This document shows, piece after piece, positions 1-24,000 of a stretch of 24,000 nt of DNA. Under the pieces are notes generated by a model. The model was not told where the DNA came from, made no database searches, and was given only the letters and a program-made list of their open reading frames with translations. Both the position numbers and the translations under genes were made by a program. Origin of the DNA: Blastocatellia bacterium. Its GTDB lineage: Bacteria; Acidobacteriota; Blastocatellia; Pyrinomonadales; Pyrinomonadaceae. Within the stretch, counting starts at the first letter, position 1. Each line of letters opens with the position of its first letter. The DNA is taken from positions 1-24,000 of the forward strand of contig JAEUQK010000021.1 in assembly GCA_016789265.1 (NCBI GenBank). The letters run 5' to 3'.

Positions 1-870
1 CGTTCCGTCAGACGGTCTGAATACCGCAAAATCGGCACCGCCCGTTCCGTTGTAGTCTCCGGGAGCGGGAATGTCCGTCGAGGCTCCCCAGGACTGGGAA
101 TAGACGGTAGTGTCGCCAAGCTCCCTCCAATACCATGTCCCGTTCGAGGGTCTGTAAACCGCGAGATTGTCGTCCGCATTGCTATTCGTATAGTTGCCCG
201 GAACGGGAATATCTCCGGATTGACCAAAGCCAGAAACGGTCGTCGTGTTGCCATCAGAACTCTTTCGGATCGTCCAGGTTCCAGAACTGAACGTAGCTAC
301 GTCGGCCTTCCCGTCGCCGTCATAATCGGCCGGAACCGGCTTACCTCCCGACGATCCGAGTGTGTAGGTGGAATAAGAGCTGTCCTGCGAGTTGTGGATC
401 TTGAATTCAGTTGTTTGCGGATGCCATCGACTGATGTCTGCCTTACCATCTTCATCGAAATCAAAATCTACGGCAGCAGCGGGCTGGGGAGGAACGGGAG
501 GAGCTTCAGCGGGTTCCAGTCCCGTGTCACGCGGCCCGAGCTTTCCGAACGTGCTCTTTAACTCGAAGTCGTTGGCCGATGCTGCAGGTACAACCGTTTT
601 GTCGTTGCCAAGAACTTTCCCGAACCAAGTCGCCAGCGTCGTCGCAAGATTTACGCTAAGCATCGGCGATCCGTCGGAACCGATCCTGAAAGGCTGCGGT
701 GGAGGGTTGTTCGGCGGTGCCGCAGTCTGCGGTACCGTCGTCCTCGCTCTTGCATTTTGCCTGCTGTCGATGACGATCAGCGGCGTCAAGAAAGCGATCA
801 GCGTGAAAACAGTAAGCGTGCGGAAATAGATCCGGCCGGAGAGACGATGGGCAACGTCGGTATTTAACAT
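1..870 (-). CDS. FG-GAP/VCBS-repeat secreted or membrane-anchored protein; 3' end lies outside the window (290 codons visible)
   Basis: Absent from the ORF track because no stop lies in the window. My translation of the minus strand from ATG 870-868 is stop-free to position 1. It begins MLNTDVAHRLSGRIYFRTLTVFTLIAFLTPLIVI (hydrophobic anchor or signal), followed by a Pro-rich linker. Repeats follow: DFDFDEDGKADISRW, PADYDGDGKADVATFSSGTW, PGNYTNSNADDNLAVYRPSNGTWYW and PGDYNGTGGADFAVFRPSDGT, which is the FG-GAP/VCBS signature. AAGGAAG lies about 9 nt upstream of the ATG. Confidence 0.75.
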   Translation of the reverse strand, partial: MLNTDVAHRLSGRIYFRTLTVFTLIAFLTPLIVIDSRQNARARTTVPQTAAPPNNPPPQPFRIGSDGSPMLSVNLATTLATWFGKVLGNDKTVVPAASANDFELKSTFGKLGPRDTGLEPAEAPPVPPQPAAAVDFDFDEDGKADISRWHPQTTEFKIHNSQDSSYSTYTLGSSGGKPVPADYDGDGKADVATFSSGTWTIRKSSDGNTTTVSGFGQSGDIPVPGNYTNSNADDNLAVYRPSNGTWYWRELGDTTVYSQSWGASTDIPAPGDYNGTGGADFAVFRPSDGT

Positions 871-1260
871 GGCGTTAGGCTTCCTTAACGCTCCACGAAA
901 CCAAAGCCTCTTGGGAGACATGTTTCAGGGAGTGGGTCTTACTTCTGGAAAAACAAAACTCTGATTTATGATCGAAAAAGAACCGGACCAGGGGGCCCAG
1001 ACATCGAAAACAACTCCAGGTACATGATGCGATCGACTACGATCTGTTATTCAGAGATACCGGCGCGAAACGCATGATCGCCCTGATTCACAAGACTGTT
1101 CCAATGTTACTCGGACTGTACCTTGCGGTCCTTACCGAACAAATTACCGCCCGTTTGCCGGTAAATCGGTGACCGCCATCACCGTTCAAGAGTGATCGAT
1201 ATCGGCGTACGATGTTTCTCTGGATAAGACTCATGGAACCTTGCGATCTCCTTAACACGC

Positions 1261-1293
1261 AAAGAAAAAAGGAAGTACCGAATTGATACTTCC
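1261..1293 (-). terminator. Rho-independent terminator closing the minus-strand backbone operon
   Basis: Inverted repeat GGAAGTA (1271-1277) / TACTTCC (1287-1293) with a 9-nt loop. On the minus strand the hairpin is followed by TTTTTTCTTT (complement of 1261-1270). It lies 37 nt downstream of the DUF932 stop at 1330. Confidence 0.6.
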
Positions 1294-1329
1294 CGAATTT
1301 GTTTTGTAGAAAGGATAGCCGAAGATGAT

Positions 1330-2379
1330 TCAAGCGGCCATTACCTTTGTGTCATATACCTCCTTTGCTGTGTCAGGCGAATCCGGGTCAGCTTTGCCGG
1401 TCTGATGGGAATCGGGATCGGCTTCACGGCCTCCGGATCCAGCACCTCCGTTTCCGAAGCGGTTCGTGTCGTGGCTGATAGCTTCACTACCGCCCCCGTT
1501 TTGTCCCAATGGGACGTGATCGGGATTCAGATGGCCGAATCCATTTCTTTGCACGATCATTTGAGATTCCGGTGCGTTCTCCGGATTTGAACCTCCATCG
1601 GTTTCACCTAACAAGAGAACCGTTCCAGAGGGTGAACCCCCGGCCTTATTTTGAAAGCCGTTCAGGAAGGTGCCGAGCTTTGCCGTCACTTCAAACTGTT
1701 TCATCGGGGCAAGCTGCTTAAAGGCCGATGTAAAGGCGTTTGAGAGCGACCACAGATTGCGCGGCTTGAATTCCTCGTAACCGGGGTCAAAGTAATGATC
1801 ATGGACCACGGACATGAGATTTCTTGGGATCCCTTTTATGGCCTTTTCCATAAACGCCGTATAGATAAACAATCTTGCGTCGTTATCCGTAAGACCGTAG
1901 TCCCTCATAGCCCCGATCTGCCTTTCAAGCGGATCAAAGCCTCGTTGGATGCGGTCTACGGCGATCGAGATCACGTCCTTCAGTTCGAGTTTTCTCGTGT
2001 GCTTGTGGAGCAGGGGCGTGAAGTCGCCCGAAAAGGCCATGTTGTCACAGACCGTGACCCGAAGACCCGCGGTCAGCGCGAGACGCATACTCTTATCGTT
2101 CGAGTTTCGAAGGCCGATGGAGAAGTTCCCGCCGTCAAAACCGGTATTAAGGTCCATCACGCCGAACAACTTCATACCGTCCGGCGAGACGGCATATTCG
2201 TCCCGAATCACATTCATATATCGGAACGAAAGGGCTTCTTCGAGCACTTCAACTATATCGTAATGAGAGAGCGGCTGGTGGGTCCTGGTTCCTTCCGGGA
2301 CCGGGATCTCCTTCAGTTCCTCTCTCGTGACCTTTCGCGCACCGCAGTGCACGATGAGTGTAGAACTTGCATCGTTCAT
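1330..2379 (-). CDS. DUF932-family protein (mobile-element associated) with a low-complexity G/D/P-rich C-terminal tail
   Basis: The 349-aa ORF carries blocks typical of DUF932: GLRNSNDKSMRLALTAGLRVTVCDNMAFSGDF..LHKHTRK and RNLWSLSNAFTSAFKQL. AGGAGG lies 7 nt upstream of the ATG (revcomp of 2383-2398). The last ~100 aa look disordered. Confidence 0.7.
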   Translation of the reverse strand: MNDASSTLIVHCGARKVTREELKEIPVPEGTRTHQPLSHYDIVEVLEEALSFRYMNVIRDEYAVSPDGMKLFGVMDLNTGFDGGNFSIGLRNSNDKSMRLALTAGLRVTVCDNMAFSGDFTPLLHKHTRKLELKDVISIAVDRIQRGFDPLERQIGAMRDYGLTDNDARLFIYTAFMEKAIKGIPRNLMSVVHDHYFDPGYEEFKPRNLWSLSNAFTSAFKQLAPMKQFEVTAKLGTFLNGFQNKAGGSPSGTVLLLGETDGGSNPENAPESQMIVQRNGFGHLNPDHVPLGQNGGGSEAISHDTNRFGNGGAGSGGREADPDSHQTGKADPDSPDTAKEVYDTKVMAA

Positions 2380-2467
2380 TGATCTTTCCTCCTATTTGTC
2401 TGTTTTGGTTGTTTTTTAGTCGGTTCGCTTGACCGGAACCGGACGAGACTACCCTTTTGAGCGGCCG

Positions 2468-4288
2468 CTAGTCACGTGGGTCCCACTTCTCGGAAAACAG
2501 CCGCGGGATCGCGACGTCCTTCTTCTTCGCCTGGACCGCATCAAGGTAAGCCTTGTGAGCTTCATGATGCTTCTTCGCACAAAGCTCAAGCCGGACTTCG
2601 GCATCGATCAACGCGTAGTCGACCTTAAACTCTCTGGCAAGCTGTCTCACCTCGGTTTGTGACGAGTAACCGTTGTTGTAGCCGAGCGATCCCTTGTGAC
2701 CGTGGATCAGAAGGAACAGGACACGGAACTGAACATTTCGTTTTAACGTCTTGATCCGCTCGATCCCGCTTCGTCCTTCGGCAACATGGAAATCTCCACT
2801 CTCCCCGACCCATTCGGGCAGGAGAGTCTTGACGACCGCCTTCAGATTGCTGGAATCGCCCGACGAACTCATTCGCCAGAACTTCGCCAGAAGCTGCGGA
2901 AAGAATTCCACGCCCACGCTCGTAATGCCGAACCTCTTCTCGAACGCTTCGGCAGCTTCTTTGAACACGCGAACGCGAACAACTTCGGCAACCTTTGCAT
3001 TCCAGATCTCTTCACGACGAGCTCGTTTTGATTCCAGATCTGCCGCAGCTGCTGCTTCGTTTGATGAAGTATCGCTCGACAAACCGTTCATGGAGGGCTT
3101 GGACTCCTTCCAGTGGATCTTGCATCCGCTCGATCGAAGGCAGACCTGAAGGGTCTTGCCGTAGTTGTCGGGCTCAATGTCGATCGCACTAACCGAGTCG
3201 CCGCATGGCTTCCTGTCTTCCCCTCGCTTCGAACCGCCGATGACAACGGCGGATTGACTACCGAGATATGTCTCCCCGTCGGAATAAGACCAGCTGCGAA
3301 CGAGCGGGACTTGCAACGGATCGATTCCCGACCTCTCTGCGATCTCGACCCGTTTGACCTCTATATGACGAACCGACTTCTGCCTGAAGCAGGACGGATC
3401 AAGACAAGCATCTTTCCTGCCGATCTGATCGGACGCGAACAGGCTGACTGCCGCTCCGGTCCGATCCGGACATTTCACACACGCAAGTCCGTCATCGCGA
3501 AGGTTGGTCGCCTTTGTGCTGAAGGGTGCCTTCCCTAGCAGATGATGGATGTTCGTGTTTATCCATTCGACAAACGAGCGAAACGGGATGGTCTGCCCCT
3601 TTATCGGTTCGTACACGTAATCCGATCTCTCATACCGGCCTTGTTTCTTATACACCTCTCCGTAGATGACCTGCTGGATGTCCGGGGTATATTTCGCGAT
3701 CTCCAGGGCATAGACGAGCGGAAGGTGTTCGTCGTCGATATCCTTCTGGGCTTCCTCGATCAGCGAGTTCAGCTTCAGGCGGTTATGAACGTAACCCTCC
3801 GGCTTCCCGACCCTGAGTGCGAGTTCCCTGATATCGCAGCCGAGTTTCTCCTTTAGGAGCTGGTAGCCGTAGGCCTCGTCCATCGGGTGAACGTCCTCGC
3901 GGTGGAGATTCTCGTGTATCTGGATGTCGAGCACCTGTTCGACCGTTAGCTCGCGCACAAGGCAAGGAATGGTCTCCAGCGGTGTTAGCTTGCCGTGTTC
4001 GTCCTTGACGGCCCCTGCTGCCCGCCATCGCCGCTCGCCGCAGACGATCTCGAACCCATTCTCCTTCTGCCGGACAATAAGTGGTTCGAGAATACCCTGT
4101 GTCTTGATACTTGCCGCAAGCGATTCGATCGATTGCTCGCCGATCCTCCGCCGCGGATTTGTAGGTGACGGCTGAAGTTCTTTCCTAGGGATCAGTTTGT
4201 AGTCCGGCTGCTCTGCCTGCTTCTTTTTATCGTTGACGTTAGCCGATACCGTTTCGGTCACTTTCGTCAATACTGCTTTTTCTGACAT
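2468..4288 (-). CDS. ParB/Srx-domain (ParB-like nuclease/partition family) protein with a Cys-cluster middle domain
   Basis: ParB box LEPLIVRQKENGFEIVCGERRWRAAG. HTH-like segment CDIRELALRVGKPEGYVHNRLKL. Cys cluster CVKCPDRTG...CLDPSC. I prefer ATG 4288 (MSEKAVLTK...) over the track's GTG at 4441, because 4441 lies inside the upstream 61-aa gene in another frame. Confidence 0.8.
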   Translation of the reverse strand: MSEKAVLTKVTETVSANVNDKKKQAEQPDYKLIPRKELQPSPTNPRRRIGEQSIESLAASIKTQGILEPLIVRQKENGFEIVCGERRWRAAGAVKDEHGKLTPLETIPCLVRELTVEQVLDIQIHENLHREDVHPMDEAYGYQLLKEKLGCDIRELALRVGKPEGYVHNRLKLNSLIEEAQKDIDDEHLPLVYALEIAKYTPDIQQVIYGEVYKKQGRYERSDYVYEPIKGQTIPFRSFVEWINTNIHHLLGKAPFSTKATNLRDDGLACVKCPDRTGAAVSLFASDQIGRKDACLDPSCFRQKSVRHIEVKRVEIAERSGIDPLQVPLVRSWSYSDGETYLGSQSAVVIGGSKRGEDRKPCGDSVSAIDIEPDNYGKTLQVCLRSSGCKIHWKESKPSMNGLSSDTSSNEAAAAADLESKRARREEIWNAKVAEVVRVRVFKEAAEAFEKRFGITSVGVEFFPQLLAKFWRMSSSGDSSNLKAVVKTLLPEWVGESGDFHVAEGRSGIERIKTLKRNVQFRVLFLLIHGHKGSLGYNNGYSSQTEVRQLAREFKVDYALIDAEVRLELCAKKHHEAHKAYLDAVQAKKKDVAIPRLFSEKWDPRD

Positions 4289-4371
4289 TATTTTTGCACC
4301 CCGTTCCAACGGCTCGGTGCCGCCGGTAAAGTGCCTTAGTTTCTTGCCAACTCCTCTCTTATCGCCCGTCT

Positions 4372-4557
4372 TTATTGTTCCGGCAGGGTTTGTCCCTGAT
4401 CCGGTTTCGACTCGAACAGTTCGTGAACACAGTCCCGGCACATCGGTTCGTCCGAAACCGGTACGAACCCCGCGCCGCAGCCTTCACAGTCACGTAACCG
4501 CTCGACGATAAAGTCGTGATCAATACCTGTGCTCTCTAAACTAGAAAGGGATATCAT
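4372..4557 (-). CDS. Small zinc-ribbon protein (61 aa)
   Basis: Two CxxC pairs (CEGC ... CRDC) spaced 13 aa apart. AGGAGG lies ~10 nt upstream of ATG 4557. It overlaps the upstream gene by 17 nt, which suggests operon coupling. Confidence 0.55.
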   Translation of the reverse strand: MISLSSLESTGIDHDFIVERLRDCEGCGAGFVPVSDEPMCRDCVHELFESKPDQGQTLPEQ

Positions 4558-4786
4558 CCTTGACGACCTCCTTTGTTACGGTCTCATCGATCCCGTTTGC
4601 TTCATCTCGCTCTCCGTTGGATTTCGGGTCGCGGATATTGAAGATAAGACCGGGATGGAAATCGAGCTTTAGGTTCAGACTTCCATCACGGCAGACATAC
4701 GCGGCACCGGCCATTCGCCAGAATGTCTGGCGGTTCGGTTCGACGCCGCGTTCTACGATCAGATATACGATCTTGTAATCCGACAT
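4541..4786 (-). CDS. 81-aa protein with an SSB-type C-terminal tail (…KDDIPF); possible minimal ssDNA-binding protein or SSB-tail mimic
   Basis: I verified the translation of the last codons: gag gtc gtc aag gat gat atc cct ttc tag = EVVKDDIPF*. An acidic linker (SNGERDEANGIDETVTKEVVKDD) precedes the tail. GAGGAGGAG sits just upstream of ATG 4786. Confidence 0.6.
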   Translation of the reverse strand: MSDYKIVYLIVERGVEPNRQTFWRMAGAAYVCRDGSLNLKLDFHPGLIFNIRDPKSNGERDEANGIDETVTKEVVKDDIPF

Positions 4787-4799
4787 GATCTCCTCCTCT

Positions 4800-5105
4800 C
4801 TAGGCTGCCTTTTTTAACGGAATGGGCGGCTCGGGCATCCCTTCCGGGCTTTCTCCGTTGCCGCTTGCGCCGTTCGGTCTAAGCTGAACCTGCTTTTCGA
4901 CATAACAGTAGGCACATTTGCCTGCTATCGAGAGATAGCAGGACTTACACACGGACTTTTCGCAGACCCGGCATCTTGTCCAGTTGCATTCCGGCGTCTC
5001 GATCGACGTTATGCAGACAAGGCGACCGAGCGACATAAAGTTTGTCTCGATCGCTCCTTTTAGCTCCCTGCCGCACCTGTGGCAGGAGCCAGTACGTGTT
5101 GACAT
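4800..5105 (-). CDS. Cys-rich zinc-finger protein (101 aa)
   Basis: Several CxxC pairs: CHRCGRE, CRVCEKSVCKSC, CAYC. I place the start at ATG 5105 (MSTRTGSCHRC...), because AAGGAGG lies 7 nt upstream. The track's 5186 start adds 27 lysine/asparagine-rich codons with no RBS. Confidence 0.55.
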   Translation of the reverse strand: MSTRTGSCHRCGRELKGAIETNFMSLGRLVCITSIETPECNWTRCRVCEKSVCKSCYLSIAGKCAYCYVEKQVQLRPNGASGNGESPEGMPEPPIPLKKAA

Positions 5106-5293
5106 ATCTAAGTTCCTCCTTATGTTTTTCTTTTTGTTTTTGTTCTCTGCGTTGCTTGCAGATCCCCCAGGGCACGAAGGGAACAAAGGTGCCTTGGGAG
5201 AACTGCAAACAAACGCGACAGGAGGAATAGGCGAAGAAAAAGCTAAATTAGCGAAAGTTAGCTGAGGAAGAAAGAGCCAAAAGAAGAATGGAA

Positions 5294-6502
5294 TTAAGCA
5301 GGCGGTAGTGTGACGGCGCTAAACGGCCTGGAAATTTTGCCGTCGATCATGAGCTTCAGATAGATGTGGTAGTTCGGCAGGTTTGTAAAATCCGAGAGTC
5401 TGAACTCGGGTGCAAACTCGGGCGCAAGAAACTCCGCGTCGTTGGCCCCGATCCGAAAGACGATGATGGTTCCGGCATTGCCAAGGATCGCATCCCTTAT
5501 TGTCGGTTCAAGCTGGGTCAGGTATTGGTGGGCAAGGACAAGCGAAAGACGGTATTTGCGGAGTTCGGAGAGCATAAAGATCAGGCTCTGCGTCGTGAAG
5601 TTATGGAACTCATCAAGGTAAAGCGTGAAATCCTTGCGCTCGGATTCCGGAATGTTTGCCCGACTCAGTGCTGCCAGATCGAAACGCGAGATGAGAAGCG
5701 AGCCAAGCAAATTGGAAGTATCTTCCCCGATGCTACCCTTTGCCAGATTGACAAGCAGTATCTTGCCCCCGTCCATTACGGAACGGAGATTCAACGGCTT
5801 TTCCGGGTTTGTAAGGATCTTCTGCAAAAGCGGGTGGGAAAGAAACGCTCCTACCTTGTTTTGTATCGGCGCGATCGCTTCTATGCGGAATCGTTCGGGG
5901 TACTTTTCATATTCATACAGCCAGAACTCTCTGACCTGTTTATTGCGGACGGATGCGACCACGATCCTCCGAAACGCTTTCTCATTGAACAATCTCAGGA
6001 TGTCCGACAGATTCGCGTCAGCATAATCGAGAAGGGCGATCAGGCAGTTGCGTAAGATATACTCCAGTCTCGGTCCCCAGGAATCGCTCCAAAGATGTTT
6101 GAAGACCTGGATCAGTCCCGAACACGCAAGTGCTCTTTTTGAGTGAGGGATCTGCGCGATCGGATTGAACCCATATGGCTGTGCGGGATCGGCGGCGTCA
6201 AAATCGATCAGATCGGGAATGCGGCCTTCAGGGATTTGTGATTTGACCCGCTTCAACAGATCGCCGTGCGGGTCAAGCAATGCGAAGCCGAGTCCAGACC
6301 GCATATCGTCGAGCATCATCGACTCCATCAGGGAAGATTTGCCGGTCCCGGTTTTCCCAAGCAGATACATATGCGCCCGGCGATCTGACTGCCTGATCCC
6401 AAAGGTCATCATCTCATTTCGGAAATTAGCATTTGCAAAAAGAGTGATGCTTTCATCACGGGATGCCGGATAATTCTGGAATTTTGCAAGGAGTTGCGTC
6501 AT
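5294..6502 (-). CDS. Soluble TraD/VirD4-like (type IV coupling protein / HerA-FtsK superfamily) P-loop ATPase
   Basis: Walker A LLGKTGTGKSS. Walker B-like FTLYLDEFHNF. AHQ motif LVLAHQYLTQL. There is no N-terminal TM segment. Its start overlaps the stop of the upstream wHTH gene (ATGA at 6499-6502). Confidence 0.7.
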   Translation of the reverse strand: MTQLLAKFQNYPASRDESITLFANANFRNEMMTFGIRQSDRRAHMYLLGKTGTGKSSLMESMMLDDMRSGLGFALLDPHGDLLKRVKSQIPEGRIPDLIDFDAADPAQPYGFNPIAQIPHSKRALACSGLIQVFKHLWSDSWGPRLEYILRNCLIALLDYADANLSDILRLFNEKAFRRIVVASVRNKQVREFWLYEYEKYPERFRIEAIAPIQNKVGAFLSHPLLQKILTNPEKPLNLRSVMDGGKILLVNLAKGSIGEDTSNLLGSLLISRFDLAALSRANIPESERKDFTLYLDEFHNFTTQSLIFMLSELRKYRLSLVLAHQYLTQLEPTIRDAILGNAGTIIVFRIGANDAEFLAPEFAPEFRLSDFTNLPNYHIYLKLMIDGKISRPFSAVTLPPA

Positions 6503-6948
6503 GGCGGTGAATACAATGGTCTTGCTCCGGCCAACCCTCTGCTATCACCACTAACCTGAAACCCCTTCCATTTCAAAATTGAGATCGTCACGTACCTCCC
6601 CGTTCGCTGAACCGATATATATCCTTTTTTCCTTAGCCTATTGAGGTGCAACTGTATGGTACGCAGCGAATAACCGGTGTCCTCGTGCATCGACAATTGA
6701 GTACGGCGAACTACACCGTTTTTGCGGTTTGAATACATTAACAAATACAGGTAAGTCCAAATGGCGGGGCCCATCGCCTGGCGGTGTTTGCTGTTAGGAT
6801 CAGCCACAAGGCCGCGCCAAACCGGTGACCACCAACTTGGCGGCTTTCGATACGCCTGATTCTCGGTTCGGCTGCCGTAGAGTGACGCCGACCGATTTCG
6901 TAGCAGGGAACCGGCGGTTCGAAATGAAGAATTGTTTGGTGAAGGCAT
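6499..6948 (-). CDS. Winged-helix DNA-binding protein (first gene of the backbone operon; possible Rep/regulator)
   Basis: The C-terminal 80 aa, WTYLYLLMYSNRKNGVVRRTQLSMHEDTGYSLRTIQLHLNRLRKKGYISVQRTGRYVTISI, fit the wHTH pattern (helix-turn-helix plus beta wing). It is translationally coupled to the ATPase. Confidence 0.55.
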   Translation of the reverse strand: MPSPNNSSFRTAGSLLRNRSASLYGSRTENQAYRKPPSWWSPVWRGLVADPNSKHRQAMGPAIWTYLYLLMYSNRKNGVVRRTQLSMHEDTGYSLRTIQLHLNRLRKKGYISVQRTGRYVTISILKWKGFQVSGDSRGLAGARPLYSPP

Positions 6949-6950
6949 AA

Positions 6951-6979
6951 AAGGTGAGGTTATTCCTTAATCTCACCTT
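6951..6979. promoter_or_regulatory. 8-bp perfect inverted repeat abutting the start of the backbone operon
   Basis: AAGGTGAG (6951-6958) / CTCACCTT (6972-6979) with a 13-nt spacer, 3 nt from ATG 6948. It could be an operator or a 5' leader hairpin. No functional evidence. Confidence 0.3.
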
Positions 6980-7342
6980 AACAGGATCGATTCAGACTCG
7001 GTAGGTTGAAAAAACCGACAGTTTTTTGGAAATCAGTCGGTAGAAAGACACTTTAGTTATTATTTTTTTATTTACTTTATAGCTAGTTCCGCTAAGCAGG
7101 GAAATAACCAATTTTAAGAGCGAATTTGTCTTTAGCCTAGCGACAAAAAGTGCAGATTTGTGAATCATCTACATGCAAAAATGAGGTTCTTTTCGTGCTG
7201 AATTTGCGACAAAAATCCCGGAATAGGGTGGTGTTCGGTACGTGCAGTGTAAATGTCAGTTATAATTTCGCGAGTTGGATTGTATTCAAGGAGAAATCGT
7301 TCCATGTAGTAATGTAACAGATTAAGGATTCGTGCGAGGATA

Positions 7343-7984
7343 ATGAATACTAAAACCGAGATAGAAGAGGGAAGAGTAAACAACGAACGACAATTCCATG
7401 TCATATATTTGACCGGCGCCCCAGCCTCGGGAAAGAGTACGCTGGTCGAACTGTTAGAAGGAAACTTTCAGCCCATGAAGACCTTTGTATACAGTCGCGT
7501 TTTGGCAGACTATTTAAGGGAGAAATCTGTTCGTCAATATTCACAAGATCACCTTCGCGAGAAGTCAGCGCAACTCATAACTCCCGACGATATAGAAATC
7601 GTGGATACCCGGCTTCTTGACTTCGTTACGGAGAATGCGAAAAAGGCTCATATTGTTATTGACTCGCATGCGGTAACCAAGGAAACGTACGGCTTCAGAG
7701 TGACGCCATTTTCGCTAGAACAGTTGAGGAAACTGAGTCCAACTCTAATTTTTGTCCTCTATACCGCTCCTTCCGTGATTTTGAACAGGATAAAGAATAA
7801 CAGTCAAGGCAGGCCGACCGTCTCGGAGTTTGAAGCCGGGTTTCATTCCGAGCTTCAAGCAACCGTTGCTTTAATTTACGGTATTCAGATAGGAATACCG
7901 GTATATTTCTTGGACAGTGACCGACCGTCTGATGATCTCGTAAGCGAAGTCGTAAAGCGAATTGAACGGGCTGCTGGAAAATAA
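7343..7984 (+). CDS. P-loop nucleotide kinase resembling archaeal-type adenylate kinase (AdkA-like)
   Basis: Walker A LTGAPASGKST. The order of blocks is as I recall it in archaeal AdkA: P-loop, then IVIDSHAVTKETYGFRVTPF (compare VDTHxxVxTPxGYLPGLP), then PTLIFVLYTAPSVILNRIKN..QGRP (compare LIxVxExxxxEILxRRxxDxxRxRD). GAGGA lies 2 nt (TA) upstream of the ATG. Confidence 0.5.
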   Translation: MNTKTEIEEGRVNNERQFHVIYLTGAPASGKSTLVELLEGNFQPMKTFVYSRVLADYLREKSVRQYSQDHLREKSAQLITPDDIEIVDTRLLDFVTENAKKAHIVIDSHAVTKETYGFRVTPFSLEQLRKLSPTLIFVLYTAPSVILNRIKNNSQGRPTVSEFEAGFHSELQATVALIYGIQIGIPVYFLDSDRPSDDLVSEVVKRIERAAGK

Positions 7985-8005
7985 CTGGAAGCCGAAGCAA
8001 TGTAA

Positions 8006-8650
8006 TTATGCGTGGTCATTTACCCGGCTTTTCGTTGTACGGCACACAGGGACCTCTTGGGCATTCTTTAGTATTACAAAATACGGTTCAATCAGTTCGG
8101 CAAGGATGGCTACATCGTACACTGACTCACTTTCCATCTCGATGTCTCTTCGCTCAACTATTGCCGTTACTTGAGATGCCGCAACCGGTCGTCCGGTTCT
8201 CAGGTTACTAAGCTGCTGAAAACCAATCGTGAATTTGCGTTGTAATGGAACTATTGGGGTTGCGCTGTAGCAAACGAGAGCGAAATGATGACGCTTCGGG
8301 GTTTCCGGGTCGAACCTGCTCGTTACAAGAGAGTGTCGGGGAATTGCAAACCTCCTTCCATCTATGGCTTCAGCCTCAGTCCACATGACAACAGCGGGAG
8401 GACTTACGTCCTTTTGTTTTGGCTCCGTCTTAATCGGGCTGAAGATCACTTGCGGGCGAGCAGTATGCTGCATTAGTTCAAGGATCGAAGGACCGATTGC
8501 GTTCCCGATTCCCCACATGAATATACCGCCGTTTGCCAACCTTTCTTTTTCTTTTCTATTGAGAATGTGTTCGACCGGCTCGGCAGCCTCTCCACCGAAT
8601 CTCGTCCAACAGAACAGGCGGGGCAGGCTTTCGACTGTTTGATTTTCCAT
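8006..8650 (-). CDS. Hypothetical protein, unrecognised family (paralogue 1 of 2 in this window)
   Basis: The 214-aa ORF has no recognisable motif. It aligns by eye with the 205-aa product of 10629-11246: HILNRKEKERLANGGIFMWGIGNAIGP vs DIIKRKTQEIEQTGYGLWGYGGSTCHP; IDGRRFAIP vs IDGLHWVAIP; HFALV vs RYALV; LAELIEPYFVILKN vs IAEIVEPYAVFVRN. Confidence 0.6.
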   Translation of the reverse strand: MENQTVESLPRLFCWTRFGGEAAEPVEHILNRKEKERLANGGIFMWGIGNAIGPSILELMQHTARPQVIFSPIKTEPKQKDVSPPAVVMWTEAEAIDGRRFAIPRHSLVTSRFDPETPKRHHFALVCYSATPIVPLQRKFTIGFQQLSNLRTGRPVAASQVTAIVERRDIEMESESVYDVAILAELIEPYFVILKNAQEVPVCRTTKSRVNDHA

Positions 8651-8686
8651 TTTTCTCAGTATGCATTAATATGCACTAGTATGCAA
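8644..8686. promoter_or_regulatory. Candidate back-to-back divergent promoters with a triple ATGCA repeat (candidate operator)
   Basis: Only 30 bp separate ATG 8650 (-) from ATG 8681 (+). On the plus strand, TTTCCA (8644-8649), a 17-bp spacer and TAATAT (8667-8672) end 8 nt before the ATG, implying a leaderless or near-leaderless XRE mRNA. On the minus strand, TTGCAT (8686-8681), 17 bp and CATACT end 7 nt before ATG 8650. The motif TATGCA occurs three times (8660-8665, 8670-8675, 8680-8685). Confidence 0.35.
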
Positions 8687-9016
8687 GAAGGCTCGTTTGC
8701 AGACCGACTTAAGGAGTTCATGGAGGCTAACCGCCTAACCCAGGAGGCCATTGCAAATGTAGCAAAGGTTAGCCAGTCATCTGTGTCGAGGGCTTTAAGG
8801 CGAAATTCAGTGCGGCATGGCAAGGCGGGCGCCAAACTATTCATTTATATGCAACAACACTTAAGCGCAGGCTTTGTAAGTCAGGGTAAAGGTAAGGTTG
8901 TTGAGGCCTTCGAGTCGATTTGGGATGGCTCGGAGGAACATGCGACGGCCATTGCTAGGATAATCAAGGCTTCTGATGGTTTACGGCCAGCCGAACATTC
9001 GAAGGAGGGCGACTAA
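8681..9016 (+). CDS. XRE-family helix-turn-helix transcriptional regulator
   Basis: From ATG 8681: MQEGSFADRLKEFMEANRLTQEAIANVAKVSQSSVSRALRR, a classic XRE/cI-type HTH. The track's earlier start at 8567 would overlap the divergent gene. Its stop overlaps the next start (TAATG at 9014-9018). Confidence 0.7.
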   Translation: MQEGSFADRLKEFMEANRLTQEAIANVAKVSQSSVSRALRRNSVRHGKAGAKLFIYMQQHLSAGFVSQGKGKVVEAFESIWDGSEEHATAIARIIKASDGLRPAEHSKEGD

Positions 9017-10026
9017 TGCTTCACGATGACGCCGCGACGTTTCGAAAACGACTAAGCGATCTAGGACTTAGTGACTCGGTTATTGATGCAGCGTGGCCGG
9101 ATTGGTGGAGCGACGACGCAGAGGCATCACCCTCAGCCCGTGCCGAACTGCGCTACTCCCTAGCTAGAAAGCTCGGATTGGAACCTCATTCCCTCCTCGA
9201 AGATAAGGAGATTCCGCGATTTATTTGGAAGGAGCCAGCTCAGTTTAAACATCTGTCCGGAGAAACTGATGGTGAGAAATGGGCACTGACCTCCTTCGGT
9301 ACTGCATTAGGCAAGATACTCCTGCGGGGATCTTCCACGCCGGCATTTCAAGGTACGAGGACTGCATTAGAATTCCGGGCAGCGATTCTGGGAAATCAGA
9401 CATATGTGCGATTCGTTGACCTTCTTTCGCTTTGTTGGTCCATCGGAATACCGACAGTGCATTTGCGAGTTTTTCCTCTTCCGCGGAAGCGGATGGCCGC
9501 GATGAGCGTGAGTGTGGGAACGAGCCATGCGATTTTACTCGGCAAGGACGCGCTCTATCCACCACAGATCGCCTTCTATCTAGCACATGAACTGGCCCAC
9601 ATATCCCTCAATCACTTGAAGGACAACGAAGTTCTGGTAGATCTGGAGCAAGATGTCCCCTCCGACTTACATGAGGAAATGGACTCGGAGGAAAGAGCTG
9701 CCGACGCATTCGCGCTAGAGCTTTTAACAGGAGTCCCGGACCCCGAAGTCGTCCCGATAGGACCGGGCAGTGGATCGCGCAGCCTCGCGAAAGCAGTACT
9801 GGACGCCGCCCCTGATCTTCATATTGAACCTGGCACGTTAGCCTTATGCTACGGCTTTTCCACCGGCGCTTGGGCGACCGCGATGGGTGCTTTGCCCTAT
9901 ATCTACGGAGCACCACGAGAAGTTTGGCGAGAGGTCAACAGTATCGCGCTAGAGCAACTCTCCCTATCTGCTCTTCCACTTGACACGACCCTCTATCTAC
10001 GAAAAGTCCTTGGCGAGGTGGGTTAG
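9016..10026 (+). CDS. ImmA/IrrE-family (COG2856) zinc metallopeptidase
   Basis: HEXXH motif in FYLAHELAHISLNH. The downstream third ligand/helix EERAADAFALELL is typical of ImmA/IrrE. AAGGAGGG lies 7 nt upstream. It is coupled to the XRE gene. Confidence 0.8.
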   Translation: MLHDDAATFRKRLSDLGLSDSVIDAAWPDWWSDDAEASPSARAELRYSLARKLGLEPHSLLEDKEIPRFIWKEPAQFKHLSGETDGEKWALTSFGTALGKILLRGSSTPAFQGTRTALEFRAAILGNQTYVRFVDLLSLCWSIGIPTVHLRVFPLPRKRMAAMSVSVGTSHAILLGKDALYPPQIAFYLAHELAHISLNHLKDNEVLVDLEQDVPSDLHEEMDSEERAADAFALELLTGVPDPEVVPIGPGSGSRSLAKAVLDAAPDLHIEPGTLALCYGFSTGAWATAMGALPYIYGAPREVWREVNSIALEQLSLSALPLDTTLYLRKVLGEVG

Positions 10027-10027
10027 A

Positions 10028-10672
10028 ATGCAAGTGCTCGTAGATAACGACATTTTGGTGAAAGGCGCCTGTTATGGCTTGTTCGAGGAGCTTTTTGGCC
10101 AGTCGTCGCAACACAATGAAGAACTGGGAGTCCTTGGGGCAGCAAAGTTTGTTGTTGCGAAAGCGATTCAGAGTATCCGGCTCCAGGGCGATCCTGAAAG
10201 AGGAATCGAAAGACTTAAGATTTTCCTTGAAAGATGCACCTGCGTGGAACCGACCGACGAGGAACAGAATCTGGCTGCCGAATTTGAGCTTCAGGCACAA
10301 CAAGCAGGTGTTGCACTGGATTCGGGTGAAAGTCAGTTATGTGCGGTGTTAATTGTGCGAGCACTTCCCTTGTTACATACAGGCGATAAACGAGCGATTC
10401 AGGCGTTGGAGGAATTGCTAACGTGCCATCAAAAGTTACAATCACTGTGCGGGAAAGTCCTATGTTTAGAGCAATTGGTCCTAAGCTGCACTTCAAAAGA
10501 AAATCTCAAGTTCATTCGCGCGGCTATCTGCTCAGAGCCCGATGTAGACAAAGCACTTTCTATCTCGTTCAGCTGTAAGAGCAAAGACACAACCTTTGAG
10601 ATAGTGGCGGAGGGGCTAAACAGTTACATCAACTACCTGCGTCAACAGGCTCCGCAGGTCCTTGCGAGCTAG
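10028..10672 (+). CDS. PIN-like domain protein (putative nuclease), third gene of the XRE-ImmA operon
   Basis: Starts at ATG 10028, 1 nt after the ImmA stop, with GAGGTGGG upstream. The N-terminus MQVLVDNDILVKG fits PIN strand 1 with an acidic residue. Later acidic positions also fit PIN topology: EEQNLAAEFE, LDSGESQLCAVLI and LLHTGDKRAIQAL. The assignment is from motif spacing only. Confidence 0.45.
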   Translation: MQVLVDNDILVKGACYGLFEELFGQSSQHNEELGVLGAAKFVVAKAIQSIRLQGDPERGIERLKIFLERCTCVEPTDEEQNLAAEFELQAQQAGVALDSGESQLCAVLIVRALPLLHTGDKRAIQALEELLTCHQKLQSLCGKVLCLEQLVLSCTSKENLKFIRAAICSEPDVDKALSISFSCKSKDTTFEIVAEGLNSYINYLRQQAPQVLAS

Positions 10673-11246
10673 GTATGCGATTACGGACGAATACAGCATA
10701 CGGCTCAACGATCTCGGCAATCAGCCCTATTTGGACGGTTCTCGCAGGGCCACGATGATCGTCATTGTCGGAAATCGTTAGACAGGCCTTGTCTACGCGA
10801 CCGCTGATGTATTTGCCTCCAGGTACCCCTAGACTGTTGCCCAACGCTACTGCTGTTCTATCGAGTGGCAATTTGAATTCTTCCCTGCGGAGGTCTTTGA
10901 TCACAAGAGCATAACGAGAACCACGTACATTGATAACTTTCGGTATGGCTACCCAATGCAAACCGTCGATGGAAAGTTCGTCCGCTCTTATGGGCTCGGC
11001 AAAGTGTTTGGACTCCATAGGCTCCATCGCTAAATATATTCGCCCGCCCTGTCGAGCATAGCCTTTCGCGAAGGGCTGGACCATTGTCTGAGGGTGGCAG
11101 GTACTTCCTCCGTAACCCCACAATCCGTACCCCGTTTGTTCAATCTCCTGTGTCTTACGTTTTATGATGTCCTCTAGGGATTCCTGAGCGTGAGTGCCGA
11201 CCTTCATGTACAGTACGCCTTGGCCAGGTGTAATGATGTTGCCCAT
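10629..11246 (-). CDS. Hypothetical protein, unrecognised family (paralogue 2), adjacent to the DUF43 transferase
   Basis: The 205-aa ORF has its ATG (11246-11244) directly next to the TAA stop of the upstream gene (11249-11247). It is similar to the 8006-8650 product (see that entry). Its 3' end overlaps the convergent PIN-like gene by 44 nt. Confidence 0.6.
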   Translation of the reverse strand: MGNIITPGQGVLYMKVGTHAQESLEDIIKRKTQEIEQTGYGLWGYGGSTCHPQTMVQPFAKGYARQGGRIYLAMEPMESKHFAEPIRADELSIDGLHWVAIPKVINVRGSRYALVIKDLRREEFKLPLDRTAVALGNSLGVPGGKYISGRVDKACLTISDNDDHRGPARTVQIGLIAEIVEPYAVFVRNRIPSSQGPAEPVDAGS

Positions 11247-12077
11247 TTATATAGACTCCAGTAATTCTAATTTGTATTCATCTTCGTGCGCCTTGCCGTA
11301 ATCCAAGCGTTTAATCTCGCGGACGTATCGCACCCGTGGAGGGGTCTCTGCCCCGTAGAAATTCTTCAATCGTTCCGGATCGGTGATTGCTTCGCTCGTC
11401 GACTTCGGCTTTGCGCCAGGTAGCGATTTGAAGAGAAGATTACACGACCGAAGATCAGGTGCGTCGTCCAAATGGTAGGAGTGTAGGCGCGACGCCATCT
11501 TCTGCACGAAAAAACCTCTACAAATCGCAAACTCCTGGACATTAGCGAGAACTTGTTTCGCCCACTCCCGCTCGGGGTCATCGGCAATGACGACCAGCCC
11601 TTCGCCATCATACGATATAGCTTCCATACCACGTTCCATGAAGACCTTGACGCTTTCTCCGGCATTGCTTGCCCCCCATGGCGGGTTAGTGTAAAAGCAG
11701 TCAAAATCGAAGGGTCCGGGAAACGGCTCTAGGCAGTTGTATAGGACCGCACTGAGATTGTCGAGCCGTTCGCTGTCCGCAAAGCGTTCCACCGCCGAGC
11801 AAATCCGCTCGTCGAAATCGAAGAGGGTGATTTGAGATGGCCCACGGTTTACGATCCCACGGGCATACAAGTATGCGACACAAACACTAATCGCGTCGCC
11901 GTCGCCGATAAAGGCGAGGCGATTTCCGTTTGCCCAGCGAGCCACCAGCTCACTCTGAAGAAGCATGTCGCCTGCCTTCATGTAAATCTGGTCGAACTCG
12001 CGCAGAGGCCGGGGCCGATTTTGCACGACATCGGAGATTGCGTTTATTGCTGCTCTAAGATCAATGTCTTCCGGCAT
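11247..12077 (-). CDS. DUF43 / BpsA-family (branched-chain polyamine synthase-like) SAM- or dcSAM-dependent transferase; start uncertain
   Basis: Family blocks: NRLAFIGDGDAISVCVAY (compare GDDDLTS), ITLFDFDERI (compare VxDIDER) and FDCFYTNPPWG (compare TDPPYT; also the N/DPPY/W motif IV of amino-methyltransferases). I give the conservative core from ATG 12077 (MPEDIDLRAAINA...). The ORF stays open to ATG 12125 and TTG 12260. No SD precedes any of these. TATACT (12094-12089) lies 11 nt upstream of ATG 12077. Confidence 0.6.
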   Translation of the reverse strand: MPEDIDLRAAINAISDVVQNRPRPLREFDQIYMKAGDMLLQSELVARWANGNRLAFIGDGDAISVCVAYLYARGIVNRGPSQITLFDFDERICSAVERFADSERLDNLSAVLYNCLEPFPGPFDFDCFYTNPPWGASNAGESVKVFMERGMEAISYDGEGLVVIADDPEREWAKQVLANVQEFAICRGFFVQKMASRLHSYHLDDAPDLRSCNLLFKSLPGAKPKSTSEAITDPERLKNFYGAETPPRVRYVREIKRLDYGKAHEDEYKLELLESI

Positions 12078-12457
12078 TGCGACTGTCGAGTATACAATTA
12101 TTGTCCGCCAACGAAAAATCTCCATCTGCGCGGCCGTAAGAATTGAAAAGCCTCCTGATAGCCCGACAGAGAATGTCCCCGGCCTCAGTCCAGCCTTTTT
12201 CCCGATCGCTCGTAGATCCCTTCTTGGTTTCCCCACAGAGGTTGCGGATGGCGGGGTCAAATGGGCGGCGAAATGGACGCCGGCCAGATAGATGCGGACC
12301 GACGGCGCGAGAGGGCACTCCGGCGTACCTACTATAAAGATCTCTATCGTATTCGACCTGGTATGCTCAGATGATTCTGGAACTGACTTAAGAGTTTGTT
12401 CAGCCTCTAAGGGAACTCACTTGATAGTCATCACGGAAAATAGATCTAACTCCTCTA

Positions 12458-13627
12458 CTAAACATGACCCAAACTCGCGGTTAGGGCAGGCCTTCCCGAA
12501 AAAAAATCGTCAACTCGGGCTGTCAATTCGGACTTTTCCACCTCAGTTGCAAAGCTCGCGGAGATACTTTGGCTTGTAATCCTTCCCATACCTTCGACTG
12601 TGATAATCCCGGACTTAATCAAGTGTAAGAATTCATTGGATAGTGTAGTCGGCCCCAATAACACAGGGTCGTCAGTGTTGATTGTCACGCACAATCCCTT
12701 TTCCAAAAATTCCTTGACCGGATGATCGACGAAGGACCGTGCTACGCTCAGAATGATATTGCTAGTAGGACAGATCTCCATCGGGATCCGCAGTTCAGCA
12801 AGCGTGGCAAGAAGCTCCGGATCGTTGACCGCTCCAATCCCGTGTCCAATTCGGTCGACCTTGAGCTTGTCCAACGCTTCCCAAACTGATTTTGGATTGC
12901 CTGTCTCCCCCGAATGGACCGTTAGCGGGATACCCGCTGACTTTACGATCTCGCAAAAGTCTTGAAATAAATCGTTTGAATACCGATCTTCGTTTCCAGT
13001 GAGGTCAAGGCCCACAACAATATCTCGATTCGTAAGCGTGGACTCCGCAAGCTTCTGAAACCTGCGGCGGCGATCCGCAAGATCTCCCCACCGTTCGATG
13101 ACGCCACTGCGCCCAACACTGAGGATAATCTTGGCAACAGTCTTCGGAAAATCACGCCGGGCCACCTTTACCCCGGTTCTTATTGCATCGATGTATTCTT
13201 CGAGAGAAAGTGGAAGCAACGGGTTAAATTCTCTACTGTTCGGAGCAACACGAAATTCGACATAAATCACACCATCACGAGCCGCATCGGCGATTCCCCA
13301 ATATACGGCGTTATGAATGCCTCTCGGATCAGAAAATATCCCCTTGAAACCTGCCCAAATTCTTTTCCTTAGAAAATGTTCGTACCCATTTGGAACAGGT
13401 TTCGATAAGACGGAAGCTCTAGCTATTCTCTTAGGATCATTACCGAAACCGTTAAGTGTAATATTAAGCCTATTTGCGATATAGACGAGTACTTCTGGAC
13501 GAATTGATCCCACCAAATGCCGATGAAGATCAACTTTGGGTATTTCCGTTAGGGTACTCAGCGAAACACCGTCGAACGGCAATTCATGGGTTCCAATCGA
13601 TGGGTAGAAATCAAGCGGATGTGACAT
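12458..13627 (-). CDS. Adenosine/adenine-nucleotide deaminase (ADA family, PF00962-type)
   Basis: All canonical ADA metal and catalytic motifs are present: VDLHRHLVGS (HxH), LTVHSGE (HxGE), DRIGHG and VTINTDDP. The 389-aa ORF starts 5 nt after the stop of the upstream membrane-protein gene. Confidence 0.85.
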   Translation of the reverse strand: MSHPLDFYPSIGTHELPFDGVSLSTLTEIPKVDLHRHLVGSIRPEVLVYIANRLNITLNGFGNDPKRIARASVLSKPVPNGYEHFLRKRIWAGFKGIFSDPRGIHNAVYWGIADAARDGVIYVEFRVAPNSREFNPLLPLSLEEYIDAIRTGVKVARRDFPKTVAKIILSVGRSGVIERWGDLADRRRRFQKLAESTLTNRDIVVGLDLTGNEDRYSNDLFQDFCEIVKSAGIPLTVHSGETGNPKSVWEALDKLKVDRIGHGIGAVNDPELLATLAELRIPMEICPTSNIILSVARSFVDHPVKEFLEKGLCVTINTDDPVLLGPTTLSNEFLHLIKSGIITVEGMGRITSQSISASFATEVEKSELTARVDDFFSGRPALTASLGHV

Positions 13628-13632
13628 AGGAA

Positions 13633-14682
13633 TTACCGATTCTCTTCTGCCTTAAGGCCCGAAGCAAAGCTGTCACCAATCGCGTCGATCAATTCTGACG
13701 ACTTGCCTGAATATATTAGAGCATCACAGACTGGCTGAAAAATATCAAACCAAAATTGAACTAGGGACTGTTGAAAATATCCTCGACGCTCGGTTGCGTG
13801 AACCGTGAGCACCCCATAGACTTCACTTATTTTTTCTTTTGGAAAGTCGGCCACGGCTGGTACACAAATCATTGAAGCATAGTCTTTCTTTTGCCCGGTT
13901 CTCATCTCCTCGAACTGAAGATCCTCACCACCATTCTCGCAGACTATTGGCTCACGTTTTGCCCAACATTTTCCCGCCGCTCCTTCGTTTAGATCAAATT
14001 TTGGAGTCTTCGGTTCGCCCTCGTTCGGGAATGCTCTATACCTCTTCTCGAGTATGTCAGGTCCATTCTCTTGTGAGGTAACCGCGTAGAAACTTACGCC
14101 CATCTTGTCGTTATTCTCCCCGTCGGCATCCTTTGGTTTCTTGAAGATGTCCTCTTTTAGGATCTGCGAAACGCGACCTAGCGCCTGCTTCACCTTTTCC
14201 CTTCGAATATTGTCCGCCTGATTCAAAGCAGTTCTAATACTGTCGATATTCACATTTTTGCTCTCGATCAAACGTCTTAATTCGACGGTGAGACTATAGT
14301 TAGCCCTGTAACGTTCCCGAATGAAATCCGCCACGACATCGGGCATCGTACGACGCAGATGATTGTATCGATCCTGTTTCTCCAGTTCCGCTTTGAGTTT
14401 ATCGTTCTCGGCCGTCAACTCACCTCTGAGAATGTCCATGGCGCTCTTTGACACTCTATTACTAATCGCACGAAGCAAGGCAACAATGATTATGCTCAGC
14501 AATACTAAAAGCAACACCTGAACCCAGCCGGGTGCGGGCTTTACGGCTTCGTGTCCAAATGCAACAAGTAGTGCAATTAGTAAATGGGATGCCACACTTA
14601 GGAGGTTATCAAGTTTCATACAATTGTCACTCGACTGATTCTTCGAAGCTAAACGAAGCGATGAATCCTTAGCTATTCTCAC
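13633..14682 (-). CDS. Membrane protein: 2 TM helices, coiled coil and a C-terminal GAF-like domain
   Basis: TM segments LLSVASHLLIALLVAFG and WVQVLLLVLLSIIIVALL. Heptad-like RGELTAENDKLKAELEKQDR. The C-terminal ~150 aa fit a GAF pattern: NEGAAGKCWAKREPIVCEN ... YASMICVPAV ... VYGVLTVHATERRGYF. The track start at 14682 is GTG; the alternative ATG at 14619 (MKLDNLL...) is equally possible. Confidence 0.5.
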   Translation of the reverse strand: MRIAKDSSLRLASKNQSSDNCMKLDNLLSVASHLLIALLVAFGHEAVKPAPGWVQVLLLVLLSIIIVALLRAISNRVSKSAMDILRGELTAENDKLKAELEKQDRYNHLRRTMPDVVADFIRERYRANYSLTVELRRLIESKNVNIDSIRTALNQADNIRREKVKQALGRVSQILKEDIFKKPKDADGENNDKMGVSFYAVTSQENGPDILEKRYRAFPNEGEPKTPKFDLNEGAAGKCWAKREPIVCENGGEDLQFEEMRTGQKKDYASMICVPAVADFPKEKISEVYGVLTVHATERRGYFQQSLVQFWFDIFQPVCDALIYSGKSSELIDAIGDSFASGLKAEENR

Positions 14683-14879
14683 GCTAAATATAGATTTGAC
14701 CTGAAGTTACGTCAACCCCTGGTCGTTTCCAACTATTCGATTACGAACCAAAGCTTCAGAGTTACAATCTTCGCGGTAATCCGCAGACCGATAACTGAGA
14801 AATCTTCCGTAAGCTCCCCTTAAGAACATACAGATCAAAAGCAGACGTTTTCTTTCATCATGGAGGATGGAGGAGACGG

Positions 14880-14951
14880 ATGAAAAGGTCGAGATTTAGT
14901 GAGACGCAGGTGGTGGCGATCTTGAAGGAAGCGGAGGCTGGGAAGGCTGTA
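14880..14951 (+). pseudogene. Remnant of an IS3-family transposase orfA (first ~24 codons only)
   Basis: MKRSRFSETQVVAILKEAEAGKAV matches the conserved N-terminus of IS3-family OrfA (MKKSRFTExQIxxILKEAEAG...), with GGAGGA upstream. After codon ~24 the reading frame becomes AT-rich with no resemblance. A possible IS3-type terminal sequence, TGACCTGAAGTTACG, starts at 14697 (low confidence). Confidence 0.5.
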
Positions 14952-15252
14952 ACGAAAAGATACATTAGGAAAAAAAGCGCTTGTAAGATGTCAACGACGA
15001 ACAACTCGAACTCAATGGATTTCGCACATACTCAAAAAAAGAGGAAGCATCCGATGGACACTTCCGTCTATTCTTCCGTTCATGAGAACAGTTTTCAATG
15101 GGAATAGGGATCTGTTTCCCCACACAGCCGAAGGTGTGGAGTATTTATCAAAATAGACATCGGCCAAGCCTGCTTCTCTCGGGCCAACCGGGCTGCTGCT
15201 CGGCAAAAACCCGCGGTATCTCAAGATCCAAGAGTTATAGAAATCTTCTAAT

Positions 15253-17091
15253 TCACCCAGCTTTCAATGGCGCCAGTTCGCCTGCGTCAATGATGAGCGG
15301 GCCCTCGATGAAATCCTGTCCCAACCCCTCACTGGGTGTTATCGCGGGCGTATCCTGACCAGCATTCGGGTCGCCATATTCGGGATTATGTTTCCAGTGA
15401 TCACGTTGCGGTGACTTGTCTATTCCAATCGGGTAGATCGTCAGCTTATCACCCTCGATCTTGAGCCTGAGAAAATGTCGATAACTGTCGAGCCGAAGAG
15501 CGCTGAACGCACCGTTGGAGTGATCTCCCCAGAACCAAGAGGCGGTGGTCAGGTAAAGTCCCCATAAGAATCCGCCGACAAATCCCAGGACTATCATTCC
15601 AGCAAGAAATCCAAGAAAATTAAGCATTTCGCCAGCTGTATAGATTGATTGGATTCCGAAAAAATTAAGCAGCGTCGAAACCATCGCAGTTCCGAATAAG
15701 ACCATAGCAACATGAACCAAGCCATGAAGGCCTCCAATGAAGACCCTTCGCCGCCTTGAGCTTATTTCGGCCGATAATATAAATACGATCGGAAGCAAAA
15801 AAAAGATAATTAGGAACACGGGCGACGATGCAAGAATTCGAACCTGGTTCCAGTAAAGATTTAAGAACGTATCATTCTCGCCCACGGCAGCGTATCCGCT
15901 CCACGCCAACATCGCTAAGGCACAGATGCAATAGAGGCCCGCGAGTAGAAAGCAGAACTCCCAGTTCCGCCCAGGAAATCGGATGTTCCCGAGGGCAAGT
16001 CTTCTGCTTGCGTGTTTAGGTGGATAAAAAGCCCTTGTAGCACCGTCAGTCCCTATCCCTACCTCGAGCGTATCGAACTCGCCTTTGATGCCCGGCCACT
16101 TTGCGCTTATTGTGTCGTTTAGATGATGCGTTGGGTGGAGAAATGCACCCCCACCGCCGGCAGTGATGAAATTCGTTCCTGTTTCCTTGCTGACATAGCG
16201 ACTGTAGTGATGAAGGTCACCTGAGATAACCAGCGGGACCTTTGCATTTGGGCACTCATCGTGAAGGATTTTAGCGATGTAATGTAGAGCCCTGTAGTAC
16301 TCTTCCTGTCCTTTTTTGTCGCCCGCAATATCGGCCTTGAGCCAGGTTGGAACCGATGCGCAGAGAATGATCTTTGCACCAGGCCGCATCTTCTTCGCCA
16401 CAGCGGCAAAGTAATCCGCCTGAGGCGCGTCAATATCCTCACCCAACTGCGAATCGAATCCCCAGATCCACCAGTTCTGTCCTAAGTGAATTGCAAAGTA
16501 GCTTCGCCGTTGCGACGCGATCCAGCTTCCCAAACTAGTAGCGCGCCCGCGACAAAAGTTAGCCAGGAAGAGAGTGAGGCCATCATACCAATCATGATTG
16601 CCGGGTATGAGATAGAGTTTTGGATGATCTCCGTTTCTTTCGTAAGGAAATGCAGCCCGATAAGGAAGCTTCATCCGCACTTCATATTCGTCCCGGCTGG
16701 CGTCCGGGTAAACTTGGTCACCGCCCATTATCAGACAATCGGCTCGCGGCAAAGTAATATCGCCGACGGGTAATTGCTTTTGGCCGATCATATAAGCGAT
16801 CGCATACGTTGAATCGAAACCGTCGCCGAGATCCGCGACGTAATCCACCCAGATCTCTTGCTTGCCCCCGCATAAACCGTCTTCGCCACGACAGCAATCT
16901 TCGATCAGCGTATCGTGATTGATCGGCGAATCGAGAGCAGCGTGAACTAGTCTCCGGTCCGCGTACTGTCCAAACAGTGTTGAATCAATTACCTTTTTGG
17001 CGGTTTTTGCCAACACGAGTGGGCTAAACCAGTGAACCATTCCGCGGTACTCACTCGAATCATTCAGGTCTGGGGGGTATTTTCTTTTCAT
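15253..17091 (-). CDS. Calcineurin-like metallophosphoesterase with a C-terminal multi-TM domain
   Basis: MPE motifs appear in order: VADLGDGFDS, IMGGDQVYP, IPGNHDWYDG, SGDLHHY, GGGGAFLHPTH. At least four hydrophobic helices follow (e.g. FLLAGLYCICALAMLAW, VFLIIFFLLPIVFILSA, LNFLGFLAGMIVLGFVGGFLWGLYL), then a soluble tail. Confidence 0.8.
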   Translation of the reverse strand: MKRKYPPDLNDSSEYRGMVHWFSPLVLAKTAKKVIDSTLFGQYADRRLVHAALDSPINHDTLIEDCCRGEDGLCGGKQEIWVDYVADLGDGFDSTYAIAYMIGQKQLPVGDITLPRADCLIMGGDQVYPDASRDEYEVRMKLPYRAAFPYERNGDHPKLYLIPGNHDWYDGLTLFLANFCRGRATSLGSWIASQRRSYFAIHLGQNWWIWGFDSQLGEDIDAPQADYFAAVAKKMRPGAKIILCASVPTWLKADIAGDKKGQEEYYRALHYIAKILHDECPNAKVPLVISGDLHHYSRYVSKETGTNFITAGGGGAFLHPTHHLNDTISAKWPGIKGEFDTLEVGIGTDGATRAFYPPKHASRRLALGNIRFPGRNWEFCFLLAGLYCICALAMLAWSGYAAVGENDTFLNLYWNQVRILASSPVFLIIFFLLPIVFILSAEISSRRRRVFIGGLHGLVHVAMVLFGTAMVSTLLNFFGIQSIYTAGEMLNFLGFLAGMIVLGFVGGFLWGLYLTTASWFWGDHSNGAFSALRLDSYRHFLRLKIEGDKLTIYPIGIDKSPQRDHWKHNPEYGDPNAGQDTPAITPSEGLGQDFIEGPLIIDAGELAPLKAG

Positions 17092-17133
17092 AACATATTA
17101 TTCAGATCAGGGTATTAAGAACCGACCTCAAAG

Positions 17134-18360
17134 TTAGTGGCCGGAGCGGGTGAATCGCAGAATCTCGATATTCCCCGTTCTGGTTACGCAGATGCGATCT
17201 TTCTGCCGCTCCTCCGGGAGGCCTGTCGATACTGTGGCCCGCGCGGAGGACGTCGCATTGGAAACGCGGTTCAAGCGCACCGTGAAGTCTCGAAAGAACT
17301 TTCCGATGAACAGCCGGCTAGGATCAACATAGTTGACAGGATCGTTCGCACGGTACGTGTACAAGTTCAAGGTCTCCCGTTGGACTGTCGCCCGACAAAT
17401 TGACTCCAGGTTTTGTTGAGATGCTGTTGCTTCAGTTTCCACAGGAACGTGGGCAAGAGCGCCGCTGTGCGAATTCGAGACCGCTTTCGCCGTCCTTCTC
17501 GTAACCGGTGTAGCCTTTCCGAACCTCGTCATCGCCGGACGTGTAACCGATGCCGCTGACCCTTGCCGAAGTAACTATCTCATCGCCAAATGCCCCGTAA
17601 TCTTTCCTATCCTTCACCGCACCAAGCTGATCCGTCACAAGCCGCGTGCTGCCAAGATGATCGGTTGTCAAATAGCTTGTTTGCGGACTCTCAGACGTTT
17701 GAGTCGAGTACTCAGCCACAAGTTGTCCGCTTCCATTGTAAATGAAAATGGTGGTCTCTGTGCCCGCGATCTTCTTTACTCTTTTTCCGTCCCCGTCATA
17801 GCGGTATTCGCCGATCGTCGTGTCCTGATCGTTCTGTACCTCGATCTGATGGTTCTCGGCGTCGTATATGAAATCCTTTCCTTCGGCATCGCCCGTAACG
17901 TTACCCGCCGCGTCATATTGCCAGCCGCTGCTTGTGAAGCGGTTTGTCGAGGTCGAGATCGTGGGGTTGCAGATCGCCTCCGTGCAGCTTCCGAGAGTGG
18001 TGGTGTTCGAAGCATCGTAACGACGGTTGCCGTAACGGTCCATCGTGAATGTCTGCTTCCAGGTCTGGCCGCTGTTGATCGTCTCAGTCGCGGAGAGAAG
18101 GCGATTCAGATCATCATAGGTATAGGTTTGTGTAGCCGTAAAGCCGTTTGTCGTCCCGACGTTCGGAACCGTGATCTTTTGTTCCCTCAAACTCCCGTTG
18201 TTCTTTGTATTGTTTCCGTAACCTAGCTCAAGCTTCAGAAGATTCTGGCTGTTCGGACCAAGCCCGAGCCCGATCTGTGTGACCTGTCCGCGGGTGTTGT
18301 ATAGGGATGTTTCCCAGCGTCCGTTGCCAAGCCGCATCGCTGTCACGGCCCGTCTGGCAC
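17134..18360 (-). pseudogene. Orphan RHS C-terminal cassette (YD repeats, core end and a 58-aa tip), with no N-terminus and an interrupted frame
   Basis: ORF 17432-18346 aligns with the last ~330 aa of the main RHS core. MRLGNGRWE matches LRLGNGLWE, QTWKQTFTMDRYGNR matches QTWKQGFGYDRYGNR, DQDTTIGEYRYDGDGKRVKK matches DQDTTIGHYYYDGEGRRVKK, and GYEKDGESGLEFAQ matches GYQKDEETGLDFAE. It then hits TGA at 17432-17434. The core-end motif LNLYTYRANDPVNYVDPSRL is in another frame (ORF 17134-17532). No start codon or RBS lies at the 5' homology boundary (~18360). Confidence 0.7.
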
Positions 18361-18390
18361 TGGTTTTGTTCGTAGGCTTTCCGATTCTGA

Positions 18391-18963
18391 TTAGGAACAG
18401 CCAGCAAATTGAGGTGAAACAGTGACGACCAATTTGTTACTGTTGAGAGCTAGCTCCACCCAAGCGTAGAAGTCAGGTGTATTTGCGAGCTTGCCAAGCC
18501 CGTCGATTAGAGTTTTCTCCAATCGAGGGATGTCGTACCTTAGATCCACCTTATGTGTTCCACTGAGGACGGACCTCGACAAATTTCCGAGCTTCGCCGC
18601 GTGTAAGTTACTGAATCCCGTAAACGTGACCTTTTCAATTTCATAAACTGGAGGATTCTTTTTATACTTTGTAATTAAGGTTAAATCGTACCTATCAGTA
18701 CCCACTAGCTTTGAAATCCGATAATTAACGTTATCGAAAAGTCCCGACATTAAGAGATGGCGTTCAAAGCAAGCGATCTCCGCAGAATGGTTGATCCTAT
18801 CCCTGGAAATCGTCCGATTAGCAAGCTTACGCAAATATCGGGTGTCGGCATCAAGTAAGATATAGACGTTCGCGATCTTATATTCAGACTTCGGAACCTG
18901 ATCCGGAACTTGCCCGAATAACCATATATTGAGCATAATAACTATCAATACTGCCTTTATCAT
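18391..18963 (-). CDS. Candidate RHS immunity protein with an N-terminal signal peptide or anchor
   Basis: It lies immediately downstream of the rhs stop (TGA 18985-18983). AGGAGG lies 5 nt upstream of ATG 18963 (the track's 18969 start is GTG). The N-terminus MIKAVLIVIMLNIWLFGQ is hydrophobic. The gene is clearly AT-rich: the 60-nt line starting at 18661 has 20 G+C. The function is inferred from position only. Confidence 0.45.
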   Translation of the reverse strand: MIKAVLIVIMLNIWLFGQVPDQVPKSEYKIANVYILLDADTRYLRKLANRTISRDRINHSAEIACFERHLLMSGLFDNVNYRISKLVGTDRYDLTLITKYKKNPPVYEIEKVTFTGFSNLHAAKLGNLSRSVLSGTHKVDLRYDIPRLEKTLIDGLGKLANTPDFYAWVELALNSNKLVVTVSPQFAGCS

Positions 18964-18982
18964 GTACACCTCCTACTACACT

Positions 18983-21900
18983 TCATTCTTCCTCGGGTCT
19001 CTTTCTAACCGGGACGTTGCGAACCTCGATTCGTTTATCCCCACAAGTCCTACAGTTCCGATCCTCCGTTGAAAACGTGACAGTCTTTGGTGGACTATTC
19101 GGGTCTTTGCCAGCCTTAACCTGAGGGTCAGTCACCGTGACCTTGAAGCCAATAGCGCCCGTTGCGTTTCGGTCCATGTTACTCCTTGGCAAAACTCGGT
19201 ATGTCTCTACCTTGGTTACTTCTACCGCCTCATTTTTTGCTCCCTTAACCGTAACCGTTGTTTCCCTTGATGACTCGATCTGCTTTGCAGTTGCAAGCGT
19301 ACCCTCAGACGTTCTATCTTTAGTTTCCTCAACGGCTTTCGTTTTATCATCGGGCTCCGTTCCATAGTCAACTGGTTCTGTCACGGCGTAGTCTCCCGGA
19401 TTAACCCCATCCGCGGGCTTGTTGATAAGAAATTTCGATATTATTTGAAACTCGCCACCGATGGGCACGGCAGTCCCATATGCGTCTTTATCGAGATACT
19501 TGACGTTGACCTCAAGCCTGGGGGCGTCCTTGTTGATCTCGGTATTTATTCTAATTTCCTCTTCTTTCTTTTCCACCTTTTTCCCTGCCTGTAATCCAGT
19601 TGAGTCCGTCAGAATCAGTGGGCGGTTCATTACATAAACATACCGATTAAATGTCTGTGGATCGACGGATTTGCCCGAAGCTAATAGAGGATCGATGGCA
19701 GTGAATCTTCCATGTAGGTTTTGGTACATTCGGGCTTCGGCGAAATCGAGGCCGGTTTCTTCGTCTTTCTGGTAGCCCGTGAACTTTTGTCGCACGCGGT
19801 CGGTCTGCCCGTACTTTTGTGTGGTCGTGCGATAGGTTCCGTCTGCTGCGATCTCCTCACCGAAAGGCATGAAGTCACGCCGGGAAACAACCGCACCCCA
19901 GGCATTCACGATCACTCTAGGCGATCCAAGTTGGTCTGTGACAGTGTAACTTGTCGTCGGATTTGAAGCGGGAGTCTCGGTCGAATACTCAGCTATCAGT
20001 CTTCCTAGCGAATAAACGAATATGGTCGTTCCGGCAGCCGTCGCTTTCTTTACTCTTCTTCCTTCTCCGTCGTAATAGTAGTGGCCGATCGTGGTGTCTT
20101 GATCATCTTTCACCTCGGTCTGCTTATTATTACCGTCGAAGGTAAACTGTCTTCCTTCGGCATCCACGGTCATATTTCCGTTCTCGTCAAAAGTGTAACC
20201 ATCGGTCGAAAGCAAGTGATTGGTATCATCATCGACGCCAGGATTTGTTACGTCGTTAAGCGTCAATTGGGTCGACCCAGAATATTTCTCGTACGAAGTT
20301 CGGTTGCCGTATCGATCGTAACCAAACCCTTGCTTCCAAGTCTGGTTGCTGTTGTTAGTTTCCTTTGCCTCGGTCAGACGCGAGAGCGAATCATATTTAA
20401 AGGTCTGAACAAACGGATTCGCCAGACCGTTATATGACAATGTCTGCTTGCCGATGTCGCCATTGTTTTTCGAAGTGTCAACGGTACCGTTAGTCTGCAG
20501 TTCGCCGTACTCATATGTGTGCTTCCATAGATCTCCGGACGCAGAACCATGACCCATTAGAAATTCGGTCACCTGTAGCCTGTTATTGATCTTTGCAGCT
20601 TCCCAAAGGCCATTGCCTAATCGAAGTTTTTCTATGCGTCCGTCTGCCATATACATGAACGTATTAGCATAGGTGCGCTCGGTAGCCGAAGAGGTTGCCT
20701 GACCGTAGATACGAGAAATCTGACCGTCGCCGTCAAAGCTCGTCTTTACGACACGTCCACTAATCGGATATATCTCCTGTTTCAAGTCGCCCGCGAGCGT
20801 GTACTCATAGCTGGAGGTATAAGTTGTGCCATCAGTTATCTGTTGGGCCTGCAAAACCCGACCCATTACGTCAAATTGAGTGTATTTGGATTCCGAAAGG
20901 CTATTGCTGACCTTGGTCGTCTTACCTTTCGAATAGTCTGGGACCGATGACAGCCCGGCCCCGTCATAATAAAACGTTACTGTTGGCGTTCCATCTTCAT
21001 ACGTCTTTGTTTCGACGCGACTGAGTTCATCATATGTGAATGTGACAGTTGTATCTTTAGCATCCGTTGTCGTCAATACATTGCCATTATTGTCGTAGGT
21101 CATGCCGATCGACCAACTGTTATTGTCAGGATTGCCGCTAGTATTTAGCGCGGAATTAGCGCTCTGTTCCGGCTGTTTAACCCGCAATGTCCGGCCTAGC
21201 GAATCATACATAAAGTAACGATTCTGATCGCCCTGATTCACTCTTACCATTAGCCCGAGTGTGTTGTAGTAATAATTAGTCGGTTGGTTCGGGCTGCTGA
21301 CGGTGCCGAGTTGGTTGCTCGAGTTTGGTTCATCGACGCGGGTGAGCCAGCCGAGAGCGTTTGTGATCGAGCGGCGGAGCTTTCCGGCCTGGTCGGTGAC
21401 GGTTACGGCATTGCCGGAATAGCTCGTCGTTGCCTCGGCGCCGTCAGGTGTTTCGACGGATACAACTCGACCAAGCGCATCGAAGGTGCTGGTTGTCCAG
21501 AGAAGTGACTCACTTCGAGACGGACGATAAGGATTGCTTGTGCGATAGACGCGGCCGAGAGCATCATATTCGGTTTTTACGGAAACATAGTCCCCATCTT
21601 TGTAATCGCGAGTCTCGACCGTTCTTCCGAGACCGTCGTAATAACTTTCCGTCCGGGCCAGGTTGTCATTCAAGGTAAATAGATCAGATGTCTTTTCAAC
21701 GCGCCTGTTTGCGTCGTCGTATTCGATGCTCGTTTGTATTTCGTTGGCGGTACCGATCGCTGAAACGGTCTGCGTCGGACGATCAAGAGCGTCGTTGTAG
21801 ATCGTCTTCGAAACAATTCCATTGACATCTTGAGCATTTACCATTTGTCCGGTGAAGTAATCGTATTGAATGTATGATGTCCAACTCAAAGGGTTAGTTG

Positions 21901-24000
21901 TGCTTGTCGGAAACGCAAAGGTTGAATAACCGGTGATCTGCGACGGTGTTGAATTGGTCGTTGCATTACTGTCCGCCGAACCAAAGTTATCGGAATAACT
22001 GATGATCGTTGCGTTGCCATTTCCGTCATAGGCTTTTACAACATTTCCGAGAATATCGTACTGCGAATATGTTGATATCCCACCGCTAGGAGTTGCTGCG
22101 TCAGCATATCTTGTAACGGCGGTAACGTTTCCGCGATATGTAAAACCGGTCCCATAATTGGTGGTATCGTGCCCGGTAACATTGCTTCTGGACGTAAGTG
22201 CAGCATGAGGCGAACTGCTCGTATAGTTATCGTATTCGAATTGTGTCCGCGATAGTTTTGTGCTTCCGCCTGAGTCAGACGAAACCCATGTTTCAGTTGG
22301 AAGAGTTCGCAGGTTTACGGAATTTCCCGTGTAGTTCGATGATGTTTCGTAATCTATATGCGTCCGACGGATCAGGCTGCCAGCCGAACCCGACCCGAAG
22401 TCGTATTCGTAGATGTCCGACAAAAGATTGAAATCGACCGATCCGTTGTAGCTATAAGTTGTCGTGCTGACTTGATTTGTGTCGCTGAGGGTCGTTTTGG
22501 TTTCCGTCAGGCGAAAGTCCTTAGCTATGTTCCCAACATCAGGGATCGTCCACGAAGTTGAGGTCCGTGCTGCATAAGTGTTTTCAACCTTTCGAAGGAG
22601 TGTAGTTCCATCCGTATCATATGATTCGACCTTCGTAACACGCCCACCCTTACCAGCGCCAGAGTATTCGGGAAAGTAGTAGGAGAGGAGGGTTCCATAA
22701 GACGAATGGAAATAGGTCTTTGTCTTTGTCTTGAGGTTATTTGAGCCATCGTAGACAGATTCGGTCGTCCATGTCTCACTTCCCGGTGGACTATAAGAAT
22801 CGAACGAATAATCGTAAACGGTTTTGCTCGTCAAACTGCTGCCATCTTCGTATACCCGTCTCTCAGTTAATCGACGCGTCAAGGTAACACCTTCGAGACT
22901 TTCGTAGTCATATTCGACAGCGCCCCCTGTCGGTAACTCAACTCGGGCGAGTTCTCCGTATGCATTGTATTGAAAGTTGAACTGTTGCCCGTTTGGCAAG
23001 TCCACCTGTTTGACGATCATTTCATCGACATCTGTAGTCGATGTAGCGACATCAGGAAAGAGTTCATATAGAGATTGCAAACTTTCACCCGATCTCAACG
23101 CATCGCCCATGTTGTCATAGACGATCTCGACTTCGCGCGTCGTTCCACCGGTTCCTTTATATGAAACCGTGGTCGTCACACCTGGAGCGGGATAATCGCC
23201 TGTTACTTCGACTGTCCGATTCAAAGAATCCGTCGCTGAATTGAGATAACTGACGGATGGACTATTGTCGACGCCGTAAGCGATCGAACTTACTTCTATT
23301 CGATTTCCGTTACGATCTTGTACCCATACTACAAGGCCGTCATCAATCCTATATGTAGTCCCGTCAGTAAGTCTTACCACTCCATCAAGATCATTGCGGA
23401 CGATGGAATCTGGCCTGCTATCTACGGTGATGGGGTCATCGAGGATAAGCTTCGCACCGCTACCATCCCACGCAACAAAGGTATCGCCAATATCATCTTC
23501 GTCATCTTGGCAGCTTGTCGAAGTCCAAGCGTTACGTTGGCCGTCATTCTCGACGCTCTTGAATAAAAGGCTCTGCCCTCCGAAGGTCGTGAAATTGATA
23601 GAAAAGTCTGTCCAATAGGCGTGATAGTGAAGCTCCCCTGAACAAGGGCCTGTCTCATATTGAGTTGGCGATTGGGTCATCGTTCCAACAAGGAATCCGC
23701 CTCCGCTTGCCTGCAGCCCATTAAATGCGTATGGATCAGGATGGATCGTGGTCACCGAATCGATTACATCCGACCGCCATGTCTGTTCTATCTTCAGCGA
23801 GACGTCATTGTTCAGTCCCCGACCGCCAAGAGATGCTATCGGCAGTGAGAAAGTAAGTTTCCCGGTTTCTAGGCTAATCCTTTCAAGTTCGCTCAGTTTG
23901 AACGTTCCTCGGCTATTTCGCGGTTCCGGTACTACACCTTGTGCGTCGGCGATTGATACGGTTAGGATGCCGAGCACGATGGCGAGCAGCATCAGGAATA
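18983..24000 (-). CDS. RHS/YD-repeat polymorphic toxin; 5' end probably just outside the window
   Basis: At least 1669 aa with many YD repeats (YDGLGRTVET, YDALGRVYRT, FDALGRVVSV, YDSLGRTLRV, YDRYGNRTSY). The core end is FTGYQKDEETGLDFAEARMYQNLHGRFTAIDPLL...NRYVYVMNRPLILTDSTGL, followed by a 202-aa C-terminal tip (18986-19591). The frame is still open upstream of ATG 23992 (…FL-MLLAIVLGILTVSIADA), so the signal peptide likely starts beyond 24000. Confidence 0.9.
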   Translation of the reverse strand, partial: FLMLLAIVLGILTVSIADAQGVVPEPRNSRGTFKLSELERISLETGKLTFSLPIASLGGRGLNNDVSLKIEQTWRSDVIDSVTTIHPDPYAFNGLQASGGGFLVGTMTQSPTQYETGPCSGELHYHAYWTDFSINFTTFGGQSLLFKSVENDGQRNAWTSTSCQDDEDDIGDTFVAWDGSGAKLILDDPITVDSRPDSIVRNDLDGVVRLTDGTTYRIDDGLVVWVQDRNGNRIEVSSIAYGVDNSPSVSYLNSATDSLNRTVEVTGDYPAPGVTTTVSYKGTGGTTREVEIVYDNMGDALRSGESLQSLYELFPDVATSTTDVDEMIVKQVDLPNGQQFNFQYNAYGELARVELPTGGAVEYDYESLEGVTLTRRLTERRVYEDGSSLTSKTVYDYSFDSYSPPGSETWTTESVYDGSNNLKTKTKTYFHSSYGTLLSYYFPEYSGAGKGGRVTKVESYDTDGTTLLRKVENTYAARTSTSWTIPDVGNIAKDFRLTETKTTLSDTNQVSTTTYSYNGSVDFNLLSDIYEYDFGSGSAGSLIRRTHIDYETSSNYTGNSVNLRTLPTETWVSSDSGGSTKLSRTQFEYDNYTSSSPHAALTSRSNVTGHDTTNYGTGFTYRGNVTAVTRYADAATPSGGISTYSQYDILGNVVKAYDGNGNATIISYSDNFGSADSNATTNSTPSQITGYSTFAFPTSTTNPLSWTSYIQYDYFTGQMVNAQDVNGIVSKTIYNDALDRPTQTVSAIGTANEIQTSIEYDDANRRVEKTSDLFTLNDNLARTESYYDGLGRTVETRDYKDGDYVSVKTEYDALGRVYRTSNPYRPSRSESLLWTTSTFDALGRVVSVETPDGAEATTSYSGNAVTVTDQAGKLRRSITNALGWLTRVDEPNSSNQLGTVSSPNQPTNYYYNTLGLMVRVNQGDQNRYFMYDSLGRTLRVKQPEQSANSALNTSGNPDNNSWSIGMTYDNNGNVLTTTDAKDTTVTFTYDELSRVETKTYEDGTPTVTFYYDGAGLSSVPDYSKGKTTKVSNSLSESKYTQFDVMGRVLQAQQITDGTTYTSSYEYTLAGDLKQEIYPISGRVVKTSFDGDGQISRIYGQATSSATERTYANTFMYMADGRIEKLRLGNGLWEAAKINNRLQVTEFLMGHGSASGDLWKHTYEYGELQTNGTVDTSKNNGDIGKQTLSYNGLANPFVQTFKYDSLSRLTEAKETNNSNQTWKQGFGYDRYGNRTSYEKYSGSTQLTLNDVTNPGVDDDTNHLLSTDGYTFDENGNMTVDAEGRQFTFDGNNKQTEVKDDQDTTIGHYYYDGEGRRVKKATAAGTTIFVYSLGRLIAEYSTETPASNPTTSYTVTDQLGSPRVIVNAWGAVVSRRDFMPFGEEIAADGTYRTTTQKYGQTDRVRQKFTGYQKDEETGLDFAEARMYQNLHGRFTAIDPLLASGKSVDPQTFNRYVYVMNRPLILTDSTGLQAGKKVEKKEEEIRINTEINKDAPRLEVNVKYLDKDAYGTAVPIGGEFQIISKFLINKPADGVNPGDYAVTEPVDYGTEPDDKTKAVEETKDRTSEGTLATAKQIESSRETTVTVKGAKNEAVEVTKVETYRVLPRSNMDRNATGAIGFKVTVTDPQVKAGKDPNSPPKTVTFSTEDRNCRTCGDKRIEVRNVPVRKRPEEE

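Follow-up and report, generated by a model that had tools for sequence, protein, structure and literature searches.

A widespread six-gene cassette with a BpsA_C-like transferase, two paralogous proteins and XRE, ImmA/IrrE and PIN proteins adjoins a separate adenosine deaminase/GAF-TM pair in a Blastocatellia bacterium

BpsA, the closest solved relative of the transferase described here, has an N-terminal domain and a DPPE motif and alkylates a polyamine with dcSAM, not nucleic acid. Motifs of the NPPW type serve N6-adenine, N4-cytosine and glutamine methyltransferases in holding a planar amino or amide group. The regulatory genes of the locus are similar to switches of the Rosmer/CapHP type, and in the NetFlax network ImmA-domain antitoxins of Rosmer are linked with PIN-like toxins (PMC10440598). 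RADAR and Cad1, which contain deaminases, were rightly excluded by the initial annotation of this locus; PADLOC recognised no system here, and none of its models identifies the cassette as such.

The window analyzed is a stretch of 24,000 nucleotides from a Blastocatellia bacterium (contig JAEUQK010000021.1). All nine ORFs reported between positions 7343 and 14682 are present, and the domains initially assigned to them were upheld by profile and structure searches. Four gene starts (XRE, PIN, BpsA_C-like and GAF-TM) were revised from gene calls on identical contigs. The features are as follows.

6949 to 7342, no strand: AT-rich spacer between the backbone wHTH gene (6499 to 6948) and the kinase gene
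7343 to 7984, + strand: P-loop NMP-kinase-like protein, 213 aa (AAA_17)
8006 to 8650, - strand: ParaB, 214 aa, diverged paralogue of ParaA
8660 to 8685, no strand: three TATGCA repeats in the 30-bp ParaB/XRE intergenic region
8681 to 9016, + strand: XRE-family HTH regulator, 111 aa (HTH_31)
9016 to 10026, + strand: ImmA/IrrE-type Zn metalloprotease, 336 aa (Peptidase_M78)
10028 to 10672, + strand: VapC-fold PIN nuclease, 214 aa (AF2 model and Foldseek)
10629 to 11246, - strand: ParaA, 205 aa, family without database match
11247 to 12125, - strand: BpsA_C-like SAM/dcSAM-dependent transferase (BpsA_C)
12146, no strand: recombination breakpoint, end of blastn similarity to sister elements
12458 to 13627, - strand: adenosine-deaminase-family enzyme (ADA), 389 aa (Pfam A_deaminase)
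13633 to 14619, - strand: GAF-TM membrane protein, 328 aa (GAF_2, two TM helices, coiled coil)
14880 to 15107, + strand: short ORF, possible IS3 OrfA remnant (likeness judged by eye)

The spacer is indeed AT-rich, with 37% G+C over 6949 to 7342 compared with 50% for the window, and positions 7021 to 7080 contain 14 G+C in 60. The ORF at 14880 to 15107 had been read as an IS3 orfA remnant; only its first ~21 residues (MKRSRFSETQVVAILKEAEAG) resemble IS3 OrfA by eye, and a Pfam search of the ORF gave no match. Backbone genes of a mobile-element-like type encode ParB, a TraG-like ATPase and the wHTH protein.

Six of the genes, encoding the BpsA_C-like transferase, ParaA, XRE, ImmA/IrrE, PIN and ParaB, were found together in 84 related loci. 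With the window proteins as tblastn queries, the transferase, ParaA and PIN were each detected in all 84, ImmA in 82 and ParaB in 80, while XRE, a short and divergent protein, was detected in 45, the kinase in 19, and ADA and GAF-TM in 0. Six of the nine genes thus co-localize far beyond chance. The recurrence envisaged for the whole neighborhood holds for the paralogue family and the DUF43/BpsA_C gene, which recur with XRE-ImmA-PIN in 84 of 84 loci, but never with ADA or GAF-TM. At least five phyla are represented among the loci, with hosts in the Acidobacteriota, Alpha-, Beta- and Gammaproteobacteria, Actinomycetota, Chloroflexota and Dormibacterota, and a pattern scan identified 136 encoded cassette relatives among 185,579 species genomes. 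Component identities co-vary over 78 loci (Spearman 0.59 to 0.83), and the cassette has survived sub-block rearrangement in the P. koreensis p1 and type-2 loci. It is carried by five plasmids, and its flanks harbor mobile genes (resolvases, integrases, TniQ and T4SS genes) as well as defence genes, the latter by raw occurrence (type I/II R-M, Mrr, pAgo-TIR, TIR and OLD). No description of the cassette was found in the databases and literature searched. It is a widespread, previously undescribed six-gene set and most likely a mobile conflict system, a function that we infer.

The remaining genes divide between a facultative member of the cassette and a separate pair. The kinase, found in 16 to 19 of 82 to 84 loci (~20%), lies 3 to 120 bp from the core wherever it is present, on the 5' side of the transferase in some loci and past ParaB in others, and is a facultative seventh cassette gene. 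It matches AAA_17 (E value 9e-11) and the archaeal AdkA model PRK04040 (E value 1.5e-10); as its 41 bits fall below the PRK04040 cut-off of 155, the fold alone is supported. ADA matches Pfam A_deaminase (E value 2.7e-67) and TIGR01430 (227.8, cut-off 216.55), and its catalytic motifs are intact as initially described, with HxH, HxGE, GHG and TDDP aligning to the solved ADA 6N9M. The GAF_2 match of GAF-TM (E value 2.7e-5) is under the Pfam cut-off, and its homologues carry PF13185; the family is rare (12 proteins in 5.8 billion) and co-diverges with ADA. A promoter-like site at 14715 to 14687 on the - strand was the best of a scan that overall was not above chance. ADA homologues adjoin GAF-TM homologues in five of five independent contexts (L089, L090, L091, L095 and L096), in none of which were cassette genes called, and in two contexts an adenylosuccinate synthetase (PurA) homologue lies beside the pair. 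ADA passes TIGR01430, a housekeeping model, and can have PurA beside it; the enzyme could serve ordinary purine salvage.

In blastn comparisons, positions 4541 to 12146 of the window are 92 to 98% identical to three sister elements (L085, L086 and L087), and beyond 12146 no blastn similarity to them was found; past this point a sister element carries ThiF and a 170-aa gene in place of ADA and GAF-TM. The ADA stop is separated from the transferase start by 332 to 380 bp. The ADA/GAF-TM pair is a separate rare module that adjoins the cassette only in this lineage. These observations bear directly on the initial proposal that all nine genes form one system making, modifying or depleting an adenine nucleotide, with GAF-TM and/or PIN as effectors. 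The nine genes are contiguous here, as they are in over 250 sample blocks from this lineage, ADA is catalytically intact, the kinase has an NMP-kinase fold and the NPPW motif is one typically seen in adenine-N6 enzymes, all in keeping with that proposal. Against it stand the absence of ADA and GAF-TM from all 84 cassette loci, the sharp breakpoint at 12146 relative to a sister that is 92 to 98% identical, the pair's occurrence elsewhere without the cassette and the gap between ADA and the transferase. By co-occurrence the nine-gene model is close to refuted, and we give it very little credence. What stands of the proposed defence island is the presence, as cargo on a mobile-element-like backbone, of undescribed conflict-type gene sets, but these are two modules and not one system. 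The transferase is linked to adenine solely through its SAM/dcSAM use and NPPW motif.

For the transferase gene, which ends at 11247, the start is placed at either 12077 (276 aa) or 12125 (292 aa) and not at 12260. The protein matches BpsA_C (E value 1.7e-16; 60.7 bits, cut-off 27), BpsA in the PDB (5XNC; E value 1.7e-9) and, among PADLOC models, the HsdM-like mad2 (E value 4.4e-8). Its GDGD and TNPPW motifs are invariant, and mean column identity across phyla is 69%. In L001, an HD/HD_assoc dNTPase-like gene overlaps the transferase start. ParaA is always located 3' of the transferase, with a gap or overlap of 0 to 1 nt; in the window the two genes abut, and the ParaA 3' end overlaps that of PIN by 44 bp. 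Across phyla it shares 53 to 77% identity, with H19, C50, H51, H81 and C155 invariant. The two genes that had seemed unplaceable are true paralogues (hhalign of ParaA against ParaB, probability 95.8%, E value 8e-9), and neither has a match in Pfam, PADLOC, NCBIfam, PDB or BFVD. Searches of PDB and BFVD with the AF2 model of ParaA (pLDDT 82) returned no similar fold, and the ParaA sequence matched nothing in Pfam or PDB; 28 ParaB members are without any Pfam match. A Gly-rich loop between a strand and a helix is conserved in the Para proteins (WGYGG / WGIGN), and such loops are found in many nucleotide-binding sites. A second BpsA_C-Para pair lies behind HipB-HipA in four Sphingopyxis/Sphingobium loci.

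On the other arm, XRE matches HTH_31 (E value 7e-6). The TATGCA repeats at 8660, 8670 and 8680 are in 10-bp phase, the last overlapping the XRE ATG at 8681. In 25 of 72 loci from different phyla, this position likewise has two or more ATGCA in a 40-nt stretch (0.02 to 0.05 expected); the repeats are a putative XRE operator. The start of ImmA overlaps the XRE stop. ImmA has an invariant HExxH (H191, E192 and H195) and matches Peptidase_M78 (E value 1.9e-5), capP (7e-7), Lit (3.5e-5) and, over its full length, phrog_18577 (5e-46). In type-2 loci, XRE is absent or a MerR-type gene takes its place, and ImmA therefore may not act on XRE. HMM searches gave no match for PIN; its AF2 model (pLDDT 93.4) matches VapC structures with probability 1.0 and a TM-score of about 0.7 in Foldseek, the best 31 PDB matches all being VapC/PIN at probability 1.0. 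D6, D8, E79, D98 and D120 are invariant, as are C168 and C183, and a Cys-rich C-terminal extension is present. PIN is the putative effector. ParaB is either divergent from XRE or, in alphaproteobacterial loci, first in a ParaB-ImmA-PIN operon.

The explanation that we tentatively prefer, with a little less than even confidence, is that two independent mobile modules lie side by side: a two-armed six-gene conflict cassette (Module 1, 8006 to 12125, with the optional kinase at 7343 to 7984) and the ADA/GAF-TM pair (Module 2, 12458 to 14619). Gene content, co-occurrence, folds, intact motifs, repeats and the breakpoint are observations; each functional step is our inference, as follows. The XRE repressor probably binds the phased repeats between its gene and ParaB, and the metalloprotease and PIN are coupled downstream of it. 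On the model of ImmR/ImmA, CapH/CapP and RosmerTA, ImmA would hold or release the system upon sensing an invader, XRE control would then be lifted, and PIN would cut RNA, or perhaps DNA, and so halt either the infected cell or the invader. ParaA and ParaB, for which no fold or family match is detectable, would, purely conjecturally, both recognize one shared target or ligand as paralogous subunits, ParaA serving the transferase as writer and ParaB the effector arm. The transferase would be an N-alkyltransferase that either marks a conserved nucleic acid or modifies a nucleotide or amine, and this product would license or restrain PIN. With median identities of 58% for ParaA and 68% for the transferase, both far exceed the conservation usual for R-M specificity modules, which disfavors sequence-specific DNA marking. 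For the transferase arm the kinase would be a non-essential accessory, its place being taken in a sister module by a HipA-type kinase. Module 2 is probably a ligand sensor at the membrane that changes a purine nucleoside or nucleotide pool. That BpsA, the nearest solved relative of the transferase, has a polyamine and not nucleic acid as its substrate is a point against this explanation.

In another reading, the cassette is a signalling or antimetabolite system: a small molecule, such as an N-alkylated nucleotide or an unusual polyamine, would be made by the transferase together with ParaA and, in some loci, the kinase. ParaB would bind this molecule to control ImmA and PIN, or the molecule itself would poison replication of the invader, much like the products of viperins. 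The small-amine substrate of BpsA, the NMP-kinase-like fold, the stand-alone Para proteins with their Gly-rich loop and the dNTPase-like gene in L001 fit this reading, but ParaB is never fused to an effector, unlike CARF or SAVED-type sensors, some 80% of loci lack the kinase, HipA-type kinases are protein kinases and the cassette has no cyclase or synthetase-type signal generator; we regard it as unlikely. The cassette could instead stabilize mobile elements by addiction and not be anti-phage, with PIN as toxin, ImmA, alone or together with XRE, as its antitoxin and the transferase and Para pair as a second toxin/antidote or a modulator. Its presence on plasmids and on Tn7-like and ICE-like elements, the BpsA_C-Para pair inside a HipBA-type operon and the antitoxin role of ImmA-domain proteins with PIN-like partners in NetFlax (PMC10440598) speak for this, whereas many loci are chromosomal and adjoin R-M, TIR or pAgo genes, and six conserved genes exceed the needs of addiction. 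We consider such a role unlikely; toxin-antitoxin and defence roles are compatible with each other.

Vertically inherited housekeeping, with BpsA-like polyamine synthesis beside purine salvage by ADA, would agree with the NCBI annotations ('bis-aminopropyl spermidine synthase family protein' and 'adenosine deaminase'), with the TIGR01430 score and with the PurA homologues. It is highly improbable given how few and scattered the detections are over at least five phyla, the ParaA divergence, the mobile and defence contexts, the invariable linkage of the transferase to PIN and ImmA and the mere 12 members of the GAF-TM family. The transferase itself differs from BpsA in having no N-terminal domain and NPPW instead of DPPE. 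The XRE-ImmA pair of the cassette resembles a Rosmer/CapHP-type switch, and would control the VapC-fold PIN effector.

All nine ORFs that the initial annotation had proposed between 7343 and 14682 were found where it had placed them, and four starts were revised from gene calls on identical public contigs. The window sequence belongs to a Blastocatellia (Acidobacteriota) MAG that occurs in more than 250 sample blocks.

Positions of genes and sites in the window
8006-8650, minus strand, ParaB, one of two paralogues without a known family
8681, revised start of the XRE gene
10028, revised start of the PIN gene
10629-11246, minus strand, ParaA, the other paralogue
12077 or 12125, revised start of the transferase gene
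12146, breakpoint relative to sister elements
14619, revised start of the GAF-TM gene

The transferase was confirmed as a DUF43/BpsA-family member by BpsA_C (PF01861; 60.7 bits against a cut-off of 27) and PDB BpsA 5XNC (E 1.7e-9), and the proposed XRE and ImmA/IrrE genes encode an XRE HTH and an M78 protease with HExxH (Peptidase_M78, E 1.9e-5). The GAF-like 2-TM coiled-coil protein (GAF-TM) shows a weak GAF_2 match following two hydrophobic helices and a coiled coil. ADA is full-length (Pfam E 2.7e-67; TIGR01430, 227.8 against a curated cut-off of 216.55), and its catalytic motifs, described as intact, align to solved ADA 6N9M (HxH, HxGE, GHG, and TDDP). The PIN-like call was borne out by an AlphaFold model with the VapC/PIN fold, although HMMs give no match. 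The two genes left unplaced are true paralogues (BLASTP E 1e-4), as their family alignments also indicate (hhalign probability 95.8%, E 8e-9). The P-loop kinase described as AdkA-like is of the AAA_17/NMP-kinase type, its match to archaeal AdkA being just 41 bits against a cut-off of 155, and the supposed IS3 orfA remnant has an IS3-like look in its first ~21 residues only. The AT-rich spacer is present (14/60 G+C). A promoter and terminator scan gave results not above shuffled expectation, a weak hint at most.

Six of these genes form a mobile unit, the cassette, that combines an intact PIN nuclease, an intact metalloprotease, an HTH with conserved promoter repeats, an intact SAM/dcSAM-type transferase, and the two paralogues. 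Homologues of ParaA fall into more than 2,293 clusters, and a pattern scan over 185,579 species genomes (one genome per species) detected 136 encoded relatives. Eighty loci were retrieved, with ParaA identities of 53 to 77%; their hosts are Acidobacteriota, Alpha-, Beta-, and Gammaproteobacteria, Actinomycetota, Chloroflexota, and Dormibacterota. Recurrence was counted in 84 cassette loci, with the nine window proteins as tblastn queries.

Loci with a tblastn match to each window protein
Transferase, 84/84
ParaA, 84/84
PIN, 84/84
ImmA, 82/84
ParaB, 80/84
XRE, 45/84 (the protein is short and divergent)
Kinase, 19/84
ADA, 0/84
GAF-TM, 0/84

Loci lacking some core gene are short or truncated contigs. 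The single adenine-centered island of nine genes put forward in the initial annotation was thus not upheld, as neither ADA nor GAF-TM occurs in any of the 84 loci. The co-localization it had put up for testing holds in part: the BpsA_C gene and the paralogues recur with ImmA-PIN, never with ADA or GAF-TM. All-against-all clustering of the locus ORFs, obtained by naive ORF calling, returned no further recurrent family. An apparent 309-aa ParaB-XRE fusion (cluster c9) proved to be an ORF-calling artifact in which the XRE frame runs on spuriously, antisense to ParaB. The five large core proteins have identities that co-vary over 78 loci (Spearman 0.59 to 0.83), and their genes are found in three arrangements.

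Gene orders of the cassette
Usual order, transferase>ParaA> <PIN<ImmA<XRE ParaB>
Alphaproteobacterial form, <PIN<ImmA<ParaB, with XRE absent, or a MerR-type gene in sphingomonads
P. koreensis plasmid p1, transferase>ParaA>kinase> <ParaB XRE>ImmA>PIN>

These orders resolve the cassette into the sub-blocks kinase, transferase-ParaA, and ParaB with XRE-ImmA-PIN; ParaA is tied to the transferase and ParaB to the protease/nuclease block. Where present, the kinase gene lies 3 to 120 bp from the core. The idea that an operonic slot with variable content lies 5' of the transferase was dropped, as most loci have nothing at this position and the kinase alone recurs there.

ADA and GAF-TM constitute a module separate from the cassette. 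Three sister elements (loci L085, L086, and L087) are 92 to 98% identical to window positions 4541 to 12146, after which there is no similarity. This breakpoint is 21 to 69 bp upstream of where the transferase gene starts, and past it ThiF, a 170-aa gene, and further cargo take the place of ADA and GAF-TM. At L085 (12119-16045) the replacement consists of ThiF (268 aa) and a 170-aa protein of no known family, with a second M78 peptidase, a 717-aa methyltransferase, and an AAA_15/AAA_21 ATPase further along. The region beside the cassette looks like a cargo hot-spot. GAF-TM is rare, with 12 proteins in 5.8 billion, and a metagenome scan with GAF-TM peptides recovered no relatives. Genes of this family adjoin an ADA gene in all five readable independent contexts (ADA being a fragment in L090), none of which had a cassette gene called. 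The two proteins diverge together (ADA identity, 30 to 61%; GAF-TM identity, 36 to 73%), and twice, in the window and in L091, the pair is found in a mobile setting beside TraG-like genes. The pair probably comprises a membrane-anchored ligand sensor linked to purine deamination, which may serve either conflict or salvage. A PurA-like adenylosuccinate synthetase lies beside ADA/GAF-TM in two of the five contexts (L089, 3300-6999; L096, 5492-9564); the two PurA homologues are 38% identical to one another, and L096 also carries a 101-aa PurA fragment. On the TraG-bearing element of L091, an unannotated cluster beside GAF-TM/ADA (9141-13062) encodes a kinase of the AAA_17 type (314 aa), a 424-aa protein that weakly matches N6-adenineMlase, a faint radical-SAM protein, and small proteins of no named family.

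The flanks of 46 cassette loci carry resolvases, integrases, TniQ/Tn7-like genes, and T4SS genes, together with type I and II R-M, Mrr, pAgo-TIR, and TIR genes; ordinary genes are interspersed among them. Five plasmids, from Agrobacterium, Rhizobium, Sinorhizobium, and Pseudomonas, carry the cassette. The backbone at window positions 1 to 6948, common to the sister elements, encodes a 657-aa ParB_N/HTH_ParB protein, a 402-aa TraG-D_C/TrwB-like ATPase, a 149-aa wHTH (HTH_36/RepL-like) protein, and a Cys-rich 128-aa ORF. Relaxase, integrase, and T4SS genes are all absent within the window, so the ICE-like character of this backbone is plausible but putative. Downstream, at positions 15253 to 23992, an RHS/YD-repeat locus (a 1669-aa protein, a 192-aa ORF at 18391-18969, and a 304-aa YD-repeat fragment) follows the gene for a 612-aa calcineurin-like phosphoesterase that has TM segments at its C terminus. 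The 192-aa ORF, lying between two RHS/YD genes, may be a candidate immunity gene; this polymorphic-toxin cargo is unrelated to the cassette finding. A phage origin of the cassette was also weighed. Full-length ImmA and PIN match PHROG 18577 and PHROG 15597, respectively; no INPHARED phage has a detectable ImmA homologue and ParaA is found on only two IMG/VR contigs, and this origin was rejected.

The ParaA gene abuts or overlaps the transferase gene by 0 to 1 nt and converges with the PIN gene, with which its 3' end overlaps by 44 bp in the window (10629-10672) and by 4 bp in L001, a Pyrinomonadaceae locus. This overlap leaves no room for a terminator, and transcriptional interference or antisense control is possible. 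Many polar residues are invariant in ParaA, among them H19, C50, H51, H81, and C155, which are missing from ParaB and may form a metal site. Common to both proteins are a strand, a Gly-rich loop (WGYGG or WGIGN), and a helix. At 50% identity the Para family comprises 453 clusters, nearly all of stand-alone proteins of 175 to 200 aa without fused Pfam domains; in a search of the 453 representatives for domain fusions, eight of the longest matches listed have no Pfam domain. The genomic context of one member, P0395, was uninformative. Neither ParaA, ParaB, nor PIN has a family in PADLOC, NCBIfam, or Pfam, and profile searches with ParaA and PIN against PDB sequences gave no match. Foldseek with the ParaA model found nothing in PDB (best E 0.68) or BFVD (best E 0.13), and weak YTH matches were dismissed as noise (TM at most 0.2). 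L097 (6326-10253) encodes a distant homologue of Para that matches the ParaA profile at E 9.5e-27. A BpsA_C gene is absent there, and Para has a 546-aa reprolysin-like Zn metalloprotease on one side and an RCC1-repeat protein on the other, with an AAA_15/AAA_21 ATPase and a recombinase nearby; this is a further link of Para with a metalloprotease.

The transferase (276 or 292 aa, depending on the start; 69% mean column identity) has invariant GDGD, DFDER, and TNPPWG motifs. In amino-methyltransferases, (D/N/S)PP(Y/F/W) positions adenine N6, cytosine N4, or a glutamine amide, and TNPPWG, invariant in 27 sequences, fits the form of this motif in N6-adenine/N4-cytosine DNA methyltransferases. There was no Pfam N6_Mtase-type match at E of 0.1 or below, the PADLOC mad2 (HsdM-like) match (E 4.4e-8) covers the catalytic core only, and no TRD-like region was found within the 276 aa. 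At one Pyrinomonadaceae locus (L001, 7934-9172), a 412-aa HD/HD_assoc (dGTPase-like) gene shares 8 nt with the start of the transferase gene and may either belong to the operon as an additional member or be a neighboring dNTPase-type defense gene. Four Sphingopyxis/Sphingobium loci (L052, at 5666-8816, L061, L064, and L065) carry a second operon, divergent from the main cassette and adjoining an OLD-family nuclease, in which a HipB-like XRE gene is followed by a HipA kinase, a BpsA_C-like transferase 60% identical to that of the window, and Para. The HipA-type kinase sits where the P-loop kinase stands elsewhere.

In ImmA (336 aa), H191, E192, and H195 are invariant in 25 sequences, and extra N- and C-terminal regions are conserved. 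The PIN model, built from 27 homologues, has a pLDDT of 93.4, and its top 31 Foldseek matches are all VapC/PIN (probability 1.0, TMt 0.6 to 0.74); D6, D8, E79, D98, and D120 are invariant. XRE, of 111 aa, has its own gene, which overlaps the ImmA gene by one base (9016). The ParaB and XRE genes diverge from a 30-bp intergenic region in which three TATGCA repeats are spaced in exact 10-bp phase (8660-8685). At this spot 25 of 72 loci, from several phyla, have two or more copies of ATGCA inside 40 nt, against an expected 0.02 to 0.05. ATGCA/ATTCA-like repeats were likewise seen at the ParaB/XRE position in loci from several phyla. The TATGCA repeats are probably the XRE operator, a putative assignment, and overlap of the third repeat with the XRE ATG suggests a leaderless or very short-leader XRE transcript.

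These observations can be accommodated in a model in which XRE would repress its own operon and ParaB, and the ImmA-like protease would act as a gate or antitoxin, by analogy with ImmR/ImmA, CapH/CapP, and RosmerTA (PMC10440598; bioRxiv 10.1101/2022.04.27.489752). PIN would be the effector, while the transferase and ParaA would write a mark or make a product that ParaB recognizes, coupling both arms. An invader-facing effector arm beside a constrained enzymatic arm fits the faster divergence of PIN, ParaB, and ImmA (median identity, 41, 43, and 48%, respectively) than of ParaA and the transferase (58 and 68%). We consider it rather probable that the cassette has a conflict function. Writer/reader coupling of the two arms is a speculative proposal that we regard as doubtful, and we think it unlikely that the cassette is a widespread, undescribed immune system in which ParaA guides a BpsA-type writer of an N-alkyl mark (aminopropyl?) that ParaB reads for a protease-gated PIN. 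In this most specific scheme the mark would be placed on nucleic acid or a nucleotide, and Para would represent a new protein fold.

Were the immune-system scheme true, self/non-self logic would be built from parts new to defense; if functional at all, the cassette would be a new multi-gene architecture among bacterial conflict systems. It extends over several phyla and more than 2,000 ParaA protein clusters and includes one protein family without detectable relatives, and to our knowledge the enzyme family of its transferase is known only from archaeal and thermophile polyamine synthesis. Cultured strains of Agrobacterium, Rhizobium, Sinorhizobium, Pseudomonas, Xanthobacter, Paucimonas, and Duganella carry the cassette, which makes it directly testable. 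A second small candidate, for conflict biology directed at purines, is the ADA/GAF-TM pair, whether or not PurA accompanies it. The window also illustrates that neighboring cargo genes of a variable region may be taken for a single system by mistake.

The exclusion of RADAR and Cad1 in the initial annotation was correct. Both resemble the ADA/GAF-TM module in having an ADA-fold enzyme, a mobile conflict-like setting, and an adjacent putative sensor. Unlike RADAR, the module gave no RdrA match and its deaminase is 389 aa (RdrB NF041744, 33 bits against a cut-off of 800); unlike Cad1, it lacks CARF, the PADLOC CARF_ADA match (PDLC01908) spanning profile positions 253 to 595 of 605, the ADA part. 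In contrast to both, the partner of the window ADA is a 2-TM GAF-like protein.

The cassette transferase shares a homologous catalytic domain and the GD(G/D)D motif with BpsA, the N4-bis(aminopropyl)spermidine synthase (5XNC, 6J27). It lacks the N-terminal ~120 residues of BpsA (the alignment covers BpsA residues 128 to 317 of 371), has TNPPW followed by a 4-residue insertion instead of TDPPE, and, unlike BpsA, resides in a mobile conflict context, always coupled to ParaA. By sequence comparison, then, it is a BpsA homologue that departs from BpsA in architecture and motif. An (N/D)PP(W/Y/F) transferase with mad2/HsdM similarity, a nuclease, an HTH, and sometimes a kinase recall R-M and MADS systems, but there is no target-recognition domain, the transferase is of the BpsA_C type, and nucleic acid modification is only putative here. 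Among the eight MADS genes (mad1-mad8), signals were confined to mad2 (E 4.4e-8) and mad1 (E 0.023).

Pairing of an ImmA/IrrE M78 metalloprotease (HExxH present) and an HTH with a variable toxin is also the arrangement of RosmerTA (RmrT/RmrA), and PIN-like partners of the ImmA-protease node are known from NetFlax, where that node is enriched in phage defense (PMC10440598). RmrA unites HTH and protease in one protein, whereas the cassette HTH is separate and in some loci absent or replaced by MerR; PADLOC RmrA models reach only E 0.011 to 0.057 with the protease and E 0.0018 with XRE, and the cassette holds three more conserved genes (transferase, ParaA, and ParaB). As in CBASS-associated CapH/CapP and in ImmR/ImmA of ICEBs1, XRE repressor and M78 protease genes are adjacent, with phased palindromic repeats at the divergent promoter region. 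The capP HMM (E 7e-7) matches over profile positions 35 to 112 of 242 only, and capH gives E 0.012; unlike these systems, the cassette has a 336-aa protease with conserved extra terminal regions and would regulate other cargo. PIN resembles VapC of VapBC in fold (TM about 0.7) and conserved acidic residues, but it is 214 aa long, with an insertion, a ~70-aa Cys-containing C-terminal extension, and no Pfam PIN match, and upstream of it, instead of a VapB-type antitoxin, is the gene for the ImmA-like protease. No description of the cassette or of the ADA/GAF-TM module was found in the searchable literature library. Given this, the likenesses to Rosmer, CapH/CapP, and VapC, and the departures from RmrA, VapB, BpsA, RADAR, Cad1, and MADS, we class the cassette as a putative toxin system gated by HTH/ImmA, whose transferase-plus-Para arm is without precedent.

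Follow-up and report, generated by a model that had tools for sequence, protein, structure and literature searches.

The window analysed here, that is, the whole stretch of 24,000 nucleotides, carries on its minus strand a gene related to the polyamine synthase BpsA and, directly 3' of it, a gene for a protein of an unnamed family. This raises the question of whether the first gene encodes a polyamine synthase at all, of what its neighbour contributes, and of whether the two genes act on their own. The pair is referred to below as A and B:

A, 11247..12077, minus strand: 276-aa BpsA_C-family (DUF43) transferase
B, 10629..11246, minus strand: 205-aa protein of an unnamed family, predicted to be translated in coupling with A

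A and B as a conserved gene pair

According to the initial annotation, the stop codon of A touches the ATG of B. This is indeed the case, since the TAA at 11249-11247 abuts the ATG at 11246-11244 with zero gap (...tat ATA TAA ATG ggc...). The same annotation made the significance of this arrangement depend on whether DUF43 homologues are recurrently linked to the 205-aa family. In the 86 related loci collected through B, A is located directly 5' of B in 86/86 cases, in at least seven phyla. Seeding the search with A instead, 72,556 plasmids yielded five full-length matches, which are the same five records that carry B. The distance from the A stop to the B start falls within -20 to +11 nt in 84 of the 86 loci, the commonest junction being a 4-nt ATGA overlap (39 loci), and in one locus (L086) the two genes are apparently fused in frame into a single ORF. 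The junction is therefore consistently tight across related loci, which argues that the adjacency did not arise by chance, and B is in all likelihood translationally coupled to A.

Comparison with homologues also fixes the starts of both proteins. The start of A had been considered ambiguous (12077, 12125 or 12260). However, its homologues (83 sequences, median 277 aa) begin at MPEDIDL, which corresponds to ATG 12077; the starts at 12125 and 12260 were discarded because the extension that they would add is not conserved. Neither the 61 codons 5' of ATG 12077 nor the 380-nt spacer that precedes this codon is conserved in any other locus, at the nucleotide or at the protein level, and an Rfam search of the region 5' of A gave no riboswitch or RNA element. 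M1 of B is kept throughout the alignment of its family, so that ATG 11246 is the true start. Initiation at Met14, considered because most homologues have about 192 aa, was rejected since M1 is invariant and the surplus length corresponds to a C-terminal tail.

Composition and distribution of the cassette

A and B appear to be part of a widespread, unnamed mobile cassette of five to seven genes, which resembles an undescribed bacterial conflict system. The pair forms one half of it, and the remainder extends to position 8006 on both strands:

C, 10028..10672, plus strand: 214-aa putative PIN-domain (VapC-like) nuclease, assigned from its predicted fold
D, 9016..10026, plus strand: 336-aa zinc metallopeptidase, ImmA/IrrE (M78)/Lit-like, with an intact HELAH
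E, 8681..9016, plus strand: 111-aa Xre-type helix-turn-helix regulator, true start ATG 8681 (MQEGSF...)
Probable operator, 8660..8685, no strand assigned: three TATGCA/TGCATA hexamers with exact 10-nt spacing
F, 8006..8650, minus strand: 214-aa distant paralogue of B
G, 7343..7984, plus strand: optional 213-aa P-loop nucleotide-kinase-like accessory gene

Thus, the view of a two-gene unit put forward at first stands for the linkage of A to B, but not for the extent of the unit: the PIN nuclease, the ImmA-like peptidase, the helix-turn-helix regulator with its operator and the paralogue of the 205-aa protein had been missed. The core set consists of A, B, C, D, F and a regulator (E in the window), that is, a modifying enzyme, two proteins of no known fold, a protease-controlled switch and a PIN-type nuclease; G is optional. 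A, B, C, D and F occur together in 86/86 loci, or in each locus for which the contig is long enough; C was found in all 86, and F in every locus of sufficient length. The hosts are mesophilic soil bacteria belonging to the Acidobacteriota, Alpha-, Beta- and Gammaproteobacteria, Actinomycetota, Chloroflexota and Dormibacterota. The gene set is kept despite rearrangement, as illustrated by a Pseudomonas koreensis plasmid with the order A, B, G, F, E, D, C, and by 21 loci in which F, D and C form a single operon. A and B are its best conserved members, with median identities of 68% and 59%, respectively, versus 41-48% for C, D and F.

In PADLOC-DB 2.0, no protein of the set is present as a system. 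B, C and F have no match there; for A the match is confined to the methyltransferase core of mad2 (E 4e-8), and for D to the HExxH region of capP. Within the collection of papers searched, nothing relevant was found that links the BpsA/DUF43-type family to defence.

A as a transferase of the BpsA_C family

The assignment of A as a BpsA_C/DUF43 relative, already made in the initial annotation, is confirmed by its match to Pfam PF01861 (BpsA_C; E 1.7e-16, 60.7 bits versus a cutoff of 27), which is found for 29/29 family members tested. In RefSeq, homologues are named "bis-aminopropyl spermidine synthase family protein." Profile searches against the PDB retrieve BpsA (5xnc/2qm3, E ~1e-9) and METTL5 (E 0.002). 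Four motifs are invariant in A: FIGDGD, FDFDER, FYTNPPWG and YHLDD. With BpsA (N4-bis(aminopropyl)spermidine synthase; PF01861; PDB 5XNC, 6J27), A has in common the catalytic-domain family (E ~1e-9 to the structures), a Rossmann core, the FDxDER strand, D/N-P-P after strand 4 and Asp residues within the cofactor loop; its acidic C-terminal tail may be a further point in common.

In BpsA, Asp159 and Asp160 of the GDDD motif are essential, Asp225 (the D of TDPPE) belongs to the polyamine site and a C-terminal acidic cluster carries the aminopropyl group; Glu259, Tyr290 and Tyr316 are also among the features described (PMC12979288). When A is aligned to BpsA, a check of the substrate-binding residues proposed at the outset, Asp159 and Asp225 are both found to be absent: GDDD is replaced by an invariant GDGD (G58-D59-G60-D61), so that Asp159 becomes Gly, and TDPPE is replaced by TNPPW, so that Asp225 becomes the invariant Asn131. 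The loss of BpsA signatures and the gain of the NPPW motif of amino-group methyltransferases were thus correctly anticipated, even though the replaced BpsA motif had been given as TDPPYT, whereas the characterised enzymes have TDPPE (Thermococcus kodakarensis) or TDPVEG (Thermus thermophilus). Moreover, A lacks the N-terminal domain of BpsA (~110 residues). It begins at about residue 131 of the 371-residue 5xnc chain, and the A family has a median length of 277 aa versus ~350 aa for BpsA. On the other hand, A keeps two of the three loop aspartates of BpsA as well as an acidic C-terminal tail (HEDEY..E..E), conserved in the A family as YGKAHxDEYxLELLE; the alignment to Tk-BpsA ends at chain residue 266, which makes this tail at most a candidate counterpart of the acidic cluster of BpsA. 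Because of these aspartates and of the tail, A need not be a plain methyltransferase and may use dcSAM/aminopropyl chemistry.

The N131-P-P-W134 motif is invariant in 29 diverse members of the family, and a related subfamily, A', has NPPY. It brings A close to the (N/D)PP(Y/F/W) amino-methyltransferases (METTL5, RsmC/RsmD "MTS", HemK/PrmC and gamma-class N6-adenine DNA methyltransferases), to which A shows weak but repeated matches. Among Pfam families, MTS (PF05175) ranks second, with matches from 7 of 29 members and a best E of 1.4e-4, none reaching the curated threshold in the output. As for METTL5 and HemK2, which work with TRMT112, a small separate partner protein seems to be needed. It should, however, be noted that the matches of A stay below family thresholds, that its cofactor loop has Asp residues unusual for SAM binders and that B is unrelated to TRMT112. 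At the level of sequence, the comparison establishes A as a BpsA_C-fold transferase in which the (N/D)PP(Y/F/W) signature, that of enzymes alkylating exocyclic amino or amide nitrogens, stands in place of the BpsA-specific residues.

It is very unlikely that A is an ordinary branched-chain polyamine synthase, orthologous to BpsA and present by chance in a mobile element. The above-threshold BpsA_C match and the RefSeq naming of its homologues would fit such an origin, but the loss of the N-terminal domain and the Asp159 to Gly and Asp225 to Asn replacements argue against it. So do the mesophilic soil hosts and the obligate linkage of A, on its mobile elements, to B, C, D and F, and there are no polyamine genes among the 25 commonest Pfam families of 110 flanking proteins.

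B and its paralogue F

B has no family in Pfam, NCBIfam, PHROG or PADLOC. Its own family comprises 2293 clusters at 90% identity and 451 at 50%, all stand-alone and none with a Pfam family; the longer members carry no Pfam domains, so that no domain fusions are seen. The invariant motifs of B are WGYGGxTCHPxxMVQPF, GSRYAL and VDKAC. Profile-profile comparison of the B and F families (probability 97.7%, E 2.5e-12, 166 columns) and BLASTP (E 1e-4) identify the two proteins, as judged from their sequences, as paralogues without a known fold. F lacks the Cys-His insert of B and has an invariant motif of its own, GASQVT. The model of B has a pLDDT of 83.7 and a pTM of 0.81, and Foldseek searches with it against the PDB and BFVD gave no match below E 0.1. 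PDB sequences searched with profiles of B and F likewise gave no match, and for F neither a Pfam family nor a structural neighbour was found.

Two further observations concern these proteins. YTH domains recur among the top PDB matches of B in Foldseek, a lead only, with probabilities of at most 0.21 and TM values of at most 0.31. A Gly-rich strand-loop-helix is common to B (WGYGG) and F (WGIGN) and would be typical of phosphate binding.

A PIN-type nuclease downstream of a peptidase-repressor pair

C and B are convergent and their 3' ends overlap by 44 nt. The model of C (pLDDT 94.2) matches many VapC structures in Foldseek, with a probability of 1.00 and TM (target) values of 0.65-0.73. Residues D6, D8, D98, E101, D120, E148 and D174 are invariant, as read from the sequence alignment. 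The predicted structure thus gives C a PIN/VapC nuclease fold in which acidic residues are conserved, as in VapBC systems. C differs from VapBC by the lack of a small VapB gene 5' of it, this place being taken by the 336-aa D, by a C-terminal extension of ~70 residues, Cys-rich and with four conserved Cys, and by its occurrence within a set of five to seven genes.

The D gene shares 1 nt with the stop codon of E, and a single nucleotide separates its end from C, an arrangement in which C is in all probability co-transcribed with D and E. D matches Pfam Peptidase_M78 (E 1.9e-5), PADLOC capP (E 7e-7), NCBIfam Lit (E 3.5e-5) and phrog_18577 (E 5e-46), and a homologue is labelled "ImmA/IrrE family metallo-endopeptidase" in RefSeq. 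E matches Pfam HTH_31 (E 1.5e-5), and gene calls of 109-111 aa are found in loci L001 and L003. An E-like ORF is present 5' of D in 49/81 loci. In 21 loci, the Xre gene is missing and its place 5' of D, on the same strand as D and C, is occupied by F.

The hexamer array lies in the 30 nt that separate the divergently oriented F and E, its third hexamer overlapping the ATG of E. The window contains no other such array, 100 shuffles giving an expectation of 0, and the same array is found at the same place in loci of Acidobacteriota, Rhizobium, Chromatiales and other Alphaproteobacteria. There is no inverted repeat between E and F, the element being an array of direct repeats, and no TGCATA array is found 5' of A. 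A promoter/terminator scan gave sites no more numerous than expected by chance. These features identify D and E, from their sequences, as an ImmA/IrrE-peptidase/Xre-repressor pair adjoining a conserved triple-hexamer operator. CapH/CapP of CBASS, ImmR/ImmA of ICEBs1 and DdrO/IrrE likewise associate an Xre helix-turn-helix gene, overlapping a gene for an M78 HExxH protein, with a repeated operator in a divergent promoter region. D is distinct from CapP, ImmA and IrrE in being larger (336 aa) and in having its own family (phrog_18577), the Xre gene is replaced by F in 21 loci, and cleavage of E is only predicted.

Alternatively, A and B could act as an enzymatic antitoxin, comparable to type VII toxin-antitoxin systems, modifying a protein (C or its partner F), for example at an amide or amino nitrogen, and keeping the toxin inert until the activity or supply of A-B fails. 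HemK/PrmC enzymes modify amide or amino nitrogen and have an NPPY motif. In line with this hypothesis, A shares NPPW with the HemK/MTS group of protein-glutamine methyltransferases, as indicated by the MTS match together with established knowledge. In addition, C has an invariant Gln beside its presumed catalytic acidic residues (GESQ, EQ), the second pair A'-B' also adjoins a toxin, HipA, and conservation is higher for A and B than for C and F. We nevertheless consider it improbable, because nothing indicates an interaction of A with C or F, because the A-B and C operons are convergent and not co-transcribed, and because C is already controlled by a dedicated HTH/ImmA switch.

Neighbouring genes and mobility

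An adenosine deaminase gene ends at 12458, on the same strand as A. Its distance from A, previously given as 200-380 nt, is 380 nt once the start is fixed at ATG 12077. The protein is a real member of the adenosine-deaminase family (E 2.7e-67), and in PADLOC it is best matched by the CARF-ADA family, which is CRISPR-associated (E 5.5e-42). It had been proposed that A, as a DUF43 aminopropyl or methyl transferase, works with this deaminase, which would remove MTA/SAH or act on the product, B being accessory. The strand, the 380-nt distance and the genuine family membership of the deaminase gave this idea some appeal. However, the deaminase and the GAF gene 5' of it are found in 0/86 related loci, where other genes fill the slot, and the 380-nt spacer is unconserved. 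In addition, the gap between the GAF gene and the deaminase gene is only 5 nt, so that these two form a pair of their own, with the CARF-ADA match pointing the same way. The proposal can hardly be maintained; the deaminase was rejected as a functional partner of A and, judging from the comparison of loci, is a separate neighbouring gene unrelated to the cassette. The slot 5' of A is elsewhere occupied by a dGTPase gene, overlapping A by 8 nt in L001, or by a kinase-like gene, or is empty.

G matches Pfam AAA_17 (E 9e-11) and the archaeal-type adenylate kinase of NCBIfam (E 1.5e-10). It adjoins the cassette in 16 of ~83 loci, on the far side of F or 5' of A; in L088, it is located between B and F. 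Other flanking genes encode integrases, resolvases, transposases, type I and type IV restriction systems, TIR-pAgo, dGTPase, PbeA and AbiE. The second pair, A'-B', adjoins HipBA and is followed by effector genes that vary between loci, namely GajA/GajB-like (Gabija-like) or PNP_UDP_1 genes; a metagenome scan for this subfamily gave only 4 loci. A phage origin was examined and rejected, since 50,697 phage genomes searched by tblastn with B, C and D gave no match. B is present on only 2 of 2.9 million viral contigs; C and D nonetheless match PHROG families.

These neighbours bear on a route through small molecules, in which A and B would produce or convert a metabolite, either a nucleotide or a polyamine-like compound, that serves as a signal or toxic analogue or whose pool is depleted, and that F senses so as to control D and C. 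Nucleotide enzymes recur beside the cassette (G in 16 loci, the dGTPase of L001, PNP_UDP_1 after A'-B', the deaminase of the window), the WGYGG/WGIGN loop of B and F might bind phosphate, and A keeps cofactor-loop Asp residues, as do dcSAM users. Yet the nucleotide-enzyme neighbours vary, are missing from most loci and in several cases are stand-alone defence genes, and the cassette has no cyclase, synthetase or known sensor domain. Moreover, to our knowledge, all NPPW enzymes characterised to date act on macromolecules. A small-molecule route is, on balance, unlikely.

A proposed mechanism

The explanation that we favour, tentatively, is that A and B, as an obligate pair, form the "modifier" half of a conflict module that spreads horizontally, serves anti-phage defence or addiction and combines modification, a nuclease and an inducible switch. 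It can be proposed that A, with B, uses SAM or dcSAM to attach a methyl or an aminopropyl-type group to a conserved host macromolecule, most likely an RNA or DNA base. B may be a subunit that presents the substrate or activates A, or else an enzyme in its own right, working through its invariant Cys-His. Bound at the TGCATA operator, E would keep both F and the E-D-C operon repressed. Upon a stress or infection signal, D would cleave E, in the manner of ImmA, IrrE and CapP acting on their own repressors. Synthesis of F and of the PIN nuclease C would follow, C cutting targets that do not carry the mark, and F would serve C as B serves A.

This modifier-nuclease scheme is supported by the fixed A-B-C-D-F set, which survives rearrangement across phyla, by the tight A-B junction, the losses of BpsA residues, the VapC fold of C, the cross-phylum operator and the B-F homology, and by flanks with mobile-element and defence genes, the defence adjacency being circumstantial. 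The fact that A and B are the most conserved members fits a universal substrate but counts against the scheme in so far as the sequence-specific methyltransferases of restriction-modification behave differently. Many restriction-modification systems have convergent transferase and controller-nuclease operons with overlapping 3' ends. The cassette resembles controller-type systems of this kind by its modification operon converging on an operon in which an HTH regulator precedes a nuclease, and by its mobility and sporadic occurrence in defence islands. It is distinguished from them by a PIN/VapC fold instead of a restriction endonuclease fold, by a BpsA_C transferase, and by an added metallopeptidase and two novel paralogues; its target need not be DNA. 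Counting against the favoured scheme, PIN/VapC toxins are usually RNA cutters, normally neutralised by a bound antitoxin rather than by modification of their target. The absence of the set from PADLOC-DB 2.0 as a system and the lack of a TGCATA array 5' of A also speak against it.

A bolder proposal, to which we assign a low probability, is that the cassette represents a new class of self/non-self discrimination. A and B would write an unusual nucleic-acid mark, possibly aminopropyl and not methyl, and F would read whether this mark is present or absent and direct the protease-released PIN nuclease. In that case, B and F would constitute a new protein family, comprising writer-adaptors and readers of modified bases.

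Implications

About 0.1% of bacterial species, distributed over many phyla, carry the cassette, and soil metagenomes are rich in it (>2000 protein clusters at 90% identity). The component proteins are everywhere labelled "hypothetical" or, misleadingly, "bis-aminopropyl spermidine synthase family," and B and F constitute two unnamed families, for which modelling predicts a confident fold without structural neighbour. If A and B are indeed the modifier half of a conflict module, the cassette would be a new candidate conflict system and would provide the first role of the BpsA/DUF43 family beyond polyamine synthesis. A PIN nuclease would moreover be found in the company of a modifying enzyme and a CapP-like switch, an association relevant to the question of whether the logic of restriction-modification also works with nucleases of the PIN type or on RNA. 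Several thousand database entries would receive a corrected functional annotation.

Gene set and its conservation

The gene of the 205-aa protein (B) is carried by 164 of 185,579 species, and its hosts include Acidobacteriota, Alpha-, Beta- and Gammaproteobacteria, Actinomycetota, Chloroflexota and Dormibacterota. Eighty loci were taken from bacteria sampled at one genome per species, and each protein of the window was searched against all related loci (n = 86). On the contigs of B relatives, the same set of neighbor genes is found each time. The features concerned are as follows.

Cassette genes and the adjacent deaminase locus in the window
7343-7984, + strand: kinase-like gene (G), adjoining the cassette in 16 loci
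8006-8650, - strand: paralogue of B (F), found in all loci of sufficient length
8681-9016, + strand: Xre HTH gene (E), preceding D in 49 of 81 loci
9016-10026, + strand: metallopeptidase gene (D), found in all loci of sufficient length
10028-10672, + strand: PIN nuclease gene (C), convergent on B, found in 86 of 86 loci
11247-12077, - strand: transferase gene (A), directly upstream of B
12458-14682, - strand: adenosine deaminase and GAF genes, found in 0 of 86 related loci

The recurrent linkage of A to the family of B, envisaged in the initial annotation, holds in all 86 loci. A tblastn search of 72,556 plasmids seeded with A returned five full-length copies, and their five records are precisely those with B. 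On a Pseudomonas koreensis plasmid, the order is A, B, G, F, E, D, C, the set being intact despite rearrangement. In 21 loci, mostly alphaproteobacterial, F is co-oriented with D and C and precedes them, and no Xre gene was found at that place. In the window, E and D overlap by 1 nt, a single base separates D from C, and the convergent genes B and C share 44 nt at their 3' ends. The genes A to G form a fixed, mobile set of five to seven genes.

The stop codon of A touches the start codon of B, as first noticed: the minus strand reads GAG TCT ATA TAA ATG GGC, with TAA at 11249-11247, ATG at 11246-11244 and no base between. The A-B distance ranges from -20 to +11 nt in 84 of the 86 loci, the ATGA overlap being commonest. 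ATG 11246 is the true start of B, Met1 being invariant in the family alignment; the surplus of the window protein (205 aa, usually about 192) is a C-terminal tail. The start of A, initially regarded as ambiguous, can be fixed at ATG 12077 (276 aa), since the 83 homologues, whose median length is 277 aa, begin with MxxxEIDLR, and neither the 61 codons upstream nor the whole 380-nt spacer is conserved, as DNA or protein, in any other locus. In one Solirubrobacterales MAG (L086, 9167-10570), A and B form a single in-frame ORF of 467 aa, which may be genuine or an indel artefact of long-read assembly.

Genomic context

The cassette flanks vary between loci and are rich in integrases, resolvases, transposases and recognized defence genes, including type I and type IV restriction, TIR-pAgo, dGTPase (PADLOC E 2e-109), PbeA, MkoC and AbiE. 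Viral collections contain almost no copies of the cassette. Depending on the locus, the slot upstream of A is occupied by a dGTPase or a P-loop kinase-like gene; in the window, it is the adenosine deaminase, at a distance of 380 nt. In an acidobacteriotal locus (L001, 5934-7172), the first 8 nt of A lie within a defence-type dGTPase gene. Two other regions flank the cassette in the window:

1330-6948, - strand: 657-aa ParB-N/HTH protein, 402-aa TraG/TrwB-like coupling-protein fragment, small HTH protein
15253-23992, - strand: 612-aa calcineurin-like phosphoesterase, then 1669-aa Rhs-repeat protein, small ORFs, second Rhs fragment

The ParB-like, TraG-like and HTH genes suggest that the window is part of an integrative or conjugative element. 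The second region looks like a polymorphic-toxin locus beside the cassette.

It was initially proposed that the deaminase is a partner of A, acting on its by-product or product. The absence of the deaminase and GAF genes from every related locus contradicts this link. A gap of 5 nt separates the deaminase (389 aa) from the gene before it, whose 349-aa product has membrane helices at its N-terminus, a coiled coil and a weak GAF domain. Among PADLOC families, the deaminase matches CRISPR-associated CARF-ADA best (E 5.5e-42) and RADAR RdrB weakly. These two genes may constitute a separate sensor-plus-deaminase defence module.

The transferase A

The proposed DUF43/BpsA relationship is confirmed by Pfam PF01861 (BpsA_C, formerly DUF43; E 1.7e-16) and by matches to the solved BpsA structures 5xnc and 2qm3 (E ~1e-9). 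The alignment is limited to the C-terminal catalytic domain; the BpsA N-terminal domain is absent. The ORF does contain TNPPWG, within FYTNPPWG; the TDPPYT to which it had been compared is not the motif of characterized BpsA, which is TDPPE or TDPVEG.

At motif IV, NPPW is the signature of methyltransferases acting on exocyclic amino or amide nitrogens. Consistent with this signature, the family profile also matches METTL5 (E 0.002), and 7 of 29 members have a weak hit to Pfam MTS. A simple methyltransferase reading is, however, countered by the two loop aspartates and the acidic C-terminal tail that A keeps, so that aminopropyl chemistry may still be within its reach.

BpsA needs a GDDD loop, where Asp159 and Asp160 hold the aminopropyl group of dcSAM, a polyamine site (Asp225, Glu259, Tyr290, Tyr316) and an acidic C-terminal carrier cluster (PMC12979288, 2026 review). 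In the alignment to characterized BpsA called for initially, Asp159 and Asp225 are both replaced: the A family has an invariant GDGD in place of GDDD (Asp159 to Gly), and an invariant Asn, inside TNPPW, in place of Asp225. A is thus a BpsA_C-fold transferase in which BpsA-specific residues are replaced, and is unlikely to be a genuine polyamine synthase; its naming after BpsA in the sources is by homology alone.

The paralogues B and F

B has no match in Pfam, NCBIfam, PHROGs or PADLOC. Its relatives (2293 at 90% clustering) are all unnamed; clustering at 50% identity leaves 451 clusters, whose members are almost all 175-200 aa long and stand alone, and no fusion to a known domain was found. 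The invariant motifs WGYGGxTCHPxxMVQPF, GSRYAL and VDKAC are kept even in the most divergent members. The AlphaFold model of B is confident (pLDDT 83.7, pTM 0.81); Foldseek searches of the PDB and BFVD gave no match below E 0.1. Among the best-ranked matches, all weak, YTH domains appear repeatedly, as a lead only. By hhalign (probability 97.7%, E 2.5e-12), F is distantly paralogous to B; it lacks the Cys-His insert of B and has invariant residues of its own. B and F are paralogues of no known fold, B being tied to the transferase and F to the protease-nuclease operon.

A nucleotide or small-molecule role for A-B is hinted at by Gly-rich loops in B and F and by the recurrent nucleotide-enzyme neighbors of the cassette.

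Nuclease, peptidase and regulator

The model of C is very confident (pLDDT 94.2) and matches VapC PIN-domain toxins (probability 1.00, TM ~0.7). With its invariant acidic residues and a Cys-rich C-terminal extension, C is predicted by fold to be a PIN nuclease. D is an ImmA/IrrE (M78)/Lit-like HExxH metallopeptidase, as RefSeq names its homologues, and E is an Xre HTH regulator.

The 30 nt separating the divergent genes F and E contain three TATGCA/TGCATA hexamers with exact 10-nt spacing (8660-8685), the third overlapping the ATG of E. This array is unique in the window (0 expected by chance) and is found, identical and in the identical place, in loci of several phyla; none occurs upstream of A. 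A weaker two-unit copy lies inside E (8838-8853). We read the array as a putative operator of E, and E-D as a predicted repressor/protease pair with this conserved element.

Two PHROG families of unknown function are matched at full length, phrog_15597 by C (E 2.6e-18) and phrog_18577 by D (E 5e-46). A tblastn search of 50,697 phage genomes nonetheless returned neither gene; distant prophages may therefore carry the peptidase-PIN pair by itself.

A portable pair and a possible mechanism

Sphingomonadales-type loci (L066, 1630-8816; L079; L089; L095, 6849-14308) contain a diverged second pair, A'-B', after a HipB-HipA module. The motif of A' is NPPY, and the two genes still overlap by 4 nt. The pair is followed by an OLD-family ATPase-TOPRIM and a UvrD-like helicase (Gabija-like), by a PNP_UDP_1 protein and an 854-aa protein, or by unknown genes. 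A-B thus behaves as a portable two-gene unit beside toxins and nucleases.

In CapH/CapP, ImmR/ImmA and DdrO/IrrE, a peptidase cleaves a repressor upon a stress signal. E and D resemble these switches, and, as in controller-regulated restriction-modification, the modifier operon converges on a regulator-nuclease operon. From these likenesses, it can be tentatively proposed, with rather less than even confidence, that A together with B would mark a conserved host macromolecule, while E would hold off F and C; upon infection or damage, D would remove E, and C, assisted by F, would cut unmarked targets. In a rival model, A-B would act as an enzymatic antitoxin modifying C or F themselves.

B, C and F are hypothetical in all sources, PADLOC 2.0 has no model for this gene set, and no description of the cassette was found in the literature searched, although one may exist elsewhere under another name. 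The gene set very probably is one functional conflict module, and we classify it as a modification-plus-nuclease or toxin module with unprecedented components.

Follow-up and report, generated by a model that had tools for sequence, protein, structure and literature searches.

The window analysed here, a stretch of 24,000 nucleotides, carries on its minus strand a gene for a GAF-domain protein with two transmembrane helices (TM-GAF) and, directly downstream, a gene for an ADA-family deaminase (Table 1). The pair is real: both reading frames are long and have strong homologues, which puts them far beyond chance. The TM-GAF protein is identical to MBL8124185.1, named 'GAF domain-containing protein [Blastocatellia bacterium]' in GenBank, and the deaminase shares a 90% cluster with MBL8124184.1, named 'adenosine deaminase'. 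An earlier note on this DNA had described two minus-strand reading frames separated by 5 nt. Both exist, but the start assigned there to the membrane protein is probably too far upstream. The mechanical ORF spans 13633..14682 with a GTG start and 349 aa, whereas translation most likely begins at the ATG at 14619: the promoter-like match ends at 14687, which would put the GTG at the transcription start, close homologues begin with MK(L/F)(D/N) in agreement with the ATG, and the GenBank protein has 328 aa. Translational coupling across the short spacer is plausible, and other loci with TM-GAF in first place have spacings between a 4-nt overlap and 14 nt. This conserved spacing and a promoter-like site of its own (consensus matches in the region: 4 observed, 3.8 expected by chance) agree with the tight two-gene unit proposed earlier; a terminator-like hairpin appears to mark its upstream boundary. 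The neighbouring NPPW methyltransferase-like gene, 205-aa ORF and TM-metallophosphoesterase gene have no homologue at any other locus and were rejected as module members for this reason. No Rfam family and no tRNA turned up when the window was scanned.

Table 1. The TM-GAF/deaminase gene pair and its candidate signals, with positions in the window
Feature	Position	Strand	Basis or remark
ADA-family deaminase gene, 389 aa + stop; clade A of the TM-GAF-partnered deaminases	12458..13627	-	ATG at 13627
D319-D320, equivalents of mouse Asp295 and Asp296	12668..12673	-	alignment
H262, equivalent of mouse His238	12842-12844	-	alignment
H238-S-G-E241, equivalents of mouse His214 and Glu217	12905..12916	-	alignment
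HRHLV motif; H35 and H37 metal ligands, V39 at the position of the ribose-5'-OH-binding Asp	13511..13525	-	residue-level alignment; column statistics
5-nt spacer between TM-GAF stop and deaminase ATG	13628..13632	-	TM-GAF stop ends at 13633, deaminase ATG at 13627
TM-GAF gene, 328 aa + stop (most likely start)	13633..14619	-	ATG at 14619; matches MBL8124185.1
Cytoplasmic GAF domain, aa 169-328 (predicted)	13636..14115	-	Foldseek, Pfam GAF_2/GAF matches, conserved columns
Helical stalk/coiled-coil hairpin, aa 56-155 (predicted)	14155..14454	-	AF2 helices 31-119 and 125-155
TM helix 2, aa 31-55 (predicted)	14455..14529	-	AF2 and hydropathy; runs unbroken into the cytoplasmic stalk helix
TM helix 1, aa 6-26 (predicted)	14542..14604	-	AF2 helix 6-26; hydropathy segment 3-24
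Sigma-70-like promoter match TTGACG-17-TATATT, 10/12	14687..14715	-	consensus match; would serve the two-gene unit
Terminator-like hairpin and T-run, 3' of the upstream metallophosphoesterase gene	15043..15065	-	consensus match

In the AF2 model of TM-GAF (pLDDT 78) a long helix (residues 31-119) and a second helix (125-155) lead into an alpha/beta domain (173-327), and the positively charged stretch RAISNRVSK behind TM helix 2 predicts a cytoplasmic C-terminus. That this C-terminal domain adopts a GAF fold, as had been suggested from the letters alone, is confirmed at the level of the model: the best 35 Foldseek matches in the PDB are all GAF domains, as are nearly all of the top 50, and these matches (1f5m, 3ksf, 9cxh and 5w10 among them) reach E-values down to 3.8e-7 and target TM-scores of 0.55-0.68. 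In Pfam the window protein remains sub-threshold for both GAF_2 (24.8 bits, cut-off 28.6) and GAF (20.3 bits, cut-off 22.4); 22 of 31 family members match GAF_2 at E<0.01 and some relatives exceed the cut-off (P0170 with 38.0 and P0155 with 32.6 bits). A PDB sequence search with the GAF domain alone gave no match, and one with the family profile gave marginal GAF matches (E 0.01-0.5). The domain carries the family-wide motifs AGxAW, Q..Y.SM.CVP, GVLT.D and (Y)F, and its residues are kept down to 16-20% identity, whereas the transmembrane sequence is not. Cyclic-nucleotide-binding GAF domains of the PDE/CyaB type bear an NKFDE signature. The corresponding pattern NK..F...DE, a crude motif test, matches 0 of 101 family members, and the earlier hint at cyclic nucleotides is not borne out. 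TM-GAF is devoid of kinase, DNA-binding or transporter output, the TM helices being its sole output domain, and searches of PADLOC 2.0 and PHROGs returned no family for it.

The deaminase matches PF00962 (A_deaminase) with 227.6 bits (cut-off 27, E 2.7e-67) and TIGR01430 with 227.8 bits, just over the cut-off of 216.55. Its AF2 model (pLDDT 93.5) superimposes on solved adenosine and adenine deaminases with target TM-scores of 0.86-0.89 in a search that does not separate adenosine deaminase, adenine deaminase, MAPDA and Cad1, all of which match well. By sequence it scores 144 bits against housekeeping ADAs of solved structure, 75 against Cad1 and 73-80 against MAPDA. The metal-binding and catalytic residues H35, H37, H238, D319, E241 and H262 are present and invariant. 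The position following the HxH motif is altered: the window enzyme reads HRHLVG where Salmonella Add reads HRHLDG, and every partnered ADA carries Val, Ile, Thr, Ser or Leu in place of the Asp that contacts the ribose 5'-OH. Among 33 members of clade A, the window enzyme's own lineage (about 34 clusters of 44-56% identity, followed by a drop to 37% or less), the position is V or I in 31 and T in one, with neither D nor E among the residues listed; other partnered lineages have T or L. A Glu at this position (HxHxEG) marks ADA-family adenine deaminases. It is found in 78 of the 86 nearest non-partnered ADAs and in none of the partnered ADAs shown. Judging from the alignment, the window deaminase has neither the Asp of the HxHLDG substrate site of Add-type enzymes nor the Glu of adenine deaminases. 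In clade A the gate-helix Leu/Phe is Arg/Lys89, and an N-terminal LPF motif is conserved that is absent from ADA lineages B and C. The earlier note had doubted that this is a housekeeping add gene, rightly so, as the lineages of this deaminase stand apart from housekeeping ADA. The altered 5' subsite predicts a new substrate specificity in a very well studied enzyme family. Unlike RdrB and Cad1, the enzyme (about 385 aa) stands alone without a sensor domain, which suggests that it is probably constitutively active; ATP as its substrate would be toxic.

MAPDA/ADAL1 (PDB 6ijm, 6ijn, 8qch) is likewise an ADA-fold enzyme of small, monomer size. Another residue has taken the place of its 5'-OH-binding Asp, which makes room for a 5'-phosphate, and the enzyme clears a rare modified adenine mononucleotide by converting it to IMP; its Asn17 at the equivalent position binds the 5'-phosphate (PMC6451127). 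The likeness has limits. The replacing residue is Asn in MAPDA and Val, Ile, Thr, Ser or Leu here, the sequence score is low, and MAPDA is a eukaryotic housekeeping enzyme that is not mobile. Moreover, a MAPDA-like N6-methyl pocket was not seen: the N6-methyl-contacting Val57-Phe58 of MAPDA corresponds to Phe85-Leu86, as in ordinary ADA, which gives no positive sign of N6-methyl specificity.

The pairing recurs beyond this genome, which is in line with the earlier note's reading. Both genes are present at 17 of 17 distinct loci recovered, in either gene order and with differing flanks, and every clade A ADA whose context was inspected has a TM-GAF neighbour. The linkage includes TM-GAF P0175, about 16-20% identical to that of the window; as this is the one distant TM-GAF context inspected, linkage over the whole 93-cluster family is an extrapolation. 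The partners do not show close co-evolution. Instead, their distance matrices reveal reshuffled lineages: at L010 and L012 clade A ADAs (53% and 44% identity) lie beside TM-GAFs of only 16-17% identity, at L005, L017 and L018 TM-GAFs of 35-41% identity lie beside ADAs of 27-29%, and the Mantel correlation is weak (r 0.31, reached by 343 of 5000 permutations). Such reshuffling fits two proteins coupled by a metabolite that they share better than two that co-evolve at an interface. One decayed copy has a broken TM-GAF and an intact ADA (L004), and the reverse occurs at no locus, an argument from a single locus. We found no paper describing an ADA paired with a membrane GAF protein in the literature searched (full text), and the pair is apparently undescribed so far.

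Some loci carry a third gene. A purA gene lies between ADA and TM-GAF in L001/L020 and in L014, and the embedded PurA proteins of L001 and L014 have intact catalytic sites and share 37-39% identity with the PurA encoded at L005. The latter has the score of a typical PurA, and its gene lies beside the cassette, not within it, an adjacency explained by the insertion of the island at the 3' end of purA, i.e. an integration-site artefact. PurA as an obligatory third component was rejected, given that it is embedded only in L001/L020 and L014. On the P0044 contig a Nuc_deoxyrib_tr (DNPH1-like) gene separates the ADA from a 365-aa protein. [quoted passage not shown]

The gene neighbourhood indicates that the pair is carried on an ICE-like element, which the earlier note had missed. 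The only recurring neighbour family is a TrwB-like conjugative coupling protein (window, L004, L012, L014, L021), often together with relaxase or integrase genes; counting TrwB-like homologues, Replic_Relax, integrase or resolvase, such genes occur in the window and at L004, L010, L012, L014 and L021. At L021 the pair is the only cargo between coupling protein and integrase, and at L005 it forms a 2.4-kb cassette with nothing else inside. No conjugation genes were found within 6-7 kb at L006, L008, L009, L013 and L017. The TM-GAF family is very rare: a set of 1.84 billion representatives contains 93 clusters of it. When 185,579 species-representative genomes were scanned with patterns for the close and the distant family, no confirmed relative emerged, and searches of PLSDB plasmids (with four TM-GAF queries), INPHARED phages, IMG/VR and BFVD structures yielded no significant match. 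Overall, the loci suggest that the pair travels as a fixed unit on mobile DNA in soil bacteria. There is no consistent association with known defence genes, and the generic ADA domain is the only part of either protein that matches a defence model in PADLOC. A nucleotide-based conflict or defence module is a credible description of the pair, although it is the mobile-element context only that suggests a role in defence.

Among known systems type II Metis (MisC and MisB) is the best analogy, a ligand-gated transmembrane effector with an enzyme that clears basal ligand, while a RADAR- or Cad1-style ATP deaminase is the main rival. Metis provides experimental precedent for this logic (Osterman et al., bioRxiv 10.1101/2025.11.05.686725): m6dAMP activates the system, and the enzyme, a HAD-family phosphatase defined as PF13419, is dispensable for defence and prevents self-toxicity by removing basal ligand. 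In both systems a two-gene operon combines a small multi-TM protein without further output, whose cytoplasmic part in MisC binds a mononucleotide, with a small nucleotide-metabolising enzyme that stands alone and lacks a sensor domain, and in both the enzyme family pairs with different effector lineages. They differ in that the enzyme here is of the ADA family, with no HAD match in the pair, and in that TM-GAF combines a pair of TM helices with a long stalk and a recognisable GAF domain, whereas MisC is described as a protein of three TM helices without an annotated domain. The ligand-gated TM effectors of Pycsar, CBASS and type III CRISPR systems (PycTM, Cap15, Cam1, Csx23) are likewise made up solely of TM helices and a nucleotide-binding domain in the cytoplasm, which is how effectors that disrupt membranes are built; in our pair the partner is a deaminase, and no cyclase or CD-NTase is adjacent. 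We did not find GAF reported as the sensor fold of a TM defence effector in the literature searched.

RADAR, which consists of RdrA and RdrB and optionally RdrC/RdrD, shares with the pair an ADA-superfamily deaminase in a mobile conflict locus, and a small membrane protein is part of some RADAR variants (PMC11676413). However, no RdrA AAA+ ATPase lies beside the pair in the window or at any locus examined, the enzyme has 389 aa compared with about 850 aa in RdrB, it reaches only 33.1 bits with the RdrB model NF041744 (cut-off 800) and E=0.004 over about 35 residues with the PADLOC RdrB model, and the membrane partner is a GAF protein rather than SLATT or Csx27. With Cad1/CAAD the pair shares a homologous ADA domain (PADLOC CARF_ADA 5.5e-42; PDB 9c67 and 9ebt at 75 bits) and a nucleotide-binding sensor domain, putatively so for GAF, that is functionally tied to it. 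Here, though, this sensor is a GAF on a separate membrane protein instead of a fused CARF, and the CARF_ADA model is matched by its ADA part only (profile positions 253-595 of 605). The window ADA is closer in sequence to housekeeping ADAs than to Cad1, and cas genes and a CRISPR array are missing from the window, with no Cas families among the scanned ORFs and no direct repeats of at least 18 nt in the 24 kb. Lacking RdrA, CARF and an enzyme of RdrB size, the pair does have an architecture different from RADAR and Cad1, as the earlier note had expected.

We favour the explanation that the two genes make up a conflict module of the abortive-infection, defence or exclusion type, which is self-contained and moves horizontally and whose proteins communicate via an adenine-derived small molecule; this is quite possible, albeit short of probable. 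TM-GAF would be the effector, its cytoplasmic GAF pocket binding an adenine mononucleotide, possibly N6-modified or deoxy, whose level might rise upon infection or DNA damage. Binding would cause the two-helix anchor to oligomerise via the long stalk and thereby compromise the membrane. The stand-alone ADA would constitutively convert basal ligand to the inosine form and keep the effector silent in healthy cells, much as the phosphatase MisB does for MisC, and in some variants PurA (IMP to adenylosuccinate) or the DNPH1/Nuc_deoxyrib_tr-like protein would recycle or dispose of the (d)IMP product. The identity of the ligand, the direction of control, the toxicity to the membrane and any defence phenotype are what we infer. 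The observations that support this explanation are the strict linkage and clade specificity of the pair, its reshuffled partner lineages and mobile context, the effector-like architecture of TM-GAF, an enzyme without a sensor but with an intact catalytic site and altered 5' subsite, the third genes acting on purine NMPs and the decay pattern at L004, to which the Metis precedent is added. Counting against it are the ordinary ADA residues at the N6-methyl contact positions, the blindness of the structure search to substrate class, the lack of a PADLOC defence match beyond the ADA domain, the inconsistent defence neighbourhood, the single distant TM-GAF context and the single decayed copy.

The two proteins could also work the other way round, as the earlier note's ATP-to-ITP analogy implied: the deaminase would be the effector, turning ATP/dATP or the adenylate pool into inosine nucleotides and arresting the cell, while TM-GAF as sensor or anchor holds it inactive until membrane perturbation or ligand binding gives the signal. 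That ADA-family enzymes act as defence effectors is proven for RADAR and Cad1 (PMC11645235), and besides the CARF_ADA match and the SLATT or Csx27 proteins of some RADAR variants, the tight operon is consistent with a two-protein complex in which the LPF motif of clade A could be a docking element. Yet lineages B and C pair with TM-GAF without this motif, the free reshuffling of partners argues against a specific inhibitory interface, and the enzyme is of housekeeping-ADA size, has no regulatory domain and scores far below the RdrB cut-off. As PurA and the DNPH1-like protein act on monophosphates and would undo or bypass ITP poisoning, a mononucleotide-level role is more likely, and we consider an ATP-deaminating effector unlikely. 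The beneficiary may differ as well: the mobile element could profit in place of the host, either by post-segregational killing with TM-GAF as toxin and ADA as metabolic antitoxin or by conjugal immunity or exclusion, which the Nudix hydrolase Pif reportedly provides for pSAM2. The element's own TrwB-like coupling ATPase as sole recurring neighbour family and the arrangement at L021 speak for such a function. Nonetheless, many loci lack conjugation genes nearby and the L005 cassette holds nothing else, which leaves it rather improbable; its toxin-plus-cleaner mechanism is the same as in the explanation we favour.

An ordinary role in purine metabolism, i.e. a salvage or catabolic adenosine, adenine or AMP deaminase under a membrane GAF regulator that adjusts its activity or location, sometimes joined by PurA in a bacterial purine-nucleotide cycle, would agree with the narrowly passed TIGR01430 cut-off, the GenBank name, the housekeeping ADAs as nearest solved structures and the adjacency of PurA in L001, L014 and L005. 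We regard it as very unlikely, given a family that is very rare and absent at the pattern level from the species-representative genomes, variable flanks on integrative and conjugative elements, the lost substrate-binding Asp, the artefactual origin of the L005 adjacency and a TM-GAF without kinase, DNA-binding or transporter output. Least probable of all, and hard to credit, is counter-defence cargo, in which the deaminase inactivates adenine-based immune signals of the host (cyclic oligoadenylates, cGAMP-type or ADPR-derived) and helps the element to establish, with TM-GAF as sponge or sensor. It would explain the location on conjugative elements, and other GAF domains among the Foldseek matches do bind nucleotides (PDE6 with cGMP, Lcd1 with cAMP). 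However, ADA-family action on cyclic oligonucleotides has no known precedent, the NKFDE signature of cNMP binding is absent, a sponge needs no membrane anchor, and PurA and DNPH1-like partners do not fit.

Returning to the ligand-gated effector with its ligand-clearing deaminase, we tentatively propose, with more doubt than for the general scheme, a danger-metabolite immune module: GAF would gate the two-helix membrane effector on an adenine-derived mononucleotide, ADA would set the threshold via the inosine form, and PurA or DNPH1-like proteins would optionally handle the product, making the pair a deaminase-based counterpart of Metis on conjugative elements of Acidobacteriota and other soil bacteria. 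If the pair is metabolic instead, it would represent a rare ADA-plus-PurA purine-nucleotide-cycle cassette on mobile DNA. If it is an immune or addiction module, GAF would join CARF, SAVED, cNMP-binding and PUA domains as folds that gate membrane effectors, and the recently proposed sensing of danger through by-product mononucleotides would extend to uncultured soil phyla and conjugative elements. Deamination would then serve to clear a trigger molecule, beyond the nucleotide-pool poisoning of RADAR and Cad1, and should the danger-metabolite reading be true, immunity would employ ADA enzymes in a third way with a mechanism of its own, the deaminase acting as a safety valve and not as the effector.

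The genes for the membrane-anchored GAF protein (TM-GAF) and the adenosine-deaminase-family enzyme (ADA) follow each other closely: the TM-GAF stop codon ends at 13633 and the ADA ATG is at 13627, so that the 5-nt spacing given in the earlier note is borne out by the sequence. The true TM-GAF start is most probably the ATG at 14619, giving a protein of 328 aa, because a promoter match (TTGACG-17-TATATT) on the minus strand ahead of the pair ends at 14687, close homologues begin with MK(L/F)(D/N), and the database record MBL8124185.1 from a Blastocatellia bacterium MAG has 328 aa. Together with a terminator-like hairpin that closes the gene upstream, the promoter match makes the pair look like a transcription unit of its own. 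The GenBank annotation of both genes is generic, and scans of the 24 kb found no Rfam families or tRNAs.

Features of the window around the TM-GAF/ADA pair
Feature	Position	Strand	Remarks
Mobile-element backbone	1330-8650		ParB-like (657 aa), TrwB/TraG-like coupling ATPase (402 aa), HTH_36/RepL-like (149 aa), AAA_17 kinase-like (213 aa)
Coupling ATPase	5294-6502
Overlapping three-gene set	8567-10672	plus	XRE-type HTH (149 aa), M78/ImmA-IrrE peptidase (336 aa), 230-aa protein
Methyltransferase-fold gene and abutting ORF	10629-12260	minus	337 aa and 205 aa
ADA gene	12458..13627	minus	ATG start, 389 aa, ORF list
TM-GAF ORF, mechanical call	13633..14682	minus	GTG start, 349 aa
Small ORF	14880-15107	plus	75 aa
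Terminator-like hairpin	15065-15043
Metallophosphoesterase gene	15253-17091	minus	612 aa, calcineurin-like
RHS genes	17432-23992	minus	RHS-repeat protein (1669 aa, reaches window edge), then 192-aa ORF and 304-aa RHS C-terminal fragment

The pairing is not confined to the genome of the window. TM-GAF has only 12 homologues by word index, and an HMMER scan of 1.84 billion representatives gave 93 matches at E <= 1e-3; most full-length ones have 300-390 aa, with two TM helices predicted at the N-terminus, then a helical linker and conserved GAF motifs. An ADA ORF adjoins the TM-GAF ORF in 17/17 distinct loci recovered, mostly from metagenomic contigs (the window, L001/L020, L003, L004, L005, L006/7/15, L008, L009, L010/11, L012, L013, L014, L016, L017, L018, L019 and L021/22). 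TM-GAF comes first in seven loci and ADA in nine, two of these with purA in between; L018 stands separately, a single ADA having a TM-GAF on either side. The two genes mostly lie close together, and where TM-GAF leads the distance ranges from a 4-nt overlap to 14 nt. The two L018 paralogues are divergent (19% identical to each other; 3853-7942), one co-oriented downstream of ADA and the other divergently transcribed, and a neighbouring gene encodes a GAP1-N1 (GTPase-associated conflict system) protein. In the search from the ADA side, the first 34 clusters have 44-56% identity, after which similarity falls abruptly to <=37%. Every ADA of the window-like lineage (clade A) with an inspected context has a TM-GAF homologue adjacent, some of them detectable as such only by the family HMM (E=3e-19 in L012, E=2e-9 in L010). 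P0175, a TM-GAF ~16% identical to that of the window and the one distant member whose context was inspected, directly follows an ADA.

At least three ADA lineages are partnered in this way: A, window-like; B, comprising L005, L018 and L021, with TDNP replacing TDDP; and C, L017. Clade-A ADAs in L010 and L012 stand beside TM-GAFs of only 16-17% identity, and TM-GAFs of 35-41% identity in L005, L017 and L018 stand beside ADAs of 27-29% identity; the Mantel r between the partners is 0.31. As judged from these comparisons, the kind of pair is conserved and the specific partners are exchangeable, as would be expected if TM-GAF and ADA communicate via a common small molecule. L004 is the only decayed copy found: its TM-GAF (region 6001-7255) has its N-terminus swapped for unrelated sequence and carries a frameshift, next to an intact ADA.

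The AF2 model of TM-GAF (pLDDT 77.9, pTM 0.65) and hydropathy place two TM helices at residues 6-26 and 31-55. In the model the second extends as one unbroken helix up to residue 119, followed by a return helix (125-155) and an alpha/beta domain (173-327); basic residues behind TM2 put stalk and C-terminal domain on the cytoplasmic side. That this domain has a GAF fold, as the earlier note proposed, could be confirmed. Pfam GAF_2 and GAF score slightly under threshold for the window protein, GAF_2 is matched by 22/31 relatives, and Foldseek against the PDB returned GAF domains almost exclusively (E down to 3.8e-7, target TM-score 0.55-0.68), including 1f5m and 3ksf (free Met-sulfoxide reductase type), PDE6C, Lcd1-cAMP and NreA. 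The hint at cyclic nucleotides as ligands found no support, the NKFDE signature of cyclic-nucleotide-binding GAFs being missing from all 101 family members checked. No domain of a kinase, DNA-binding protein, enzyme or transporter is present in TM-GAF; consisting solely of TM helices and a cytoplasmic ligand-binding domain, it is built like the ligand-gated membrane effectors known from Pycsar, CBASS and type III CRISPR. One protein recovered from the representatives, P0155 (439 aa), has the GAF domain and linker of the family joined to an N-terminal domain of non-membrane type with the motif NPNVFYEL, whose similarity to DNPH1/Rcl dNMP N-glycosidases is weak and non-significant (E 0.5-1.3); this domain may serve the same sensor as a different effector.

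The enzyme belongs to the ADA superfamily (Pfam A_deaminase 2.7e-67; TIGR01430 narrowly over its cut-off). Its AF2 model (pLDDT 93.5) matches solved structures of adenosine and adenine deaminases at target TM-scores of 0.86-0.89 and those of MAPDA/ADAL at 0.83-0.86, and query coverage on Cad1 chains is similar to that on other ADA-fold structures. The description as a complete adenosine deaminase holds for the superfamily and for every metal ligand and catalytic residue (H35, H37, H238, E241, H262, D319, D320) but not for the Asp of HxHLDG, which in a residue-by-residue alignment to Salmonella Add is Val. The enzyme thus has neither the Asp of bona fide adenosine deaminases nor the Glu of the adenine-deaminase type. 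Across all TM-GAF-partnered ADAs this position is Val, Ile, Thr, Ser or Leu; the nearest unpartnered ADAs have Glu in 78/86 sequences. In clade A, a gate-helix Leu/Phe is also replaced by a conserved Arg/Lys (R89 in the window). In Arabidopsis MAPDA, Asn17, the counterpart of the ADA Asp, touches the 5'-phosphate (PMC6451127). The changes at the ribose-5' subsite, with an acidic residue lost and a basic one gained, would fit a phosphorylated substrate; the MAPDA residues contacting the N6-methyl group have no mimic in the window ADA. In the ADAs of lineages B and C (L005, L017, L018, L019, L021) and in that of L012, the second Asp of TDDP, which corresponds to the N7-contacting Asp296 of the mouse enzyme, is changed to Asn, and in lineage B the preceding residue is Cys instead of Asn (CTDNP), which points to a base-recognition geometry unlike that of clade A.

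Some loci carry a third gene. In L001/L020 and L014, on an ICE-like element, a divergent but catalytically intact PurA is encoded between ADA and TM-GAF; it is 37-39% identical to the L005 purA product, which scores far over the PurA cut-offs and flanks its cassette rather than lying inside. On the P0044 contig an ADA gene is followed by one for a DNPH1-like protein (Nuc_deoxyrib_tr), then by that of a 365-aa protein and by another ADA; the 365-aa protein is a candidate TM-GAF, matching the family member P0136 in length. PurA acts on IMP and DNPH1-type enzymes on dNMPs, both purine nucleoside monophosphates.

The flanks of the pair vary between loci. The sole recurrent neighbour family is the TrwB/TraG-like coupling ATPase, with homologues in L004, L012, L014 and L021; Replic_Relax, AlpA, integrase or resolvase genes occur alongside it, and in L021 the pair is located between coupling protein and integrase. 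In L005 a 2.4-kb cassette with the pair alone (region 5492-9636) has a full-length purA on one side and, on the other, a C-terminal remnant of purA (101 aa, 60% aa identity to the full-length copy), which points to an island that entered at the purA 3' end and kept no integrase. Varying flanks, coupling ATPase/integrase context and this insertion mark the module as horizontally mobile cargo. Searches of PLSDB, INPHARED, IMG/VR and species-representative genomes did not find it. Direct repeats of >=18 nt flanking the element are absent from the window, and its ends therefore lie outside. Past the integrase that follows the pair, L021/L022 carry HMUDK_hel, MazG_C, Nmad2 and M78 peptidase genes (10219-15627), all from nucleotide- or DNA-modification-associated families, and the same element has a Dam-like methylase at 1838-2365.

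Other window genes surround the pair. Directly downstream of ADA, the 337-aa methyltransferase-fold protein matches Pfam BpsA_C (1.7e-16) and PADLOC mad2 (4.4e-08) and has a TNPPWG amino-methyltransferase-type motif; the abutting 205-aa ORF has no family match. Neither has a homologue by the pair in other loci, and the two may form a two-gene system of their own or act as a modifier of DNA or small molecules. The metallophosphoesterase immediately upstream has a multi-TM region at its C-terminus and is missing from the other loci; it shares its phosphoesterase fold with the Metis effector MisA and lacks a PUA domain. The 75-aa ORF in the 570-bp gap ahead of the pair starts MKRSRFSETQVVAILKEAEAG; it has no Pfam match, is similar to the N-terminal part of OrfA of IS3-family transposases and is probably what remains of an IS. 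The three-gene set, with a CapP-like peptidase (PADLOC, 7e-07) and a phrog_15597 match in the 230-aa protein (3e-18), resembles a regulator/protease switch belonging to a mobile element or a defence locus. An RHS gene homologous to that of the window lies near the pair in L010/L011.

The pair belongs to none of the related systems by composition: RADAR is ruled out by the missing RdrA and an RdrB model score of 33 bits against a cut-off of 800, Cad1 by the lack of both CARF and CRISPR, and Metis by an enzyme that is an ADA rather than a HAD phosphatase, with TM-GAF in the place of MisC. TM-GAF has no PADLOC 2.0 model, and no description of an ADA and membrane-GAF pair was found in the full-text literature searched. 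Type II Metis offers the closest logic that has experimental support. There, m6dAMP from phage degradation of the host genome triggers the TM protein MisC, and the phosphatase MisB only removes basal m6dAMP, preventing self-toxicity (bioRxiv 10.1101/2025.11.05.686725). By analogy we tentatively propose that TM-GAF senses an adenine-derived mononucleotide and would act as the effector, that ADA would clear this ligand as a cleaner, and that the (d)IMP formed would be dealt with by PurA or a DNPH1-like enzyme.

The main rival, which we hold to be unlikely, would make ADA the effector and TM-GAF its sensor or anchor, as in RADAR and Cad1, where ADA effectors have precedents; some RADAR loci also carry membrane accessory proteins. 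However, a small deaminase without a sensor domain is likely constitutively active, and ATP therefore cannot be its target without harm to the cell. An effector role of ADA is further weakened by the interchangeable partner lineages, by the changes in the 5' subsite and by the one decayed copy, in which TM-GAF is lost but ADA kept, all of which are consistent with a role as cleaner. That the pair serves element maintenance or transfer immunity, plain purine metabolism or counter-defence is less likely. With TM-GAF as effector and ADA as cleaner, the pair may work like type II Metis despite its other composition, as a two-gene nucleotide-based conflict module.
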